DNA of 64,000 nt from a virus. Lineage: Duplodnaviria; Caudoviricetes. The stretch lies in the IMG/VR virus record IMGVR_UViG_3300025674_000014. One strand, given 5' to 3'. Each line of letters opens with the position of its first letter. Positions within the stretch are counted from its first letter, which is position 1. Positions 1 to 64,000 of this stretch are shown here, piece after piece. The notes below the pieces were generated by a model that saw nothing but the letters and a program-made list of their open reading frames with translations, did no database searches and was not told the DNA's origin. The translations under genes were made by a program, and so were the position numbers.

Positions 1-352
1 TGTCAAGAAAGGATGAAATAAAATCGTTATAACTAACGCTATGCTCTTCAGCATACTTTTCAAACTCATCACCTAAAGTAATGGCATCGCCCTGGTAAAC
101 AATAATCTCTTTTTTAATCATATCATTCCAGACTTCTACAGCAGTCTTATCAAATATACGCCATTCATTCATCAACCCTTTATCTTTAGTCCAATTGAAC
201 TTGGCTAGCTGCACATAATCATCTTGTTCACTAATGACATATTCTATCTCGCGGTCGTCAAAGTCATTAATTGATCGAATAAAATGTTCTTCTTCTCTAA
301 TCATTATCATATCGTTTTTTATGTTAAGGTTATTATAGTATGGACTAGTCAT
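1..352 (-). CDS. Hypothetical acidic protein, 3'-truncated by the window edge
   Basis: Hand translation from ATG 352 stays open to base 1 (MTSPYYNNLNIKNDMIMIREEEHF...FISSFLD). Not in the ORF track. True start may be ATG 310. Confidence 0.7.
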   Translation of the reverse strand, partial: MTSPYYNNLNIKNDMIMIREEEHFIRSINDFDDREIEYVISEQDDYVQLAKFNWTKDKGLMNEWRIFDKTAVEVWNDMIKKEIIVYQGDAITLGDEFEKYAEEHSVSYNDFISSFLD

Positions 353-353
353 A

Positions 354-590
354 TTACCAATACTTTCTTGCATCAGGGTTAGATTCATTATCATTATACC
401 CTTGCCAATATTCACACAATTCTTGTTCTTTCATATCATCAGCCTTTACTAAAGTACTACTATATGTGTCGCCTTCATAATAATGCGGTTGTGGGGTACG
501 ACCGTACCAACTATCTGCTGCTCCCCTATCATATGGGCTACCGTGCCCGCGATCCAAACGACATTTTCCTCTATCAGTTCTCATCATCAA
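354..590 (-). CDS. Small conserved phage protein (HGSPYDRGAADSWYGR type)
   Basis: Pattern HGxPxDRGxADSxY...PHYY...YxxGYxxNE...KxW recalled as a common phage hypothetical family. Confidence 0.7.
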   Translation of the reverse strand: MMMRTDRGKCRLDRGHGSPYDRGAADSWYGRTPQPHYYEGDTYSSTLVKADDMKEQELCEYWQGYNDNESNPDARKYW

Positions 591-849
591 TATCTTTCAA
601 ACAATCTAATTCAATACCCCAAACACGCATACTATATTCCAAAAACTCATAAAACTTCTCTTCGCCAAAATAACCTCTCATCTCATTCACAATATTATAA
701 TCACCTAATGCTTGGGGTAACAATCCGCGTTCTTCCATCTCATACAATACATCATCAATATCATAACTAACTTTCGGTACTTCATAAGTCATTTTAGTCT
801 TACCTAACACAACATCATTCTTGAATCCATTAAATAATAACACACTCAT
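574..849 (-). CDS. Hypothetical early protein
   Basis: 91-aa acidic ORF; SD-like AAGGA upstream; co-oriented with neighbours. Confidence 0.7.
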   Translation of the reverse strand: MSVLLFNGFKNDVVLGKTKMTYEVPKVSYDIDDVLYEMEERGLLPQALGDYNIVNEMRGYFGEEKFYEFLEYSMRVWGIELDCLKDIDDEN

Positions 850-864
850 AATATTTCCTTTCTA

Positions 865-1083
865 TTAGTCTTTGATGTACTCGTAAATATCTTCAACAAC
901 TTCTAACAATAGTTCAGATACTGCAGAAGCTTTAGTATTAGACATATACTGAATCTTGTCAATCATATGACGAATCTTATTGATATTAGTATCTAATTCT
1001 AGAATCGGGTCCATATCACCATTTTTTGACGCTTCTGTATGATTATCAATCGTCATTACTATCGTTTTTGTATCTATTATCAT
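865..1083 (-). CDS. Hypothetical early protein, copy 2 of a tandem duplicate (MIIDTKTI...)
   Basis: Start moved to ATG 1083, downstream of the promoter at 1097-1125; paralogue of 1155..1397. Confidence 0.8.
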   Translation of the reverse strand: MIIDTKTIVMTIDNHTEASKNGDMDPILELDTNINKIRHMIDKIQYMSNTKASAVSELLLEVVEDIYEYIKD

Positions 1084-1096
1084 ATCTGCTTCTATT

Positions 1097-1125
1097 ATTA
1101 TATGCTCGTTCCGTATATCACTCAA
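1097..1125 (-). promoter_or_regulatory. Sigma70-type early promoter TTGAGT-N17-TATAAT with conserved spacer
   Basis: Reverse complement TTGAGT gatatacggaacgagca TATAAT. Confidence 0.85.
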
Positions 1126-1154
1126 CTGTTTTTTCGGAAAAAGATCCGTTGTCA

Positions 1155-1397
1155 CTACAATGATCGCAAGAACCCGTTTCTTTCTTTAATGTAATCGTAC
1201 ATATCCTCTACAACATTAAGTAACAATTCAGATACTCCTGATGCTTTGGTATTAGACATGTATTGAATCCTGTCAATCATATGACGAATCTTATTCATAT
1301 TACAATCTAATTCTATAATATGATCCATGTCACCATTTGCTGACGCTTCTGTATGATTATCAATAGCTGTCTGAATTGTTTTTGTATCTATTATCAT
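1155..1397 (-). CDS. Hypothetical early protein, copy 1 of a tandem duplicate
   Basis: Start moved to ATG 1397; AGGAG SD at 1403-1407; promoter at 1411-1439. Confidence 0.8.
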   Translation of the reverse strand: MIIDTKTIQTAIDNHTEASANGDMDHIIELDCNMNKIRHMIDRIQYMSNTKASGVSELLLNVVEDMYDYIKERNGFLRSL

Positions 1398-1410
1398 ATC
1401 TGCTCCTATT

Positions 1411-1439
1411 ATTATATGCTCGTTCCGTATATTGATCAA
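1411..1439 (-). promoter_or_regulatory. Sigma70-type early promoter TTGATC-N17-TATAAT
   Basis: Reverse complement TTGATC aatatacggaacgagca TATAAT. Confidence 0.85.
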
Positions 1440-1714
1440 CTGTTTTTATCTGCTTGAATCTCAACCATATACATGCCATGATTAAACATAAAATTGCGCA
1501 TGGCAACTAAATCATCAGCTAGCTTGTCTAATGCATCTGCATAATATTTCTTGTCAAGACTATCCAAATTATCATCACGCATGGATTCAATATTGCCAGA
1601 CATTCTTCCAATAATTTCAGCAAGCATGCCTGTAGGGTAAAAATATCTATCTGATGTATGATCTTCAATCAATTTGTTCATAGCTGGTTCGTAACCTTTC
1701 CAATATGTGCTCAT
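1436..1714 (-). CDS. Hypothetical early protein
   Basis: 92-aa ORF ending QADKNS; its 3' end overlaps the -35 of the next promoter. Confidence 0.75.
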   Translation of the reverse strand: MSTYWKGYEPAMNKLIEDHTSDRYFYPTGMLAEIIGRMSGNIESMRDDNLDSLDKKYYADALDKLADDLVAMRNFMFNHGMYMVEIQADKNS

Positions 1715-1718
1715 ATTA

Positions 1719-1904
1719 TTATTCTACAATTGTACCATCCTCGTATTGCAAATAAGGAATCAATTTCCAATTTTCTACTCTATTCTTGGCAATGCCTTGA
1801 TAGATAAGGTCAACCCATTCATTCAATATAAGCTTCTGCATATCTTCTGAATAAGATTTGATGTTCTTACGCATTTCTAATATTAATTCTGCTCCACTTG
1901 TCAT
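1719..1904 (-). CDS. Hypothetical early protein
   Basis: AAGGAG SD at 1910-1915 and promoter at 1918-1946. Confidence 0.75.
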   Translation of the reverse strand: MTSGAELILEMRKNIKSYSEDMQKLILNEWVDLIYQGIAKNRVENWKLIPYLQYEDGTIVE

Positions 1905-1917
1905 AATTGCTCCTTAT

Positions 1918-1946
1918 ATTATAGGCTCGTTCCGTATATCAATCAA
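1918..1946 (-). promoter_or_regulatory. Sigma70-type early promoter TTGATT-N17-TATAAT
   Basis: Reverse complement TTGATT gatatacggaacgagcc TATAAT. Confidence 0.85.
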
Positions 1947-2085
1947 ATGTTTTTTTATCTGCTTGCTCTTCAACATGTTCGAAAGCAAGCTCGTCTAGAT
2001 AGTTGTTGTATTCAGCTTGAAAGCGTTCGCACGCAAAGACTTCTTCACAACTAATATCAGCAAACTTAATAATCTCATCTTGCAT
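1939..2085 (-). CDS. 48-aa acidic early peptide, likely leaderless
   Basis: Hand translation MQDEIIKFADISCEEVFACERFQAEYNNYLDELAFEHVEEQADKKTFD; ATG 6 nt after TATAAT. Confidence 0.7.
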   Translation of the reverse strand: MQDEIIKFADISCEEVFACERFQAEYNNYLDELAFEHVEEQADKKTFD

Positions 2086-2091
2086 ACATAC

Positions 2092-2120
2092 ATTATATGC
2101 TCGTTCCTTATAATCATCAA
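2092..2120 (-). promoter_or_regulatory. Sigma70-type early promoter TTGATG-N17-TATAAT
   Basis: Reverse complement TTGATG attataaggaacgagca TATAAT. Confidence 0.8.
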
Positions 2121-2134
2121 CTAAAAGATTGATG

Positions 2135-2161
2135 TTGATTCAATAGAGAGAGTGATATAAT
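2135..2161 (+). promoter_or_regulatory. Divergent promoter with extended -10 (TGnTATAAT) for the micropeptide operon
   Basis: TTGATT caatagagagagtga TATAAT, then ATG 7 nt later; the 15-nt spacer is short. Confidence 0.6.
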
Positions 2162-2168
2162 TGAGTGA

Positions 2169-2297
2169 ATGAATAAGTACAAAATAGGTTTAGGTGATGA
2201 AAGGTTCACCCCTGGAAGATGGTTTGGTGAAATTATATTAACTTTACTTACAATTTATACTATTCATTTATTCCTAGTAGTGTATGAAATTATATAG
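2169..2297 (+). CDS. 42-aa membrane micropeptide
   Basis: MNKYKIGLGDERFTPGRWFGEIILTLLTIYTIHLFLVVYEII (hand translation). Confidence 0.6.
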   Translation: MNKYKIGLGDERFTPGRWFGEIILTLLTIYTIHLFLVVYEII

Positions 2298-2364
2298 TTT
2301 TGGTGTGGTAGTTTTAAAAATTGAGATAATCTATCTAATGTATCTCTATTTCACTAGATATTAA
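2284..2364 (+). CDS. 26-aa hydrophobic micropeptide
   Basis: MKLYSFGVVVLKIEIIYLMYLYFTRY; overlaps the previous ORF. Confidence 0.4.
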   Translation: MKLYSFGVVVLKIEIIYLMYLYFTRY

Positions 2365-2365
2365 T

Positions 2366-2443
2366 ATGACAGAAGATTTAGTTATAATTATATTTGGCAT
2401 TGTGGCTTTGATTTGGGTTGGATCAAAATTCTTAAATGATTGA
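2366..2443 (+). CDS. 25-aa single-TM micropeptide
   Basis: MTEDLVIIIFGIVALIWVGSKFLND; starts 1 nt after the previous stop. Confidence 0.6.
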   Translation: MTEDLVIIIFGIVALIWVGSKFLND

Positions 2444-2444
2444 T

Positions 2445-2534
2445 ATGGACAATACAACCCTAACTCTAGTAAAGTTTGCTTTGCCTATGTTTAGTTTGTT
2501 TGTATTATACTTAGCAATTAATAGACAACAATGA
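2445..2534 (+). CDS. 29-aa single-TM micropeptide
   Basis: MDNTTLTLVKFALPMFSLFVLYLAINRQQ; ATGA-coupled to the next ORF. Confidence 0.6.
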   Translation: MDNTTLTLVKFALPMFSLFVLYLAINRQQ

Positions 2535-2725
2535 CTCAAATATTACTCCTCATCATATGTGCTTTAGCCTTTCTAGTCCTTTTAGTTGTGACTGGAGGCT
2601 TTTACTTTTTATGTTTAGCTTTTTATTTCATAGTTGATTTGATTAAGAGGCTACCTAACATTTATAAGGTGGCAATTATCTCAGCTATCATAGCCTCTAT
2701 AGCATATTACATGACTATACGTTGA
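2531..2725 (+). CDS. Small membrane protein (2 hydrophobic segments)
   Basis: 64-aa highly hydrophobic ORF. Confidence 0.7.
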   Translation: MTQILLLIICALAFLVLLVVTGGFYFLCLAFYFIVDLIKRLPNIYKVAIISAIIASIAYYMTIR

Positions 2726-2796
2726 AGCACCCCTCAGAGAGCCATACAAAAATAATATCCTCAAGGTAATAATATATGTGACGTATTAAATATATA

Positions 2797-3384
2797 ATGA
2801 TGTCTGAAGCTTACACATTAACAACAATAGTAAATCCTTATGGGGATGGAGTAAGTTATAATAAAATTATAAAATTTGACTCTAACTTATACACACAAAG
2901 TACATTTGTTTTTACTAAAGAAAATATGAGTGCATTAGTATGTAGAGATATGTACCATAACTGCAGTATAGAAATATTAACTCCTGACATCAGTGTTGAT
3001 GATGTTTCTTCTACATTTTTATCCGGACAAGATATAGAAATGTTATTAGATGGTAATCAAAAATATTTTCTATTTCATTCTTTAGATAAAGTAGTTTATC
3101 AATTATCTTTATTAGGAGCAACTAATAAGTTTCAACAATACATTTACGATAAATTTAATGAAAGTTATATAAAAAATATAGATTTTATATTAATAAAAGA
3201 AAATAATTATAAAAACTTTAATAGTATGTTTATTGATTTTAATAATTCTGAAGATAGTATAATTTTTGGGGCTAGTCCGTATTGTTATTGTAAATATGAT
3301 AGCAATATGTTAGACATTTTTAATACAAACTCTGATAGTGAAGCTGCTGATATTATTGGAGATGTAACTATTATTAGAAATTAA
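2797..3384 (+). CDS. Hypothetical protein
   Basis: 195-aa ORF; TAAATA at 2787-2792. Confidence 0.75.
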   Translation: MMSEAYTLTTIVNPYGDGVSYNKIIKFDSNLYTQSTFVFTKENMSALVCRDMYHNCSIEILTPDISVDDVSSTFLSGQDIEMLLDGNQKYFLFHSLDKVVYQLSLLGATNKFQQYIYDKFNESYIKNIDFILIKENNYKNFNSMFIDFNNSEDSIIFGASPYCYCKYDSNMLDIFNTNSDSEAADIIGDVTIIRN

Positions 3385-3393
3385 ATAATTACT

Positions 3394-4605
3394 ATGTCTG
3401 ACTTAGACAATAAGTTAATCTTCGAAGCTTACTCTAACAACTTGTTAATAGAACAATTGTTAAACCCTAAAGAAATGTTATCAGATATTGAAAATATATT
3501 TAGTGGTGGTGATGCAACAATGGTGATAAGGTATTTACCTGCTAAATTTAAAAATGCTTTAGGAAAGATAGCAGCTAAATCTATTCTTCAATGGCTTAAT
3601 TCTGTACCTGAACAAGATTATTATGATACTAATTTTGATTTATTATCAAACACACAATTAATGGAATTTAGTGAAAGATTCCAGAACATAGGTAAAACTT
3701 TAAACGATTTAAAAAGAGAAGGTGAATGGGCTTGGAATGATGATGAAGAGAAAAAGAAAAACTTCGAACAAAAATATAAAATGCCTCATCCCAGAAATTT
3801 ACCTGATTGGATGTATGAAGAAGGTACTACAAAGTTAAGAGAAGACCTTTATAAATATTTCTCATATAAATTACTAAAAGCCTCATTAAGAGATAGAGTT
3901 GCTGATGAAATTTATAGTCTGTGGAATTCAATATTATCGAAGAAGTATGATAGTGATGAGTGGCCGTATAGTGATCATTTAATGCATGCTATAGATTTTC
4001 TTACTGATTATAGATTGAATGAAAGAATTGCTCAAAGGTCGGGAATAAGATATGCTCATAGTCAAGAAGGTGTCTTAGAATACTTTTTAAAACAACCTGT
4101 TGAACAAAGACTAATTAAAATGAGTAGGGATTATGACAAGGTTTTAAAAGCAATAGAAGGACCTAAAGATCTTGAAAATGCTAAAAAGATTTATGATGAC
4201 CCTAAAAAAGCTAGACTAATAAAAGATTATGGTAATGGATGGAAATGGGTACAATTATTAGATAATGATGCTTGTCAGATATCTGGTGATCTTATGGATC
4301 ATTGTGTTGGGGGGTATGACCCACTTCACCCTACTAGTAGAATTCTACAACTAGTCGGACCAGATGGTGATGGTCATGCTACCATACAGTTAGCCATTAA
4401 CCTCCCAAAGGGACCGGTTAATGAAGTTGTTCAAATTAAAGGTAAAAAGAATTCTAGATTAAAGCCAGAATATGAAAGAATGGTTAAAGATTTATTGACA
4501 TCATATAAAGATAAACCTTTAACTACAAAGCTAAAAAGCATAAAAGGCGGTGTAATAGACTATCCAGCACCAGTAGAACAACCAACTAGTTACTCTTACA
4601 AATAA
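3394..4605 (+). CDS. PcfJ-like domain protein, candidate internal head protein
   Basis: C-terminal MDHCVGGY...ATIQL...VVQIKGKKN PcfJ-like motif; N-terminal LIFE/A processing-like site; late motif at 3382-3387. Confidence 0.65.
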   Translation: MSDLDNKLIFEAYSNNLLIEQLLNPKEMLSDIENIFSGGDATMVIRYLPAKFKNALGKIAAKSILQWLNSVPEQDYYDTNFDLLSNTQLMEFSERFQNIGKTLNDLKREGEWAWNDDEEKKKNFEQKYKMPHPRNLPDWMYEEGTTKLREDLYKYFSYKLLKASLRDRVADEIYSLWNSILSKKYDSDEWPYSDHLMHAIDFLTDYRLNERIAQRSGIRYAHSQEGVLEYFLKQPVEQRLIKMSRDYDKVLKAIEGPKDLENAKKIYDDPKKARLIKDYGNGWKWVQLLDNDACQISGDLMDHCVGGYDPLHPTSRILQLVGPDGDGHATIQLAINLPKGPVNEVVQIKGKKNSRLKPEYERMVKDLLTSYKDKPLTTKLKSIKGGVIDYPAPVEQPTSYSYK

Positions 4606-4613
4606 ATATATAT

Positions 4614-5705
4614 ATGTCAGACTTAGATGACAAATTAATAATCGAAGCTATGAGCAGAAGAGGCTTTCTAGATACACTAGGTAAAGCAGCTGCTGCAGCA
4701 GGACTTAGTCCTAAATTACCTATTCCAAACTTTAGTGATGACGAAGATGACGACGATGACGATGATGATTATGAAGGAGATGACTGGACTGATGTGGAAG
4801 GTCATGATATTGAAGACTGGATTAACGATAATGTATTAGATTATACTATTGATCAGGCAATTGGAGATTCTAAAATATCAAACTCTTTAGTAGATAAAAT
4901 ACAAAAGATAGTATCAGATATAATAGGCTCTGGTGAGGATATTTCTAATGATTTGATGGTTATATTTTCTAAACAATTAAATGATGAAATGAGTAGAGGA
5001 AAACGTTTTTATGAAACTATTGAAGATCCAGAATTTGTAGAGTTAATGATCGCAAATATGACTAAAGCTATACATAACCAGCTTGACTTAAAACAAGTCA
5101 TAGCTAAGGCTGCTGCTAGAGAGTTAAAAGGAGATAAGCCTGAAGATATATTAAAGGATGTTGATGCTGAATTTGAAGCTAAATTAGAAGCTGATTGGTA
5201 TAAGCGAAATTACCCAATCAAATACTCTAAGTTTGATACTGCAGGAGGAACTAAAGAGTATAATTATACTGCAGATAGTTATATTATGAGCAATAAAGAT
5301 GGTAAGATGTTATCAGAGGCTTATCTAAATGAAATAGCATTTGCTAAGAATGTAAATTACAATGATGACGATAGAGTGAAAGATACATTACATGATGTAG
5401 CAGATAGAAAAGATAAGAAGAAATGGAAATTTGATCCTCTTAACCCTGAATCTAAAGATGGTTATCATGAAGAAGGAGAAGAGTCTTTGAAGAAAGTTAT
5501 TGATAAAACATTTGCTTTAAATCTTCCAGGATTAGATGAACTTAATGAAGACATAGCTCATTTAGATATGTTTGTATCATATGATAGAAAAGTATTTAAA
5601 CTTCTTAAAATTACAGGTCTCAATCAATACAGAGTAATGGGTACATATACCGATTCTTCTGAACTCAGAAGAGATATAAGATCTATTCAATTAGAAAACC
5701 TATAA
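4614..5705 (+). CDS. Acidic candidate internal head protein with a twin-arginine-like motif
   Basis: N-terminus MSDLDDKLIIEA-MSRRGFL; poly-Asp tract; internal MLSEAYLNEIA; late motif at 4603-4608. Confidence 0.6.
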   Translation: MSDLDDKLIIEAMSRRGFLDTLGKAAAAAGLSPKLPIPNFSDDEDDDDDDDDYEGDDWTDVEGHDIEDWINDNVLDYTIDQAIGDSKISNSLVDKIQKIVSDIIGSGEDISNDLMVIFSKQLNDEMSRGKRFYETIEDPEFVELMIANMTKAIHNQLDLKQVIAKAAARELKGDKPEDILKDVDAEFEAKLEADWYKRNYPIKYSKFDTAGGTKEYNYTADSYIMSNKDGKMLSEAYLNEIAFAKNVNYNDDDRVKDTLHDVADRKDKKKWKFDPLNPESKDGYHEEGEESLKKVIDKTFALNLPGLDELNEDIAHLDMFVSYDRKVFKLLKITGLNQYRVMGTYTDSSELRRDIRSIQLENL

Positions 5706-5782
5706 TGGACTTAGCAGGAACAATCATACTATTTCTGTCTATTGGGTTAATTATGTATATGGTTCATAAAGAGAATAAATAA
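5705..5782 (+). CDS. 25-aa single-TM micropeptide
   Basis: MDLAGTIILFLSIGLIMYMVHKENK; TAATG-coupled to the upstream gene and fills the intergenic gap. Confidence 0.6.
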   Translation: MDLAGTIILFLSIGLIMYMVHKENK

Positions 5783-5790
5783 TATTAACA

Positions 5791-6741
5791 ATGATTCCTT
5801 TCAAAAAATTCTATATTTCAGAAAAGAAAGAAAATTACGGTCGATACAAATATAAATTAATGAATCGATTACGTGAAAATTCAGATGAAAATCTTCAACG
5901 AATCATTAATGGTATGTCCGGAAGAGCTTCTGTTCTAAGCTTTCCTTTTGATTACAATTTTGAAAGTAATATTTTAAAAAATTATAATGGGCCATCTGCA
6001 TTAGATGTATATTCAGCAGAAAGATTAAGACCTCAATCTAAAGAAGAAGATGTAGAAAGGTTAAGGGTAAATAAAGCAAGAAAATTCATACGAAGTCATC
6101 CAGGAAGTAGAGTATTTTTTCCTGCTGAATATGTAAGATATCAAGGATACGAAACTGGAAGATTATGGCCAGGGGAGATTGTTAAAATAGCTTCTAAAGA
6201 TGTAGATGTAGCTGACGTTCTTAATGGTAAATATGGATTTGTTAACGCTGACCAATATGGTTATAGATGCGGAGTGTTATCATATTGCGGTTATGTAGCT
6301 GCAGAAAATTCAATGAATAAACTTCCAGAATGTGATATTATAGATTTAGATTATGTAACTGGTCCTTCTTTTAAAATGATGATGCAAATAAGAAAAGCAT
6401 ACAAATATTTAAAACAAGGAGGTCTTTTAATGACAGGTATTAATTTAAGAGATTTTAGATCAGGGGAATCTAATAGAGATAGAAATATGTTTAAAATGTA
6501 TACACCTAGATCTTATAGAACTATAGGTGGTAAAAGTTTTGATGTACCAGAACAACAACAAAGAGAATTTGGAATATCATATAAAGATTCATTTGATGAT
6601 TATAATAACATTACATTTAACATTCTTAATATGTTAAAAGATGATCTTAATGTGCCTTTAAAACCTATATATGTTAATCATTATAGAGGAGGGACTACAA
6701 ATAAAGGACACGCTATGCTTAGACTAGGATTTACGAAATGA
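5791..6741 (+). CDS. Hypothetical protein, possibly a class I SAM-methyltransferase-like fold, with a CTS-like N-terminus
   Basis: MIPFKKFYISE N-terminus; CDIIDLDY...KYLKQGGLLMTG resembles the MTase beta4-beta5 region. Confidence 0.45.
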   Translation: MIPFKKFYISEKKENYGRYKYKLMNRLRENSDENLQRIINGMSGRASVLSFPFDYNFESNILKNYNGPSALDVYSAERLRPQSKEEDVERLRVNKARKFIRSHPGSRVFFPAEYVRYQGYETGRLWPGEIVKIASKDVDVADVLNGKYGFVNADQYGYRCGVLSYCGYVAAENSMNKLPECDIIDLDYVTGPSFKMMMQIRKAYKYLKQGGLLMTGINLRDFRSGESNRDRNMFKMYTPRSYRTIGGKSFDVPEQQQREFGISYKDSFDDYNNITFNILNMLKDDLNVPLKPIYVNHYRGGTTNKGHAMLRLGFTK

Positions 6742-7277
6742 TTATAAAGGAAACATTTGATTCATCTTATACTATATCTCATGGTGTTGAATATGATCCA
6801 CCTGATATGTATGCATATGAATTTGATACTGGCTCTAATCAAGATGGTGTTAGACATGGGAATAGTGATGGGTCTAAGTACGTAGTTAATTTTGAGAAAT
6901 CATCATTATCTGATATACCAGGTGAAAATAGAGGAACATATCACTTTCAATTTTCTCAAGAATATGAAGATGCTCATGAAGCTGATTTTCCATCTGATGA
7001 ACGCAACTATGATATAACAGGATCAGGAAATGAATTTAAAGTATTCGGTACAGTTATTAATACAGTAAGAATATTTTTAAACGAATTAAAAGGTGAGTTA
7101 AAAAAAATAATTTTTACTGCAGAAAAAAGCAAACCATCAAGAGTAAGATTATATAATAGGTTAGTTAAAACTCTATCAAAAAGTAATAATTTTAATTACC
7201 ACATTAAAGAGGGTAATAAATTAGTAACTTACTATCTATATCCAATGACATTTAAAAACGAATATGAAAGACTTTAA
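6738..7277 (+). CDS. Conserved large-phage hypothetical domain (TGSGNEFKVFGTV...SRVRLYNRL)
   Basis: Motif recalled from many T4-like and jumbo phage proteins; ATGA coupling. Confidence 0.55.
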   Translation: MIIKETFDSSYTISHGVEYDPPDMYAYEFDTGSNQDGVRHGNSDGSKYVVNFEKSSLSDIPGENRGTYHFQFSQEYEDAHEADFPSDERNYDITGSGNEFKVFGTVINTVRIFLNELKGELKKIIFTAEKSKPSRVRLYNRLVKTLSKSNNFNYHIKEGNKLVTYYLYPMTFKNEYERL

Positions 7278-7683
7278 TCAATTTTTTAACGAATCAGTAA
7301 TCGTAAGAGATAAAAAAGAATTCTTACGCAAACTTATTGCTTACACAGATAAAGTGCAGGGGGTACTTAGTATGGGTCAGAAAGAATTAGGACCAACAAT
7401 AGAAAAAGAAGCTATAGGAGGAGAAAGAGAAGGTAGAGGTCTAGTTGTACAAGGTCCTGATTTGACAATTTATTTTGCTAAAATTGGAACCGGTAAAATT
7501 AAAAAGGTACCTGGAAAGGAGAAGCAAGCATATTTTGATCAATATGGAAACCCTGTAATGGAAAAAGAGCCTACAGAGCATGGAGATGTTATTGTTGCAT
7601 TTAAGGACATAAAAGGTAACTTTACTCAAGTATATATTATACCTGATTCAGATCTGGATTGGATTAAAGATCACTTTAGCTAA
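7264..7683 (+). CDS. Candidate internal head protein
   Basis: N-terminus MKDFNQFFNE resembles the T4 capsid-targeting sequence. Confidence 0.55.
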   Translation: MKDFNQFFNESVIVRDKKEFLRKLIAYTDKVQGVLSMGQKELGPTIEKEAIGGEREGRGLVVQGPDLTIYFAKIGTGKIKKVPGKEKQAYFDQYGNPVMEKEPTEHGDVIVAFKDIKGNFTQVYIIPDSDLDWIKDHFS

Positions 7684-8212
7684 ACAACTTATTAGTAAAG
7701 TAAGCATATCCTTTATAACAAACATCAGCTAGCTTTCTACATACTTTTTGTTTAGTAGTTCTTGTTTCGCCTAAACCATAAAACTGATCAGTAACAAATG
7801 CTTCCCATTCATCTTCATCTTGAACATCATATGAATCTAATTCAACATCAGTAAGTCTACCTTTCTTAAAATGTAAATTAAAAACAAACTTATGAGCTAC
7901 ATTTTCTAAATCTAAGATTGTATTGTATGCTTTAATGTCTGTTGTGCAATCTAATTGTTCATACTCAGATAACTCTATAGTTTCAGCAATAGGTTCAAAA
8001 TTAATCGGATCATTAATTGATGAAAGTTTGTTACTATCTAGCTTATGTAACTTCTTTCTATATATCTCATAAAAGCTCATTGAGTTATCTAAGTCTTTAG
8101 TATGAGCATGAAAGAACTTCTTATCAGCTTCTTTTAAAACTTTAATCTGATCATTATCTAAATCGTGTTTAAGATAAGAGATAGGAATTTTAATTTCATC
8201 GAAGAGACCCAT
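7676..8212 (-). CDS. Conserved phage hypothetical protein (MGLFD...TKDLD type)
   Basis: 178-aa ORF; TATAAT 7 nt upstream of the ATG. Confidence 0.7.
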   Translation of the reverse strand: MGLFDEIKIPISYLKHDLDNDQIKVLKEADKKFFHAHTKDLDNSMSFYEIYRKKLHKLDSNKLSSINDPINFEPIAETIELSEYEQLDCTTDIKAYNTILDLENVAHKFVFNLHFKKGRLTDVELDSYDVQDEDEWEAFVTDQFYGLGETRTTKQKVCRKLADVCYKGYAYFTNKLFS

Positions 8213-8308
8213 ATAACTAATTATAATTATATCCGTTTAATACAAGATGTTTTCAAAATCTTTGACGAATGTCCTTCAAATCTTAATAATTGAAACATAT
8301 ATTAATAT

Positions 8309-8872
8309 GTGAATTACTTAAAATATTGCTTCGACTATTGGAACGTAGGAGGTATAACAAACTGGATTATACTAGGAAGCACTTTCTTTATTACATTATT
8401 CTTAATGAGTAAGAAATACTCTAAAGGCTTTACTAATATTATGATAGGAGTAATTCCGATGCTAGGATTAACAGGTACTGTATTAGGAATGATAGACACA
8501 TTTCAAGCACTACAACTAACGGGAACAGATGTTCAATCCCTATCAGCAGGTATATCAAAGGCCATGATAACGACTGCGACTGGTTTATGTGTTGCAATAT
8601 ATGGTACGTGCTGTCTACCATTGAAGAGTAATCATAATTTTACACCTCAAGAGATTACATTCGAGAATGCTCCCAAGGAAAGTTTAGCCAAAGATCTTGA
8701 GGCACCTCAGCTGAGTAAAAGTCAGGTCGAAACTCTGACCCGGTCTTTAGATATAGAGCAGCAGTTTTATGAAGAATGCCGTTGCATTGAAACTTTGTCG
8801 TCAAGAAGTCGAAAGACTGACCAGAATCAGAAAGATCATCAACTAATAGAACATGCGCGTATGATAGCTTAA
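8309..8872 (+). CDS. MotA/TolQ/ExbB proton-channel family protein (minimal)
   Basis: IPMLGLTGTVLGMI and AMITTATGLCVAI signature helices; the 3' tail overlaps an antisense gene, possibly because of a frameshift near 8609. Confidence 0.85.
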   Translation: MNYLKYCFDYWNVGGITNWIILGSTFFITLFLMSKKYSKGFTNIMIGVIPMLGLTGTVLGMIDTFQALQLTGTDVQSLSAGISKAMITTATGLCVAIYGTCCLPLKSNHNFTPQEITFENAPKESLAKDLEAPQLSKSQVETLTRSLDIEQQFYEECRCIETLSSRSRKTDQNQKDHQLIEHARMIA

Positions 8873-9119
8873 TATGTTGAATGATATTATTATCTAATTC
8901 ATCCATCCATACATTACCTCTTTGTTGTTCAGTGTAAGAAGATAATTGAATATGTCTTACTTCAGGTATTTCTAATTGATAAGATAACATAGTAGCTGGT
9001 ACTGAGCCTCCTCTTGCAATGCCTACAATGCAATCGAAGTCATTACCACTATCTTTAATCTTATCAGCTAACTGATTAGTTAGTGCTTGTATAGCGAGAT
9101 AACTTATGTCCTTCTTCAT
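8655..9119 (-). CDS. Type I phosphoribosyltransferase (xanthine/guanine PRT-like)
   Basis: VGIARGG, PRPP-binding VLLVDDLSDSGQS, C-terminal WLNFPWE. Confidence 0.9.
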   Translation of the reverse strand: MKKDISYLAIQALTNQLADKIKDSGNDFDCIVGIARGGSVPATMLSYQLEIPEVRHIQLSSYTEQQRGNVWMDELDNNIIQHIKLSYAHVLLVDDLSDSGQSFDFLTTKFQCNGILHKTAALYLKTGSEFRPDFYSAEVPQDLWLNFPWEHSRM

Positions 9120-9336
9120 GTAATGATTTTAGTAAATTATCCATAGAAGTCTTTGCAAAATGCTCATCATCTTTACTATTATACAAATAGTCCCAAGCAA
9201 AGAAATAAGCATCGCTTTCTTCTTTTATAAGAGCAGCTTTCATTGTGTTCATAAACAATTGTTCCTGAATTTCAGAAATTTTATTCATTTCACTTCTGAC
9301 TTCAGCCATTATCTTTTTAAACTTCTGCGCATTCAT
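9076..9336 (-). CDS. Hypothetical protein
   Basis: 86-aa ORF in a co-oriented run. Confidence 0.6.
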   Translation of the reverse strand: MNAQKFKKIMAEVRSEMNKISEIQEQLFMNTMKAALIKEESDAYFFAWDYLYNSKDDEHFAKTSMDNLLKSLHEEGHKLSRYTSTN

Positions 9337-9709
9337 ATGTCTGTATAACTTTCTTTTTTGTTCTTTCTAGTTCATCAAACACTTCAAGTTTAGCCCAAAA
9401 ATGTTCATCTCTTTCAAGTACTAGATAATGATTACGAATTTTATTTTCTATCTCATCAACGAACTCTTTAGATACTTCTACCATACCTTCTGGACACATA
9501 CAACGATAATACTTATCATCTACCATAACAAAGTCATTGACAGAGAAAGGTCTGATCTTAGCATCTTTAAATGTAGCGCACCCATGAATAGGTGATTGCC
9601 ATTCTTCTTTCAATTTAGTCCAAAAGTAATCCCAATCACCATTACCAAATCGATTAAATTCGAACGTTTTATACCCCGGGTAAATTATCTTTACTTTATG
9701 TAGTCCCAT
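9317..9709 (-). CDS. Hypothetical protein
   Basis: 130-aa ORF; TAAATA 5 nt upstream. Confidence 0.7.
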   Translation of the reverse strand: MGLHKVKIIYPGYKTFEFNRFGNGDWDYFWTKLKEEWQSPIHGCATFKDAKIRPFSVNDFVMVDDKYYRCMCPEGMVEVSKEFVDEIENKIRNHYLVLERDEHFWAKLEVFDELERTKKKVIQTYECAEV

Positions 9710-9717
9710 ATTAATAT

Positions 9718-10245
9718 TTAACTTAAAAGTGAGTCAATTCTATCTTTAACCATATTGATTATATCTTTCTTCTCACCATAATCAAGATTATCTTCAAAGC
9801 CTTTCCAACCTTCTTCTTTTCTAATATCAGGTACATCCCAATACATAATGTTATGGGGATTGATGTTATGTTTCATCTTAAACTTCTCCATCATTGGATA
9901 ATGCTCTCTATAATTCATACAAATAACAATTTGACTTTCATTAATAAGCTCTGGAGTAAGCTCTTGTTGTTCAGGTTCTATCTCCCAATCTTTTACATCT
10001 TTGCTTGCACAAAACTCATAAGCATCTTTATCCATGACAATATCTTTTTTACTACCATGATTAAAATAACTTAAATACCTAAAATCATTAAGTTCATATT
10101 GCAATCTCCAGGGCTCAAATCCTGCAGATGCACATGATAATCCTTTATTGCAGGCAAGAGCCGCAGCTGTTTTGGAACGCAGAACATTCCCGGTGCATAC
10201 GAAAAGGAACCCTCTCTTTAAATCTCTATTATATTCTATCTTCAT
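9718..10245 (-). CDS. Low-molecular-weight protein tyrosine/arginine phosphatase (ArsC/PtpA fold)
   Basis: P-loop FLFVCTGNVLRS (CX5R), SAG, WDVPD; start moved to ATG 10245, 6 nt after TATAAT at 10252-10257. Confidence 0.85.
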   Translation of the reverse strand: MKIEYNRDLKRGFLFVCTGNVLRSKTAAALACNKGLSCASAGFEPWRLQYELNDFRYLSYFNHGSKKDIVMDKDAYEFCASKDVKDWEIEPEQQELTPELINESQIVICMNYREHYPMMEKFKMKHNINPHNIMYWDVPDIRKEEGWKGFEDNLDYGEKKDIINMVKDRIDSLLS

Positions 10246-10283
10246 ACATACATTATATGAACTATCTAATATAAGACAAGAAA

Positions 10284-10349
10284 AAGCTCTCACGGCTAAT
10301 ATATGATTTGCGATGATATATTATTATGAGGAAGACGCCGTGAGAGCTT
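10284..10349. repeat. 13-bp perfect inverted repeat with a 40-nt loop
   Basis: aagctctcacggc (10284-10296) and gccgtgagagctt (10337-10349). Confidence 0.85.
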
Positions 10350-10362
10350 AAATACTTATGCG

Positions 10363-11028
10363 ATGATATTATTATTTAAACTACCCTCGGACTATATTAC
10401 TATATTAATTACTAGCAGCTTAATTCAAAGAATTAGATTTAAACAAAGAGAAGATTATCAAAAAAATAAAGATAAACGTATTGCATATGCTAAAGAACGA
10501 TATGCTGATCCAGAGATTAGGAAAAAGATAAGAGCTAAAGGTGATGAGTATATGAAAAATTACTCACACGAAAAGAAATTAGCTAACATGAAACGTTATA
10601 GAGAAAATTTAAGAAAAGATCCTAAACGATACGCTGCTTATAAAGAGGCTGCTAGAAAAGAACAGACAGAGAGATGCAAGAAGAAAAGAGAGAACAAAAA
10701 CTCCTTATGGTATAAACGATTAAAATTAAGAGGTGCTGTTTATGCTGCGTTTCGTAATCATGCTAAAGGTCAAAGAGTGGCAATTAAGAAGAATAGTACC
10801 ACAGAAGATTTGTTAGGTTGTTCGTTTAAAGAAGCTGTAAAGCATATAGAGAGTTTATTCATTGAAGGAATGAGCTGGGACAATATGGGTGAATGGCATA
10901 TAGATCATATCAGACCTTGTTCATCTTTTAAAACGGATGAACTACATCTAATGAATCATTACACTAATCTTCAACCGTTATGGGCATCAGATAATATAAG
11001 AAAAGGTAACAAAAATACAACAGTTTAA
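10363..11028 (+). CDS. HNH (endonuclease VII-like) free-standing homing endonuclease
   Basis: LLGCS...GMSWDNMGEWHIDHIRPC...HYTNLQPLWASDNIRKGNK; Lys/Arg-rich N-terminal repeats. Confidence 0.9.
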   Translation: MILLFKLPSDYITILITSSLIQRIRFKQREDYQKNKDKRIAYAKERYADPEIRKKIRAKGDEYMKNYSHEKKLANMKRYRENLRKDPKRYAAYKEAARKEQTERCKKKRENKNSLWYKRLKLRGAVYAAFRNHAKGQRVAIKKNSTTEDLLGCSFKEAVKHIESLFIEGMSWDNMGEWHIDHIRPCSSFKTDELHLMNHYTNLQPLWASDNIRKGNKNTTV

Positions 11029-11061
11029 ATTTGATAATTTTGTAGTAAATAAATTATAATA

Positions 11062-11757
11062 ATGACAGTATTAAATCCAAACAACCCTATTGGGCAAATT
11101 AATATATTTGCTTTACCTAGAAGCGGAGGAACTCTCTTGAATATTTTTCTTAGACGGTTCGTTTGCTTCAAGTGTAGTTTAGTGCATCCGATGATGATTC
11201 ATTCTGATGATGTATCTAATTATGGGCCTCATAATATTATGCTGTTAAGACACCCTTATGGTGTATTTGGATCTATGCTTCATGTTGATAGTATTGACCC
11301 TGTTAACAAAAAGGTAAGAGTCAATCCAAATAACGCTGCTGCAAAATTAAACGATATTAGTAGTATGTATGATAGGTTTTTATCATTATTAGATAATAAT
11401 AAAGATAATAACATCCATGTAAAGTATGAAGACTTTCATGAGAATTATGATTACTTTTTAGAGTTGGTAAAGCATTATAATATTGAAATCAATCAAGATG
11501 ATTTTAATATATTCAAATCAGACTTTGACGTGCATGCAGTAAGAAATGATATATATTCTGATACTAAAAAGGAAAAAGACTTTAGACCTAATCATGTAAG
11601 TAGTGGAAGAGGTAGTAACACAGCTAACATGAAACTTGTGCCTAGCGGTATGCGAGAAGAAGTATCAGAAAGATTAAAGCCATTCTGCGATAAATTAGGT
11701 TATGAAGCATTTTCTTTTGTTGACGTACCTGATGAATTAGCTTACGATTTACATTAA
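11062..11757 (+). CDS. Sulfotransferase-family protein
   Basis: 5'-PSB loop FALPRSGGTLL, 3'-PB LLRHPxxxxxS, VKYEDF. Confidence 0.75.
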   Translation: MTVLNPNNPIGQINIFALPRSGGTLLNIFLRRFVCFKCSLVHPMMIHSDDVSNYGPHNIMLLRHPYGVFGSMLHVDSIDPVNKKVRVNPNNAAAKLNDISSMYDRFLSLLDNNKDNNIHVKYEDFHENYDYFLELVKHYNIEINQDDFNIFKSDFDVHAVRNDIYSDTKKEKDFRPNHVSSGRGSNTANMKLVPSGMREEVSERLKPFCDKLGYEAFSFVDVPDELAYDLH

Positions 11758-11767
11758 ATATAAATAA

Positions 11768-12055
11768 ATGGCTAACACGGGTGATAGTAAAATAGGATTT
11801 AATAATTTAGATAACTTTTTAAAAGCTGCTCCAATATTTGGTATTGGTTTGATTGCTTATTTTCAATCACTCTTTCCATCTAAAGAAGATTTTGATAGAA
11901 TGACCCAATCAATGTATCAAATTGAAAAACAAATTATAGAAATTAAATCACTTCAATCATCAGTAGATATTAATACTAAAGCCATTCAAGATATTCAAAA
12001 ACAACTTCAATCTTTAGAGATACAAATTATTAAAATTAATCAGAACGGAGGTTAA
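11768..12055 (+). CDS. Small membrane-anchored coiled-coil protein
   Basis: One hydrophobic segment followed by heptad repeats; TAAATA upstream. Confidence 0.65.
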   Translation: MANTGDSKIGFNNLDNFLKAAPIFGIGLIAYFQSLFPSKEDFDRMTQSMYQIEKQIIEIKSLQSSVDINTKAIQDIQKQLQSLEIQIIKINQNGG

Positions 12056-12660
12056 GCTCTTTCTTCTTCATCACCTTGTTTACCCCGGGTAAATAAATCT
12101 TGAAATGTCTTTTTACCACGTTGATAAAATTTCATAAATGATGGTATTAAGTCTTTATCTTCAATTTCTTTTCTAAACCCTTTTACAACTTCAAATTGTG
12201 GAAGTAACTTTTGTAAACTATTAATTTCATCGGTACTTAATGCAATGCTTTTAAAAGGTTTTACTTTTTGATAACGCATAGGATGTACTTGATCACCTTT
12301 TACTCTTAAATTATAATAGTCATATGTTAAAGGTTTTTTATTATATTTTTGCTGATATGCTCTGTGTAAACGTCCGTGATAAGCCCCATATGTGTCCCAA
12401 ATTATTTTATTATTTCTTAAAAGTATACCTCTTTTAATTCTTGAACGTTTAAATTCATCAGGTGTACCTATCATTATATTATCTCCTATATCTTCAGCAT
12501 CTTCTTCACCTGGATAAGCATTAGCAGGTTGACCATTTGTACCTTCACTCTTATTAGAACCCATGTTAGTGCTATTAAAAGGCCATTGGCGATACTGAGT
12601 ATAAACCTCACCATCACCTTGGTTGTTAATAGGAGCCATTCTTGGTACTTTCTCTGACAT
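12052..12660 (-). CDS. Hypothetical late protein
   Basis: 202-aa ORF; TAAATA 5 nt upstream. Confidence 0.7.
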   Translation of the reverse strand: MSEKVPRMAPINNQGDGEVYTQYRQWPFNSTNMGSNKSEGTNGQPANAYPGEEDAEDIGDNIMIGTPDEFKRSRIKRGILLRNNKIIWDTYGAYHGRLHRAYQQKYNKKPLTYDYYNLRVKGDQVHPMRYQKVKPFKSIALSTDEINSLQKLLPQFEVVKGFRKEIEDKDLIPSFMKFYQRGKKTFQDLFTRGKQGDEEERA

Positions 12661-12664
12661 TTAA

Positions 12665-13339
12665 TTATTTAGTCTTTATAAAAGGCATTAACCATGTACC
12701 TAAATTATCAGAAGAAGAAGCAAAAGGTTCATCTTTTTCAAACCCGTATTGCTGAACAGCATGACTGATGTTTTCTATTTTTAATTCAACATTCCAATCA
12801 TGAACTATCATACAATCACCTACTTTACAGAATTGAGCATATGTGTTAAACTCTCTTGCTTTGTCACCACCGTCACAAAATATTAGTGACTTAAACTGCG
12901 ATATGTTTTCAGATACATGACGCATAGTACTTTCACTAAAAACATTATCATGAAAGTAATTTATGTAAGGTGAAATATCAGCTAATTTTTCAAACCAATG
13001 ACCACATCCTTCAAGAGTTCTATTTTTCCAATCCTTATCAGGATTAATTTCATATGTATCAAAAAACATATCTTCACACACACCTGCATAATTAGCAAAA
13101 TATGTACTTAGACATCCTTTTTGACTACCGAACTCTACCATATATTGAAATTTGTGATTATCAAAATAATATTCAAACCAAGGAATAGCAAAATAGTTTT
13201 GAGACATTCCCCCTCCAATATATTTTTGATTGATACCTTTTAGTTTTTCAATAGTAAGGGGTTCATCTTTATAAATCCTTTTAGGAATCCTATCATCAGA
13301 AGCTTGAATATTTTGTAGTATATTTTTATCGTATTTCAT
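12665..13339 (-). CDS. Class I SAM-dependent methyltransferase (CmcI/Methyltransf_24-like)
   Basis: VEFGSQKG motif I, IFCDGG, IVHDW. Confidence 0.75.
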   Translation of the reverse strand: MKYDKNILQNIQASDDRIPKRIYKDEPLTIEKLKGINQKYIGGGMSQNYFAIPWFEYYFDNHKFQYMVEFGSQKGCLSTYFANYAGVCEDMFFDTYEINPDKDWKNRTLEGCGHWFEKLADISPYINYFHDNVFSESTMRHVSENISQFKSLIFCDGGDKAREFNTYAQFCKVGDCMIVHDWNVELKIENISHAVQQYGFEKDEPFASSSDNLGTWLMPFIKTK

Positions 13340-13361
13340 ATTATTACATATTATATTTCAT

Positions 13362-14273
13362 TTAACTATTACGACATGTCTGCCATAAAGCTCCATCACC
13401 TCGTCCAATCTTTCGATACAATCCTTCAGCAACTAACTCACGTAATGCTGAATTAGCATACACAACACTTACTTTATATTGACTGCATATCTGATTAACA
13501 TTAACACTATCAAGCTTCTTCTTTTTAAGATCGTTTTTGATAACCTCTTTCTGATTTTTCTTACTAACATATTTGTTCTCTTTAGCAACAACCTTGCTAT
13601 ACATATCATAGCCTGAATGAGTCATCATAAGAGTCAATTCATTAGTAGGTCCAAATCTGTTCTTTGAAAACCAAATACGTCTGGCTTGATCATCTACTTC
13701 AGCATCAATCATGATATTAAGATTAGCATCAACAGTATGAGGAACAAGCGTAGTACCTTTCAGCTTGCCTGCCTTAGTAAGATGCATAATGAAACAAACA
13801 CAGCACTCATTCTCTTGAGCAGCTTTAACTAGCTTCATCAACGCATAACGTTCTTTCTCTAAGCTGTTCATCTTCTTTCTAGTAGTCAAAGCTTGAAAGC
13901 TATCAATAACTAGAAAGTCATTTGTCTTAGTCAGCTTAACAATCTCATCTACATCAGTCTTATTAGCAATCTGAAGCTTAGTACATTGCAATCGTCTACA
14001 AGTCATAGCTAGCTGATATATATTCTCTTCGCCTGAGCAATATCCAACGCTGTATCCGTTCTTTGTAAGACCTTCTAGTAATTGTATCATGAACGTAGTC
14101 TTACCACAGCCAGCTGCAGCAGTCAATGTCATAGTTGAGCCAGGCAAGAAACCTTCATGAAGAAATTCGTCTACTGTTTCGATGCCAGTCATCATACGCC
14201 TGTAGAAGCGCTCTGGAATCTCGATATTCTCTACAGATAAAAGATCAGTCTGATTAAAATTTAATTCTAACAT
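13362..14273 (-). CDS. radA: RadA/Sms-like RecA-family ATPase
   Basis: TGIETVD, Walker A AAAGCGKT, SGEE, Walker B LVIDSFQ, HLTK..G, KNRFG signature; basic HTH-like C-terminus. Confidence 0.85.
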   Translation of the reverse strand: MLELNFNQTDLLSVENIEIPERFYRRMMTGIETVDEFLHEGFLPGSTMTLTAAAGCGKTTFMIQLLEGLTKNGYSVGYCSGEENIYQLAMTCRRLQCTKLQIANKTDVDEIVKLTKTNDFLVIDSFQALTTRKKMNSLEKERYALMKLVKAAQENECCVCFIMHLTKAGKLKGTTLVPHTVDANLNIMIDAEVDDQARRIWFSKNRFGPTNELTLMMTHSGYDMYSKVVAKENKYVSKKNQKEVIKNDLKKKKLDSVNVNQICSQYKVSVVYANSALRELVAEGLYRKIGRGDGALWQTCRNS

Positions 14274-14279
14274 ACAACG

Positions 14280-14308
14280 ATTATATGCTCCTTCCTTATA
14301 TTGATCAA
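14280..14308 (-). promoter_or_regulatory. Sigma70-type early promoter TTGATC-N17-TATAAT, leaderless
   Basis: Reverse complement TTGATC aatataaggaaggagca TATAAT cgttgt ATG. Confidence 0.85.
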
Positions 14309-14335
14309 GGCGGAATATTCCTTAAATAGGAATGA

Positions 14336-15172
14336 ATGAAGACAATTGTAGCAAGTTTGTGTTTAGATGGATCAATGGCTCAGTCTAATAGATATAAGTT
14401 CAGATCTAAGATACTAATAGATTCAACAATGAAGTATACAAACTTCGATGTTCTAATTGTCACTGATGAACCTGAATACTACGAAGAGTATAATGACAAT
14501 CCAAGAGTGTTTATAGAAGATTTTGTTACAAACTTTCCTGATGATAAAACTATGCTTGGAGGTATGTTTAATTTTAATCTTAAAAGATGTCCTATCAAGT
14601 TAGCTTATCAAAAAGATTATGATGTTGTTTTTTATCAAGATTGTGATGGTTTCTTTTCTGGATGGGATCAAGAGAGCTATGAAGATATGCTCAACTCAGA
14701 ATATGAAATATTCTATGCTACATTTTATCCTCACCATACAGTTAATGATCAGCTAAGTAAGCCTCATAATCATCCAAGTACTGGTCCAAGAGTAAAAGCT
14801 ATGGGTGATTTGATCTATCCAGATTTACTTGATGCTGTCTTAGCAGTTGAAACAAAAATGATATACAAAAACTCCTCCAAGATGAAAGACTTAATCGATA
14901 TATGGGATAAGTTTTCTTATAGATGTCAAGAGTTAAACTTAGCTGTTGTACCAGAGAGTTTATTCTTTTGTATGGCCGGTCGTCATGCTAAGATGGAACC
15001 TATAGGGGTAGAAAGAAACCACCCTATAGGTAAGTTGTGTAATACAATACACGGTTGTTGGATAGAGAAAAAGAATGGTATAGAAGACCCAGTTAAGATG
15101 CTAGACTACTTTGGCTTATTAGAAAGAAGATTTAAATCAGAAGAAGATTTAAGACTATTCCTTGACATCTGA
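14336..15172 (+). CDS. GT-A fold glycosyltransferase-like protein
   Basis: VLIVTD, then YDVVFYQDCD (DxD motif); TAAATA 7 nt upstream. Confidence 0.65.
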   Translation: MKTIVASLCLDGSMAQSNRYKFRSKILIDSTMKYTNFDVLIVTDEPEYYEEYNDNPRVFIEDFVTNFPDDKTMLGGMFNFNLKRCPIKLAYQKDYDVVFYQDCDGFFSGWDQESYEDMLNSEYEIFYATFYPHHTVNDQLSKPHNHPSTGPRVKAMGDLIYPDLLDAVLAVETKMIYKNSSKMKDLIDIWDKFSYRCQELNLAVVPESLFFCMAGRHAKMEPIGVERNHPIGKLCNTIHGCWIEKKNGIEDPVKMLDYFGLLERRFKSEEDLRLFLDI

Positions 15173-15334
15173 ATTACCATTGTAGTGTTTACTATTGTTC
15201 ATTTCATCACCTATCTGTTCTTTGATAGCAATTAAACAATCAGTAAAACCTGCATCATAATCGTCCATAGTAGGCCTTCTAAGAATAATTTGCCTATTCA
15301 ACCAATCGTATAATTTAATAGGATTTATACTCAT
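15155..15334 (-). CDS. Small hypothetical protein
   Basis: Start moved to ATG 15334 with GAGGA upstream. Confidence 0.55.
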   Translation of the reverse strand: MSINPIKLYDWLNRQIILRRPTMDDYDAGFTDCLIAIKEQIGDEMNNSKHYNGNSDVKE

Positions 15335-15779
15335 ACCGTCCTCTATTAGAGATGTTCTTTTTTCCGTGGACATTTTTTCTATTCAATACTGGCTTATGAA
15401 TATTTATCAATTCTTGCTCTATAGCTACATATGGATTGATTGATAACTCTTCATTGATAACTAGTTTCTTTTTAGGTATATGGACAAACGTACATAGATC
15501 AGGGTCGCGATGATTACCGTGAAAGATACTATTAACATAATCTCTTACCCGCACGTTAGCTGCACCAGGATGGCTACAATAACATTTCATTCGTTTAATA
15601 AAATGCACTGAACTCTCTCCAATATAAAGAAGTTTATCATCAAAGTAATGAGCATATATTAGATGAGTTTGTTCTTTATATCGCTCGAACACTCTTACTT
15701 TAAGATGATTATGATCATCTTTATAAAAATGAGCTGCTCTCTCAAAGAGCAGCCCGCTTATATATCGTTTTTCGATCAT
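15315..15779 (-). CDS. GIY-YIG nuclease-family protein
   Basis: LIYAH...LLYIGES, R in KRMKCY, E in AIEQELI, N in PVLN; TATAAT-N6-ATG. Confidence 0.75.
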   Translation of the reverse strand: MIEKRYISGLLFERAAHFYKDDHNHLKVRVFERYKEQTHLIYAHYFDDKLLYIGESSVHFIKRMKCYCSHPGAANVRVRDYVNSIFHGNHRDPDLCTFVHIPKKKLVINEELSINPYVAIEQELINIHKPVLNRKNVHGKKNISNRGRYEYKSY

Positions 15780-15786
15780 GCAACTA

Positions 15787-16773
15787 TTATAGCTTACCGC
15801 TAAGCAGTTTCAAGGCTGAATGTTTTAGATTGTTACTTTGACCGCCAACCATATTATTCATGAATCGTCGCTCAAACCCTCTGCGCATCCTATCTGATGA
15901 TAGCACGCTCTGACCGTCACGTAAGATTGCATTGTTTATCCGCTTTGCTCCCTGATGATGATCAATATACTCAGTAACAGCATTGAAAGCATCCCAACGA
16001 GTTTCTCCTTTGTTTCCAGCGCCGTTAGAGAACAGCTCAATGACTCGATTCCTAGACGTCTCTCCTGATAGGAGTACTTCTTCTCCTTTGTTACGAACCT
16101 TCTTATCTGGAAACAATCGGCTGACTACCTTCTCTAGCTCTTCTCGAGAGATCTTCTGTGAGTCTAGAGCATCAGCGGTATTAACAAATTCAATATTCTT
16201 TTCGATACCTTTCTTAAAACTATTCATCAATACATTAATACGTTGTTCATAATTAGAACGGTGCATAATAGTCATACCTCTTGCTGATCTAGCTACAGTA
16301 TTAAACTGATTGTTACAAAACAATCTATCAACATATGGAAAGACCGCATCTGCTCTTGTACCATCATGATTAAGAATGGCCATGATATAACCGCAAAGTT
16401 TATCTTGGCTATTACTCTTAAGCTGCAGCTCTTCAGGTAGCTTTGCACTTACCCAAATATTATTACCTTTGCCAATAACACCGCACTGAGACCATTCTGC
16501 TTTAAACTGACGACGAACTTCATCAAATGGCTCTAGAATCTCTCTATTCTGAATGACTTGATAAGAATCTCTTACAACGTTGATAACATCACCTCCGTGA
16601 CCTCTTCGGAGCACTTTCCAACTATCTGCTCCATCAACATCCCAAGCCCCAAGATTCTCTTCTACTACCTCAAAATTAAAACCTCCAGCATCCATTACAT
16701 CATTGATAGAAGAACCTTCGATTTTATTTCCGACCAATTTGTCTAAGCTGACTAAGCTATTTTCAATTAACAT
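15787..16773 (-). CDS. DUF932/DUF945-family phage/plasmid protein
   Basis: YQVIQNRE, GKGNNIWV, NHDGT, VDRLFCNNQ, TRWDAFNAVTEYIDH. Confidence 0.85.
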   Translation of the reverse strand: MLIENSLVSLDKLVGNKIEGSSINDVMDAGGFNFEVVEENLGAWDVDGADSWKVLRRGHGGDVINVVRDSYQVIQNREILEPFDEVRRQFKAEWSQCGVIGKGNNIWVSAKLPEELQLKSNSQDKLCGYIMAILNHDGTRADAVFPYVDRLFCNNQFNTVARSARGMTIMHRSNYEQRINVLMNSFKKGIEKNIEFVNTADALDSQKISREELEKVVSRLFPDKKVRNKGEEVLLSGETSRNRVIELFSNGAGNKGETRWDAFNAVTEYIDHHQGAKRINNAILRDGQSVLSSDRMRRGFERRFMNNMVGGQSNNLKHSALKLLSGKL

Positions 16774-16817
16774 ACATATATATTAGGGACTCTCCCTACT
16801 TTTTCAACTAAAAAAAA

Positions 16818-17126
16818 TTAAGACATATCAAAACTGATAAGATCTCTATCCCTTAACAATCCATCTTCAAATTTAAAACTCATTTTTAGTTTTATATACG
16901 GGCCTTGATTATAAGATCCTTGATATGTTCCGGTAAAAGATCCAGTAAAAGGTACTTCTTCTTTTTTATGGTGAAGTCTATTAGAAGATAGATAGTAAAT
17001 ATCATGATTTAAATGTTCATGATCTATAGAAAAAGCAATGAAATCTGGAAAGTAGCTAAGAAATCCCCCGTTAAGATGATTTACAGTTATAGATCTATCT
17101 ACTGTAAAAAAGCTTATTTTCGCCAT
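16818..17126 (-). CDS. Hypothetical protein
   Basis: Start moved to ATG 17126, 5 nt after TAAATA. Confidence 0.65.
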   Translation of the reverse strand: MAKISFFTVDRSITVNHLNGGFLSYFPDFIAFSIDHEHLNHDIYYLSSNRLHHKKEEVPFTGSFTGTYQGSYNQGPYIKLKMSFKFEDGLLRDRDLISFDMS

Positions 17127-17134
17127 ATAATTAT

Positions 17135-17383
17135 TTAAGCGCACAGATGCTTAGAAAAGTTCTTTACAGCTGATCTAGCACCCTGAGGCTTATAATATTT
17201 CTTCTGCTCGTCATAACATTCACTTGACATGACTTGGATAGTTGGTGCTGTCTTGTGCGTCCAGTTCATCACACCTTTATAACGAGCAACGTCCCCACCT
17301 CTAAACGCACAAGTTTTGCAAGTTTTCATTCCGAACTCAACTCTAGGTTGCTCAATATCGTTAGAACAAGTAATGCATTTCAT
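17135..17383 (-). CDS. C4 zinc-finger protein (DksA/TraR-like)
   Basis: CxxC-x3-I-x3-R-x7-CxxC; TATCTT-N6-ATG. Confidence 0.65.
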   Translation of the reverse strand: MKCITCSNDIEQPRVEFGMKTCKTCAFRGGDVARYKGVMNWTHKTAPTIQVMSSECYDEQKKYYKPQGARSAVKNFSKHLCA

Positions 17384-17420
17384 ATGTTTAAGATAGGGAC
17401 GCTCTCTAATTAGTCAACTA

Positions 17421-17690
17421 TCAATTGACAGTCAACGTACGCTTGATACCTGCATTACGCAGAACGCGATGAACGCTTCGGGCACGAAGCTTCTTAATAC
17501 GAGAAGCGAATTGATTAACTTTCACCTCTCCGTGAGCCTCTACAACATGCAATGATCCATCAGCACCGACTTCAAACTCAGCAAAAATACGCTGAGGATT
17601 GCCTTCGACTCGCTTGGCGTAGTCAATAGGACGTCCGGTCATGTAGGTTGTGGTGGTTCCATCGTAGTTTGTGTTTGTCATTGTTGTCAT
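17421..17690 (-). CDS. Small basic hypothetical protein
   Basis: 89-aa ORF, visibly more GC-rich than its neighbours. Confidence 0.7.
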   Translation of the reverse strand: MTTMTNTNYDGTTTTYMTGRPIDYAKRVEGNPQRIFAEFEVGADGSLHVVEAHGEVKVNQFASRIKKLRARSVHRVLRNAGIKRTLTVN

Positions 17691-17721
17691 ATACGTTTAT
17701 TATAATGACAAACTAATAACT

Positions 17722-18084
17722 TCAACTTTTCTTACCACTATAATAATCGACAGCAAGACCTTCGTCTAGAAGAACACGATTAATATTTTTTGATTCGCCA
17801 TGCGAAGTAATCGATACAACTTCAGCTAAACATCTACCATATTTATCAACACCATGCGATTTAATGTTAACTTCATAGTTGCAAGCTTCAAGTAATTGAA
17901 TCATTCTAGCTTTAGCTTCGAATCCTTTTTCCTTCTCCTCCAAGTTTTTTGTTCTAGTTTCAGGACAATCAATGCCATATAATCTTAAGGTAACATCATG
18001 ATGCATATTAAACCCTACATCGACTAAAGCCTTGAGAGTATCACCGTCAACCACTCTCGTGATCTTCGCTCTGTATTCGTACAT
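17722..18084 (-). CDS. Micrococcal nuclease (SNase)-like protein
   Basis: RVVDGDT, LRLYGIDCPE, DKYGRCLA, NRVLLDEGLA; start moved to ATG 18084, 5 nt after TAAATA. Confidence 0.9.
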   Translation of the reverse strand: MYEYRAKITRVVDGDTLKALVDVGFNMHHDVTLRLYGIDCPETRTKNLEEKEKGFEAKARMIQLLEACNYEVNIKSHGVDKYGRCLAEVVSITSHGESKNINRVLLDEGLAVDYYSGKKS

Positions 18085-18092
18085 ACGCATAT

Positions 18093-18353
18093 TTACACAT
18101 CAGTCTTGCGAATTCCCGGCTGTAATACTTTAGATTTTCTTTTGTATGATATCTTTGGTAAGGATGGCTGATTGGTATAATTAGGGCCAGGTTGGTTTCT
18201 TATATCTGGAGCTTTATCAGCACCGGGTTGTTGTTTTATATTTTTACGCATTATCTCCCCTTTGATTCGAGCTTCTTCTTCACCGGGGCCAGAGAAGACA
18301 GTTTCATCTTCATCTTTATAAAACTTTTTGAATGATTTAATTTTTCTTTTCAT
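18093..18353 (-). CDS. Small candidate internal head protein
   Basis: N-terminal IKSFKKFYKDE, CTS-like. Confidence 0.55.
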   Translation of the reverse strand: MKRKIKSFKKFYKDEDETVFSGPGEEEARIKGEIMRKNIKQQPGADKAPDIRNQPGPNYTNQPSLPKISYKRKSKVLQPGIRKTDV

Positions 18354-18549
18354 TTTTTTGATCAGCTAAATAATCTTTATACGACATAAAGAACCCAATA
18401 CCTACAATAAGATGTAATGCTAAACTAGCTAATAAAGCTTCTGTTATATGATAATCTTTAATAGATAAGTGAATATGACCTACTGTCCAAAAAGGGATAG
18501 ATAAGTTCTCACTAACCCAGATAACAAAAAATCGTATAAAACCTAACAC
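18337..18549 (-). CDS. Small two-TM membrane protein
   Basis: Two hydrophobic segments; TAAATA-N6-GTG. Confidence 0.65.
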   Translation of the reverse strand: MLGFIRFFVIWVSENLSIPFWTVGHIHLSIKDYHITEALLASLALHLIVGIGFFMSYKDYLADQKNEKKN

Positions 18550-18582
18550 TTTAATTATTTAATTATTTGGATAAGTATATAT

Positions 18583-20310
18583 GTGCATGATAAAGTTATA
18601 GTAGGTATATCAGGAGGCCATAACGCTGGCATCACAATATATAATAAAGGGGAAATTATTGCAATAGAACTAGAGAGGCTTTTCAATTATAAGAACTTAG
18701 CCTGGTGTAATTTCTGTACCATGATGGGAGGAGATTACATGACTAAATTAATCAAACATTACATAAAAGAAAAATATGGAATAGATAAGATTGATTTAAT
18801 AAGAACTATTAACTCTGATTGGGGTAATAAACAAATTGGTCCTTTGTTCAATACCGAACTAACTGAACATAATCAAATAAGAATTGATAAAGATTATAAT
18901 ACTATTGAGGTTAATTCAGATACAGAGATGACTAGCGGTAATGGATGGGCTGCTTATCATCATAAATCACACGCTGCAGGTACATTCTATCAAAGTTCAT
19001 TTAATAAAGCATTAGTATTTTCTTTTGATGGTGGAGGTGACGATGGATGGAACATAGGGTATTATTTTGATAAACTTCAACCTAAAGAAAATCATGTTAA
19101 AACCGTAATGTTTAATTTCAATGATTATGGTAATCCGTATTTCTATCTAGGGTACTTCATTGATGATATAACTTTTATAAAAGATTATGGTAAAGCTTGT
19201 TTAACATATGCAGGTAAGCTTATGGGTTATTGCTCTTATGGTAGTGTAAGAGAAGATTGGATTGAACCATTAAAAGATTATTATAAGAGATGGAATAGAG
19301 CAGGCTGGTATTGTGTTGAAACAGATGCTAAACTCTTCATGGAAGAGTTGGGTAAGAAAATAAATGTAAGCTTTGCTTATGGAGATGATAATGAACCTGA
19401 CCCTAACAATAGGTTAAAGGGTGTTGTAGCAAAAGATCTAATTGCAACTAGTCAATATGTATTTGAAGAGTTACACTTTGCTGAGATTAAACCTTTAATC
19501 GATGAATATAAAACTAATGTATGCTTAACTGGAGGGTGTGCTATGAACATCTTATACAATAACAAAGTAAGAAAGTATGTAAGAGAAGTTATTGGTAAAG
19601 ATGTTTATGTTGCTCCTAATTCATCTGATTGTGGGTTAAGTACAGGGTTAGTATTAGATCATTTAAGACCAATGATATCTTTTGATTTAACATATGCTGG
19701 TGAAGAAGTATATGATGATAATAATATCTTTTACTACATGCTTAGAAATAATTCTCCGTTAGATATATCTTATGTAGTTAATAAGATGTTTAACCAAAAT
19801 AGTATCTATGGAGTGGTTCAAGGAAGAGCTGAGCATGGGCCTAGAGCATTAGGTAATAGATCAATCATTTGTTCACCTAAGAAAGGTATGAAAGATATAC
19901 TTAACAACAGAGTTAAACATAGAGAGTACTTCAGACCTTTTGCTCCTATAGTTAGACTAGAAGATGTATCGACTTACTTTGATTGGGAAGGTGAGAGTAG
20001 ACATATGAACTTTGCTGCTTTTGTCAGAGAAGAATATAGAGATGATTTAGCTAGTATATCTCATGAAGACGGTACAGCTAGAATACAAACAGTAACAAGA
20101 GAACAGAATGAGTTAATGTATGATCTTTTAACTGAAGTATCTAATCAAGGACATATACCTGTGTTGTTAAATACATCGTTTAATGTAGCAGGTAAACCTA
20201 TTCTTAATACATATAAAGATGCATTCGAGATATTAGATAAAGAAGATATGAATGGTCTTATTATTAAGTCTAAATATCTCGAAGATATTACTTTGTTTGA
20301 AAAGCGTTAA
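18583..20310 (+). CDS. O-carbamoyltransferase (NodU/CmcH family)
   Basis: ELERL, HHKSHAA, FDGGGD, AGKLMG, LTGGCAMN, SSDCGLSTG, RAEHGPRALGNRSI, FRPFAP, HEDGTARIQTV, LLNTSFN. Confidence 0.95.
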   Translation: MHDKVIVGISGGHNAGITIYNKGEIIAIELERLFNYKNLAWCNFCTMMGGDYMTKLIKHYIKEKYGIDKIDLIRTINSDWGNKQIGPLFNTELTEHNQIRIDKDYNTIEVNSDTEMTSGNGWAAYHHKSHAAGTFYQSSFNKALVFSFDGGGDDGWNIGYYFDKLQPKENHVKTVMFNFNDYGNPYFYLGYFIDDITFIKDYGKACLTYAGKLMGYCSYGSVREDWIEPLKDYYKRWNRAGWYCVETDAKLFMEELGKKINVSFAYGDDNEPDPNNRLKGVVAKDLIATSQYVFEELHFAEIKPLIDEYKTNVCLTGGCAMNILYNNKVRKYVREVIGKDVYVAPNSSDCGLSTGLVLDHLRPMISFDLTYAGEEVYDDNNIFYYMLRNNSPLDISYVVNKMFNQNSIYGVVQGRAEHGPRALGNRSIICSPKKGMKDILNNRVKHREYFRPFAPIVRLEDVSTYFDWEGESRHMNFAAFVREEYRDDLASISHEDGTARIQTVTREQNELMYDLLTEVSNQGHIPVLLNTSFNVAGKPILNTYKDAFEILDKEDMNGLIIKSKYLEDITLFEKR

Positions 20311-21155
20311 GCTAAATACTCTTTAAACATTGGCATGTCTTTATAGAACTCTCTATCTTGCTCAAAATTTCTACTTGGTGATGTATGAAAGTCACAGAAG
20401 GTTGGAATGACTGGAGCTTGTTTTACTTCACCAAAACTATTACCAATTGTCAAACTTAACTCAAATGACTCTCCATAATTGTCATCAAGATAATTAGTTA
20501 AACAATACTTAACTAAGTTATGGGTAACTACATAGAATTTATTTTCTTTAGCTTTATACTCTAAATCATCTAAATCTCTATTGATAATAATACAAGTCTC
20601 TACAGGAAAGGCTAGATTATTATCTTCACATTTAGCTAAGTTAATTTGAGGCGACTTTAACACCTCACCTATAAACCGACCCCCATCTTTGTAGTAACGT
20701 TCACCTCTTTGCCATAAATGATGCTCAATAATCTCTTCTTCTTTATTAAACTTATGACAATCTTTATAATATATACCTGCAGGGTGAGATGTATATTTTT
20801 CTAACATTTCTCTTTTAACGCAAGGAAATGTATCACTATCATACCATACAAATAGATTATGAGTCGTATCTCTCTTTAAAGCATCAATCAATAAGAGATG
20901 TTTAACAATAGTATTTTGTCTAAAGTTATCTTTATCTACTACAGGCCAACCTTGAGGTAGATAATAAGGCATGACAGTGAGTTTTATTTTACAATTTACA
21001 TCTTTGAATAGATCAACGTGATCTGTTATGATAACAAGTTCATCCTCACTGTCATACCCACATTTATCGAACGTTTTAATGCTGTCTAGGCACAATTTAC
21101 TATACTTTTCACCAACAGCTACCGTTGCGAATAAAGCTTTAATTTGCATCTTCAT
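20307..21155 (-). CDS. GT-A fold glycosyltransferase-like protein
   Basis: FATVAVGEKY, VIITD, LFVWYDSD (DxD motif); start probably 21155 or 21149. Confidence 0.65.
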   Translation of the reverse strand: MKMQIKALFATVAVGEKYSKLCLDSIKTFDKCGYDSEDELVIITDHVDLFKDVNCKIKLTVMPYYLPQGWPVVDKDNFRQNTIVKHLLLIDALKRDTTHNLFVWYDSDTFPCVKREMLEKYTSHPAGIYYKDCHKFNKEEEIIEHHLWQRGERYYKDGGRFIGEVLKSPQINLAKCEDNNLAFPVETCIIINRDLDDLEYKAKENKFYVVTHNLVKYCLTNYLDDNYGESFELSLTIGNSFGEVKQAPVIPTFCDFHTSPSRNFEQDREFYKDMPMFKEYLA

Positions 21156-21789
21156 AAATGAGTTTAGATTCAATTTGTTCTTTAAACATATTACGAACGA
21201 AATTGATAAGATCAAGACGTCTTTCTAACTCAGCTTGAATTTTTTGTGAAGCTTCATCTGACCCTCTATTAGTTTCATGCTCTAGTACTATAGGGTATAA
21301 TGCTTCACATTCTTTATCTAGATATTCACCAAAACCTAAAATTTCATTAATAAGTTTTTCTAAACTAGCAATCCTAATTGTCTTTTTCTTATTAAGAACA
21401 TCCTCATTTGGAATGATACCTGAGAATTCATCTTTTGTCTCTGGTGGTTGTTCAACAGGCATAGTTTCAAGACTAATAGGTATTGGTTCTGGTGCTGGTT
21501 CTGATTTATGTTGCTCTGGTGTAGGAGGAGGGGTAGGTGCAGGAGCAGGCTGCATTGGCATAAATGATAAACCAGAAGGCTTAATATTATTTACCATTAT
21601 GTAATTGTTAAGCACTGCAAGTAATGCATACAATTGTGTACTATCTACAGATATAGAAGGTATGTTATGAAAGGTTATATCAGCTCCTTCTTCATTATGC
21701 CACGAAGTAATAGAACAAAAATTACCATCACCCCATTCAGCTGCTGCGTTATTAAGTTGTTTAACTCCTATCTTTAATTGATCACTCAT
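21139..21789 (-). CDS. Hypothetical protein with a Pro-rich linker
   Basis: PAPAPTPPPTP linker between two globular-looking halves. Confidence 0.7.
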   Translation of the reverse strand: MSDQLKIGVKQLNNAAAEWGDGNFCSITSWHNEEGADITFHNIPSISVDSTQLYALLAVLNNYIMVNNIKPSGLSFMPMQPAPAPTPPPTPEQHKSEPAPEPIPISLETMPVEQPPETKDEFSGIIPNEDVLNKKKTIRIASLEKLINEILGFGEYLDKECEALYPIVLEHETNRGSDEASQKIQAELERRLDLINFVRNMFKEQIESKLIYEDAN

Positions 21790-22048
21790 ATTCGTCTAAT
21801 AATACTCTAAGTTTAGTTATAATTGAAGCATTCATTTTAGCATTTAATGCCATTGACAGGTAACTAAATACTAATTCATATTCATCTGAACCTGGCATAA
21901 GGTGATTGTTGTAACAAAATAATGAAAACCCCTTTTCGATTTCTTCTATATCGTCGAGTTCTATTAATGTTTCAAGTACCTCTGCTAAATCATTTTCGAA
22001 TTTACTCATTATCCGATTCGACGTAAAGCTGTCGTACGATACTATCAA
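21782..22048 (-). CDS. Hypothetical acidic protein
   Basis: 88-aa ORF overlapping its neighbours. Confidence 0.6.
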   Translation of the reverse strand: MIVSYDSFTSNRIMSKFENDLAEVLETLIELDDIEEIEKGFSLFCYNNHLMPGSDEYELVFSYLSMALNAKMNASIITKLRVLLDEYE

Positions 22049-22274
22049 TAGATGTGGTTACATCTCTGTATTCAATATCATCGTTTTGTTTATATTCTGA
22101 CTTTGTTTGTTCGTTAATGATAGTAGTATGACCTACTTCTTCTCCGGTAAAATCGAATATCTTAATTTGAGGACCATTAAACCAGGCGTACACTTCTTGA
22201 AATTCTTCATTGAAATATACATACCTGGCTAGATGTAAATTACGAATTAATTCTAAGGAAAAAACTTGTCTCAT
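22002..22274 (-). CDS. Hypothetical protein
   Basis: 90-aa ORF. Confidence 0.6.
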   Translation of the reverse strand: MRQVFSLELIRNLHLARYVYFNEEFQEVYAWFNGPQIKIFDFTGEEVGHTTIINEQTKSEYKQNDDIEYRDVTTSIDSIVRQLYVESDNE

Positions 22275-22306
22275 ATATAAGATAATTTATATATGAGCTG
22301 TATAAA

Positions 22307-22447
22307 TCAATCGTAATAGTCTTCGTCTGGGTTAGTGAAATAAAAAGGATCATCTACAAATTGATCTTTCTTTTCATAATCAGACCACATTTTTTCTATC
22401 TGTTGCTTCTTTTCTTCTTCTGATATTTTAGTCTTATCGTCGTTCAT
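22307..22447 (-). CDS. 46-aa acidic peptide
   Basis: Hand translation MNDDKTKISEEEKKQQIEKMWSDYEKKDQFVDDPFYFTNPDEDYYD; starts 1 nt after the upstream stop. Confidence 0.6.
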   Translation of the reverse strand: MNDDKTKISEEEKKQQIEKMWSDYEKKDQFVDDPFYFTNPDEDYYD

Positions 22448-22448
22448 T

Positions 22449-24515
22449 TTAACTTCTAGTTACTGTATGTGTGAATGGATAGTTATCTTTTTCCCATTGT
22501 TGATAACTTACAAGAGGTTCAATTTGAATATATGTTTGATTAGGAGCTTTTGCAATTGGATATCTTCCGCCTTCTTCAGTTACAAATTTTTCAAAGTCTG
22601 GATAATCTCTTTTTACTATATCTAAATCCCAATCTCTATGAATTTTGCAGGGGTTACTAAAGTCTTCATTCCAAGGCCTATAATAATCATCAAAATCATC
22701 AATTTCATTTTTAATGTCTACTTTATAGATTATATAAGTAGCCTGGGTAATCAACGGTGATAAATCTTTAACTGATGGAGTTGTTAATTGTATAGGAGGA
22801 CCCATAGATAAAGCTACTGTACCTACAGGAATTGTAGTGTAATTTACTCTCTGGCTAAATGTACCTGCTTCAAGATGAGTACCACCATCGGGTAAAATAA
22901 ATTTAGCTTCGTTATCTTCAGGGCTTATAATATTTCTTCTAAGTTGCGTAATATCTAAAGAAGAAACAAATACAATGTAGTTAACATCTATATTTACATT
23001 CCATACCCCACCGGTAATTATTTGATCAGCCTCACCGGGTAAAGCAATATTACAAGTAATAGGTCCTTCAACGACATTTCCAAAACCAAACGAGAAAACA
23101 CTTCGTAAAGGTTCGTCTGGCACCACAGGGTTGACAGGCGGTACAATTATAGGTGGTTCTTCAGGTGGAGGTATAACGGGTGGTATAACAGGCGGTTCGT
23201 TTGATACTGGAGGTGGTTCAACTGGAGGTGGTGTTTCAATAACAGGTGGGTTAAAAGTATCTACAGGTGATGAAGAGCATTCAACTGATGTAACCCAGTT
23301 AGTAACTGTAATAATAGGGTCATCACTAGTAAAGTTAACAAAGGGTTGTAGGTTATATAAAGAATAATCTACAGGTATTTTAACTTTAGCAATATTTTCA
23401 CCTGTTACTTTTTCTAAAGGTACACCAAAGCTACTAATAACATTGTTAGCTTTATATCTTAAACCTAAAGTAACAGTAGACGGGTCAATACTACTATTAA
23501 GACCCTTATAAAATATCCAAACCTCTTTACTATTACATTTAGGAGGACTAGATGGAGGAGGTGTAGGAGGTACTGCTACTCTAGGAGCTCTAGATTCGGA
23601 AGGAGATACTGTTCTTGTTGGTGTTGCTCCTGGGGTAGAGGTTCTACTTTTTGTTCTTGTTTGGGTTGGAGATTGTGATCTTGTTCTAGTTTGAGTTTTA
23701 GTTCTAGTTGCTGTAGGAGTTTGAGATCTTGTTCTGGTAAATGTTGGTGTAAGTGTTCTTGTAGGTGTAGCATCTGGAGTTTGCGATGGTGTAATGGTTC
23801 TAGTTTGAGTTGGAGTTACAAATCTTCTTAAAACAAAATTGTTAACATAATTAGGATTCTCTAATTCAATCTTTACAATAGGATCTTTAGATGATAAAGG
23901 TAACGTTTGTGAATCTAACAGATTCATTTTATCTGATATATTATATACACTATCCCTTGCAATTAAAATATCAATTACATATTCATCAACTAAACCATCT
24001 TGTCTATATGCAGAGAATCTAGATGTAAATGTTTTCTCTTCACCATCTTCATCTTTAAGATAATAATCATACGGGTAAAGAATATTTTTAGGGTTGTTAT
24101 TAGTATTTCCTCCAATAGCAAATTTGTAAGGCAACCCTTTATCAAACTCTAAACTTTCACCATTATAAGTTACAGTCTGATATATTCCGGATAATGGTTC
24201 AAATACAATTTTTACAATTGTATTATTACTATCATTGATACCTGATAAATTATATACAATTGTATTATACTCACTATATTTGACACTGCTCAAATTAACA
24301 GTTGTCGTTCTTTTGTAAACCAATTCATTACTATTAAACTCGTAACCTGAAAATGATTGAGCAAATGTATCAGAAGTAAACGTAACACTTTCTGCTGTGT
24401 TAGTGTAATAGTCACTGCTTGAATCTACAGGGTTTTTAAAATAGTAGCCAGATGCTACAGCAGCACTAAGTACTGAATAATCTGTTGAGTTTGTTATATA
24501 GATTGATGTTTCCAT
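22449..24515 (-). CDS. Putative baseplate-associated fibre/spike protein with Thr-rich and Pro-rich linkers
   Basis: TPTQTRT-type repeats and a PPVIPP tract; last large gene of the gp25-gp6 operon. Confidence 0.6.
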   Translation of the reverse strand: METSIYITNSTDYSVLSAAVASGYYFKNPVDSSSDYYTNTAESVTFTSDTFAQSFSGYEFNSNELVYKRTTTVNLSSVKYSEYNTIVYNLSGINDSNNTIVKIVFEPLSGIYQTVTYNGESLEFDKGLPYKFAIGGNTNNNPKNILYPYDYYLKDEDGEEKTFTSRFSAYRQDGLVDEYVIDILIARDSVYNISDKMNLLDSQTLPLSSKDPIVKIELENPNYVNNFVLRRFVTPTQTRTITPSQTPDATPTRTLTPTFTRTRSQTPTATRTKTQTRTRSQSPTQTRTKSRTSTPGATPTRTVSPSESRAPRVAVPPTPPPSSPPKCNSKEVWIFYKGLNSSIDPSTVTLGLRYKANNVISSFGVPLEKVTGENIAKVKIPVDYSLYNLQPFVNFTSDDPIITVTNWVTSVECSSSPVDTFNPPVIETPPPVEPPPVSNEPPVIPPVIPPPEEPPIIVPPVNPVVPDEPLRSVFSFGFGNVVEGPITCNIALPGEADQIITGGVWNVNIDVNYIVFVSSLDITQLRRNIISPEDNEAKFILPDGGTHLEAGTFSQRVNYTTIPVGTVALSMGPPIQLTTPSVKDLSPLITQATYIIYKVDIKNEIDDFDDYYRPWNEDFSNPCKIHRDWDLDIVKRDYPDFEKFVTEEGGRYPIAKAPNQTYIQIEPLVSYQQWEKDNYPFTHTVTRS

Positions 24516-26686
24516 TATTGTCTGGCTCTAGTAAATAAAGTTAATCTTGCTCCCCAATAAGAAGATTGGTTAGCTGTATCTGAGTAGAAAATTAATTCTG
24601 AACAATAACTAAATGTTATACCTATCTCATTATTATTAACAATTATATACCTAACATTAGGTATTAATCTGTAATTATCAGGTGTTAATAAAAAGTTATC
24701 TTTAGTAATTGTACCTTCAATATAATCTGTATTATATAAAATATTACCTGTATTGTTAAAATTAGGTACATACAAATCACTTGAATTTAAATCAAACGTG
24801 GGTGTTTTATAGTCAGACGATAAACCGTCTATACCCCAAATGTTATAATTGGTACCAGCAGAGTCTAATGAATTATCTTCCTTATCAATATCTAACAATG
24901 TAGCACTTAATGATGAGCCTGTACTAACTAAAAGTTGTAATGCTTGATATATATTAGAAGATATACCTTTTCTATAATCTGTATTAGGGTTACTAGATAG
25001 CTGTTTATTTTCTACAAATGGTATACCTAACCAACTTGATTGGCCATCAGGAGCTGATTCACCTTGAGTCTGCCCAGTATTGGCATCACTGTTAAAGAAA
25101 AATGCTCTAAAGTAAGTATTAGCAAAATCATTTACGACACCACCTGGATTAGATGTAGATCTTAAATTAAGAAGGTTACTTGTTGTATTATTTTTATTAA
25201 ATCCAAATCTAGCATTATTAATTAATACATTTACTGCAGCTGATGCGCTATCAGCTTGAACCCAATTTGATTCAAATACAAATTTGTAAGTAGCATTTGC
25301 TTCAGTAACAAAAGGAGATGATACAGCTTTGGTTGGTGATTGAGTTTGGGTTGGGGTTCTTGTATTGGTAGGAGTTTGTGTTTGAGTAGGTGTATTAGAT
25401 CTAGTTTGAGTAGATGTTCTGGTTTGGGTAGGTGTTTGTGTTCTAGTAGCAAATTGTGTAGCAGTTCTAGATTGAGTACTTGTTCTAGTTTGGGTAGCTG
25501 TATTGGTTCTAGTCTTACTAGGGGTTGCAAATTGTGTATAAGTTTGTGTAGGGGTTTTAGTTCTTGTATTTGTTCTAGATTGAGTAGGCGTTGATGTGTG
25601 ATTACGAGTTAAAGATACCGTAATTGTATTGGTCAATGTAGGGGTTAAAGTAGTTGTTGGTGTTAACCCTCTTGTAGCAGTGGGTGTAGGTGTAAAAGGA
25701 TTTTCATAACCAATACCATTAACTGAAAAATTATAAATGTGAAAAGCTGAAGTATCAACTCCTGTAGCATAAGACAACCCTACTTTAGTTTTACCAGATA
25801 ATGGCATTTCTAAGTTAAGATTATTATATTCATAAACTTTAATAAAGTTAGAATAAGCATCGTTTCTTAGATATACAATAACCTTCTTTCCGTAATTGGT
25901 AATTCTTACTTTAAATGCTTTACGAATAGGATTAATTGCAAAATTAGTAGGTGTGTTTGTAGGGGTAGATGTTTTAGTTTGAGATAAAGTGGGTGAAATT
26001 GTTCTTGTTGGTGTAGGTGTTACTACTGAACAAGCTTGACTTGTATTAGATGGGGTAAATGTTTGGGTAGGTGTTCTTGTTTGAGTGTTGGTTCTAGATT
26101 GAGTTTTAGTTCTAGTTACTGTATTTGTTTGTGTAGACGTTAAAGTTGAATTTATCGTGTTGGTAAAAGTTTTGGTAGGTGTTATTGTAGGTGTTTTAGT
26201 TTGAGTTGCGGTAACTGAAGGGTATTTGTAACCAATAGTTTCATACAAATCTAAACCAAAATTGATCAAATTAACACTAGTGTCAATATAATCAAAGTTT
26301 TTATTACCGCTATTACCATATCTTAATCCAATTGAATTAGGTCTTGTGTCAACTGTACCTGAAGTATATTGACCTCCTAATGGTCTAGAAAAATCCCCTA
26401 CATGATCAAAAGCTACCCCAAGTAAAGATTGATCAGTACCAAGAAATATATCATTACCTTCATACTCAATTAAACCTTCAGTGGGTGCAAAACCTAACCC
26501 CGAACCAGGGCTACCAACATTACCAGATGAATTAGCATCTAATAAGAAAACACAAAAGCCTTCACCTCCATTGACTAAACTACCAAAGAAAGAAAACTCA
26601 CCAGATATAATAATATCTTTAGTAAGATCTAGTACATCTTCTAAGATTATATTATTTGCTTTAACTGTGTTAATTGTTGAAGGCAT
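24515..26686 (-). CDS. Putative receptor-binding protein: L-type lectin domain plus Thr-rich repeats
   Basis: GGEGFCVFL, GSGLGF, LGVAFD and KVGLSYATG...HIYNFS legume-lectin motifs. Confidence 0.7.
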   Translation of the reverse strand: MPSTINTVKANNIILEDVLDLTKDIIISGEFSFFGSLVNGGEGFCVFLLDANSSGNVGSPGSGLGFAPTEGLIEYEGNDIFLGTDQSLLGVAFDHVGDFSRPLGGQYTSGTVDTRPNSIGLRYGNSGNKNFDYIDTSVNLINFGLDLYETIGYKYPSVTATQTKTPTITPTKTFTNTINSTLTSTQTNTVTRTKTQSRTNTQTRTPTQTFTPSNTSQACSVVTPTPTRTISPTLSQTKTSTPTNTPTNFAINPIRKAFKVRITNYGKKVIVYLRNDAYSNFIKVYEYNNLNLEMPLSGKTKVGLSYATGVDTSAFHIYNFSVNGIGYENPFTPTPTATRGLTPTTTLTPTLTNTITVSLTRNHTSTPTQSRTNTRTKTPTQTYTQFATPSKTRTNTATQTRTSTQSRTATQFATRTQTPTQTRTSTQTRSNTPTQTQTPTNTRTPTQTQSPTKAVSSPFVTEANATYKFVFESNWVQADSASAAVNVLINNARFGFNKNNTTSNLLNLRSTSNPGGVVNDFANTYFRAFFFNSDANTGQTQGESAPDGQSSWLGIPFVENKQLSSNPNTDYRKGISSNIYQALQLLVSTGSSLSATLLDIDKEDNSLDSAGTNYNIWGIDGLSSDYKTPTFDLNSSDLYVPNFNNTGNILYNTDYIEGTITKDNFLLTPDNYRLIPNVRYIIVNNNEIGITFSYCSELIFYSDTANQSSYWGARLTLFTRARQ

Positions 26687-26695
26687 TATATATAT

Positions 26696-29600
26696 TTACT
26701 GTTGTTCTCCTAATTTCAAAACACCTTCACTTTCAAGCCATACACTTTGCTGGGTGCCGTCTAAGTAATTATAGTCAATAAAACTAGCTGTTAGAGGGTT
26801 GGAATAATTTTCATTTCTTATTCTAGAATTTTGGAAGTATATTTCATTATCTACATTTTCAAACTTGCCGTTAATAAACTTATAATTCTGGTAATAGAAC
26901 GCAATACTATCTGATAAATCAACACTCTTTATAACATAGCTATATGTATTGGTTTCTGAATCATAAGTTAAAACAGGTCTATCTACTTCATAAACATTAT
27001 AATATGGATCTGAAGCATCTACTATACTGCTGTTGATATTATTAATAGATCTAAAACTATAAGCAGATAACTCTCTATATATTAATGAGTTAGTAGACTT
27101 AGGAAATATTTGCCTTAAATTAAGACTATCTAATTCCATTTTATAAATTGTAGGATAAAGATATTTGTAATTGGTAGCAGATAATGCAGAATGAATTGAT
27201 GTTTTATGAAATAATATAGTGTTTGATTTTTCATGGTAATAAAAATTACCAAATTTTTCTATATGAGTATTACCAGAAGTTATTCTACTAATATAATTTA
27301 ATGAGCTGTTAAATGCTAGAACCTTACCTGTGCTATAATCATAATCTATCTTCTCAATAACCTGGTAGTTAGGAGTTTCAATTACACAAACATCAAATAC
27401 AACATCAAGTTTAATAATGTTATTATTAAGCTCATTATATATTTCAGACTTAGCTGAATATTTAACAAATATTGCACTAAGTGAAGCAGATAATGGTGTT
27501 ACATTATTGTTTAAATCTCTAAAGTATGAATAAGATGATAACTGATACTTTTTATCATAAATGGATTTATTAGAAGTAGCATCTTCATTTACATATTGGG
27601 TAGATAAACCTTCTAAAATAGTACCGTAATGTTTTATTTTATCGAAACGTTTTAATTCTACATTAGATAAGTTGAAAGGGTCTAATTGATTTACATACTC
27701 AAATCTTCCACAATCTATAACAGAACTTAAAGACCTTAAAAATGTAGCTGTTCTTACAAAGTTAGGTCTGTTACCATTTATATCACTAGCACCATCAACT
27801 AACTTATTATAATAAACAGTTTGAATATTTTGATTCCAAGAAGGTGAATCACTGCTAGGTGAATCAGGTAACAATACATTATTAAAAGTAGAATAAAATA
27901 CACCATCGTAAGTATTACCTCTATTATAAAAAATAGACGAGGTAAAACACCAAGGCATATCAAAGCTACCGTTATATAATCTACTAGAGGTTTCAGTAGT
28001 AAATTCTAAATCTCCCAATGAACATAAACTTGTAGTAAATGATTGACTAGGTAATATATCGTAAATAAACTCACCATAATCCCCATCAATAGCAGATGTA
28101 TAATTAAATGGTTCATTGTTTATAAAAAACAAACCATTACTTAAAAATAAACACCTTTGGGTTATATTATTATAGGTAGATGATACACTATTAAATAAAG
28201 ATTTAGTTGAACTTTTTAGCAAGCCGATACTATTTCCATAGATATCGCTTGAGTTAAATACTAAACTATTATTACCAACTAATAATGAATTTTGTCTTTC
28301 ATCAATAGGGTAAAGAGCTTTATTATTGATATTATAGATATCGTTATTGCTCCATATATCACCCTTACCTTTGAAGAAATCTACTTTATCATAATTTCTA
28401 GATACACCAGAAGAATAAATTTGATTTTTTTCTTCTACATTTTCATAACCATGAAAATTAAGATAAAATGAATTATCATTTATATAACCAAAAGCTGCAG
28501 AGTTACTTACATCATAGTTAACAATATAAGCATTTTCATTTACATCAAATATTTCAAAAGTAGATTTAGTGTATTTAGAATTACCATATGTACCTATATA
28601 TTTTGTAGGGTCTGGAAAATAGTAAATAGTGTTACCAGATAAAGCTTGATAATTTATATTATAATTAAATTTAAAAACATTATAAACTAAAGTGCCTAAA
28701 TTAGATGGTTTATAAAAACCACCTATATCTTTTTCTCTTACTAAGAAAGCAGTGTTAGGTAAAGTAGCAGTACTAACATTGTTTCTGTTAAGATAATTTT
28801 GAGATATATTTTTAGCTTCTAATAATTTACCAGATAAAGCTTCAGAAGTATTTTCACCTGCAGTTAAATAATACCAATCTGTACCAATAAACTTTTCAAA
28901 TAAAGCTTTCTTATTTTGTAAGTTTAAATTATCGGTATTACCATCATTTAATTGATTAATAAAATCTTTATTTTTAAGATAATCAACATCAGTTGAATTT
29001 AATGATACTGGGAATGAAAGATTAGATATAAAATCTTCTAAAATATAATTGTAAGATGATAATGTTCTTACTATTGAGTTATCATAATTGATAAACAAAT
29101 CTGGATCCCAGGGATTAGTATTGCTATTCCATTGATCGTTTCTTTCTTTACCTCCATACTCATATCCCGAAGCAGGTACTGATGCAGTTAAATCAAAGTA
29201 ATCATCATAATTATCATAAAGTTCATCTATTACATAGTTAACATTACTAAGTACAAAATTCTTATTTGCTCCAAAACGATGAGCTAAAGAGATAGTATCT
29301 GAATTATAATTTAACAGATCACTTATTAGTTTAGTTAAGAAAGAAGTAATACCTATATTAGAAGAGAATATATTATTACGTCTCGGTTGCGTCTTTACTG
29401 TCTCTCTAAAGTTTTTATAATAACTAGTAAGTGACTTTATTTTCGATGCAACTAAGGGAACGATAGTATCTAATTGTTCGCTATCTTTATAATCGATAGA
29501 TCTTAGAAATTTTCTTTCCTGCTCAGTAAATACATCTAATGAAATTTGCTCTACTAATGATATATACTGCTGTTTAACATCGTTGTTTTGATTTATTAAA

Positions 29601-29812
29601 AAAGTATTTTTAACTACATTCCACGAAGTTAAATATTTTTGATAGGAATTTTTAAAAGTTTCAATTGAAACCGAGTTGTTTTTAAAGTAAGAAAGCCAGG
29701 ATTTAAAATCTAGAGGATTATTATAATCTACAGCATCGGATAAATTACCTAAAACGGTAATTGATCTTTCGATTTTATAATCACTAAATCTATCTATAGT
29801 GTTAACTGGCAT
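26696..29812 (-). CDS. Large putative baseplate wedge protein (gp7-like position)
   Basis: 1038 aa, downstream of gp6, own late motif; family not recognised directly. Confidence 0.5.
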   Translation of the reverse strand: MPVNTIDRFSDYKIERSITVLGNLSDAVDYNNPLDFKSWLSYFKNNSVSIETFKNSYQKYLTSWNVVKNTFLINQNNDVKQQYISLVEQISLDVFTEQERKFLRSIDYKDSEQLDTIVPLVASKIKSLTSYYKNFRETVKTQPRRNNIFSSNIGITSFLTKLISDLLNYNSDTISLAHRFGANKNFVLSNVNYVIDELYDNYDDYFDLTASVPASGYEYGGKERNDQWNSNTNPWDPDLFINYDNSIVRTLSSYNYILEDFISNLSFPVSLNSTDVDYLKNKDFINQLNDGNTDNLNLQNKKALFEKFIGTDWYYLTAGENTSEALSGKLLEAKNISQNYLNRNNVSTATLPNTAFLVREKDIGGFYKPSNLGTLVYNVFKFNYNINYQALSGNTIYYFPDPTKYIGTYGNSKYTKSTFEIFDVNENAYIVNYDVSNSAAFGYINDNSFYLNFHGYENVEEKNQIYSSGVSRNYDKVDFFKGKGDIWSNNDIYNINNKALYPIDERQNSLLVGNNSLVFNSSDIYGNSIGLLKSSTKSLFNSVSSTYNNITQRCLFLSNGLFFINNEPFNYTSAIDGDYGEFIYDILPSQSFTTSLCSLGDLEFTTETSSRLYNGSFDMPWCFTSSIFYNRGNTYDGVFYSTFNNVLLPDSPSSDSPSWNQNIQTVYYNKLVDGASDINGNRPNFVRTATFLRSLSSVIDCGRFEYVNQLDPFNLSNVELKRFDKIKHYGTILEGLSTQYVNEDATSNKSIYDKKYQLSSYSYFRDLNNNVTPLSASLSAIFVKYSAKSEIYNELNNNIIKLDVVFDVCVIETPNYQVIEKIDYDYSTGKVLAFNSSLNYISRITSGNTHIEKFGNFYYHEKSNTILFHKTSIHSALSATNYKYLYPTIYKMELDSLNLRQIFPKSTNSLIYRELSAYSFRSINNINSSIVDASDPYYNVYEVDRPVLTYDSETNTYSYVIKSVDLSDSIAFYYQNYKFINGKFENVDNEIYFQNSRIRNENYSNPLTASFIDYNYLDGTQQSVWLESEGVLKLGEQQ

Positions 29813-29829
29813 TGATAATATTTAATAAG

Positions 29830-32133
29830 TTAGCTAGCTGATAACAATTCAAGACCTATGCTTAATTGATAATTTAAGTTCTGTTCTATAACACCAGCAT
29901 AACTATCCCAATTTTTTAAGGGGGACGTATCAATATTGTAATTGCTCATATAAGATGGTAAGTAAGCAGATAATGTATTTTCGCCTTCTAAATCAATAGT
30001 AGTTTGATAAACATCATCCCAGTTAATAATATTATTTGTCCAATCACCAGGTACAACTGGTACAAATCTGTAAAATTTATAGTAAGAAGATAGTTCGTAA
30101 ACAAAATTACTTTGATCGTAAAAATCATTAGGTAATACTAATCCCCATCCCCAATCTTTACTAAACGAACTTAACGCATAACTACTAGTAGGAATAGTAT
30201 TAACATTAGTTCTAAGTAATGTGTATCTTTCTGAAAATGTTTCATACCCTACAATATAATCTTCATTCTTATAAATAATGCCATCCAATATATCTAATCT
30301 ATCACCAAGATTGTTGCCATATATTTTTCCATCTCTATAATTTTTAGCTGCTGTATGGGTATCATTTGGTTTATCAGCTAAGTTATACTTATCATGAAAG
30401 TTTAGTTGATATTGACTTCTTTTTCCGAATAATAAAGATTTTTTAATAGAAAATATATTAACTAATCTGCTTAAATCAGCAGGGTAGTTAATTAATAAGT
30501 TAGAAGAAGCAAAATCATCTAAGTCAACATTATACTCTAAAGCATAACCATATAAATTTCTTATGTCACACGTATCAATGTTTACATTATTTTGAATAAA
30601 ATTAGAAGTCTTTTCGTATATTCTTTTTCCAATAGCATTAGTTTCAGAACTTAAAGTACCTAATATAGTTCCAAAGAATGAATCAAATATTTGAGGTCTT
30701 TTATATATTGAAGGCTGAAATGCTAAATCCTTCATGTAAGTAGACATATCAAAATTTTCATTTATCTTAGCTACTTTATTAACACCTGATGAAGGATATA
30801 AATGAAATGCATCACTTGTACCAGATAACTCAAAACTATCAGTATACATATAAGCTGATAATCTAAACATTTGATTTGTGTTATCAAAGTCTGTATTGTT
30901 CCAAAGTTTATAAGCACTAGTAGGAAAAACAAAACTACCTTTTACCCAACCCAATCTGTATTTTTTAAACAACTCAGTATCGAAACTTATGTAATCTGTA
31001 AGTTCAGATACTAAAGTTAACTTATCAGCAGTTACTAACTTTAGTTGTACAGCATTTTCTGCAAAATCAAAATTATAATTAAAATTAGTAGGTAGTGTTT
31101 TACTATCATACCAATTATTAAACTTTGTTTTAGCAACAAAACTAATTTGTTGATCTAAAAATTTACTAGGGTTAATATTAAAAGTGTTTATCTTTTTACC
31201 TTCACCATCTATACCGTTAGAAGAAATATGTATAAGGTCAGGTTGTTTATATATATTTTCAAATACACTATATTTTGCAGTATCACTATTTTTTACTGGT
31301 AAATCTGAATCATATTTTAAGTTATAGTATTTGGTATAATTATCAGGAAAATTAGATGTGTCTACTGTAGCTAAAAGATGGTATGTAGAATTGTTTACCG
31401 TATCGTCAACAAAGTAAAAGTCAGCTGATCCACTTGTACCTACAAAAAATGCTCCTTTGTCAGATGAAGAAGTAGGTTCAACTAAAGTACTTTGATTAAG
31501 TCTACCATATAAATTAGTATCAATTGTATTTACCTTATTAACAATAGTGTCACTAAAAACAGACCCTGTTTCTAAAGTAACATCTTCTCTTTCAAAAAAT
31601 CTATGAGTTGGTAATAAATGAGAGTAAGGTTCTTTTTCTAACTTAGTAATATCATAATATAAAGAATTACTACCACTTGCATTTAAAAAGAATGAATATT
31701 TGTTACCGTAAGTTTGTAAACTGTTATATCTTTCTAATGTTAATTGAGGTGATGCATTACCTGCAGTAAGAAAAAGATATAAAGAATTTAAACCGCTAAG
31801 AGGTTTAAATCTAAAACTATTGCTTACAAAGTCTAATATTTGAATATCTTTTCTATATGAATCTAAAACTGTATTACCTGATGATAACATTAACGTCATA
31901 GTAACGCTATATGTACCAGGGTAATAAAAATAATGTTCAGCTGAAAAAGCGTTTACTTTTGTTGAACCATCGCCAAAGTCCCATAAAATATACTTGTTAC
32001 TGAAATCAGATGTTTCATAATTCCCAGGAACAAATCTAACGGGTGTTTGAGGTAAAGCGTAAGAAGATAAAGACTCAACGTCAAAGACGTTATAACTTTT
32101 AAAATTCCAATATCCTGTGTTATAATTTGGCAT
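29830..32133 (-). CDS. Putative baseplate wedge protein with an N-terminal PKD domain
   Basis: WDFGDGS...HYFYYPGTYSVTMT PKD motif; directly downstream of gp6. Confidence 0.6.
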   Translation of the reverse strand: MPNYNTGYWNFKSYNVFDVESLSSYALPQTPVRFVPGNYETSDFSNKYILWDFGDGSTKVNAFSAEHYFYYPGTYSVTMTLMLSSGNTVLDSYRKDIQILDFVSNSFRFKPLSGLNSLYLFLTAGNASPQLTLERYNSLQTYGNKYSFFLNASGSNSLYYDITKLEKEPYSHLLPTHRFFEREDVTLETGSVFSDTIVNKVNTIDTNLYGRLNQSTLVEPTSSSDKGAFFVGTSGSADFYFVDDTVNNSTYHLLATVDTSNFPDNYTKYYNLKYDSDLPVKNSDTAKYSVFENIYKQPDLIHISSNGIDGEGKKINTFNINPSKFLDQQISFVAKTKFNNWYDSKTLPTNFNYNFDFAENAVQLKLVTADKLTLVSELTDYISFDTELFKKYRLGWVKGSFVFPTSAYKLWNNTDFDNTNQMFRLSAYMYTDSFELSGTSDAFHLYPSSGVNKVAKINENFDMSTYMKDLAFQPSIYKRPQIFDSFFGTILGTLSSETNAIGKRIYEKTSNFIQNNVNIDTCDIRNLYGYALEYNVDLDDFASSNLLINYPADLSRLVNIFSIKKSLLFGKRSQYQLNFHDKYNLADKPNDTHTAAKNYRDGKIYGNNLGDRLDILDGIIYKNEDYIVGYETFSERYTLLRTNVNTIPTSSYALSSFSKDWGWGLVLPNDFYDQSNFVYELSSYYKFYRFVPVVPGDWTNNIINWDDVYQTTIDLEGENTLSAYLPSYMSNYNIDTSPLKNWDSYAGVIEQNLNYQLSIGLELLSAS

Positions 32134-32134
32134 G

Positions 32135-33961
32135 TTAACCTTGTCTTATTACTTCAATTCTTTCCGATACTAAAGATAAATTTTTAAAATAAGGGAATTG
32201 AAAATATTTTAATCTTACATCTTGATCTGTAGTAGTAAAATCAGATGTTAGATAAACTGGATTATATAAAGCTAATTGTAATTGATTATTAATAATAGTG
32301 CTTCCTTTATAATTTCTTCTTGTTGAAAATTCAACAACCCCATCGACATCTAAAATTAATTGAGATAAATCTTTTAACGAAATAAGTTGACCTAAATCTA
32401 AATTATTGTTGTTAAAATAATCTAAGAATATAGAAGCTATTTCTTTTTGAACTGAACTCAAATCTCTTCTAGAATTTCTATCCACCTCAACATATAAGTA
32501 AGATTCATCTCCTGCAGCATCAATAAAGTTATAATCAGTTCCATTACTAGCTCCAAAATTTAATTCCATATAAACTGGATCTGAAACTACTAATTCAGTT
32601 GTAGCAGATTTAACATCGTTTAATAATATATTAATTGCATTCTTTTGAGCTATTGATAAGAAATTTGTTCTAATATCTAAACTTGTTTCTAAAATCTTAT
32701 TAGGTACTGCAAAAATGTATATATTATTAAAATCACAAGCATCAGAAAAATTAACCTGATTAAACAAAACTCTTGAATCATCATTAGGTCTATCTAATCC
32801 TATATCAAAAAAGTATTTCTGATAAATTGCAGTGTAGTCAAAATTGTTAACAACTGATGCTGATTTAACCCAGTTACCAAAATTCTTTAATATATAATTT
32901 CTATAATCATCTGTAGTAACTAACCTATATTGTGAGTTAAATAAGTTAGGGGCATTAATTTTTATTTCTTCAACACTCTCTTTAGTTTTAAACAATGTAG
33001 ATGCATTTGCATTAGTAAACGATACATTAGCAGCTTCAGCACTAGTTATAATGTTAGCACCGCTTGATGTGGTGTCGTTTAAGATTGCATTAAATTGTGT
33101 TGTGTTATAAAAGTATAACTGCTGATTATCTATTTGGTTTTTGCTGATCTGACCATTTTGACCATCAGACTTAAGATAATATATAGCAACTAGATCACCT
33201 TCGTTAAGTTTTTTACCATTAACATTATTACCAAACTTAATTTCATATTGTTCATTTTCATTAAAACGAACTGAATATTTTTTAGCTGAACCTGTTTCAA
33301 GGTATAATGATGATGATCTAGACCATTGCTCCCATTTAGGGTTTAAGACTCCACCTGGTAATACGTAAACATATATGTTATTATTATCTATATAAAAATT
33401 ATCTGTTGTATCGGTTGCAGCAAGAAATGCTACTTCATTTTCTTCACCTATTGCAGAAAATATAGGAAACTCAACAAACTGACCATTATATAAAAGATTG
33501 TTGTTTTGTAAGTCAATTAATGCTTCAACTCCATTTAATGTTTTCTGAAATGTAACATCTTGTACAAAACTATATGAAGTACCTGAAAAGGTAAAATAAC
33601 TAAATCTGGGTATTGTATAAGAGTTAATTGGTAAGTTAGCATTAGCTACTGCTTCGAAGTTAATATTTGCAGATTGCGGGCCTGTAGGGTTATAATCAAT
33701 GCTCTTTACTATTTGATTGATATTCTCGTAAAGCTCAGCCTGACTAAAATTACTCTCAGAAGAATTTTTATTCAAATAGTAAATTAAAACGTGATAAGAA
33801 TAAGCAACAATATCAATAATAGCTGATAGGTTACTACCTTCATAGTTTTGATCGGTAAAGACTTTCTGATCATTCATCTTTTCGATGATAAGATCTTTAA
33901 GACTAATAGCATCAAATGCTACATAACCGTCTTGTTTAAATTTATAATCGTTGTCAGGCAT
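32135..33961 (-). CDS. gp6: Baseplate wedge subunit, T4 gp6-like
   Basis: FTDQNYEGSNLSAIIDIVAY, YEIKFGNNVNGKKL, QYRLVTTDDY. Confidence 0.92.
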   Translation of the reverse strand: MPDNDYKFKQDGYVAFDAISLKDLIIEKMNDQKVFTDQNYEGSNLSAIIDIVAYSYHVLIYYLNKNSSESNFSQAELYENINQIVKSIDYNPTGPQSANINFEAVANANLPINSYTIPRFSYFTFSGTSYSFVQDVTFQKTLNGVEALIDLQNNNLLYNGQFVEFPIFSAIGEENEVAFLAATDTTDNFYIDNNNIYVYVLPGGVLNPKWEQWSRSSSLYLETGSAKKYSVRFNENEQYEIKFGNNVNGKKLNEGDLVAIYYLKSDGQNGQISKNQIDNQQLYFYNTTQFNAILNDTTSSGANIITSAEAANVSFTNANASTLFKTKESVEEIKINAPNLFNSQYRLVTTDDYRNYILKNFGNWVKSASVVNNFDYTAIYQKYFFDIGLDRPNDDSRVLFNQVNFSDACDFNNIYIFAVPNKILETSLDIRTNFLSIAQKNAINILLNDVKSATTELVVSDPVYMELNFGASNGTDYNFIDAAGDESYLYVEVDRNSRRDLSSVQKEIASIFLDYFNNNNLDLGQLISLKDLSQLILDVDGVVEFSTRRNYKGSTIINNQLQLALYNPVYLTSDFTTTDQDVRLKYFQFPYFKNLSLVSERIEVIRQG

Positions 33962-33963
33962 AG

Positions 33964-34452
33964 TTATTGATAAAATGTAACTCCTGTAGAGTTAAGTAAA
34001 GCTTTAAATTTTATAGTTGTATTATTATTTATGAATGGCACACCAAGTGACAGGTTGATTGTATATTGATTTTGTTCTGGTATAGCAGTAACCAACACTT
34101 CCTTTACAGTAATTCTAGGTTCTTGAAGATATAATTGATTTTTAATAGTATTACCTATATTAAGAGCTGTATCCTCTGAACAAGGTAAAAACAAAAATTG
34201 GTTTAAATTAAGACCAAATTGAGGGTTTAATATTTTATCTCCCGGAAAGGAAGTAAAGATATTAACAATACTGTTTTCAATAGCTCCTAAATCATAACTA
34301 CCTACAAGATCTACATCTTTAAGGTTAGAATATAACTCTGCTTGTTGGGTTTGATCCCATTCAAAATCTACTTTAACATCAGCATATGTAAACTGAGGTT
34401 TATCAGTAATATTTTTAGGTTTAGCTAAGTTATCAAGTACTATGTTAGCCAT
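33964..34452 (-). CDS. gp25: Baseplate wedge subunit, gp25-like
   Basis: AIENSIVNIFTSFPGDKILNPQFGLNL...EPRITV. Confidence 0.9.
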   Translation of the reverse strand: MANIVLDNLAKPKNITDKPQFTYADVKVDFEWDQTQQAELYSNLKDVDLVGSYDLGAIENSIVNIFTSFPGDKILNPQFGLNLNQFLFLPCSEDTALNIGNTIKNQLYLQEPRITVKEVLVTAIPEQNQYTINLSLGVPFINNNTTIKFKALLNSTGVTFYQ

Positions 34453-34457
34453 ATTAA

Positions 34458-34465
34458 TATTTATA
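34458..34465 (-). promoter_or_regulatory. T4-type late promoter TATAAATA (gp25 operon)
   Basis: Full T4 consensus 5 nt upstream of the gp25 ATG. Confidence 0.8.
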
Positions 34466-34503
34466 ACTACCTTTTAATTAGCTTCTGCAGCATAAATAAT
34501 ATT

Positions 34504-35130
34504 GTGGAAAAGAAATTCAATAAGATTTACGAATCTTACGTATCTAGATTTACCAGAGGTGGTTTTCTTACTGGAGATTTAGTTAAAGTAAGAGATAACT
34601 ACAAATCTACTGAAGGTTATAAACAATTAAGCCCAGAGTATCAGGCCAAGTTAGATGATCTTTTAGCTAGTGATCTTAACTTGCGTGTTTCTGGTATTGA
34701 GAACAAATACCCTTCTAACCAACCTGGTAACACAGATAACTCAAGCGGAGAGTTTTCTATCACTGTATCACAAGAAACAGCTCCTGGTAGGTATGATGGT
34801 TTTTATCAATTTCCTGATGACATCTTCGAACCAGTAGATGTATATCCTAACAGAATGCCAGTACCAGACAGTATGGTACGTCCTAACGGCACTAAAATTG
34901 ACCCAGATACATTAGAGTATGAAGATGAAGAATCTTATGTTGGGTCTAATCCTCTTAAGTCTCAGGTTGAAGCAGGTTATTTACCTGATGCTGAAAAACA
35001 ACCTGCTATGGGTGATGATAGAGAATTACATAATGTCAATGCTAAGACAGATCAGTTTGGTGCACCTTCTCATGATGCTCAAGCAATCGGAGGCGGTAAC
35101 ATGCCTGACACTAGCATTTACTTAAAGTAA
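34504..35130 (+). CDS. Hypothetical late protein, candidate internal head protein
   Basis: MEKKFNKIYES N-terminus; TAAATA-N5-GTG. Confidence 0.6.
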   Translation: MEKKFNKIYESYVSRFTRGGFLTGDLVKVRDNYKSTEGYKQLSPEYQAKLDDLLASDLNLRVSGIENKYPSNQPGNTDNSSGEFSITVSQETAPGRYDGFYQFPDDIFEPVDVYPNRMPVPDSMVRPNGTKIDPDTLEYEDEESYVGSNPLKSQVEAGYLPDAEKQPAMGDDRELHNVNAKTDQFGAPSHDAQAIGGGNMPDTSIYLK

Positions 35131-36028
35131 TAAAGCATGCATATGCATTGATTTCTTGATCCATACAAAACGCTGATTTATAGATAAAGTCGTGGCAAGT
35201 AGTAAGCTGCGACTTTTTCTTATCTTCTTGAATGCATGGCAAGTCATCGATGTAATTAAACATCTCTTTAATCAATACTGGGTAATCATTATTAAACACA
35301 TGCTCATTCTTTATCGCAAGCTTTCTGCACTTAAGAACATGTCCATGCTCAATAAGCTTATACAAATCAGCGACAAGTTTGGATACGTTAGAGCTATCAT
35401 CAACTTCAATCTTACCATCGTTTGTAAGCTTTTGAATCGTATTGATGGTCTTACGAAGATCTGGAAAGTTATCCCTAACAATTTGTTTCAAGTCATCTTC
35501 ACTACATACGATATTTTCCTCATTCAATATATGAGCCATGCGTCTGGTTACATCCTCCACGTCATGGGTTATGTTAAATACCTGGCACCTGCTCTGTAAT
35601 GCTGGAATGATTCGATGCTTATAATTTGCAGTAAGAACAAATCGAGTAATTGCACTATACTCTTCCATTACATTACGCAATGCTCTCTGACCATCTTGAG
35701 TCAAACCATCACACTCATCTAAGATAATAACTTTGATAGGAAAGAGACTCTTTGTCTTAGCATAGTTCGTAACCTTACTACGGATAGTATCAATACCATT
35801 CTCATCTGATGCATTGATATATAGGTGATCACATTCAATTAGTTCATTAACAATAATCTTTGCAAGAGTAGTCTTACCAATACCTGGACTACCTACAAGA
35901 AGTACATTTGGAATCTCTCCACTCTCTTTAGCTTTATCAATCAATTGCCTAATTGAATTGCCTTCTTTAAGACAATAATCAGCAATCTGCTTCGGGCGAT
36001 ATTTTTCTACTAATAAGTTATCGAACAT
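35111..36028 (-). CDS. gp44: Sliding-clamp loader AAA+ subunit (gp44/RFC-small-like), paralogue A
   Basis: VEKYRP, Walker A GSPGIGKT, Walker B ILDECD, LQSRC; TATCAT-N6-ATG. Confidence 0.93.
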   Translation of the reverse strand: MFDNLLVEKYRPKQIADYCLKEGNSIRQLIDKAKESGEIPNVLLVGSPGIGKTTLAKIIVNELIECDHLYINASDENGIDTIRSKVTNYAKTKSLFPIKVIILDECDGLTQDGQRALRNVMEEYSAITRFVLTANYKHRIIPALQSRCQVFNITHDVEDVTRRMAHILNEENIVCSEDDLKQIVRDNFPDLRKTINTIQKLTNDGKIEVDDSSNVSKLVADLYKLIEHGHVLKCRKLAIKNEHVFNNDYPVLIKEMFNYIDDLPCIQEDKKKSQLTTCHDFIYKSAFCMDQEINAYACFITLSKC

Positions 36029-36048
36029 ACAACGATGATATATACTAT

Positions 36049-36981
36049 CTATCGCTTTTCAAATAATTTTACCAACTCAAGACAGCAACAAAATGCATTT
36101 ATCTCTTTATCCAATACTTGTGTATTTTGATACAAATAATTAGAGATAGTTATTAGTAGATCTCTTTTGAATTTTTCTGGAAGGTCTTTCTCGTGCGTGT
36201 AATTAAAAAGAAGCTTAAGAAGAGAGTGATACTCACCGTTAAACTTCTCGTCATTATCCGTAAGAAATTGTCTAATGTTCTCAGAAACGCCAGATTCAAT
36301 TCGATCATAGAGGTCGTCAATAAACACCTGGTCTGTTTCCTCTTTGTCAATAGTGAGTCTTCCATTGACTGTATACTTTTGAATGTTGTTAACACATTTT
36401 CTAATATCAGGGTAATCCTTTTTTATCAACTTAATGAAGTAGTCCCTGTTCTCTTCAGTAAGTGTAATGTGTTCATAATTAAGAATAGCACTACATCGTT
36501 TAACGACTTCTAAAATAGGAGGAGTTAAGTCAAAGTTCTGACATCTGCTCTGCAATGCTGGAATGATCTTATGAATGTAATTACATGTTAGAATCCATCT
36601 AGTTGTTCTGCTATACTCTTCAATAGCATTACGTAGAGCTTTTTGAGACTCTTGCAAAAGACCATCACACTCATCTAAAATAATAACGTTAATCTTACCT
36701 TTAGATGGTCTTTCTTTTGCATATGATATAGCTTTCTTACGAATGGATTCTATATCGTTTTCATCTGATGCGTTTATATAAATGTAATCACATTTTATAA
36801 GATCTTTTACGATAATCTTTGCTAAAGAGGTTTTACCTATACCTGGGGGACCAGCAAAGAGAAGGTTTGGAATTTCTTCTTTTTCCTTAAATTGGTTAAA
36901 CACTCGATAATTGTCATCGGTTAAGATGATATCATCGAGTGTTTGTGGTCTATACTTTTCAACAAATAGACTATCGAACAT
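36049..36981 (-). CDS. gp44: Sliding-clamp loader AAA+ subunit (gp44/RFC-small-like), paralogue B
   Basis: VEKYRP, GPPGIGKT, ILDECD, LQSRC; start moved to ATG 36981, 5 nt after TAAATA. Confidence 0.93.
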   Translation of the reverse strand: MFDSLFVEKYRPQTLDDIILTDDNYRVFNQFKEKEEIPNLLFAGPPGIGKTSLAKIIVKDLIKCDYIYINASDENDIESIRKKAISYAKERPSKGKINVIILDECDGLLQESQKALRNAIEEYSRTTRWILTCNYIHKIIPALQSRCQNFDLTPPILEVVKRCSAILNYEHITLTEENRDYFIKLIKKDYPDIRKCVNNIQKYTVNGRLTIDKEETDQVFIDDLYDRIESGVSENIRQFLTDNDEKFNGEYHSLLKLLFNYTHEKDLPEKFKRDLLITISNYLYQNTQVLDKEINAFCCCLELVKLFEKR

Positions 36982-36985
36982 ATCA

Positions 36986-37489
36986 TTATTTACTATCAGA
37001 CGAGCCAAATCCATCAGCCCCTCTGTTAGTATCAGACACTTCGTCAGCCCATTCAATAATAGGTTGCAATAATCTATAGACAACTATTTGTGCACAACCT
37101 TTACCTTTTTCGATTACAGCGTCAGTATCGGAAAAGTTATACAACTTAACACCTAGATCACCCCTGTATTGATTATCAATAACACCAAGATGAGGTTGTA
37201 AGCCATGTTTGAAACCTAGACCAGATCGAGGTTCAATTCGAAACCAATAACCAGGAGTAATATCTGCAAGAGTAAGACCGACAGGCACAACTGCACTTCC
37301 ACGAGCTGGAATAGTCGTATCTTCTACAGCAAACAAATCATAACCAGAATCACCAGTCATACATTCTTCATTGTTTACTGTAGGTAGTTTTGCATCATCA
37401 TGCGTCTTCTTAAACTTAACAGTCAATGCTTGTTTATCTACATTAACCCAGTTTGTATTTGATTCATATACATCACACATATCGCTCAT
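36986..37489 (-). CDS. dut: Trimeric dUTPase
   Basis: DSGYDL, PRSGL, GVIDNQYRG, RGADGFGSS. Confidence 0.97.
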   Translation of the reverse strand: MSDMCDVYESNTNWVNVDKQALTVKFKKTHDDAKLPTVNNEECMTGDSGYDLFAVEDTTIPARGSAVVPVGLTLADITPGYWFRIEPRSGLGFKHGLQPHLGVIDNQYRGDLGVKLYNFSDTDAVIEKGKGCAQIVVYRLLQPIIEWADEVSDTNRGADGFGSSDSK

Positions 37490-37524
37490 ACAATCATAAT
37501 ATATGTTGTACTATAAAAGTAAAC

Positions 37525-37532
37525 TATAAATA
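37525..37532 (+). promoter_or_regulatory. T4-type late promoter TATAAATA
   Basis: Full consensus 7 nt upstream of ATG 37540. Confidence 0.8.
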
Positions 37533-37539
37533 TTTGGCA

Positions 37540-38016
37540 ATGGACGATATACCAAGTCATGATATAGGTGATTTAGTTGATCAGTTAAAGAATGCTGAAA
37601 AGTATCTTAAGAAACCAGAAAAGGCAGAAGAAGAGTTCAACTTAGATCCTGAAGAGCTTGAAAAGTTTATACTTAACAACGCTGGTAAGCTTGTAAAGAA
37701 ATCTATCGATATGGTAGATGAAGTAAAACAATATGTCGAAACTGCTCCAGAGAGTAGAGATGTATCTAGTTTATCTGAACTGATAAATGCTTCTTCTTCA
37801 GCTATAGAAACTCTTTCAAAAATATTAGTACAAAATAAGAAAGACAAAACTCAGAAAGAAGTTAAACAGATGGATATCGACGGCAAGAAGCAATTAATGC
37901 AAGGTGAGTTTAATGCAAAGGTTATGCTATCAAGAGATGATGTTATGAAAGAGTTATTTGCTAAAGTTGAAAGAGAAGAAAAAGATATTACACCGACACA
38001 GTCCCAAGAGTTGTAA
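37540..38016 (+). CDS. Putative terminase small subunit (gp16-like)
   Basis: Helical core VETAPESRDVSSLSELI...LSKI and C-terminal VMLSRDDVMKEL resemble T4 gp16; TATAAATA at 37525-37532; start moved to 37540. Confidence 0.5.
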   Translation: MDDIPSHDIGDLVDQLKNAEKYLKKPEKAEEEFNLDPEELEKFILNNAGKLVKKSIDMVDEVKQYVETAPESRDVSSLSELINASSSAIETLSKILVQNKKDKTQKEVKQMDIDGKKQLMQGEFNAKVMLSRDDVMKELFAKVEREEKDITPTQSQEL

Positions 38017-38881
38017 GACTGTTGGCTACATTTTTATAAAAACCGACTTCTTTCTTTAAGTAGTCGGTTTTCTTTTCCAACCCTTCTAAAGTAAACTCTA
38101 TTGCTCCTTTTTCCTTTAATTGTAAGTTATCTGTATCGTCTTGAGGGTCATACTGCTCGTAAAAAGTAATTATATCATACAAGCTTCCATAAAACTCAGT
38201 TAAGTCAGCTTCAAGCTCTTCTTTGGCTACATTATATATTCTTTCATAATGATAGTAATCGGCTACTAAGTTACTACCATGGGCTTCTTTACTATCTGAA
38301 AATGGTTCAGATAGTTGATACATATTATGTCTAAACAAACTAGTACAAAATCTTGACATATAACCTGTTAACAATTTAGTATTAGGTTTTAATTTATTCT
38401 CAATAGATGTAGCAAAGTTAACAGGTACTAACTGTTCAACTAAATCATCTGATACTAAATCAAAGTCAACATCATATATAGCTAATAAAGAGTCATCAGG
38501 TAAATATTCTACATTTCTTAATAAGCCAATACTATCAGAAATTTCTTTAAACACCTGAACTTTATCTTTTAGTACTTTGTTGAATCTTCTTTTTACAGGA
38601 GCTATTGAAGTTAAATACCTTTCATACCAAAATACTTTGTATTGTATTTCAGAATATTTTGATAAACCTCCTTTATCTAAATTAACAAATATTTCAGATT
38701 GGCTAGTAATAGGGTCTATACCTACTAATGACTTTCTCCATTCAATAAAATTATCTAATTGGTTAATTCCTTGAGCTAATAGTGCTCCAAAGTTAGTAGC
38801 TTTGTTGTATAAATCTTTTTCATAATAGACGTTTAAGTCATATAACTTTGGATCTATAGTTGTATAATATTTGTAGCTCAT
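37988..38881 (-). CDS. Hypothetical protein coupled to the baseplate hub gene
   Basis: 297-aa ORF, 4-nt overlap with the upstream gene. Confidence 0.65.
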   Translation of the reverse strand: MSYKYYTTIDPKLYDLNVYYEKDLYNKATNFGALLAQGINQLDNFIEWRKSLVGIDPITSQSEIFVNLDKGGLSKYSEIQYKVFWYERYLTSIAPVKRRFNKVLKDKVQVFKEISDSIGLLRNVEYLPDDSLLAIYDVDFDLVSDDLVEQLVPVNFATSIENKLKPNTKLLTGYMSRFCTSLFRHNMYQLSEPFSDSKEAHGSNLVADYYHYERIYNVAKEELEADLTEFYGSLYDIITFYEQYDPQDDTDNLQLKEKGAIEFTLEGLEKKTDYLKKEVGFYKNVANSLTTLGTVSV

Positions 38882-40530
38882 TTAACCTCCTTTACAAATG
38901 GGTTATCAAATAAGTAAGTTTTAACCCCAATCATATTATTAGTGTAAGTGCCTTTTGAAAAAATATGGTCTACCTGTACGGCAAAATAAGTACCAAAAAC
39001 TTTATCATCATACTTACTTTCATTAACACCAGCTTTTCTTTCAAAACTAAAAAACTTACCCGAACTTCTAAATGTTAATCCTTTCAGTTTAAGTTCGATG
39101 GCGTTATTTAAAAATATCATATTCTTTAATATTTCATTTCTACCTAATCCTAAACGCTGATCTGGTTCTGTATCATTAATAGAAAATATATTTTTATAAT
39201 TTAGATTGTTTTTTCTAAATTGATTTAAGAAAGTATTGGTGAATATCTCTTTACCTGAAACAAATAAGGGATACTCATTATCTCCTTTAACAAAAAAGTT
39301 ATAATACATATCCATTGTTGAGCTTATATTGTTATTAGATAAATCTATTTGAAATTGTTTATCATTAGTTTGGTATGAATGAACTGCTGTAGTAATTAAT
39401 TTTGTTTGAGTGTCTATACCACTCATGTTATAAAAATCATAATTATTAACCATCGAATATTCCCCAAATGTTAAATTATTAAATGGCATATTTGGGGCTC
39501 TTTTTTTAACGTTTGTATCACTAGTTATACTTTCTGATCCTAAAAATATTGTTTCATTATGTAATGCTCCTCCAGAAGAGCCTAATTCGTTTTGAAATAT
39601 TGCATTTTGAAAATAATCTTTATAACTAATCAAAGTATATTTTTGACTATATCTGTCTTTTCTAAGTAAACAAGGATCATGCGGAGGAGCAGAAGAAGTG
39701 TGTCTTTTAGATATATAACTAATATCATCTAATACATTATATTCTCCAGGTGAAGAATAAAAAAGAGTAGATGTACCTAAATCAAATAAATCATAATCTA
39801 TTACGCTTCCATTTTGTTCAGTTCTTTCTCCTGAACCTCCTACATCTAGTCCCTGTATTATAATATTTTTTAATATATCACCTGTATATGCTCCTCTACT
39901 ATCATCATCAGAATGCGCAATATCAGTACCCTCATTGGATGAAACTATTTTTGCTGAACTAAAAAATAAATTTTTTTCTCTTAAAATTTCTAAATCTGTG
40001 TCAACTAAAGTTAATTTTTTAAATTTTATATTATCATCATTTTGTGAAACAGTATCTTCATTTTCAATGATAGCAAACGAATATACTAAAGTAGATAAAG
40101 GTTTAATTTTGTCTATTTCTTCATTGTTAACTAAGTCTTTAAGTTCAGGTTGTATATAAACTAATAAGAAATCTCTACAATCATTACGAAAGAAAAATTC
40201 ATCTATATATGTACCGCTTCCATTTTTAGGTTGTCTTGCAAAATAATTTTCTTGCTGATCGTTTTGAAGATTATAGTTACTTCTTTCAATAGCATCATCA
40301 TCATTTCTTATAATACATGTACCGGTAGCTGCTAATTCATGAATATTGTCTCTAATGTTTAAAAGTTCTATAGCTTCATTAGTCAACCCTAACACTTGAC
40401 CGTTACCATTATACAAATAAACATAGTACTTATATTGAACATTATCAAACCTAAAATTTAAACTAGCTTGATTTAATGTTTCATCTATAAGTGGTAACCC
40501 AGTCGTGGGTGTATTCTGAAAATTAGCCAT
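38878..40530 (-). CDS. Baseplate hub protein (gp27/VgrG-like)
   Basis: Position after gp53; C-terminal GLTFRSSGKFF...GTYFAVQVDHIF...YTNNMIGVK beta-barrel pattern. Confidence 0.6.
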   Translation of the reverse strand: MANFQNTPTTGLPLIDETLNQASLNFRFDNVQYKYYVYLYNGNGQVLGLTNEAIELLNIRDNIHELAATGTCIIRNDDDAIERSNYNLQNDQQENYFARQPKNGSGTYIDEFFFRNDCRDFLLVYIQPELKDLVNNEEIDKIKPLSTLVYSFAIIENEDTVSQNDDNIKFKKLTLVDTDLEILREKNLFFSSAKIVSSNEGTDIAHSDDDSRGAYTGDILKNIIIQGLDVGGSGERTEQNGSVIDYDLFDLGTSTLFYSSPGEYNVLDDISYISKRHTSSAPPHDPCLLRKDRYSQKYTLISYKDYFQNAIFQNELGSSGGALHNETIFLGSESITSDTNVKKRAPNMPFNNLTFGEYSMVNNYDFYNMSGIDTQTKLITTAVHSYQTNDKQFQIDLSNNNISSTMDMYYNFFVKGDNEYPLFVSGKEIFTNTFLNQFRKNNLNYKNIFSINDTEPDQRLGLGRNEILKNMIFLNNAIELKLKGLTFRSSGKFFSFERKAGVNESKYDDKVFGTYFAVQVDHIFSKGTYTNNMIGVKTYLFDNPFVKEVK

Positions 40531-40882
40531 TTTGATTTATTTGCGAAACTATTTGTTTTATATACTGAGGTTTTATATATTTTATAACTGAACCAGATTT
40601 GGGCATAATCACTGGATTAGATATTTTATTAAGTTCAGTAATACACCACCACAAAAATATACTACCGTATATATTGTAACTAATTATAGTCCAAGGTACA
40701 TTTCTATCTAGTGTAAAACTATCAATATAAATATCATCAATATCTGAAGGGAAGGAAATAGAAGTTTTTAAATTATAAAAATATTCATTATTTTCAGTTT
40801 CATATAACTTAAAAATATTTTCATATCTATTATTACCTAATATAGGTAAACCATCTATATTTCTTTGATAATTACCTTCCAT
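40523..40882 (-). CDS. gp53: Baseplate wedge subunit, gp53-like (LysM-like)
   Basis: WTIISYNIYGSIFLWWCITELNKISNP...KYIKP. Confidence 0.75.
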   Translation of the reverse strand: MEGNYQRNIDGLPILGNNRYENIFKLYETENNEYFYNLKTSISFPSDIDDIYIDSFTLDRNVPWTIISYNIYGSIFLWWCITELNKISNPVIMPKSGSVIKYIKPQYIKQIVSQINQNG

Positions 40883-42243
40883 TATTCAAACGATTGAGTT
40901 GTTGCTTTTACTACATTATCAGTAACTGTAGCAAATAATAAATTTTTGGTGGTTGCAATCATAGGTTGTAAAGTCATTCTTATTTCATACATATCAGGTA
41001 CTATAGTTTTTAGTTTAGCTGGTATGGAAACATTTTCATTTGTAGATGATATACCACCTAAATCTAAATCCATTAATCTTGTACTACCCCTATAGTTAAC
41101 AACTAAACTCGATACATAACAATAAGGAGCTCTTCTATTACCAGGAATAGTTACATCATATAACACCGGAGGTTCAACTATAATTTTATCTTGTCTTAAA
41201 GGTAAATTTTGATACATTAACAATAATACAAGTTTATAATTGTTTAAAACATCTTCATAAGTTGCAGGTGATGTATTATATAAAGGAAACACCACTTCTA
41301 TTGCTGGTCCTTCTGAAGGATATTGATAGTGTTTAGCTCTTTCAATTTTTGCAGTACCTGCTTGAGAAAGTAACCTACCTGTACCGGCTACCACTTCAGT
41401 AAAACCGGTACCTGAGTTAATTAAATCTATTAAATTACCGGTAATATTTTCAACAGATTCACCAAAACTGTTGTTAATATCTAATACTCTTGAATTAAGG
41501 TAAGGTATTTTATATTGAAACCCTGTTGGGCCTACAAAGTATAATTTTTGATAAGGAAATAAAACAGATTCTAAATCAGGGTTATTATACTTTTTAAATA
41601 TTGCTTGCAAAGTATCAATGTTATTATTAAAAGTAGTTACACCGTTAGCTAATGCTGTACCGGTAGCTGAAAAGAACCCAGATTCATTAGGATTTGGATC
41701 TGCAGAACTAAATTCTCCCCCCGGTACACCTTCAATTCCAGTTGGTGTTACTTTATCTCCTAAAGTTCTTAATCCTTTTTGTACAAAATCAGTAGCAGAA
41801 TTAAAAAAATCAGTTAACGACTTAACTGGTGTACCGTCAAAAATAGATAAAGTGTAAAGAGCTTGAGCAATTAAATTATTAACTAAAAAATATTTTTCTT
41901 TTAAGAAAATATAAGGCGTTTCATCGTTAACATTTCTAAAACCTTCATTTCTATATTCTTCTGCATTTCTACCCATTTTACTAGTTTTAGGAGAAATAGT
42001 CCACATATAGTCATTTAATACATTTACCGTTGTAGTTAAATTATTATTGTTATCTAAATTATCTTTTAAATGATTTCTTATAACACTAAACGGGGTAGGT
42101 AATCCGCTGTTATTGGGGTTAGGTTCTGCTGAAACGGGAGGTTGATACCCTAAACCATATAAGGAATTAGGTATAATTAGAGGTGTATATACCTCACTAT
42201 CTTTAGTTGTATTCGTACCTAAAAATGTATAACTAAGTCCCAT
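40882..42243 (-). CDS. Baseplate tail-tube cap/initiator (gp48/gp54-like)
   Basis: IEVVFPLYN...PPVLYDVTIPG...CYVSSLVVNY...EIRMTL tube-fold pattern; synteny. Confidence 0.55.
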   Translation of the reverse strand: MGLSYTFLGTNTTKDSEVYTPLIIPNSLYGLGYQPPVSAEPNPNNSGLPTPFSVIRNHLKDNLDNNNNLTTTVNVLNDYMWTISPKTSKMGRNAEEYRNEGFRNVNDETPYIFLKEKYFLVNNLIAQALYTLSIFDGTPVKSLTDFFNSATDFVQKGLRTLGDKVTPTGIEGVPGGEFSSADPNPNESGFFSATGTALANGVTTFNNNIDTLQAIFKKYNNPDLESVLFPYQKLYFVGPTGFQYKIPYLNSRVLDINNSFGESVENITGNLIDLINSGTGFTEVVAGTGRLLSQAGTAKIERAKHYQYPSEGPAIEVVFPLYNTSPATYEDVLNNYKLVLLLMYQNLPLRQDKIIVEPPVLYDVTIPGNRRAPYCYVSSLVVNYRGSTRLMDLDLGGISSTNENVSIPAKLKTIVPDMYEIRMTLQPMIATTKNLLFATVTDNVVKATTQSFE

Positions 42244-42252
42244 TATTATTAT

Positions 42253-44163
42253 TTAAGAGTTAACACCACTTCTGTAATCTTTAACATTACTAACTACATT
42301 AAAATAGTTATTGTTAGTGGTTGAAGGAGCTAATACATTATTAGATGTATTCTTTTGCAGCATAGCGGCCATCATTTTAGTTTGTTCGGTTGTTGCTTCT
42401 AATAATTGACTAAAGTCATTTCTTAATTTTAAAAGCGGGTGATCAGGGTTAAATGATTTTTCATCATAAACAGGGTTTACTTGATTTAATAACCCACCGC
42501 GCCCCGTACCTTCAGGTATGTCAGAGGGATAAGGTATATAATTTGAATCTTCAAAAATAGGTGTAATATTTGTATCTTCGGTACCCGGAGTTAATGATTC
42601 TTTTTCAGCTTCTTCTCTTTTTTGATATTCTTCTTCTCTAATTTGTTCTAAATAACTTTGATAAGATTGATAATAATTATCTCTAATTCTTTTACCCATC
42701 TTACCTCCATGATAATATTTACCGGTTTTTAAGGCCCAAGCTTTGTAATCCATTGTTTCGATATCTGGAAATTCATTTTTTATTGTTTCTCTTAATTCAG
42801 CAGATTTTCTTTTATATTTTTCATTTAGTTCTGCATCTGTCTTTCTAGCATCTACTTCGTCTTCAACAGCTGTTATAAATAAACCAAATTCTTCAGCTAA
42901 AAGATCGGAAACTTTACCGAATAAATTTTTAGTTAAATTATAAAAAGGTAACAGTAATGTTTCTTTTAATATAGTCCAACTCATACCTCCCTGAGCTTCG
43001 TCAATAGAAGGAAATACTTCATCACCGTTTAAGAATTTTAACCCCATAACAAATGGGTCATAACTACCAAATAAACTTTCAACAAAAGGAATAAAATTGG
43101 TTAGTGAAGGGTCTTTTTGAAAATCACTATACTGTAAACCTACTTTACCGAAATAACTTTTAACGTTTTGTTGACCTTGTTTTATGTCATACATCCCTTC
43201 TCTGAATATATCGCCAAAAGATTTAAAACCAATAGGTGTGTTTTTTAAATTAGCATAATCAGCTTGAGCATCATCACCCATTGCTTCTGAATTAATTAAC
43301 CAATTTAAAGCATCAATACCTAATCCTATTACAGTACCCACACCCGGAAACATATAAGCAAACCCAGCAGCTATATCTAGAAGACCTTCTATAGTTTTAC
43401 CTTCTTGATTAACTATTTTATCCATTCCTATACCAAGACTAAGTAAGAACCCGATACCTGGCAATTTTCTAAATAACCAACCGCCTACTTTAGCGCCTCC
43501 TTTCAATATAGGATTGAATAACGCTTTAAGAGGTTTTAAAAATGGTTGTAAAAATTTAAACCCTTTTATAGCAGAGAAAAATTTAGTTATTTTTTCCCCT
43601 AATTTTATTTTAGTAAAAAGTTTACCTATACCTTCACTTAACATTGAGGCTATTTTTGGTATAGCACCAGTTAAACCTAACGCAGTTAAAAAAGGTTTTA
43701 AGTTAAAAAATCTTCCTAATGCAGCTCCTATTGCAGGTATACCTATAAATTTTAAAAGTGATGGTAAAATAGGTCCTAATAGACTACCTAACATTCCTAA
43801 CAATCCAGAACCACCACCTTTTCCACCAGATGTTTGATTAGTTATATTATAAGTATTTTCATCTTTAAGCGCTGCAGCAGCTTTTTTAGATATACCAACT
43901 AATGTTACAGGTGTTGGTTTTTCTATTATTTCTCTAGGGGTTTTGCTTGATTGTTCTTTTTTTTCTTTAGTACCTTTAAATTTTTCAGAAATTACATCAG
44001 TATAATTTAAATTTTGTTTTGTAGATTTATCAGCAGTAGAAGTATTATTAGCTATTTTACTTAAAGTTTTTTCTAAATTTTTCTGGAAGTCAAGTTGCTG
44101 TTTAACGAACTTGTTAAACATATCCGCAAATTGAGCAGCAAATATAGTTGACTCACCTGTCAT
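42253..44163 (-). CDS. Putative tape-measure/baseplate hub (gp29-like) protein
   Basis: Gly/Leu-rich amphipathic segment, KLPGIGFLLSLG repeat type, C-terminal TTNNNY; synteny. Confidence 0.55.
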   Translation of the reverse strand: MTGESTIFAAQFADMFNKFVKQQLDFQKNLEKTLSKIANNTSTADKSTKQNLNYTDVISEKFKGTKEKKEQSSKTPREIIEKPTPVTLVGISKKAAAALKDENTYNITNQTSGGKGGGSGLLGMLGSLLGPILPSLLKFIGIPAIGAALGRFFNLKPFLTALGLTGAIPKIASMLSEGIGKLFTKIKLGEKITKFFSAIKGFKFLQPFLKPLKALFNPILKGGAKVGGWLFRKLPGIGFLLSLGIGMDKIVNQEGKTIEGLLDIAAGFAYMFPGVGTVIGLGIDALNWLINSEAMGDDAQADYANLKNTPIGFKSFGDIFREGMYDIKQGQQNVKSYFGKVGLQYSDFQKDPSLTNFIPFVESLFGSYDPFVMGLKFLNGDEVFPSIDEAQGGMSWTILKETLLLPFYNLTKNLFGKVSDLLAEEFGLFITAVEDEVDARKTDAELNEKYKRKSAELRETIKNEFPDIETMDYKAWALKTGKYYHGGKMGKRIRDNYYQSYQSYLEQIREEEYQKREEAEKESLTPGTEDTNITPIFEDSNYIPYPSDIPEGTGRGGLLNQVNPVYDEKSFNPDHPLLKLRNDFSQLLEATTEQTKMMAAMLQKNTSNNVLAPSTTNNNYFNVVSNVKDYRSGVNS

Positions 44164-44169
44164 CTATAT

Positions 44170-44177
44170 TATTTATA
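44170..44177 (-). promoter_or_regulatory. T4-type late promoter TATAAATA
   Basis: Full consensus 6 nt upstream of ATG 44163. Confidence 0.8.
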
Positions 44178-44184
44178 AGGGAAG

Positions 44185-44925
44185 TTAAGAGAACAGATCG
44201 TTTGATACGTCTACTGATACACCGTCAACGGTAGTTAAATCTGATTCTATTTGTTTAACTGATTGAATAAAAGATAATATCTTTTTAACAAAATTACCAG
44301 GTAATTGTTCCACAAGTTCTAATTTATCGTAATAATTCATATTACGTAAATTTACTGTAGTATCTTCTATAGTAACTTCATTAATATATTTTAAAATTTC
44401 ACTAGTATAAAGTTCACTAACAATTTCTTGAGTTGAAGTTTTTTTAGTTAACTTTTTAGAAATTTGATTGTTAATTGTTGAGTCATAATTTAGGTCAGGT
44501 ACTTTAACTTTAACTGATAAATCTTTTAGAGATATTTCTTTTTCTTCAAATAAATCTTTATAATCGTATTCAGCTAATTTTTTAATAACCGTATTTACAT
44601 TTACTTTTCCATCTTCATTTTCATAAACATTACCTACGGTAGAAGATCTAAAACTAAGAATTATGCTAGTTCTATCAAAAGTAGTTAGTGAATTTAAATC
44701 TAATTCTTCTTCTGAATTTTCAACAATTATAGTATTGAAGGTATTGTTAAAATTCATCAAACCACTAGCATCTGAAGGCATGCTAGATAGAATGGTTTTT
44801 TGTTGTTTAAGGGTAAAGGGTAAAAACTTTGACTTTTTACCCAATGAGGGGAGGAAGATAGAAAGACTTTTCTTTTTGTTAAGTTCTTTTAGCTTATTTA
44901 AAATTGCTTTACTATCTTCACTCAT
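44185..44925 (-). CDS. Baseplate hub assembly protein (gp26-like)
   Basis: LPSLGK...FLPFTLKQQK, LTTFDR, LVEQLP pattern; start moved to 44925. Confidence 0.7.
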   Translation of the reverse strand: MSEDSKAILNKLKELNKKKSLSIFLPSLGKKSKFLPFTLKQQKTILSSMPSDASGLMNFNNTFNTIIVENSEEELDLNSLTTFDRTSIILSFRSSTVGNVYENEDGKVNVNTVIKKLAEYDYKDLFEEKEISLKDLSVKVKVPDLNYDSTINNQISKKLTKKTSTQEIVSELYTSEILKYINEVTIEDTTVNLRNMNYYDKLELVEQLPGNFVKKILSFIQSVKQIESDLTTVDGVSVDVSNDLFS

Positions 44926-44933
44926 AAACATAT

Positions 44934-45626
44934 TTACTTACTATTTTTAGATTTCCATGCTTCTAACATTGCAAGAACCTCTAATTTGAGATAAGGTGTA
45001 TTATGTTTTACCCATGACTTTTCATCTCTATCATAATAGTAGCACGCTAACTCTCCTACCTTTTGACCTGAAAGACAAGATTGCATATATGCATATAAGC
45101 TTAATTGTAGAGCGTAAGTGCTAAATTCACAAGCTGGTAAATGAGATAAAGGGTCCAACATATAATCCCCATATTGATTAGTAAATGTAAACTTTTTATT
45201 AGTCTTAAAATCAAATAGGTTGAAATACTTTCCTTGCGTTTCATATACGTCGGTGGTACCTGCTATTTTGTATTCGTGTAGCCATAGTTTCTTTTCTGGT
45301 TCAATCTTTGATCTATCTGGTTGCCAAATACGTTCAATAGGGTCAGTGTAAAGTTGTTTTTCTTCAGAAGTGATATCTTTTTCATGAAGCCAATTTTCCA
45401 TAACAAGGTGAATAGATGAACCATAATCACATGCTTGTTTGTTTACAGTTTTCCATCTCTCTTTTATTTCATCTTGAGATACCCCTTCGCGGTCAGCTAC
45501 AATTTTAGACATCTTTTCAAGTTCAAAAGGTTTCTTGAACTTACCAATCAATGTAGTGGCACTTAAGTACTTTTCGTTAGTTACGGGGTTTTTATACGTA
45601 TGTGATGCTGGATCAAATTCTAACAT
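44934..45626 (-). CDS. PD-(D/E)XK exonuclease
   Basis: SATTLI, GSSIH, PEK, IAGTTD, FDFKT, YALQLSLY; TGtTATAAT-N6-ATG. Confidence 0.88.
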   Translation of the reverse strand: MLEFDPASHTYKNPVTNEKYLSATTLIGKFKKPFELEKMSKIVADREGVSQDEIKERWKTVNKQACDYGSSIHLVMENWLHEKDITSEEKQLYTDPIERIWQPDRSKIEPEKKLWLHEYKIAGTTDVYETQGKYFNLFDFKTNKKFTFTNQYGDYMLDPLSHLPACEFSTYALQLSLYAYMQSCLSGQKVGELACYYYDRDEKSWVKHNTPYLKLEVLAMLEAWKSKNSK

Positions 45627-45646
45627 TTAATCATTATAACATACTT

Positions 45647-45925
45647 CTAAAAAATACCATCTTCATCATCATCTTCATCTTCATCAACAATGATTTCGGT
45701 ATCTATATCATCTATAAGTTGTTGAAGGCAGGTAACAATATACTTGCGTCTCTTCTGTTTAAAGACCTCGATAAATTCGAGTTTAGCTAACCTTGTTACT
45801 ATCGGTGCGTAATACTTTTTGGGTACATACAGTAAAATGGACCCATTTTTAGGGTCCATTATAATAGTATCGCAAAATTCTTCGCACACAGATAGAGCCA
45901 AATCAAGTATTGCCTCGTTATCCAT
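45647..45925 (-). CDS. Hypothetical protein with an acidic tail
   Basis: Start moved to 45925, 5 nt after TAAATA. Confidence 0.65.
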   Translation of the reverse strand: MDNEAILDLALSVCEEFCDTIIMDPKNGSILLYVPKKYYAPIVTRLAKLEFIEVFKQKRRKYIVTCLQQLIDDIDTEIIVDEDEDDDEDGIF

Positions 45926-45933
45926 GTATATAT

Positions 45934-46284
45934 TTATTGTCTCACCTGAGGGGTACCATTGTACCAATGAGCTCTAGCTGTTAGCGTACCAGAAGAGCCA
46001 GCGCAGCTTAATTGCTCAGTATTTGACATGCCCATAACAACAAATTTTTCACCGTTAGGGATAATAAAATCGTTCAATGAAGCAGGGTCTACACTTTCAC
46101 TATTGCCAGATTTTATCTTAAGATCACCTCCAGTTGTATTAAAGATCACAACTTCACTACACTTAACAGCAATATCAGGTTTAACGTAATTTGAAGCACC
46201 AGTTAGTGTAAATACTATGTTATAGCATTTGTTTAAATTTACATAAACAGTATTTGATGGAATATCGGGCATGTAATAGGCCAT
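45934..46284 (-). CDS. Small beta-rich putative virion protein
   Basis: TAAATA-N5-ATG; beta-strand pattern. Confidence 0.6.
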   Translation of the reverse strand: MAYYMPDIPSNTVYVNLNKCYNIVFTLTGASNYVKPDIAVKCSEVVIFNTTGGDLKIKSGNSESVDPASLNDFIIPNGEKFVVMGMSNTEQLSCAGSSGTLTARAHWYNGTPQVRQ

Positions 46285-46292
46285 AGAAATAT

Positions 46293-46715
46293 TTAATCTG
46301 CGTATGGATTATATTTACCTGATGCATGCAATTTAAGATTTTCATCTATCATTTTTTGAACAATACCTCCTCCTCGTTTGTAATCTCTATTCAAGGTAGG
46401 GTACATAGCCCTATTCAAATCCCACTTCTTGCATGCATGATACTTAGCGCTCTCTAATGATCTAAAGTAAATAGGGTGATCATCTTTAGTATTATGCCAA
46501 CTATAGTTCAAACGCATACCGCAAGTAGTAGGTAAATAGATATCCTCATCGAAAACTTCATTAGTTACAGGATCTGTTTCACCTTTATTATATCTAACAA
46601 TTTCTATTCTACAAGTATGATAATCTCTGATAATATAATATCCTTTTTTATCATCATGATGCCAGGTATGCCAATATTCAGCTTTTGATTTGGCTTTAGA
46701 TATAGATCGTCCCAT
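46293..46715 (-). CDS. Hypothetical protein
   Basis: Start at ATG 46715, TAATG-coupled. Confidence 0.65.
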   Translation of the reverse strand: MGRSISKAKSKAEYWHTWHHDDKKGYYIIRDYHTCRIEIVRYNKGETDPVTNEVFDEDIYLPTTCGMRLNYSWHNTKDDHPIYFRSLESAKYHACKKWDLNRAMYPTLNRDYKRGGGIVQKMIDENLKLHASGKYNPYAD

Positions 46716-46978
46716 TAGTTGTAAACCCAAACGTGTACTTTTTTATTGTCTTTTGCTTTTGGTACGAAACCTTCTTCTACAAGATAATCAATTATTCTAT
46801 TGATACATTCTTGGGCTTCATCTTTTTTACTTGCATCGATGTTGGGAGGGGTTTTGAGAAAAACATTTTGATTTTTAGTTAAAGCAATATCACAATTACC
46901 AACTTTAAAATATTTAGACCCTAAAGTCAACAATTTTAAATCCGGAATGGACTGAAAAAAGTTTTGAACTTTTGGCAT
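46715..46978 (-). CDS. Hypothetical protein
   Basis: TAAATA-N5-ATG. Confidence 0.65.
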   Translation of the reverse strand: MPKVQNFFQSIPDLKLLTLGSKYFKVGNCDIALTKNQNVFLKTPPNIDASKKDEAQECINRIIDYLVEEGFVPKAKDNKKVHVWVYN

Positions 46979-46989
46979 AATAATATTTA

Positions 46990-47223
46990 TTATTCTGCAA
47001 AACCTGTTTCTAGAGAATAGACTAGCTGACCGTTCTCATCATTCTTATCCTGAACTAGAATTACCTCAGTAATTTCTTGCAAACGCCAATTAATATTATC
47101 TTGAACCTCTTTATGAGCATCCATAGCAGTAAAAGCGTCGACATCAATTACTTGTTCTGTAGTTTTTGTCATAGTATCAATATCTTTGACACACACGATA
47201 ACTTTATATGCGTTCGTTTTCAT
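46990..47223 (-). CDS. Small hypothetical early protein
   Basis: TTGATT-N16-TATAAT (47232-47259) upstream of ATG 47223. Confidence 0.65.
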   Translation of the reverse strand: MKTNAYKVIVCVKDIDTMTKTTEQVIDVDAFTAMDAHKEVQDNINWRLQEITEVILVQDKNDENGQLVYSLETGFAE

Positions 47224-47271
47224 ATACAAATATTATAGCGTTAATCTGACCTTAATCAACTAAATATTTTT

Positions 47272-47841
47272 ATGGTCGGAATAAGTTCAATCATATCAGG
47301 GTTAGCCGCTCCGATATCAAATGTTATAACGAAATTTGTTACTCGTAAAGAGGATCAAATGCGTGTTCAGGCTGAAATAGAAAAGATTCAAAAAGATTTT
47401 GAAGCTAAAATCATAGAGAATCAAAATAACGTTCTACAAGCGCAAAAAGATATAGTATTAGCTGAAGTCCAAGGTCACTGGTTTCAACGTAATTGGAGAC
47501 CAGCTTTGATGTGGATAATCATATGTGTTATTGCTAACAATTATCTTATTGCTCCCTTAGTTAATCAAATTTCAACAGTATTTGGTGGTGAAAGTATATT
47601 TCCTGCGTTAGACCTACCGGATAAGTTGTTTAATTTAATGACAATTGGTCTAGGAGGCTATGTTGTTGGTAGAAGTGCTGAGAAAATTGTACCTCAATTA
47701 GCAGAAACAAAAGCTTTAGTAACTTCAGGAACGACTCCTGAACAACTAGAAGAAAAGAAAGTAAAGAAAGCTCAATTCAGAGAAGCTGTTGCAACAGCAA
47801 CAAGAAGACCTGAAACACCAAATATTGGCCCTAGATTCTAA
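47272..47841 (+). CDS. Holin, 3TM (gene-transfer-release) family
   Basis: AEVQG.WFQRNWRPALMW and LMTIGLGGYVVGRSAEK; TAAATA-N5-ATG. Confidence 0.85.
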   Translation: MVGISSIISGLAAPISNVITKFVTRKEDQMRVQAEIEKIQKDFEAKIIENQNNVLQAQKDIVLAEVQGHWFQRNWRPALMWIIICVIANNYLIAPLVNQISTVFGGESIFPALDLPDKLFNLMTIGLGGYVVGRSAEKIVPQLAETKALVTSGTTPEQLEEKKVKKAQFREAVATATRRPETPNIGPRF

Positions 47842-48232
47842 ATAAAGCAGTAGAAGTACCTCTCTTAAAGATAGCTAGTGAAGCCCACTTATCTAGAGAG
47901 GTATTTTCATATAAAGAGACTTTAGGTCTTGGGTGTAAGAAATGAACCTGACTACCTTCAATTTCATAGTCACCTATAGCCGCACAGTATAGATGCTTAT
48001 AGCCTTCTGAATGACTCAAAGACATTTGCACATCTTTAAAGTTTTCATGAACTAATCTATAAATTGAAGGTAGATTTGAGGTTCCTGACTCACTGTAGAT
48101 CTTAAGTAGATCTGATTGAAAAGTTTGAGGTGATGCAAATTTTACATGTTTGGATGTTTTTGTTACCTTTTCGTAAGGACTATTATGAGTAGAAAAATAT
48201 TTTTCTAATAACATGTGATTATCTGCATCCAT
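47831..48232 (-). CDS. Hypothetical late protein
   Basis: TAAATA-N6-ATG; N-terminus DNHMLLEKY resembles the DNKLIFEAY class. Confidence 0.65.
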   Translation of the reverse strand: MDADNHMLLEKYFSTHNSPYEKVTKTSKHVKFASPQTFQSDLLKIYSESGTSNLPSIYRLVHENFKDVQMSLSHSEGYKHLYCAAIGDYEIEGSQVHFLHPRPKVSLYENTSLDKWASLAIFKRGTSTALFRI

Positions 48233-48241
48233 ATTGTATAT

Positions 48242-48439
48242 TTATCCTAATAGTAAATTATCTTTATTACTTTTGTCACTATAAACTTTATCCCAACATT
48301 CACCGCATAGTTGACCACAACCTTCTACATAAAAGTTACGATAATCTATATGAGTATGTTCTGTATAAGGCGTTTCAGCTTCACAAAGTACGCATTTGTC
48401 CATCTTGACACCGTCTGTTTCTGTAATGATATCAGTCAT
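48242..48439 (-). CDS. Small CxxC...CxxC zinc-binding phage protein
   Basis: DKCVLC...YVEGCGQLCGEC. Confidence 0.75.
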   Translation of the reverse strand: MTDIITETDGVKMDKCVLCEAETPYTEHTHIDYRNFYVEGCGQLCGECWDKVYSDKSNKDNLLLG

Positions 48440-48468
48440 AATTTATGATAATATATTTCTTTAAAATT

Positions 48469-49734
48469 CTACCCTCTTATAGTAATACCAACTAACCTAA
48501 CCTGTACTGGTGCAGGTATATTTGAACCTACGTGTATAGTTAATTCTTCCGTTCCTGTTACAAAAGAGTTTGGTATAATATGATAACTTGCATCATATCT
48601 ACGTCGCTGAGACCCATCTTTAATGTTAAACGGTAAAGAAGTTAACATCACATTAGAACCAGCAAGAGCATTTCTATAACCAAAAAACCCTGTAGCGTTA
48701 TCTTGATGTGCGCCGGTATACTGAAAGTGAAAATCTTGAATTTGACCCCAAGTTATATTAAAATTTTGAACTGCAGTTCTTACATCATTAATATCTAATG
48801 TTGCTGCTTTATAAGTTATTGGTTCATTTACACCTACCATCGAAACACCGTATCCTAAATAAGTTTGATAATCAGTAAATTTTTCTAAACCGGATGCTAA
48901 AGTAACATTATTACTTGTAATGTTAGGTGTAGGCTTGGCTAACACATTTAATAATGTTACCCCAAGATAGTTGGAACCACCCGGGTTTGAAGCTATAAAA
49001 TTATTACTTAAACCGGTAGGGGAGTTAGTTAAATTGCCATTATTATCAACATAAACAGCTTTTACACCAGCATTATTAAGCCCTGTAATTCTTAAAGATG
49101 ATACAGTTGGGTTAGTTGCATTTGATAAAATTTGATCAAAAGTAACATTATCAACATTACTACTAGCAATTCTACCAAGTACGCTATTTTCATTTACGCT
49201 AATACTATCGGGAGGAAGTTCATTAGTAGATGAATTACCTAATAAACTATTAGCAGATGAACTAGGTAAAACATCATATAATACTTCTCCTACTTTTAAT
49301 TGATTACCATCAATTAAAATAGAAACACCATCAACATCTACATTTAAATTATCGTTATTTAAAACTAAACCATCACCAATGTTTGCAGCTAATCCAATTT
49401 TATCATACCCTGCTTCAACTGATGCATTATCGTTTTCTAAAGATGTTGAACCTTGATAACCGGTTTTTCTTGCATATAAACCTGAACCTAATTTAAAATA
49501 GTCACCAGGCATTGGGTTTAAGGAAGCTACAGTATTAAAATCATTAACAGTACCTAGATATTTTACACCGGTAGCATTACCAATACCGCTTCCATCACCG
49601 ATAAAAAGTCTTTTAGTGTCGGTTGTAAACCCTAACTCACCTTCAGCTAGGGAAATTTGTTTTCGTTCATCATTAGTTCCTTTTCTAACTAATGAACGTA
49701 TAATAGTGTTATCTGTTATTTCTACGCTAGCCAT
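48469..49734 (-). CDS. Fibre-like virion protein with an Mtd_N-type N-terminal domain
   Basis: VRKGTNDER...LAEGELGFTTDTKRLFIGDG; VDGVSILIDGNQLKV fibre repeat. Confidence 0.75.
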   Translation of the reverse strand: MASVEITDNTIIRSLVRKGTNDERKQISLAEGELGFTTDTKRLFIGDGSGIGNATGVKYLGTVNDFNTVASLNPMPGDYFKLGSGLYARKTGYQGSTSLENDNASVEAGYDKIGLAANIGDGLVLNNDNLNVDVDGVSILIDGNQLKVGEVLYDVLPSSSANSLLGNSSTNELPPDSISVNENSVLGRIASSNVDNVTFDQILSNATNPTVSSLRITGLNNAGVKAVYVDNNGNLTNSPTGLSNNFIASNPGGSNYLGVTLLNVLAKPTPNITSNNVTLASGLEKFTDYQTYLGYGVSMVGVNEPITYKAATLDINDVRTAVQNFNITWGQIQDFHFQYTGAHQDNATGFFGYRNALAGSNVMLTSLPFNIKDGSQRRRYDASYHIIPNSFVTGTEELTIHVGSNIPAPVQVRLVGITIRG

Positions 49735-49735
49735 A

Positions 49736-51763
49736 TTATCTAAATTTTAAAAGTGTTGTACCTAAAACATCATCACCATTTATATCTTTCAACACGTGAT
49801 TAGTGTTAGCACTACCAGGTATGGTAATTAAATTTTGAGGATAATTTTGAGTGTTAGAATTATAAGCATTATAAAATGCACCATTTAATGCTCGTACATC
49901 AGGAGTACCTTCACCTCCATTAGGTGTAAATGTAGCGCCCGAACCAATACCTACCCCTTTTCTGTTAACAATACCATCGTTATACCCAGGAGCAAGTGAT
50001 GTAAATACCATGGTAGAATTACCTGATGAATAACTTACATCATATACAGAACTAAAATAATTATCCGTCTTTAAAGCATTTAACGTGGCATCTGCAACTT
50101 CATCTTCAGTTGAAGCAGATTGAATATCTACTTTTACTAAATTAGTTATATAACCCCTATGCTGTGAGTTTACAGATATATCAGGTTGAGTTGCTGAACC
50201 ATCTAAATCGTAGTAAATACAAGTTCTGTTACCTAAAGAATCATATACTAAAAAGTATTTACTATTTGATAAACTTGCTTTAGCAGGAAAATTAGTAATA
50301 CTATGACTTGCTTGTAATCCCCTACCACTTAAATATGCTGCTTCGGTACTTAATACCAGCCAATCATAAAAACTAGCTGAAACTTTACCGTTACTGCTAT
50401 CACCTGCACTCACACCGGAACCGCTTTTACTTTCGTAGGTATTAGCATTAGCGTAAGTAACAGCTGTATCTCCTATAGCATATGTTAATGTGCCTGGGCC
50501 TTGAGCATAATCTATATCATATGGTTCAGTAAAACCTTTTACTAAACATTGAATGTAAATATCATTACTATCAGTCCACGCATCAAAAATATTTTCTTCA
50601 TATGAATTTTGTATACCATTTATAGCTTCAACTACGTTAGCTTTTAAATCAGAACTTGTTGTTGAAAAATTACAACTTATTACTTCAGTTTCTGGATAAG
50701 ATTCAGAATATGCTAACAATGCAGTATCATCAGTAGGGTCTTGTATAAAAATAGAATAAATTACTCCATTACCCCCAGGTAATATAAAAGCTTTATTTTG
50801 GTACTCTCCTGCTGAAACTGGGTCTGTTGTAGTAAAATTACCTATTTTAAAATTAGCATATGCACCTTGATTGGATATACAACTTAAAGGTAGACCGGTT
50901 GTTAAAACTGTACCTGGAAAATCTTGTTTGTTTAAAAAGTAATAAGGATCAGTTAAAGTATCACCAGATAAGTTATTGACTATAGAAGATTGACCTAAAG
51001 CTCTTACAACAGTATTAGAACTGCTGCTACCTATACTTTGTATATTACCTTGAATTTTTGATGCATTTATTTTAGTGGTAGCATAACTATTAATACCTTC
51101 AGTAAGAAGATTTGCATCTGATGCATTTGATATAGGAAAGGTAGGACTAGCATCTAATTTACTAAACCCCGATGCTGACATAAACCCCGGGTTAGTGGCA
51201 TCTGCATTAGAGTGGTGCTGGGTTAAAGTAGCAGTATCTTGAAATCCTAAACCACCGTGTGAAATATTAGTTAATGTACCAACAGATAATTCATTAGAAC
51301 CATTAAAGGTAAGTAAAGTTGATGATTCGGTATCAGTAGCAATATTAATGTATAAAGTATCTGAAGCATCTAAAGCTAAACCAGCTCCTACTTTATCAGC
51401 AGATAATGTTGCAGCTCCAGGTACTAATTCAAGATGATTATTTGAATTATATCTTATAGTACTACCATCAACTCTTGATGATAAAAGATACCATGAATCA
51501 GTAGATGTATAATCTGATGCAGTTAAAGTATAATATAAATTGTTATCTAAAGTAGTATCACCTATAACTGAGTTAGTAGCTACTCTTGCTGTGCTAAAGG
51601 TTTTATTACCTACAATGTTTCCTCCTGTGGAAGTACCATCACCAGCAAATACACGCTTGGTGTCAATAGTGTAGCCTAATTCACCTTCATCTAGTATAAC
51701 GCGCTTTCTTTCCTGGTCAGTACCTCTACGAATTTTTATTTTTGCTGCATCTACCGTCGGCAT
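49736..51763 (-). CDS. Fibre-like virion protein with an Mtd_N-type N-terminal domain
   Basis: IKIRRGTDQER...LDEGELGYTIDTKRVFAGDG; two internal repeated modules. Confidence 0.75.
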   Translation of the reverse strand: MPTVDAAKIKIRRGTDQERKRVILDEGELGYTIDTKRVFAGDGTSTGGNIVGNKTFSTARVATNSVIGDTTLDNNLYYTLTASDYTSTDSWYLLSSRVDGSTIRYNSNNHLELVPGAATLSADKVGAGLALDASDTLYINIATDTESSTLLTFNGSNELSVGTLTNISHGGLGFQDTATLTQHHSNADATNPGFMSASGFSKLDASPTFPISNASDANLLTEGINSYATTKINASKIQGNIQSIGSSSSNTVVRALGQSSIVNNLSGDTLTDPYYFLNKQDFPGTVLTTGLPLSCISNQGAYANFKIGNFTTTDPVSAGEYQNKAFILPGGNGVIYSIFIQDPTDDTALLAYSESYPETEVISCNFSTTSSDLKANVVEAINGIQNSYEENIFDAWTDSNDIYIQCLVKGFTEPYDIDYAQGPGTLTYAIGDTAVTYANANTYESKSGSGVSAGDSSNGKVSASFYDWLVLSTEAAYLSGRGLQASHSITNFPAKASLSNSKYFLVYDSLGNRTCIYYDLDGSATQPDISVNSQHRGYITNLVKVDIQSASTEDEVADATLNALKTDNYFSSVYDVSYSSGNSTMVFTSLAPGYNDGIVNRKGVGIGSGATFTPNGGEGTPDVRALNGAFYNAYNSNTQNYPQNLITIPGSANTNHVLKDINGDDVLGTTLLKFR

Positions 51764-51781
51764 ATATGATTATTTATTAAA

Positions 51782-52009
51782 TTAGTATGAATCTAAAGAC
51801 TTAGTAAAGTCATATTCATCAATATATTTGCTGACAAGATCTTTTGCTATTCTGAAGGTTTTATTTATTTCGTCTTTATTTGAACTGAAAATATGAACCC
51901 CGAACAAAAAAGCCGGGGTTACTTTAGTGACAGCGGAGATATACTCTCCTTCATCTTCACTCTTTCTAATTAAATAAAAAATAATATCTTGATCATTAAT
52001 TTTAGACAT
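51782..52009 (-). CDS. Small hypothetical protein
   Basis: 75-aa ORF overlapping the upstream stop. Confidence 0.6.
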   Translation of the reverse strand: MSKINDQDIIFYLIRKSEDEGEYISAVTKVTPAFLFGVHIFSSNKDEINKTFRIAKDLVSKYIDEYDFTKSLDSY

Positions 52010-52760
52010 CTAACAATTCTTGTACTAAGATTTCCTCTGCATTCCCTTTTCTTTCTGTACCAGTTTCGCTAATTGCTTTTCCTATCATTTTATCATATTT
52101 ACCTTTTCTGTGATGTAACAATACCTTTTGTCCAGGTGTTATGTTAACATCAATACCCATATCAATAAAAGCTTCTACCTTTTCATTATTAACTTCAACA
52201 TTTACACCATAACCATTCATTACAAAAATATAACCTTCTTGAGGTAAAATAGGTTCTGGTGCAGCTGCTTCAACAGTTTGAGGTACACATGATGCACATG
52301 GCTGATAAGTCGGTGTTACTACTGGTGTGCAACAAGTTGGACTAGTCATCTTAACTGTTTCATAAAAATCAATTTGACAAGATTGACTACAAGTTGGTAA
52401 AGGTGTACTATAGCACGTTGTCGGTGATGGAGGTGTACATACCGGGCTTGGATCGCATTGAGCTAAAGGCTGTACGCAATTAGTACAGCAAACGGTGGTT
52501 TGAATAGGACGATAAGCATGATTGTGTTTTTCAGGCTTAGTAAAGTTTTTACTATATGGTGACACCTTATAACCATTACATGTGTTACTACCACAGCAAA
52601 CATTAGCAGTAGAACAGCTAGATTTTAGAACATTTTGAGGTTCTATGCAATAAACAGGAGCAGCAGAAGGAGTAGGTGAAGGAGTACAACATGAAATATA
52701 CCTACTTTTGCTTTTATTTCTTCTGAAAAAACGAGATAGCCATTTAAACATAACGAGCAT
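52002..52760 (-). CDS. Cys/Thr/Pro-rich protein with a small C-terminal beta-barrel-like domain
   Basis: 19 Cys by hand count; start may be ATG 52751 given TAAATA at 52760-52765. Confidence 0.7.
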   Translation of the reverse strand: MLVMFKWLSRFFRRNKSKSRYISCCTPSPTPSAAPVYCIEPQNVLKSSCSTANVCCGSNTCNGYKVSPYSKNFTKPEKHNHAYRPIQTTVCCTNCVQPLAQCDPSPVCTPPSPTTCYSTPLPTCSQSCQIDFYETVKMTSPTCCTPVVTPTYQPCASCVPQTVEAAAPEPILPQEGYIFVMNGYGVNVEVNNEKVEAFIDMGIDVNITPGQKVLLHHRKGKYDKMIGKAISETGTERKGNAEEILVQELLDV

Positions 52761-52784
52761 ATTTAAATGGCTGTATTTTAAAAA

Positions 52785-53066
52785 TCAAGATATATTAGTA
52801 ATAATACCATTAGTAATAGTTAATGTAATGGTACTATCATCAGGTGCTTTTACTTCTAATGATTGAGTAGAACCTCTTAAATCATTAATAATAAACTCGT
52901 CAGCACTTAAAGAAATAACACTAAGGTTAGAATAACCAGTACTTAATGTTTCTATACCTGATGTTGAATTGTATGTAGAATCAATAAGGCTACCAAACTG
53001 TTCAGCTGTAGGAACATCCCCAGTTTCGAAGTAACCTTTTAATGTGCTTATACTTTCTCTTGACAT
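52785..53066 (-). CDS. Small putative virion protein (LKGYFETGDVPTAEQF motif)
   Basis: N-terminal LKxxFxTGxxPTxxQFxxLIDS motif recalled from phage and tail-associated proteins; TAAATA-N5-ATG. Confidence 0.65.
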   Translation of the reverse strand: MSRESISTLKGYFETGDVPTAEQFGSLIDSTYNSTSGIETLSTGYSNLSVISLSADEFIINDLRGSTQSLEVKAPDDSTITLTITNGIITNIS

Positions 53067-53078
53067 ACTAATATTTAT

Positions 53079-53285
53079 TTAGCAGCAACAGCAGCAACTG
53101 TATGTTGCTCTTCCTGCAGTACTAGGGCAAGATGTAGCAGCACTACAAGTAGTGCAAGTCGTACAAGTCGTACCACAACAACAAGCAGCACCGCAGTTGT
53201 TAGGGTAAGTAGTTGATTCTTTTTTAGGTTTTTGGCTACTATATGATTCGCCACCGCAACAAGAGGAGTAATTACAATCGCTCAT
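53079..53285 (-). CDS. 68-aa cysteine-rich peptide (metallothionein-like composition)
   Basis: 16 Cys, C-terminal CCCCC; own TAAATA-N7-ATG. Confidence 0.7.
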   Translation of the reverse strand: MSDCNYSSCCGGESYSSQKPKKESTTYPNNCGAACCCGTTCTTCTTCSAATSCPSTAGRATYSCCCCC

Positions 53286-53295
53286 ATATATCTAT

Positions 53296-55071
53296 TTATT
53301 GAACCGGGGCTGGTTCTGCGGCAGGAGCGGCACCTCCTTCAGGCGGAACTTCGCCTCCAGTTACATCAGGCCCGCCTCCTTCTGGTGGAGGACCAAAATC
53401 AGGGGGTAGGCCTGAACCGCCACCTGCGGGTATTGCACCTCCACCAGCTTCCATTCCTTCTCCCCCTTCGGCTCCACCAGAGGCAATAGCCTCTCTCCAA
53501 TTAGGACCACTAGCTTCAATCTGAGCTAATTCCCAAGTGAGTTCTTTGTCCTTGCGTAAAAATTCTCTATTAGCTTTAACTTCAATATCAGACCAACCTA
53601 AGTACTTCTTCTGAGCCCAAGTATTAGAAACAAACTCACTATTAGTTAAACTTGACCAGTTATTAACTTTAAGCTCAAGCTTTTGCTGCTCTCGCATTTC
53701 AAAGAAGTTAGAAGGTACATTAAACTCTAAATCTAAATTTAGTTCTTTTAGATTATATTTCTCCCATATCTTCTTAAGTTTAAGATGAGTTATAAAGCCA
53801 TTCTTTAATCCTGCAGCAAACTGCATTTGCATACGAATAATAAAACGAGCAAACTTAAGTTCTTCTCTTAATATATCTGTACCATCCTGAAATGATTGCT
53901 CAGGGTTTAATCTAGTTACAGGTACTTTAAGTGACTTATATAACTTCTTCATGAAGTACATTAAGTCTTCCAACTCACCTAAATTCTGACCACCAGCTAA
54001 AGTTGTAACACTTGTACCTTCACTACCTGCTCTCTTTGCAAACCAAAAAGAGTCTAGCATTGACTGAGGTGAAAATTTCATTACCTGACCACTACTATCA
54101 GTATCATATGTATGTCTACTCCAATATTTTTGCTGAAGGTTTCTTAGATAACCTTCTGCTTTAGGAGGTGACATATTACCTACATCTACATTGAATACTA
54201 ACTTCTCAGGTGCTCTTACTAATCTATATATAACAATTGCATCTTCAATGAGAGATAACTGTCTATAAGCTCTTCTAGCATTCTCTAAGTAAGGTAATCT
54301 AATTGTCTTATTATCATTCCAGATACCAGAGTTAACATATGTAACCTGATTTTTGTCCATTGGAATGAGTTGCATGTCCTCAATCTTAGTAGGATTCTCT
54401 TCATTAAAGACAGGTTTTCTTAAAAGATAACCTTGAACAATACTATTTTGAATATTACCAAAAATTGGATCGATGAGTTCGGTGGGAATTTGTACTGTAC
54501 CTAAAATACCTTCTTTTGGGTGATCTTTATGAATAATATGTTCCCAATAAACTTCACCCTCTACAAGTAATTGTCTAAAATATTCCCAACCTTTATGCTC
54601 TAAATCAAAGTAACTAATGAACTTCTGAAATTCATCTTCTAATTGCTTTTGTTCATTAGGTTTAAACTCTCTATGTAAAAATTTTAATTTTACAATCTCA
54701 CCGTTAGCATCTTTGTTTATAATCTCATCACAAATTTCATCTAATGCATCTCCAACTTCAGCAAATGCTGCCATTACTCTATAATCACGAATTCTTGCTG
54801 CTTTATCTTGCTGAATATTCGCATACATGAACTCCTGAAAGCCCTTGTCCATTGCGATATCACCAACAGCTGAATTATTAATAGGTGTAGATGATGAAAT
54901 AGATTGACGCTGTAATGCGTCTTCACGACGACTACCTTCGCCTTGAAATAGCTTATACTTAGGGTTTACGTCATTTAACGTTTCGATAGTTTGATAAGAC
55001 TGATAAGGAAGTCTGCTTTGTACATACTTCATTAACGAACGTCCAAATGTATTTTTATTTCCTGTACCCAT
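53296..55071 (-). CDS. gp20: Portal vertex protein, T4 gp20-like
   Basis: RQLSLIEDAIVIYRLVRAPEKLVFNVDVGNM, FWFAKR, GTSVTTLAGGQNLGE, LYKSLKVPVTRL, ILREELKF. Confidence 0.97.
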   Translation of the reverse strand: MGTGNKNTFGRSLMKYVQSRLPYQSYQTIETLNDVNPKYKLFQGEGSRREDALQRQSISSSTPINNSAVGDIAMDKGFQEFMYANIQQDKAARIRDYRVMAAFAEVGDALDEICDEIINKDANGEIVKLKFLHREFKPNEQKQLEDEFQKFISYFDLEHKGWEYFRQLLVEGEVYWEHIIHKDHPKEGILGTVQIPTELIDPIFGNIQNSIVQGYLLRKPVFNEENPTKIEDMQLIPMDKNQVTYVNSGIWNDNKTIRLPYLENARRAYRQLSLIEDAIVIYRLVRAPEKLVFNVDVGNMSPPKAEGYLRNLQQKYWSRHTYDTDSSGQVMKFSPQSMLDSFWFAKRAGSEGTSVTTLAGGQNLGELEDLMYFMKKLYKSLKVPVTRLNPEQSFQDGTDILREELKFARFIIRMQMQFAAGLKNGFITHLKLKKIWEKYNLKELNLDLEFNVPSNFFEMREQQKLELKVNNWSSLTNSEFVSNTWAQKKYLGWSDIEVKANREFLRKDKELTWELAQIEASGPNWREAIASGGAEGGEGMEAGGGAIPAGGGSGLPPDFGPPPEGGGPDVTGGEVPPEGGAAPAAEPAPVQ

Positions 55072-55075
55072 TATA

Positions 55076-55792
55076 TTAGCATGATTGTGAACTTGACCTA
55101 GATAATGTTATACTCTTGGTTCTTGTTCTTGTAATTGTACTTGTTCTTGTTTGTGATTTAGTAACTGAAGGGGTAATACAAGATGTAGGTCGAGTACATG
55201 AATTAGTTCTAGTTACTGTATTAGTAGGGGTTTTTGTTCTTGTGCCTGTCGGTGTTGGTGTAGCATAATAGCTAACAGTTGGTGAAATTGATTTTGTTAA
55301 TGTTGGTGTAGGTGTTTGTGTTCTTGTTCTGGTTTGTGTTGGTGTTTGAGATCTTGTTCTAGTAGTTGTAGCTGATTGAGTAATAGTAGCAGTTGGTAAA
55401 GGTGTTGCACTTGGTGTCTCTGTTCTTGTTCTTGTAATAGTAGGTGTTTGAGATCTTGTTGCAGTACTTGTAGCACATTGTGTACCGGTTCTTGTTCTGG
55501 TAGTTGAATTAGTACATGTTATGGTAGGCGTAACTAATGGCGTACCAGTTCTTGTTCTTGTCTGAGTTGGTGTGCTTGTACCGGTTTGTGTAGATGTTCT
55601 TGAAAACGTATATGTAGGGGTATAAGTTTGTGAATTTGTCCTGGTTGTCGTAGGAGAAGGTGTATTACAAACTGTTGGGCTGCAAGTTACAGCTGGTATA
55701 CCATGCACATTGGCCTGAGCCCAATTAGAAGCTCTCTGAGGACCACCGTTAGCTTGTCTTATTAAATCTCTAAATGTAGGTATACCTGCCAC
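55076..55792 (-). CDS. Thr-rich low-complexity late protein
   Basis: About 79 of 238 residues are Thr (hand count), 7 Cys; TAAATA-N5-GTG. Confidence 0.7.
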   Translation of the reverse strand: MAGIPTFRDLIRQANGGPQRASNWAQANVHGIPAVTCSPTVCNTPSPTTTRTNSQTYTPTYTFSRTSTQTGTSTPTQTRTRTGTPLVTPTITCTNSTTRTRTGTQCATSTATRSQTPTITRTRTETPSATPLPTATITQSATTTRTRSQTPTQTRTRTQTPTPTLTKSISPTVSYYATPTPTGTRTKTPTNTVTRTNSCTRPTSCITPSVTKSQTRTSTITRTRTKSITLSRSSSQSC

Positions 55793-55813
55793 GATAATAT
55801 TTATGCTTATATG

Positions 55814-57175
55814 TTAAGGGTCAAATGAAGTAGTTGCAGGAAAACCAGTAGAACCTGCTTGCCAATACATTTTACCACCTATCATAGCAGTTAATGCTGA
55901 TTGTCTACTACTAATTACTTGCATATCATAACCTTTATAACCTATATCTATTTCATCTCCTTTATAAGCTGATAAATTAAACATATTAGCTACATTTGTT
56001 ATTTTATTAGCAACCCCTATAGTTCCATTACCTGCAAAATTAAGACCTATAACTTTCCATGCAGATAATGCGGGATTAGTAGAATTAAACAATGCACATA
56101 CAAAAGAACCTGAATCACCTCCTGAAGATGGAGATAAACTAGATGAATTACCTCTAAAAAATATTTGATCTTCAAATCCTAACGTCCCTACATTACCACC
56201 ATAGCTAACATTAGCTCCACCAATACTATAAGCACTTAACCTACAAGTAAAACCATAAGGATCACTACCAGGCCAACCTACAGGACCCTCAGTTCTACCA
56301 GATCTAAATACAGGAGCACCTAACTCGGTGGTTAATAATGAATTTATTTCTGAATCAGTAGCCCAATCCATAGGCTGACTTATATCTAATTGATATTGCT
56401 GCCAGTTAGTAGATGAACCCGATAAATTAAGAGTATGTGTACCAGATAATGCAAATGAACAAACATCAACTCTATTACCAGAAGATTTAAAAGGGTAAGC
56501 TTTTTTAACAGTACCCACAGTTAAAGGTTGCATTAACGATTGTGTAACTGTAAATTTATCATACGTAGATCTTTGATATACCGGGTATCTGTCATCACCA
56601 GGTGAAGAAGTCGTATCGTTAACTGAAAGATATGTCCAAAAAGTTAAACCACTATCGTTAGTAAAAGCTCCTCCTAAATCACCAGCTAAAGTATTTTTAC
56701 TTAAAACGTGATTGTTACTAACTCCTACAATAGTGTAATCTTCTAAATCAACAGCTAACCCACCCAATGTACCGGTATCAACTGAACTTCCTCCCCAGCC
56801 ATCCGGAGGTACAGTACCAACTGATATACCACCTACTAATGGTCTATGTTCTACTCTACTACCACTAACAGGCATTAACCAAGTACTTTGAGGAGTAGAT
56901 GGATCTGGTAAAGTATAACACCCGGTTGCTGATAAAGAAGGTACTTCCACAACATCCGTTGCATAAGTTACACCATCTACTTCAACTGAAGATGGAAATA
57001 AATCCTCTTGAGGTATATCACTTAAAGGTAACTTCTTTTCAACAAATAAAGTTAAACAAGGCTGTTGGGTTTCAACACCTTGAACTTCTTTTTTTGAAAC
57101 AACAACACCATTCCAGTTGACGTTAGAATCAAAAAGTTGATTTGCTTTTATAGTTAAATTATCAATATTACTCAT
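55814..57175 (-). CDS. Trypsin-like serine protease, Nal1-like
   Basis: Triad motifs SNNHVL, RVDVC, GGDSGS; GTLGG; N-terminal LTLFVEKKLP...VDGV..TDVVEV module. Confidence 0.85.
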   Translation of the reverse strand: MSNIDNLTIKANQLFDSNVNWNGVVVSKKEVQGVETQQPCLTLFVEKKLPLSDIPQEDLFPSSVEVDGVTYATDVVEVPSLSATGCYTLPDPSTPQSTWLMPVSGSRVEHRPLVGGISVGTVPPDGWGGSSVDTGTLGGLAVDLEDYTIVGVSNNHVLSKNTLAGDLGGAFTNDSGLTFWTYLSVNDTTSSPGDDRYPVYQRSTYDKFTVTQSLMQPLTVGTVKKAYPFKSSGNRVDVCSFALSGTHTLNLSGSSTNWQQYQLDISQPMDWATDSEINSLLTTELGAPVFRSGRTEGPVGWPGSDPYGFTCRLSAYSIGGANVSYGGNVGTLGFEDQIFFRGNSSSLSPSSGGDSGSFVCALFNSTNPALSAWKVIGLNFAGNGTIGVANKITNVANMFNLSAYKGDEIDIGYKGYDMQVISSRQSALTAMIGGKMYWQAGSTGFPATTSFDP

Positions 57176-60100
57176 CGTAGTATCTTACATAAATCTGATT
57201 AGCATGTGATGTAGGTGTCTTAGTTTTAGTAGGGGTTTGAGTTGCAGTTCTTGTAGGTGTTACCGTTGGTGTAGGAGTTAGAGTACCTGACTGAGTAGCA
57301 GTCCTGGTTTGAGTAGGGGTAGGTGTAACAGGTACGGTTGGTCTAGAATTTTTATAGGGGTGATTAGAAGGTAAACTAGAAACTAAACCCCACTTCCAAG
57401 CAAGATACCCCTCTGCTTTTTCAATAGTAGAAATATCAGTACCCGATGTACCAGGTAATTGACCAGCAGCAAAAAATTCAGCTAATCTACCATCTAGTTC
57501 CTGTGATGCTCTATTACGGAATAACCTAAGCTGTTGATTAGTTGAAATGCTATTTGTATAATCATTAACCGGGGTAAATGCATTAGAACCATTAACTCTA
57601 ACTGAAATTTGATTACCTGTTTTATTAAAATTAGATGCAATTATAGTATAATTATATCTAGTAACGCTTTGTAAATTCCATGATTGCAAGTTACCTATAG
57701 TATTAGAAATTCTACCAGAACTTAATCCATCTAAGTCTAATTCACCTGGCCAAGTATTAGAACTGCTAGCAGAACTTATTGCATAATCTCGTTTTGGTGA
57801 TTGATTTGTTTCGTAGGACCAGAAAGAATCTTGTGAATTATTAGTTGTATCGTATCTAAATACCCCTATAGCCCAATGGTTACCAGACGAAACCTGGCTA
57901 CTATAACCAGTACTTTGTAGGTACTCATTACTACCATTAAATGTAAATACATTAAGACTATTCTGGTTGTTAGTAGTAGTTGGTGTACCTCCTACCGTCA
58001 TTGTGTAAGTACCGGCTTTATCCGTTACAGACGTTAAAATACCTCCCGAGCTAGACCAACTTGATGTATCACTTGCATCAATCCAAGATACTAAATTACT
58101 TAAATCATCGGGCGCCCAATTAGCTCCAACTGTAGTGGGGGTAGGGGTTTGCGTACCTGTTCTAGTTTGGGTCGGTGTTTGGGTTTTAGTATTGGTTCTA
58201 GTTTGGGTGGGGGTCTGAGATCTAGTTTGAGTGTTTGTTCGTGAAGGTGTTTTAGTTTGAGTAGCTGCTGGTGTACCTGTACTGGTACTAGTGGGGGTAG
58301 GGGTTTGTGTACCTGTTCTAGTTTGAGTTTTAGTTCTGGTAGGTGTTACAGCAGGAGATGTAAAGTATATATTACCATTTCTAAACGTACCGTAATACCA
58401 AGTAGAAGAAGGAGCAAATTGTATTCTAAAAGTATCTCCCGTATAACCGTTATAAGAGTAACTAACAACAGATTTTATACTACTATCTAAGTAAACATAC
58501 ATTGTATCAAACGCAGGCCCACCAGTTAAATCTGTATCAAATTCAAAAACATCACCAGCAGAAGATTGGAAAGTAACCCCATTAGCACTTGGATGTGGAG
58601 CTGAACCGGTACCGGTTAAACTATTATTAAATGTACGTAAAGGTGTTTGGGTATTTGTTACTGTATTAGTTGGTGTGGTGGTTGGTGTTTGGGTTGTCGT
58701 TGGTGTTTGAGTTCTACTTCTGGTATTAGTAGGTGAAGGAGTTCTAGTTGATGTTTTAGTTGAGGTGCTTGTTGGTGATTGTGTAGGGGTAGGTGTGGTA
58801 GTTGGTGTCTGAGATGCGGTCCTTGTATTAGTAGGGGTAGGTGTTAACCCTGGTGTATTAGATGAAGTTTGTGTTGGTGTCTGTGTATTTGTATTTGTAG
58901 GTGTAGGTGATTGACTATTTGTTCTAGTTTGGGTAGGTGTTTGGGTTCTACTTCTAGTATTAGTGGGTGTTCTAGTAGCAGTAACACCTGGTGTATCAGT
59001 CGAACTTGGAGTCCTGGTAACTGTAGGTGTTACTGTAGGACTAACAGATGCTGTTGGTGTGTTGGTAGAAGTTGAAGTATTTGTAGGGGTAATAGTTGGT
59101 GTATTTGTTCTTGTTCTAGATTGTGTTGTAGTTCTTGTATTAGTAGGAGTTGGGGTAATAGGACCTAAACTAAATCTAGGACGTAAAACGTTATAAGTTG
59201 AAACTATACTATCTTGGCTTAAAGCTATACCGGAATATGTTTTAATAATAGCTATATCAGCATCTAAATTAGAGTTATTACCTGAAAACCATTTCATTGG
59301 TGTGCTATTAGTAATAATACCAGAAGGTCTATTAGCTTCTGATATTGCTCTTATAGCACCATCAACATAAATTCTTAGTTTTGTAGAATCAGCTACAAAT
59401 GCAACTTGATGCCAGCTATTATCATTATAAGTTAAACTCGTTCTAGCAAAAATTTCATTACCGTCATTGTCTTTTTCCCAAAAGTCTAATTTACCTGCAT
59501 TAACAGTGTCTCCTGAGCCTCTAACACCCATCATGAAATAACAAACATTAGCTTGATTATTATAATCGGTTACTATAGGCACTGTATATGAAGATGCTGA
59601 AGAACTTATGTTTGATCTAACTCTAATCCAAAATATAAAAGTATAAGGGTATCTATTTTGTATAGGACCAGCTTCGGTTCTAGGAATTGCAGTATTTTTA
59701 GCTAATTGATAACCACAAACCATACAATCTGTAGATCCATTTAAACAAAAATGATTTGACGGTCCAAAGTATGTCACATATTGAGGGGAACCACAAATGT
59801 ATAAATCATTATTTCTTCTTACATCACAAAATATATTACCGGAACCAGGGTAACTGTAAATGTTAGAAGCATCTACTTGCATAGTTAAATGACAGCAAGA
59901 ATAAGAAGCTTGAGTAGAAGTTCTTGTTTTAGTTGGGGTTGCTGTATAGGTGTTAGATGCAGTTCTAGTTGGGGTTGCAGTGGTAGCATTTCTAGTACGA
60001 GTACAAGTAGGTGTAGCTGTTGTAGCCATCCTAGTTGGTGTATAAGAAATTGTCGCAGTCTGTGAAGGTGTAAACGTTGGTGTTCTTGTTTGAGTTCTAG

Positions 60101-62174
60101 TTTCGGTAGGAGTATTACCTGGTGTAACCGATTGGGTAGATGTTCTAGTACTAGTGCGTGTTTGTGTTGGTGTTCTAGTCGGGGTCCTTGATCTGGTTTG
60201 AGTTGTTGTTCTTGTATTAGTTGGTGTTTGGGTTGCTGTTCTGGTATGGGTCCAGTTTCTGGTATTAGTTTGAGTGTTGGTAGGTGTTGTCGTAGGAGTG
60301 CTTGTAGAAGTTTTTGATAAAGTTATAGATTTTGTTTGAGTAGGTGTACCTGTAGGTGATGACCCGAAGGTAGGTGTTTGAGTCTGCGTAGGGGTTTGTG
60401 AAATAGATACTGTAATAGTTGCTGTATTAGTAGGTGTTCTAGTCTGGGTAGGGGTTTGAGTTACTTCAGGTAAATAAAATCTATGTTTTATGTTATTAAA
60501 ACTTTGCAATACTTGAGCAGTACTTAAAGCCTTTTCATAGACTTTAACGATAGCCATTTGTCCGTCAAAATTACCCGTACTATTAACAACGCTACCCAAT
60601 TTAGGGCTAACACTACTACTATAATCATACGTATCTGTAGTAGATAAATTAGTTACACCGTTTATATAAAGTCTAGAAGTTCCTGAAGACCTAACTAAAG
60701 CAAATTGATACCAGTAGCCGGTTTGTAAAGTAAAGCTTGTATCTTGTGTCCAACCTAAAGAAGGATTGTAATAAGAAAAGTAGTTATTATAAAAACCAAA
60801 AGTAAAATCTCCTGCAGTGTTATTGAAGTTAGATAAAAGTACAGATGAACCGTTATTTAAACTGTAAATTTTAGCCCATATAATATAACTAAAATCATTT
60901 GTACTTAAAGATGTTATATTGCTGCTGCTAATATCAATACTACTTCCCTGATCAAAAGTAAAGTTTTTAATAGAAGAGGGTGTTGAACCTGAATTATAAA
61001 AAACATCACCGCTTAGAGAACCGTTATTAGTATTTGAAGTTAAATCTGTCCATTGATTAGCTGTACCGGTGGACGAACTATTGTCGGCATCCAAATACAT
61101 TATTAACCCTTCAGTTAATGAACCTGTACTAGTACGGGTAATAGTATTTGTAGGTGTGGGGCTGTTGCTACTTGTTCTTGTTGATGTATGTGTGTTAGTT
61201 GGTGTCTTACTTGTTGTTGGTGTATTAGTAGATGTTACATCTGGTGTACCGGTTGGTGTGGCAGTATTAGTAGGGGTACGAGTAGCGGTTTCTGATGCAT
61301 TGGTAGTAGGTGTAATAGAGCTAGTTCTAGAAGGTGTTTTAGTATGAGTAACTTCAGGTGTCTGTGTTTGTGATGAAGTTTGTGTAGGTGTATAAGATGG
61401 TGAAGGAGTTTGGGTAGCTGTATTAGTGGTGGTTTGAGTTTGAGTAGAAGTATTAGTTGGGGTTTGAGTTTGAGTGCCTGTTTGTGTTCTTGTTAAAGTT
61501 TGAGAAGGTGTTGGTGTTAATGTTGTGGTATTAGTTGTAGTTGATGTAACCGTTACAGTGGGTGTAGGTGATGAACCTGTAGTAGCAGTAGATGTAACTG
61601 TACTTGTACTTGTTCTTGTAGCTGTATTTGTATTAGTTGGTGTTCTAGTCGGGGTGGGTGTATTGGTTGCAGTACCGGTAGGTGCTGGTGATGACCTTTC
61701 TGGTGTCTTTGTTGTATTAAGAGATTGAATATAAAAAGGGTAATCACTATTAATTGACGGAAATACATTATAGCCACCAGGACTGGTAATAAGAAACTTA
61801 AACTCACCTGTTGCAATACCAGATAAAGCTCCAAGACCCACTTGTACGGTATTTGATGTATAATCAAAAAATACATCACAACCTAAATCTAAAGCATTAT
61901 AAGCACTAAATGCAGGGTAAGTAGAAGATAATGATGGAATATCAGAGTAATAAGTTACACTACTTAAATTAACCGTTGAGAGAGAGTTGGGGATAAATGA
62001 AGATGGGTTAGAGCTGCTCAAATAAACCTGATAAGTCGAAGCTTTCCCTAAGCTGTTACCTGCACCGCCTCTAGTAAAAGGTATTTTAAAAACAAACGAT
62101 TTTTCATACTCACTGTAAATCAGTTTGTTAATTTGATTATTATTAATTAAAAGTTTTTGTCCAAATCTCTTCAT
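57168..62174 (-). CDS. 1668-aa modular virion adhesin/fibre with three LamG/ConA-like domains and Thr/Pro-rich linkers
   Basis: GLIMYLDA...QWTDL...KVYEKALS, LTMQVDAS...IIKTYS and WIDASD...AEGYLAWKWG domains separated by TPTQTRT-type repeats. Confidence 0.8.
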   Translation of the reverse strand: MKRFGQKLLINNNQINKLIYSEYEKSFVFKIPFTRGGAGNSLGKASTYQVYLSSSNPSSFIPNSLSTVNLSSVTYYSDIPSLSSTYPAFSAYNALDLGCDVFFDYTSNTVQVGLGALSGIATGEFKFLITSPGGYNVFPSINSDYPFYIQSLNTTKTPERSSPAPTGTATNTPTPTRTPTNTNTATRTSTSTVTSTATTGSSPTPTVTVTSTTTNTTTLTPTPSQTLTRTQTGTQTQTPTNTSTQTQTTTNTATQTPSPSYTPTQTSSQTQTPEVTHTKTPSRTSSITPTTNASETATRTPTNTATPTGTPDVTSTNTPTTSKTPTNTHTSTRTSSNSPTPTNTITRTSTGSLTEGLIMYLDADNSSSTGTANQWTDLTSNTNNGSLSGDVFYNSGSTPSSIKNFTFDQGSSIDISSSNITSLSTNDFSYIIWAKIYSLNNGSSVLLSNFNNTAGDFTFGFYNNYFSYYNPSLGWTQDTSFTLQTGYWYQFALVRSSGTSRLYINGVTNLSTTDTYDYSSSVSPKLGSVVNSTGNFDGQMAIVKVYEKALSTAQVLQSFNNIKHRFYLPEVTQTPTQTRTPTNTATITVSISQTPTQTQTPTFGSSPTGTPTQTKSITLSKTSTSTPTTTPTNTQTNTRNWTHTRTATQTPTNTRTTTQTRSRTPTRTPTQTRTSTRTSTQSVTPGNTPTETRTQTRTPTFTPSQTATISYTPTRMATTATPTCTRTRNATTATPTRTASNTYTATPTKTRTSTQASYSCCHLTMQVDASNIYSYPGSGNIFCDVRRNNDLYICGSPQYVTYFGPSNHFCLNGSTDCMVCGYQLAKNTAIPRTEAGPIQNRYPYTFIFWIRVRSNISSSASSYTVPIVTDYNNQANVCYFMMGVRGSGDTVNAGKLDFWEKDNDGNEIFARTSLTYNDNSWHQVAFVADSTKLRIYVDGAIRAISEANRPSGIITNSTPMKWFSGNNSNLDADIAIIKTYSGIALSQDSIVSTYNVLRPRFSLGPITPTPTNTRTTTQSRTRTNTPTITPTNTSTSTNTPTASVSPTVTPTVTRTPSSTDTPGVTATRTPTNTRSRTQTPTQTRTNSQSPTPTNTNTQTPTQTSSNTPGLTPTPTNTRTASQTPTTTPTPTQSPTSTSTKTSTRTPSPTNTRSRTQTPTTTQTPTTTPTNTVTNTQTPLRTFNNSLTGTGSAPHPSANGVTFQSSAGDVFEFDTDLTGGPAFDTMYVYLDSSIKSVVSYSYNGYTGDTFRIQFAPSSTWYYGTFRNGNIYFTSPAVTPTRTKTQTRTGTQTPTPTSTSTGTPAATQTKTPSRTNTQTRSQTPTQTRTNTKTQTPTQTRTGTQTPTPTTVGANWAPDDLSNLVSWIDASDTSSWSSSGGILTSVTDKAGTYTMTVGGTPTTTNNQNSLNVFTFNGSNEYLQSTGYSSQVSSGNHWAIGVFRYDTTNNSQDSFWSYETNQSPKRDYAISSASSSNTWPGELDLDGLSSGRISNTIGNLQSWNLQSVTRYNYTIIASNFNKTGNQISVRVNGSNAFTPVNDYTNSISTNQQLRLFRNRASQELDGRLAEFFAAGQLPGTSGTDISTIEKAEGYLAWKWGLVSSLPSNHPYKNSRPTVPVTPTPTQTRTATQSGTLTPTPTVTPTRTATQTPTKTKTPTSHANQIYVRYYDE

Positions 62175-62971
62175 TATTGTGAAAATATAAATGATTCAAT
62201 TTCTTGCTCTGAAGCAGAAACTGTAACTGTTTCGGTTATTGCTGATAATCCTGACAACTGAGTTCTCAATGTTGGGTAATTATCTAAAGTAAGCACTGTG
62301 CCCGTATTTTCAGTACCACTAACAGCATAGAAATTAGCATCAACTCTATAAATGTTACTAACGTTATTTTGAGCTGCAGGAAATATCCAACCTTTAATAG
62401 TGAATGTTGTATCAGCGGTAACTCGTGCTTTATCTGAAGCTTGCAACTCGGTTGGGTAAGACATGTTAATATTTCCATCCCAAAGTACTTCACTTCTTAT
62501 TTCTTGCATTTCAGATAATGCACCTAAGCCCGATGGAACTGGCCAGCTTATAATAATATAAGGGTTATTATAAGGTATGAAATTAGATAAGATTTGATCC
62601 ATATCTAATTGATATCTTGTTATAACAGAAAAATTAACTGTAATGTTTACTGGGGTAGGAGCATTATATTTGTTTGAATACTGGTCATTACTATAATAGA
62701 AACCGTTAACATCAGGTAACTTGTTAAAAACCCTATCATTATCTCTAGAAATACCTGCTACATTGATAGCAACTACCGGTAAAGTAATTGTTTTTGCTTT
62801 ATTGACTATATCATAAAGAACGCGCTGTTTAGGAGCGTATAGATATCTTACAAAAATCCTATCTTTTTGCTCTCTATTCTTATTATATCTACCAATAACT
62901 ATACTATCAAAAGCATTAGCAAATTGAATAATAAGGTCTTGTATTTCAAAGTATGTCGACTTCCAACGCAT
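62174..62971 (-). CDS. gp15: Tail terminator/sheath stabiliser, T4 gp15-like
   Basis: IIQFANAFDSI, VRYLYAPKQR, ITLPVVA, DMDQILSNFIPYNNP, FTIKGWIF. Confidence 0.88.
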   Translation of the reverse strand: MRWKSTYFEIQDLIIQFANAFDSIVIGRYNKNREQKDRIFVRYLYAPKQRVLYDIVNKAKTITLPVVAINVAGISRDNDRVFNKLPDVNGFYYSNDQYSNKYNAPTPVNITVNFSVITRYQLDMDQILSNFIPYNNPYIIISWPVPSGLGALSEMQEIRSEVLWDGNINMSYPTELQASDKARVTADTTFTIKGWIFPAAQNNVSNIYRVDANFYAVSGTENTGTVLTLDNYPTLRTQLSGLSAITETVTVSASEQEIESFIFSQ

Positions 62972-62984
62972 TCAAAATATTTAT

Positions 62985-64000
62985 TCATTTCAACCGCTCA
63001 ATAAAATGTTCTGGTAGTTTATCCTTATTCTTTAGCAATAATTTGCGTGCTTTACCATCAATTACATATGTAACCGAGTAATCTGCTTTAGATCTAGTGC
63101 ATCTACCGGTAGTCTGAATGAATGCACTTAATGTCTTTTGTTGATACCAATCAGGATCTAAATCAGCCATTTTCTTAATACGTTTATTACCAAGAGGCGG
63201 GAATGGGGTTTTGACAATAATTTGAAATCTACCTTTATCACCGTTCAAATCTGTACCAAACGTTAATGATGGTGATACTAATACGGTAGGTTTATCGGTA
63301 GAAAAATGTTCTTCTAATATCTTTTCATTATTAGCTGCTTCTTCTCTAAATAGAAACCTATCACCTTTAAGTTTCTTTTGTAGGTATTTACAAATATCTA
63401 ATGAATGGGTATGTATAATACCTTTCTCATCTGGGTGATTATCACATAATGCTTGACAGTATCTTGCTATCTTAGGTAAGTTTTGCTCCAAGTTACTATA
63501 ATTTAACTCAGGTTTAGTCATTAGATAGATAGGAGATTTAGCAGGGTCAAATGCTGATGGGGTCTCTATATATTTGTAACGTTTAATACCCAATGTTTTA
63601 GCATATGAAGCATGATCAGTTATAGTAGCTGACATTAGCAATATATTATCACCGTAATCAAACAAACTACTGGCTAGATTATTAACTTTCAATGGAGTGA
63701 AACTAACACCATTCTTAGCAAAATCGACAATATACTCGCATTTATGCCAAGTTTGTTCTACAGTTGATAGATTACCATGCAGATTACGTAGATACTTAAG
63801 TCTAGCTGCTTCTGGTTGCGATATTGTTATAATCTTATTGTTATTCTTACCCGTAAGGGATTCAATCGTCTCCGTAATATTGAAAATAAGATTAGTAAGC
63901 CATCTATATTGTACATCATACTTATCTGACTTAAGAACTGAATGCTCAACATTATTGAGATTAAGACGTGTATAATCAATATGTGCACTAAATCGTCTCA
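62985..64000 (-). CDS. DinG/XPD-family helicase, 5'-truncated by the window edge
   Basis: LLMSATI, KGIIHTHS, LVSPSLTFGTDL, QIIVKTPFP, QTTGRCTRSKADY; frame checked by hand and open to base 64000. Confidence 0.85.
   Translation of the reverse strand, partial: RRFSAHIDYTRLNLNNVEHSVLKSDKYDVQYRWLTNLIFNITETIESLTGKNNNKIITISQPEAARLKYLRNLHGNLSTVEQTWHKCEYIVDFAKNGVSFTPLKVNNLASSLFDYGDNILLMSATITDHASYAKTLGIKRYKYIETPSAFDPAKSPIYLMTKPELNYSNLEQNLPKIARYCQALCDNHPDEKGIIHTHSLDICKYLQKKLKGDRFLFREEAANNEKILEEHFSTDKPTVLVSPSLTFGTDLNGDKGRFQIIVKTPFPPLGNKRIKKMADLDPDWYQQKTLSAFIQTTGRCTRSKADYSVTYVIDGKARKLLLKNKDKLPEHFIERLK

Follow-up and report, generated by a model that had tools for sequence, protein, structure and literature searches.

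Two diverged gp44-like clamp-loader ATPase genes kept in tandem in a clade of T4-like phages

Introduction

Clamp loaders are the textbook case of a homo-oligomeric ATPase ring that became, from archaea to eukaryotes, a ring of specialised paralogues. Structural work and deep mutagenesis have mainly used the loader of phage T4 as their model, in which the four gp44 subunits are identical. The phage DNA analysed here (64 kb in all, called the window below) carries two gp44-like genes side by side, designated A and B. Do the two products share one loader, serve separate loaders at different times of infection, or has one of them left classical clamp loading or become a spare copy?

General features of the locus

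The original prediction was of a tandem pair of intact gp44-like genes, and the pair is indeed there: two adjacent full-length ORFs on the minus strand, B followed by A, each matched end to end by phrog_168 and 47% identical to one another. The features of the locus are listed below.

34504..35130, plus strand: orf208, a convergent conserved ORF of 208 amino acids whose end shares 20 nt with the end of A; without family match
35111..36028, minus strand: paralogue A, gp44-like clamp-loader AAA+ ATPase, 305 amino acids (phrog_168, Pfam, PDB, AF2 model)
36035..36062, minus strand: sigma-70-like promoter of A (TTGAAA at 36062-36057, 16 nt, TATCAT at 36040-36035, 6 nt, ATG)
36049..36981, minus strand: paralogue B, gp44-like clamp-loader AAA+ ATPase, 310 amino acids (phrog_168, Pfam, PDB)
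36987..36992, minus strand: late-type motif TAAATA, 5 nt ahead of the ATG of B (read directly; a class enriched window-wide)
36986..37489, minus strand: dUTPase, immediately upstream of B with a gap of 4 nt (Pfam dUTPase, E 8.5e-25; phrog_135)
37496..37523, minus strand: sigma-70-like promoter of the dUTPase gene (TTTACT, 16 nt, TATTAT, 6 nt, ATG)

The start of B is placed at the ATG at 36981; the mechanical ORF extends back to a TTG at 37083. A search of the 64-kb window found no third gp44 copy. The downstream border of the locus is formed by orf208, for which Pfam and PHROG profile searches gave zero matches.

Family assignment, catalytic residues and fold

Both proteins match phrog_168, annotated as 'clamp loader of DNA polymerase', A with an E value of 2.7e-74 (residues 3-302 of 305) and B with 6e-68 (residues 3-303 of 310). 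The Pfam families AAA, DNA_pol3_delta2 and Gp44_lid are matched by both above the curated cut-offs. In the PDB, A matches RFC-small (E 1.7e-38) and T4 gp44 (E 3.9e-27), and B matches archaeal RFC-small (E 1e-38) and T4 gp44 (E 2.6e-27). On these matches A and B are assigned as full-length gp44/RFC-small clamp-loader ATPases, with clamp-loading activity predicted for each.

Walker A, Walker B and the SRC arginine finger had been predicted in both copies and are present in both: GSPGIGKTT in A and GPPGIGKTS in B, with DECD and SRC in each. Residue invariance was scored over 31 distinct A-clade and 19 distinct B-clade sequences. The equivalents of T4 gp44 K56, D107, E108, D110, Q118, R122, N139 and R151 are invariant in the two clades, and the Walker A lysine, the Walker B DExD and the sensor 1 asparagine are found in A and B throughout the 31 + 19 sequences. 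The same holds for the SRC finger (A146-148, B145-147), for the coupling residues (Q114 in A and Q113 in B; R118 in A and R117 in B) and for the sensor 2 arginine of the lid, which lies in FPDLR192 in A and YPDIR194 in B, aligned with FPDFR of T4. The roles of the catalytic and coupling residues of T4 gp44, Gln118 and Arg122 included, are described in PMC8121543.

The AF2 model of A (pLDDT 77.5) aligns over 311-333 columns with RFC small subunits and T4 gp44 (8UH7_E, 3U61_B, 8UK9_C), and in this model A has the three-domain fold of AAA+ domain, lid and collar. Foldseek searches with it also matched entries of Rad24-RFC, Ctf18-RFC, ATAD5-RFC and Elg1-RFC with E values of about 1e-17. The model of B, built from a six-sequence input, is too poor for use (pLDDT 50.2), and the three-domain layout of B is read from sequence coverage.

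Distribution of the pair among related phages

The two genes are strictly co-inherited. Wherever a B-clade locus extends 2.6 kb or more downstream, an A-clade gene follows, and all A-clade loci that extend 1.7 kb or more upstream have B. A single gp44 occupies the syntenic site (dUTPase, gp44, orf208, gp25, gp6) in 132 other relatives, including the near-complete genomes G004 (91% complete) and G005 (100% complete). In several pair-bearing relatives B and A are separated by inserted genes, some of them on the opposite strand. The dUTPase–gp44 adjacency also occurs in single-copy relatives; in this phage group the ancestral gp44 had dUTPase as its upstream neighbour.

An orf208 gene lies between gp44 and gp25 in 90 of the 132 single-copy loci and in 22 of 24 pair loci. 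As it is equally common beside a single-copy gp44, it was rejected as a pair-specific partner or a stand-in for gp62.

Megablast against cultured phages gave no near relative, and identity to cultured phages is below 40% at best. Of some 2,660 phage records with a match, about 10 have it in two places, and single-protein IMG/VR scans with P0013 and P0079 returned almost no matches. The phage is an uncultured aquatic T4-like virus from a clade that has the pair throughout, whereas T4 and most known relatives seem to have one copy. Our literature searches turned up no earlier account of a gp44 pair in T4-like phages. Within the A clade, P0087 is the basal member.

Origin, divergence and selection

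A phylogeny of both copies had been proposed together with the original prediction. In an AU test, A and B as sisters are not rejected (p = 0.805), which allows a single tandem duplication. A quick LG+G4 tree places B outside the main group. We do not claim from it a horizontal acquisition of B, because the backbone collapses under a site-heterogeneous model and the AU test favours a sister relation of the two copies.

The stem branches that follow the duplication are long for both copies, and that of B is the longer. Over 105 genome pairs, A distances are correlated with B distances (r = 0.94), A evolving at 2.0 times the rate of B. Both are under purifying selection, with a median dN/dS of about 0.10 for A and 0.04 for B, and identity within the clades goes down to 64% for A and 79% for B. 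At a matched gp6 divergence of 0.6-0.7, identity is about 74% for single-copy gp44, 69% for A and 84% for B; after the duplication, B is thus more constrained than single-copy gp44.

There are 127 family-conserved sites, defined as at least 90% conserved in single-copy gp44s. Of these, 12 are changed in A only, 16 in B only and 8 in both. The changed sites cluster before Walker B (A67-99, 12 of 26) and right after SRC in A (4 of 4); post hoc tests give this enrichment modest support (p = 0.03 and 0.006). A67-99 may correspond to the helix and loop that contact the clamp in clamp-loader structures.

Promoter motifs and predicted timing

The original prediction placed a late TAAATA 5 nt before B and an early-type TATCAT 6 nt before A. 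Both were located there, and both are conserved in relatives. Among distinct upstream contexts, TAAATA stands 5-7 nt before the ATG of B in 15 of 15, behind two different upstream genes, and never upstream of A; TTGnnn-N16-18-TAnnnT precedes A in 14 of 15, even where genes are inserted between B and A. In the window, the A promoter scores 10 of 12 consensus positions and is the top sigma-70-like match within 33800-38200, its -35 element sitting within the 3' end of B. The window has 32 instances of TAAATA-N5-7-ATG where 10.3 are expected, and 100 shuffles never give as many as 32. The annotated genes with the late motif are those for tail, baseplate and lysis, and the annotated genes with the sigma-70 motif are those for DNA metabolism; B is the sole exception.

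The last bases of TAAATA at 36992-36987 overlap the stop codon of the dUTPase gene. An origin of the motif as a mere by-product of the Lys-stop ending of dUTPase was rejected: this ending occurs in single-copy relatives too, but there 0-4 nt from the ATG, whereas pair-bearing phages keep the spacing of 5-7 nt. The entire T4 12-kb gene 42-47 region lacks TATAAATA, so that the late-type motif at a gp44 gene sets this phage clearly apart from T4.

Upstream of B, at a distance of 4-6 nt, there is always an operon of early type (dUTPase, or dUTPase + OCD). A search of 37489-35111 gave no terminator-like site, and B is therefore probably produced in the early as well as in the late phase. Early read-through would probably start at the dUTPase promoter, which has an equivalent in relative L037 (TTGATT-N17-TATAAT-N6-ATG). 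From the motifs, A is probably early and B early plus late. The assignment of the two genes to different promoter classes thus holds across the relatives, but the simple picture of different timing has to be qualified, given the early operon directly before B. In the L002-type sub-lineage a late-motif gene is inserted between the A promoter and A, and A is probably transcribed late there too; in this lineage A and B lie in common transcription units.

Since both genes are intact, under selection and anciently co-inherited, with conserved promoter classes, the pair is neither a recent redundant duplicate nor a case of a gene in decay.

Loader partners

The original prediction proposed locating gp62 and gp45, and the search was successful for the first of these in relatives. 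The pair-bearing genomes G001 and G002 have one gp62 each (phrog_225), about 28-32 kb from the pair; the 64-kb window contains no gp62 match. For gp45, phrog_223 matches nothing, even in near-complete relatives.

Possible roles of the two paralogues

In our best reading, which we put forward tentatively and at somewhat short of an even chance, A, B and a single gp62-like subunit form one mixed pentamer that loads a gp45-type clamp. The ancestor of the clade would have had one gp44 behind dUTPase, and this gene would have been duplicated in tandem. Both copies would then have diverged fast and been retained together as functional AAA+ clamp-loader subunits. The pentamer might alternate (gp62, X, Y, X, Y) or hold a minor subunit at an internal position; such a layout would let each paralogue specialise while every catalytic motif remains needed. 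B would be supplied by early read-through from the dUTPase promoter and from its own late-type TAAATA start signal, and A from its own sigma-70-type early promoter. In T4, the identical gp44 subunits already meet two clamp surfaces, those at positions C and E the canonical cleft and those at positions B and D an inter-subunit groove (PMC3331839).

The mixed loader accords with the invariance of all T4-defined catalytic and coupling residues in both clades, with strict co-inheritance wherever the flank is long enough (set beside 132 single-copy relatives), with co-varying distances (r = 0.94) under low dN/dS (0.10 and 0.04), and with changes of its own in each copy at family-conserved sites. 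The sisterhood kept by the AU test, the one gp62 in each of G001 and G002, the common transcription units of the L002-type lineage, the two clamp surfaces of T4 and the archaeal precedent, as far as it is described in PMC2880001, point the same way. On the other side, there is no RFC5-like, position-specific loss of a catalytic motif and the sequences demand no fixed positions; distinct conserved promoter classes are unexpected for obligate partners; opposite-strand genes lie between B and A in several relatives; and the site-enrichment tests are the modest, post hoc ones given above. These promoter and gene-order features suit better a separation of loaders in time, which we rank second, as possible but rather improbable: A4-gp62 would act early in replication and B4-gp62 mainly late, for example to supply loaded gp45 to clamp-dependent late transcription, or to late recombination-dependent replication and packaging. 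The fixed motif classes (15 of 15 contexts for B; 14 of 15 for A, never with TAAATA), the exceptional position of B among the late-motif genes of the window, the T4 gene 42-47 region devoid of TATAAATA, the uncoupling of B from A by insertions and the full set of catalytic motifs that a homo-tetramer requires in A and in B all agree with it. Against it, B is probably made early too, behind its operon without terminator, and A follows a late-motif gene in the L002-type lineage; G001 and G002 have one gp62 each and a second clamp is not known; and a constraint on B tighter than that on single-copy gp44 is no obvious outcome for an accessory late loader. The narrower proposal, with B as the ATPase of a loader reserved for the late phase, for clamp-activated late transcription or late recombination-dependent replication/packaging, and with A in the early replisome, we consider unlikely. 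The original prediction had named a heteromeric loader and separate loaders as its two possibilities; it is borne out in part, by the finding of two intact, selected, co-inherited copies with conserved promoter classes, and sequence data cannot separate the two possibilities.

In our judgement it is improbable that one paralogue has left classical loading, as a clamp unloader or remodeller, as a loader of another ring (the host clamp or a second phage clamp) or as a regulator of the other copy. Both copies are altered at sites that hardly vary among single-copy gp44s, the RFC-like complexes of eukaryotes provide examples of loader variants that load other clamps or unload PCNA, entries of such complexes (Rad24-RFC, Ctf18-RFC, ATAD5-RFC, Elg1-RFC) appear in our fold search, and phrog_223 misses the gp45 of this phage group, which is too divergent, even in relatives with near-complete genomes. 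However, eukaryotes gain the alternative function by swapping the large A-position subunit and not a small one, the ATPase and arginine-finger residues are all kept in A and B, and neither a second clamp nor a second gp62 was found (phrog_223 itself being without matches). Least probable of all is redundancy or dosage duplication without division of labour, the promoter difference being incidental. With all motifs in both copies each could in principle substitute for the other, and an in-frame stop in A of L028 could mean that A is dispensable; but that gene is otherwise 91% identical and the stop could reflect a misassembly or a rare variant. Redundancy also sits badly with a pair only 47% identical that stayed together while A fell to 64% and B to 79%, with strong purifying selection on both at a stable two-fold rate difference, and with separate fixed changes at family-conserved sites and conserved promoter types.

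The pair, with each copy behind its own conserved promoter type, may be a viral repeat of the specialisation of subunits seen in the clamp loaders of archaea and eukaryotes. A T4-type system at a two-paralogue stage, with dozens of sequence pairs at 64-100% identity, would permit direct tests of which positions specialise first and of whether the two gp44-bound clamp surfaces drive the split. If instead the loaders are separate, a virus would have divided one clamp loader into two machines that work at different times, and B as a late-phase loader would tie clamp loading to late gene expression in a manner that has not been described in T4. Being small, of soluble type and easy to express, the pair makes the question experimentally tractable.

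Comparison with known systems

Compared with the T4 loader gp44(4):gp62(1) (PDB 3U5Z, 3U60, 3U61, 8UH7), A and B are gp44 homologues (PDB E about 3e-27) with the same predicted three-domain layout, Walker A, DExD, Gln118, Arg122, sensor 1 and SRC, and relatives have a gp62 homologue. Unlike T4, where one gp44 gene adjoins gp45 and gp62, there are here two diverged gp44 genes, with gp62 some 28-32 kb away in two relatives, and B has a late-type motif where the T4 region has no late promoter motif.

Heteromeric RFC loaders of archaea and eukaryotes are marked by two or more diverged, co-inherited small-subunit paralogues, and A and B are such a pair. According to the account in PMC2880001 (citing Chen et al. 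2005 and 2009), Methanosarcina acetivorans and relatives have a three-subunit RFC, (RFCS1)3(RFCS2)1(RFCL)1. As far as that account goes, the histories are alike: one small-subunit gene gave two co-inherited paralogues with long stem branches, which were then stably retained. By the same account, co-assembly has been shown in the archaea, whereas the phage pair is known from genes; RFCS2 let one subunit–subunit interface drift, whereas A and B have no catalytic-motif loss; and here it is the longer-stem copy, B, that afterwards became more constrained. No catalytic motif is relaxed in A or B in the manner of RFC5 or RFCS2, and only non-catalytic family-conserved sites differ.

Eukaryotic RFC2-5 and the RFC-like complexes (Rad24/RAD17-, Ctf18-, Elg1/ATAD5-RFC) likewise have paralogous ATPase subunits, with fixed roles, and their chains are matched by the A model (Foldseek E about 1e-17). 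They differ in having four distinct small subunits with a catalytically dead E-position subunit, and what distinguishes their alternative complexes is the large subunit rather than a small one.

The putative start signal of B resembles T4-type late promoters (gp55, TATAAATA) in its TAAATA core 5 nt before the ATG and in the enrichment of this core at structural-gene starts in the window; the spacing would put the start of transcription at or beside the ATG. It differs in that the full T4 octamer is missing at B, where the sequence is AGTAAATA, and in that, for most contexts, the motif runs into the upstream stop codon; an exception is L034, where TAAATA at B stands free of it.

The tandem gp44-like genes

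Two neighbouring genes on the minus strand encode gp44-like clamp-loader ATPases, and the motifs before them lie where they were originally placed, 5 nt before B and 6 nt before A.

36049-36981, minus strand: paralogue B, 310 aa, gp44-like clamp-loader ATPase
35111-36028, minus strand: paralogue A, 305 aa, gp44-like clamp-loader ATPase
36992-36987, minus strand: TAAATA late-type motif of B, then 5 nt and the B ATG
36062-36035, minus strand: TTGAAA-16 nt-TATCAT, sigma-70-like motif of A, then 6 nt and the A ATG

Both proteins match the PHROG family of T4 gp44 (phrog_168) end to end (E 2.7e-74 for A and 6e-68 for B) and exceed the curated cut-offs of the Pfam families AAA, DNA_pol3_delta2 and Gp44_lid. 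Among solved structures, they match archaeal RFC small subunits (approx. 1e-38), T4 gp44 (approx. 3e-27) and also eukaryotic RFC2-5. The fold comparison covered A, whose AF2 model (pLDDT 77.5) aligns over approximately 312-320 columns with RFC small subunits and T4 gp44 chains. A and B are 47% identical, and no further gp44 copy was found in the window. The mechanical ORF of B extends back to a TTG at 37083; the ATG at 36981, 4 nt past the stop codon of the upstream gene, gives the conserved N-terminus MFDSLFVEKYRP.

A and B were aligned with T4 gp44, the residue roles being taken from a deep-mutagenesis study of the T4 protein (PMC8121543). Both contain the equivalents of K56 (Walker A), D107, E108 and D110 (DExD), Q118 and R122 (coupling junction), N139 (sensor 1) and R151 (SRC arginine finger). 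The original prediction that Walker A, Walker B and SRC are kept in both copies is correct and holds clade-wide: none of these residues varies among 31 distinct A-type and 19 distinct B-type sequences, nor does the lid-domain arginine of sensor 2.

Distribution and origin of the pair

Scans of IMG/VR and metagenomes yielded 186 loci. Every B-type locus with at least 2.6 kb of downstream sequence has an A-type gene next on the same strand, and wherever an A-type locus has 1.7 kb or more of upstream sequence, B is present. The other 132 relatives have a single gp44, with up to 10 kb checked on each side; they include G004 (91% complete) and G005 (100% complete), each with one full-length gp44 in the entire IMG/VR record. 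The gene order in single-copy phages is orf187(-), dUTPase, gp44, orf208(-), gp25, gp6; in pair-bearing phages, it is orf187(-), dUTPase, an ornithine cyclodeaminase (OCD)/mu-crystallin gene in one subclade, B, a variable insert, A, orf208(-), gp25, gp6. On the basis of this shared synteny, the second gp44 copy arose at the resident site.

In a quick LG+G4 tree, the A clade is nested in the mass of single-copy sequences and B branches off outside them with a long stem; a site-heterogeneous model leaves the backbone unresolved. When A and B were forced together as sisters, the likelihood improved by 23.5 log units (p-AU 0.805), so the phylogeny proposed as a check allows this relationship. The post-duplication stems are approximately 0.40 and 0.85 long. 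One tandem duplication followed by rapid divergence of both copies is the simplest history; it does not require horizontal gain of B, which is a less parsimonious possibility.

The gp44 genes are a thoroughly known family. In the phage collection of cultured phages, there are 2673 matching places in 2663 records, almost all one per record, and the literature searched gives T4-like loaders as gp44(4):gp62(1). The same search found no description of T4-like phages with an old, fixed pair of diverged gp44 paralogues that differ in promoter class. What seems to be new here is thus the arrangement, a fixed and apparently ancient gp44 pair in a clade of T4-like phages, and not the gene family.

Promoter motifs and transcription timing

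The window has 32 occurrences of TAAATA-N5-7-ATG against 10.3 expected, a three-fold enrichment. Among 77 starts of a simple gene set, 29 have TAAATA-N5-7, 14 have a sigma-70-like pair and none has both. Annotated genes with the late motif are gp25, the baseplate hub, the tail sheath stabiliser, a holin-like gene and B; those with sigma-70-like motifs are dUTPase, a DnaB/RadA-like ATPase, an endonuclease and A, whose TTGAAA-16-TATCAT is the top sigma-70-like match in 33800-38200. The exonuclease gene 44934-45626, with TATAAT 6 nt before its ATG, was left out of this class because no -35 element passed the filter.

The comparative conservation of the motifs is the strongest part of the promoter evidence and bears out the prediction of different promoter classes. 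TAAATA at N5-7 precedes B in 15 of 15 distinct contexts; it is kept behind either of two upstream genes, dUTPase or OCD, and at one locus (L034) stands clear of the upstream stop codon. For A, TTGnnn-N16-18-TAnnnT lies 4-11 nt before the ATG in 14 of 15 distinct contexts, and TAAATA is absent from all 15. The single-copy gp44 either abuts the dUTPase stop codon or has sigma-70-like promoters, and only one of 125 single-copy relatives fits the late pattern. In 12 kb of T4 (26000-38000; genes 42, 43, regA, 62, 44, 45, 46 and 47), TATAAATA is found on neither strand, with 1.8 expected by chance. By these counts, the late-type signal on a gp44 gene is derived and B-specific.

The promoter classes are conserved, but the separate timing originally read from them holds only in part. 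A gap of 4-6 nt separates B from the operon upstream, which has a good early-type promoter (TTTACT-16-TATTAT-N6-ATG in the window; TTGATT-17-TATAAT-N6-ATG in the related locus L037), and no terminator-like site was found between dUTPase and the end of A, so B is probably transcribed early as well; its translation could be coupled to the upstream stop. In one lineage (L002-type), with A and B 99% identical to the window copies, the old promoter of A is separated from A by an inserted 246-aa gene that itself carries a TAAATA-N5, and A is probably transcribed late too. The most defensible description is A early and B early plus late, rather than two exclusive windows.

Selection and changed sites

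In the 15 genomes that carry both genes, the protein distances of A track those of B closely (105 pairs, r = 0.94), with 2.0 times as much change in A as in B. The median Nei-Gojobori dN/dS, taken over 28 unsaturated pairs, is 0.10 (A) and 0.04 (B), indicating that both are functional genes. Divergence was calibrated on the neighbouring baseplate gene gp6: at gp6 identities of 0.6-0.7, single-copy gp44 is approximately 74% identical (n = 10 only), A approximately 69% and B approximately 84%, which puts B under more constraint, and A under somewhat less, than a lone gp44.

In 102 single-copy sequences, 127 alignment sites reach at least 90% conservation; of these, the consensus differs at 12 only in A, at 16 only in B and at eight in both. 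Changed sites are over-represented in A67-99, which separates the NASDE motif from the Walker B strand (12 of 26 sites, p = 0.03, post hoc), a stretch that we take to be the helix and loop touching the clamp, and in the four residues after SRC (4 of 4, p = 0.006, post hoc), where the family L-T-P-P becomes I-(T/N)-H-D in A.

One A gene (L028:1223-2137), otherwise 91% identical to the window A, has a single in-frame stop (DGQ to DW*); it may reflect misassembly, a population variant or a first hint that A can be lost.

Partners and composition of the loader

G001, the nearest record, and the pair-bearing record G002 each have one homologue of gp62, the other loader subunit (phrog_225, approx. 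136 aa); the search for it proposed originally thus succeeded in these relatives but found none in the window. By position, the gp62 of this phage should lie just past the high end of the window. The G001 copy (contig 1, 12699-13058, locus L188) is short, covering positions 20-126 of the 160-position profile, and lies approximately 28 kb from B, whereas T4 and HTVC008M have a 45-44-62 cluster. For the sliding clamp gp45 (phrog_223), the single-copy relatives G004 and G005 (91% and 100% complete) gave no match at E <= 1, so these phages have either a clamp that has diverged strongly or one of a different type.

In the T4 loader, gp62 occupies position A and four identical gp44 subunits positions B to E; the ATP sites of B, C and D are active and that of E inactive, the arginine fingers of C, D and E are used and that of B is not, and C and E contact the canonical cleft of the clamp while B and D contact the grooves between clamp subunits (PMC3331839, PMC8121543). 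A paralogue limited to position E could lose the catalytic Walker B residue, and one limited to position B the arginine finger. Neither residue has been lost in either clade over a long time span, so each paralogue would occupy one or more internal positions or else fill all four in a separate complex.

Three models remain: a mixed A/B ring, two homo-tetrameric loaders and free mixing of subunits. The original prediction named a heteromeric loader or separate loaders; both stay in contention, and free mixing joins them. We tentatively favour the mixed ring, in view of the strict co-inheritance of A and B, the complementary changes at family-conserved non-catalytic sites, the raised constraint on B after duplication and the archaeal precedent (RFCS1)3(RFCS2)1(RFCL)1, in which two small-subunit types share one ring, as we propose for A and B, and a long post-duplication branch is also seen (PMC2880001). 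In an alternating X-Y-X-Y ring, each copy could specialise on one clamp surface; alternatively, the ring would be 3:1 with the minor subunit internal. In a mixed ring, the additional late signal of B would simply give a larger or longer-lasting supply of the subunit in heavier use.

Separate early and late loaders are a serious rival to the mixed ring, if a less probable one, mainly because both promoter classes are very well conserved; the probable early plus late transcription of B speaks against them. A role outside the loader for one copy is improbable, and plain redundancy of A and B more so.

Other features of the locus

Back-to-back start signals approximately 50 bp apart lie at 37489-37540: on the minus strand a sigma-70-like promoter serving dUTPase, and on the plus strand TAAATA-N7-ATG serving a 158-aa ORF (37540-38016) that runs into the end of the minus-strand gene 37988-38881. 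The plus-strand orf208 (34504-35130, 208 aa) has a late-type motif, and no family match was found for it. It is convergent with A and shares the last 20 nt of that gene; most relatives, single-copy and pair-bearing, keep it between gp44 and gp25.

In relatives, the B-A junction is an insertion hot spot (0.26-2.5 kb, some inserts on the opposite strand; L002:1182-1965, L008:4065-6000, L031:2808-3617, L044:10925-13404, L011:1-1610, L056:639-1610 and L073:489-1705), which explains the need of A for its own promoter. Among the inserted genes are those for a homing-endonuclease-like protein of the GIY-YIG/HTH kind, a 510-aa ankyrin-repeat protein and a protein carrying a pilin-like prokaryotic N-methylation motif; several other inserted ORFs have no family match. 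The OCD/mu-crystallin gene lies between dUTPase and B in one subclade with B approximately 80% identical (L037, L035, L044 and others). In L037 (9039-9995, Pfam E 1.3e-63), it starts with GTG immediately past the dUTPase stop; a metabolic gene of this kind is unusual among clustered replication genes of a phage.

Follow-up and report, generated by a model that had tools for sequence, protein, structure and literature searches.

Related systems

In phage T4, genes gp16 to gp19 lie between gp15 and gp20. Among systems that attach proteins by way of sorting signals are LPXTG with sortase, PGF-CTERM with archaeosortase and the T9SS CTD with PorU. These combine cargo domains, a Thr/Pro-rich spacer, a short conserved C-terminal tag and an enzyme encoded alongside, with tag and enzyme gained and lost together. 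Proteolytic removal of a C-terminal element during appendage assembly is found in Peptidase_S74 fibers and the phi29 gp12 auto-chaperone, where that element is a self-cleaving domain of ~150 aa in the same chain. Ig-like anchors, lectin-type modules and Thr-rich tracts are features of T4 Hoc, the Ig-like proteins of Caudovirales and the glycosylated Thr-rich tails of mycobacteriophages. In rice, NAL1 (PDB 7Y77, 8PMG and 8HAU; Pfam NAL1_N/Nal1_C) is a proven protease, which needs a trimeric or hexameric cage for activity; the cage is stabilized by ATP, and exchanged beta-strands hold the oligomers together (PMC12012508). In an uncultured marine T4-like phage, and across hundreds of uncultured phages, a short C-terminal tag is paired with a protease resembling NAL1, a pairing that suggests an undescribed system, of tag and protease, for building virion surface appendages.

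Organization of the locus

The window, that is, the whole stretch of DNA analyzed, comprises 64,000 nt of IMG/VR record IMGVR_UViG_3300025674_000014 (Duplodnaviria; Caudoviricetes). All genes of the module in the portal region are on the minus strand:

62978..62984 (-), ATAAATA late-promoter-like motif, 13 nt upstream of the gp15 start
62174..62971 (-), gp15-like tail sheath stabilizer/terminator (PF16724, E 1.4e-20; phrog_227)
57168..62174 (-), X, a putative modular display protein of 1668 aa (Pfam and phrog matches)
55814..57175 (-), predicted protease of 453 aa (NAL1 fold, catalytic triad)
55798-55804 (-), ATAAATA late-promoter-like motif of the 238-aa gene
55076..55792 (-), Thr-rich protein of 238 aa (33% Thr)
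53296..55071 (-), T4-type portal gp20 (PF07230, E 2.2e-106, 356.6 bits, above the gathering score)
53293-53299 (-), ATAAATA late-promoter-like motif of the 68-aa gene
53079..53285 (-), protein of 68 aa with 16 Cys
53072-53078 (-), ATAAATA late-promoter-like motif of the 93-aa gene
52785..53066 (-), protein of 93 aa with homologs in L003, L014 and L024
52002..52760 (-), protein of 252 aa with 19 Cys
51771-51777 (-), ATAAATA late-promoter-like motif of a 675-aa fiber gene

The gp15 match to PF16724 exceeds the Pfam gathering score (74 bits against a cut-off of 25), and the portal is ~30% identical to known T4-like portals. Gene calling bears out the five genes around the portal and the 8-nt overlap described in an earlier note on this DNA: the X and protease genes share 57168-57175, with the protease ATG 8 nt before the end of the X stop codon. 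The gp15 gene heads its operon and shares 1 nt, at its stop, with the start of X. Between upstream gene and protease the overlaps are of -8, -4 and -1 nt, which indicates translational coupling. The window has 14 ATAAATA sites on its minus strand; 6 of them lie 12-14 nt upstream of gene starts (47.8-63 kb), and none lies upstream of X or the protease. The gp15, X and protease genes overlap with no ATAAATA between them, and the only motif of this unit precedes gp15. Assignment of the module genes to predicted late-type structural operons is thereby supported.

Domain structure of X

X consists of an Ig-like N-domain, three LamG-like modules and one small beta module set between five (Thr-X)n linkers, and a C-terminal tag:

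61725..62174 (-), N-terminal domain, aa 1-150 (alignment A3)
60495..61094 (-), LamG module 1, aa ~361-560 (PF13385 Laminin_G_3, aa 414-555, E 1.1e-23)
59175..59894 (-), LamG-like module 2 with Cys, aa ~761-1000 (sub-threshold Laminin_G_1/2, aa 894-947)
58359..58604 (-), small beta-rich module, aa ~1191-1272 (by BLAST; L014 also has one)
57345..58154 (-), LamG-like module 3, aa ~1341-1610 (sole match phrog_15511, E 2e-18)
57171..57209 (-), C-terminal tag SHANQIYVRYYDE, aa 1656-1668 (immediately preceded by a (Thr-X)n linker)

The N-domain is conserved in five relatives (L003, L013, L014, L024 and L008) and, distantly, in a family of minimal X proteins of 154-213 aa; hhalign of the N-domain alignment A3 against A4 gave a probability of 65% (E 5.8e-5). 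The AF2 model of a minimal X is a beta-sandwich with weak matches to Ig domains, and the Ig-like N-domain most likely anchors X near the neck. LamG module 1 scores above the Pfam threshold (84.5 bits against 27.6) and module 2 below it (20.9 against 24). Thr-rich segments hold 780 of the 1668 residues, and a Thr is followed at +2 by another Thr in 76-85% of cases. L003 has module 3 as the last module of its X. This module is missing in G001, a near relative that is 94-97% identical, whose X has 1337 aa and lacks aa ~1334-1655 with the tag kept in frame; a whole LamG module has been lost and the tag retained. The lectin-like modules carried also differ among phages, being LamG here and RCC1 propellers elsewhere.

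X shares its Ig-like anchor, lectin-type modules and Thr-rich tracts with Hoc and the other decoration proteins, and like the Ig-like and lectin-like decoration proteins it is encoded among head and neck genes. We found no sequence homology of X to Hoc and, unlike decoration of the Hoc type, X combines a C-terminal tag and its own dedicated protease with a strict (Thr-X)n pattern that spans ~780 residues. Mucin-like virion proteins have a long Thr/Pro-rich tract, as X does, but glycosylation is unsupported in the window: no glycosyltransferase was found in the Pfam-scanned window ORFs, nor in the neighboring stretch of the near relative's DNA. Genes for GT25, GT8, GT6 or HtrL_YibB do occur near the module in relatives. 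Pfam gave no match of PF13884 (S74) to X, and in L003 the S74 fibers are separate genes. X is probably a late-expressed adhesin displayed on the virion, a location that we infer.

A protease with the NAL1 fold

The 453-aa protein is, from its sequence and structural model, a chymotrypsin-fold serine protease of the NAL1 type (S1/PA clan), predicted to be active, so that an earlier trypsin-like call was right. Its catalytic codons are:

56708-56710 (-), His156
56465-56467 (-), Asp237
56111-56113 (-), Ser355

The triad H156/D237/S355 (GDSGS) is invariant in 28 homologous sequences. With the AF2 model (pLDDT 76.7) as query, the top 34 Foldseek matches were all to NAL1 over its full length (E down to 3.8e-14, TM 0.54-0.72), in alignments of ~440 columns that include the N-domain; SGPB and alpha-lytic protease followed. 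A profile of the protease found NAL1 in the PDB at E 6e-5 (positions 25-161), and Pfam NAL1_N scored 15.8 bits (cut-off 27), with weak matches in 11 of 28 members. From the model, the phage and rice enzymes appear to have a two-domain fold in common over their whole length, with His, Asp and Ser in the same order, at an identity of 14-15% and with the Pfam domains below the gathering threshold. The phage protease does not have the N-terminal strand-exchange extension of NAL1 and, unlike NAL1, is coupled to a tagged partner and often bears C-terminal PT linkers and binding domains. No match to Peptidase_S77, the assemblin-like domain of the T4 gp21 prohead protease, was found by Pfam in the 453-aa protein; relatives encode an S77 protein separately, downstream of their portal gene. 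The residue six before Ser355 is uncharged, which is compatible in sequence with an aromatic P1.

The family comprises 486 clusters at 50% identity (E≤1e-30) and 245 IMG/VR contigs, and no member was found in cultured phages. Many of its proteases are extended C-terminally by a PT-linker and binding domains (LRR-like and others), to as much as 1974 aa, and in these fused proteins the protease is always at the N-terminus. Such proteins look more like displayed enzymes than internal maturation enzymes.

A C-terminal tag linked to the protease

The C-terminus of X reads …NQIYVRY-YDE. We scored the motif N-[TQ]-[ILV]-[YF]-x-x-[YFW] at C-termini in 57 distinct protease loci, with proteases that are 25-98% identical. 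It was present at the C-terminus of 35 of the 57 distinct genes upstream of protease homologs, compared with 0 of 804 other ORF C-termini; in an out-of-sample check, two of four genes had a strict match and three of four a tag-like one. The codons of the tag vary synonymously, so its conservation is at the protein level. Within the X family, 15 distinct genes have both tag and protease, none the tag only, 2 the protease only and 36 neither. On the gp15 tree the presence of the protease switches at least 7 times and the tag never changes in the opposite direction; a test restricted to phylogenetically independent pairs had just 4 of them (p 0.25). This co-variation sustains the earlier proposal that the protease belongs with the large Thr-rich protein.

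In other lineages and genomic contexts the tag sits on upstream proteins that are not homologous to X. It lies 1-5 residues from the C-terminus in nearly all cases and follows a disordered linker in most, and the motif is kept throughout gaps between upstream gene and protease of -58 to +24 nt. The model of minimal X places the tag outside the beta-sandwich, as a free tail of low confidence, and X paralogs without the tag stop one strand earlier. About one-fourth to one-third of upstream genes (in L014, L019, L034, L066, L080 and L151) have no recognizable tag, and tags occur in tandem in L030 and L039. In L003 the tag is internal, with a LamG module behind it, and X and the protease are separated by three genes, an arrangement that is awkward for simple C-terminal trimming.

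Function of the tag and protease

The best overall explanation, to which we assign a probability of roughly 0.45, is that X is a displayed adhesin whose tag is a recognition strand for the protease and is clipped during maturation. X would carry exchangeable lectin-like modules on (Thr-X)n spacers that would be protease-resistant and possibly glycosylated. Its 7-residue C-terminal strand, N-Q-I-Y-V-R-Y, would be the recognition element of the coupled NAL1-fold protease, lying extended in the active-site cleft as a substrate strand from P4 to P3'; the motif length of 7, with the least conserved position at x, fits such a strand. The protease would then mature X by clipping the tag, probably behind its invariant Tyr/Phe, in the course of appendage assembly. 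Both the contact between tag and protease and the cleavage, which we favor, are proposed from the comparisons above. Removal of a C-terminal element, as proposed here for X, recalls the S74 fibers and phi29 gp12; the differences are that X would be cut by a separate protease and that its tag is only ~7-13 residues long.

A less likely alternative is that the tag stays uncut and joins the protease oligomer non-covalently as an added strand, with X thereby holding an active protease on the virion at the tip of a flexible, protease-resistant tether. The mounted enzyme would attack host surface proteins (an S-layer or glycoprotein coat) at adsorption while LamG binds glycans. NAL1 oligomers, with their exchanged beta-strands (PMC12012508), provide a model for such docking, and the proteases of other lineages, fused by PT linkers to binding domains and always N-terminal, resemble a displayed module. 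All neighbors of the protease are Thr/Pro-rich, a composition expected to resist a protease nearby; the minimal X of L005, with tag and protease, makes sense as anchor plus enzyme; and docking is compatible with the internal tag of L003 and the tandem tags of L030 and L039. Mere tethering, however, predicts fusions of X to the protease, of which there are none among the 150 top family members, and the near-constant placement of the tag 1-5 residues from the C-terminus also argues against it.

It is improbable that the protease acts instead as a ligase, cutting within the tag and handing the acyl intermediate on to an amine, be it of a virion protein, of another X or of the 238-aa protein, so that the Thr-rich tethers would be covalently fixed or crosslinked into a fibrous layer. 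The resemblance to sorting-signal systems is close in cargo domains, Thr/Pro-rich spacer, short tag at the extreme C-terminus, dedicated peptidase encoded alongside and joint gain and loss of tag and enzyme. However, sortase substrates have a transmembrane segment and basic tail and are handled by a membrane-bound Cys transpeptidase, whereas the phage tag of 7-13 residues has no transmembrane helix or other sorting-signal feature. The phage enzyme, unlike sortases, is a soluble Ser protease of the S1/NAL1 fold encoded in a structural operon; no precedent was found for transpeptidation by NAL1 or a protease of the S1 type, and covalent transfer is a purely analogical proposal. The likely N-terminal anchor that X already has, which can be counted in favor of ligation, means that a second attachment would give loops or crosslinks, much as the earlier note had supposed. 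By the same analogy, there is a small chance that uncultured phages carry a novel type of virion "sortase": the NAL1-fold protease would recognize the 7-residue C-terminal tag, cleave it and covalently ligate interchangeable lectin or propeller modules, borne on (Thr-X)n tethers, to the particle or to each other as a plug-and-play decoration.

Gene neighborhoods in related phages

Equally improbable is the suggestion of the earlier note that the five genes form one dedicated appendage system of the neck or head, matured by the protease, possibly glycosylated and crosslinked by disulfides, in place of gp16-19. The genes are contiguous and driven by late motifs, their order is kept in the nearest subclade (L001, L010-L012, L003 and L014), and GT-like genes adjoin the module in L009 (HtrL_YibB) and L149 (GT25 and HtrL). 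The neighborhood survey argues against a unit, however. L005 has gp15-X-protease-portal with a minimal, tagged X and neither Thr-rich nor Cys-rich genes, and the Cys-rich genes are missing from most relatives with X and protease (also L015, L021 and L027). In the more distant phages L007-L009 the pair of tagged protein and protease is far from the portal. L090 and L091 have gp15-X-portal without protease, and in relatives without protease the X that lies between gp15 and portal is minimal and untagged. Since the five genes are not found together as a unit, the note's own refutation test partly fails. Judged from these gene orders, the ancestral order in the clade is gp15-X-portal-gp13-gp21-gp23. 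The difference from T4, with its gp16-19 at this site, is a lineage-wide rearrangement, not a replacement. The absence of glycosyltransferases from the scanned window ORFs and the near relative's adjacent stretch also weighs against this reading.

The conserved core, on the same comparisons, is the pair of X and protease, with the 238-aa protein, and not five co-inherited genes. The 238-aa protein lacks a globular domain: an N-terminal peptide of ~45 aa, MAGIPTFRDLIR…SNWA (55658-55792), leads into ~190 aa of (Thr-X)n. A PxFRDLxR motif at the N-terminus was found in 12 distinct proteins among 2145 ORFs; 11 of the 12 are encoded directly beside a protease gene, and the motif recurs beside proteases in distant phages. 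Because of this motif, the predicted membership of the 238-aa protein in the X/protease module, already proposed in the earlier note, is supported.

The Cys-rich proteins, by contrast with the core, are confined in these genomes to a narrow subclade. Homologs of the 68-aa protein, positional and with partial sequence similarity, were found only in the nearest subclade (L001, L010-12, L003 and L014). The 252-aa protein has a basic N-terminus, a Cys/Pro/Thr-rich middle and a conserved C-terminal beta domain; its Cys content is not conserved, the middle of the L024 homolog being without any Cys. The strings TCSPTVCNTP, CCTPSPTP and TTCTTC do occur in the translations, but they reflect low-complexity composition and not homology, since BLAST finds no similarity between the Thr/Pro/Cys-rich proteins of the module.

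It is likewise improbable that the tag is a coincidence, whether as the beta-strand in which various domains happen to end or as the product of a constraint imposed by the overlapping start or RBS of a protease that would be a host-takeover or anti-defense enzyme with no relation to X, for although some C-termini (GxIxIKDY) do resemble the last strand of a folded domain and the -8 overlap constrains the last 2-3 codons, the linker and free tail that set the tag apart, its persistence over varied gaps and codons, its absence from the control C-termini and the earlier ends of untagged paralogs all speak against this.

Implications

These results define a large protease family, found in no cultured phage, that carries a rule at the sequence level: a C-terminal heptad tag on the adjacent gene. 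To the plant NAL1 protease family they add a branch in phages, for which there is now a candidate recognition sequence. Should the protease turn out to ligate or mount cargo, it may be a tool for protein display or ligation. Comparison of X among relatives shows that marine T4-like phages swap whole predicted binding modules by recombination inside the (Thr-X)n linkers, with anchor and tag left intact. Such swapping bears on host range and on adhesion to marine particles or mucus, and it helps to annotate the many giant Thr-rich ORFs in viromes that are now called "hypothetical".

Gene order and putative late transcription signals

The window has a low GC content (~32%) and comes from an uncultured marine T4-like phage. 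Genes identified in it are those for baseplate wedge and hub proteins, two clamp-loader subunits, a holin, gp15 and the gp20 portal. The portal shares only ~30% identity with those of cyanophages, pelagiphage HTVC008M and Aeromonas phage Aeh1, and megablast of the region against GenBank phages returned no nucleotide match. A near relative, G001, is an IMG/VR fragment with 94-97% identity over the region; homologues derive from Tara, GOS and other metagenomes. A search for tRNAs found none. The two clamp-loader genes are adjacent gp44-type paralogues (35111-36028 and 36049-37083, minus strand; phrog_168, E 1e-74 and 1e-68). Elsewhere in the window are an auxiliary gene for a Nol-like carbamoyltransferase (18583-20310, plus strand; phrog_1601, E 5e-112) and a 767-aa protein with an N-terminal PKD domain adjoining the baseplate wedge genes (29830-32133, minus strand).

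Every gene that the earlier note described around the portal was found, all on the minus strand. The 1668-aa product encoded between gp15 and the protease is here termed X.

Genes and ATAAATA sites around the portal gene
62985-63998, minus: helicase
62174-62971, minus: gp15
57168-62174, minus: X, 1668-aa ORF
55814-57175, minus: protease, 453 aa, 8-nt overlap with the X stop
55076-55792, minus: 238-aa protein, 33% Thr
53296-55071, minus: portal
53079-53285, minus: 68-aa protein, 16 Cys
52785-53066, minus: 93-aa protein
52002-52760, minus: 252-aa protein, 19 Cys
51782-52009, minus: 75-aa ORF, precedes two fibre genes
49736-51763 and 48469-49734, minus: two Mtd_N-type fibre genes
62978-62984, 55798-55804, 53293-53299, 53072-53078, 51771-51777 and 48239-48245, minus: ATAAATA sites, 12-14 nt before a start codon

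The full T4 late box, TATAAATA, is not enriched in the window but under-represented (8 found, 19 expected). Gene starts are marked instead by the shorter ATAAATA at -12 to -14, as seen 5' of gp15, the 238-aa, 68-aa and 93-aa genes and the first fibre gene; this spacing implies near-leaderless late transcripts. X and the protease have no ATAAATA before their starts, and each overlaps its preceding gene, which argues that gp15, X and the protease form one late, translationally coupled unit.

A NAL1-like protease

His156, Asp237 and the catalytic Ser355 (GDSGS) are invariant in 28 protease homologues with identities down to ~30%. A PDB search with the homologue profile gave rice NAL1 as its sole match (E 6e-5), and Pfam NAL1_N and Nal1_C match weakly, below threshold. 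With an AlphaFold2 model of the protease (pLDDT 76.7, pTM 0.83), the best 34 Foldseek matches were all NAL1, at full length and with E down to 3.8e-14; SGPB and alpha-lytic protease ranked next. Experiments have proven NAL1 to be a protease that forms cage-like trimers and hexamers (PMC12012508).

The family comprises 8026, 3065 and 486 representative clusters at E≤1e-3, 1e-10 and 1e-30, respectively, and occurs in 245 IMG/VR stretches. Searches of GenBank phages by tblastn with three members found none in cultured phages; the only match, a weak one, was to the uncultured 484-kb phage LR756508. NCBIfam gave no match for any protein of the module. The protease domain is always N-terminal, and many members continue into C-terminal PT linkers and further domains. 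Variants of 741-830 aa carry an insertion of ~300-400 aa within the protease (L027:1567-4059 and L028:1487-3712, two loci of related phages).

Conservation of the X-protease pair

The earlier note had proposed that five genes around the portal form a protease-matured, possibly glycosylated and disulfide-crosslinked appendage system, and had suggested a neighbourhood survey as a check. We surveyed 89 loci with protease homologues. The order helicase-gp15-X-protease-(Y)-portal is kept down to 28% protease identity, and the length of X varies between 157 and 2075 aa. Occurrence of the 238-aa gene is limited to a subclade, that of the Cys-rich 68-aa gene to a narrower one, and the homologue of the 252-aa protein in L024 has no cysteines. 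In more distant phages the protease lies far from the portal, yet still immediately follows one or two large Thr/Pro-rich proteins. The conserved unit is therefore the X-protease pair and not the five genes. A protease-linked appendage was thus right in spirit; the unit was misjudged, and the Thr/Pro/Cys motifs said to be shared among its members were in error.

At L003:6263-9988, in a relative whose protease is 58% identical, X and the protease are separated by an insertion of two Peptidase_S74 fibre genes and the gene of a 307-aa protein. The small Cys-rich protein 3' of the portal (53079-53285, minus strand; L003:13915-14241; L014:14038-14283) begins with the conserved sequence MS[DE]CNY..CGG.S.SSQ and has a cluster of Cys at its C-terminus throughout a subclade; it occupies the site of small prohead-core genes in T4.

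Modular structure of X

Five Thr-rich tracts hold about 780 of the 1668 residues of X in strict alternation: a Thr is followed by a second at +2 in 76-85% of cases, versus 0-12% at +1 or +3. Pro, Gln, Arg and Asn fill most of the positions in between, which makes for tracts of basic character (62 K+R, 11 D+E). We considered recent DNA slippage as their origin and rejected it, since TRF found only short, weak repeats in the tract DNA; the alternation is thus maintained in the protein itself.

The sequence that separates the tracts contains a Laminin_G_3 domain (E 1e-23), a LamG-like domain with a weaker match, a small beta module and a phrog_15511 domain. In the 1337-aa X of G001 the third LamG-like module (residues ~1334-1655) is missing exactly; the two breakpoints fall within Thr-rich linkers and the final 13 residues are kept. 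The same module forms the C-terminal end of X in L003. Shuffling of modules thus proceeds via the linkers, with both ends of X retained. The phrog_15511 LamG-like module of X (module 3) also occurs in a 723-aa protein with 17% Thr in the baseplate/fibre block (24515-26686, minus strand), and so is common to appendage genes of one phage.

A C-terminal tag that accompanies the protease

In most cases the product of the gene preceding the protease terminates, immediately behind a PT linker, in N-[TQ]-[ILV]-[YF]-[VIT]-x-[YFW] plus 1-5 residues. Examples are NQIYVRYYDE (window), NQIYVSYE, NTIWVTYEE, NTVFVKYDVY and NTIYTIWVHIE. The strict form is present in 35 of 57 distinct upstream genes (42 with a loose pattern), a figure that is descriptive only because the pattern was derived from the same data. 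That the tag is real is argued by its absence from the C-termini of other ORFs at these loci (0/804) and by four new loci outside the derivation set, of which two match the strict form and three of the four are tag-like. Its codons differ synonymously and intergenic distances vary from -58 to +24 nt, so it is not an artefact of a ribosome-binding site or gene overlap. In L003 the tag is internal to X and is followed by a LamG module.

The N-terminal domain of X is distantly related to minimal Ig-like proteins of 154-213 aa (hhalign E 5.8e-5), a family with 7 tagged and 60 untagged clusters. Related phages lacking the protease have gp15, then an untagged X, then the portal. Among distinct X genes, 15 have both tag and protease, none a tag without protease, 2 a protease without tag, and 36 neither. 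A gp15 tree requires a minimum of 7 gains or losses of the protease, at least 4 of them on supported branches; in four independent pairs, too few for significance (p 0.25), the tag tracks the protease 2-3 times and never runs in the opposite direction.

We rejected the idea that the tag supplies a missing last strand of the Ig-like domain, since the sandwich is already complete in untagged paralogues, which stop one strand sooner. In an AlphaFold2 model of a minimal X, moreover, residues 30-161 form a confident beta-sandwich, weakly matching Ig domains, and the tag is a low-confidence tail.

Tagged proteins at L007:7870-9999, L008:7441-9993, L018:8767-9966 and L054:7578-9932 end in Y-x-C-x2-H-x2-4-M-x-G-x-I, resembling type-1 copper (cupredoxin) sites; a cupredoxin identity for the C-x2-H-x4-M endings found no support in Pfam. 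Those of L008 and L054 contain RCC1 propellers.

The 238-aa protein

This protein consists of an N-terminal peptide and a bare (Thr-X)n tail. Its ~45-residue N-terminus (MAGIPTFRDLIR…; 55658-55792, minus strand) carries PxFRDLxR, a motif present in 12 distinct proteins among 2145 ORFs, 11 of which occupy position -1, +1 or +2 counted from a protease gene. It recurs in L054 and L059, whose protease is only ~29% identical to that of the window. Since such proteins adjoin even distant protease genes, the 238-aa protein is a second component of the module. More generally, M-x-x-[IVP]-P-x-F-R-[DN]-[LI]-x-R begins otherwise unrelated proteins on either side of NAL1-like protease genes in distant phages (L054:7578-9932 and 11241-11615; L059:8490-9932, 11242-12255 and 12291-13943). 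The peptide might serve as another docking or anchor tag, in this case at the N-terminus.

Proposed function

The module combines an active-looking NAL1-fold protease, a co-varying tag, exchangeable binding modules on Thr-rich spacers (LamG in the window, RCC1 propellers in L008 and L054) and late co-expression with gp15. X would be displayed on the virion, its ancestral Ig-like domain anchoring it near the neck, and the tag would be the recognition strand of the protease. We favour clipping of the tag by the protease as an assembly or maturation step, at a probability slightly below one half, because the seven conserved positions, of which x varies most, would suit a substrate spanning P4-P3'. 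The main rival, to which we give about half that credence, is that the tag mounts the protease on the tether; proteases with PT-linked binding domains of their own favour such docking. Prediction of a complex between the protease and X residues 1639-1668 scored 0.37 (best control 0.31), a margin that counts neither for nor against an interaction. Ligation through the tag, by analogy with sortases, is improbable.

Glycosylation of the Thr-rich proteins is plausible: the module is bordered by glycosyltransferase-like genes in L009 and L149, and in L005, L090 and L091 such genes occur at a distance of a few kb; none was found in the ORFs scanned in the window and the adjacent near-relative stretch. 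Disulfide crosslinking is pure conjecture.

The main result is thus not a five-gene system, but a pair of a tagged display protein and a NAL1-like protease, apparently undescribed and widespread in uncultured phages.
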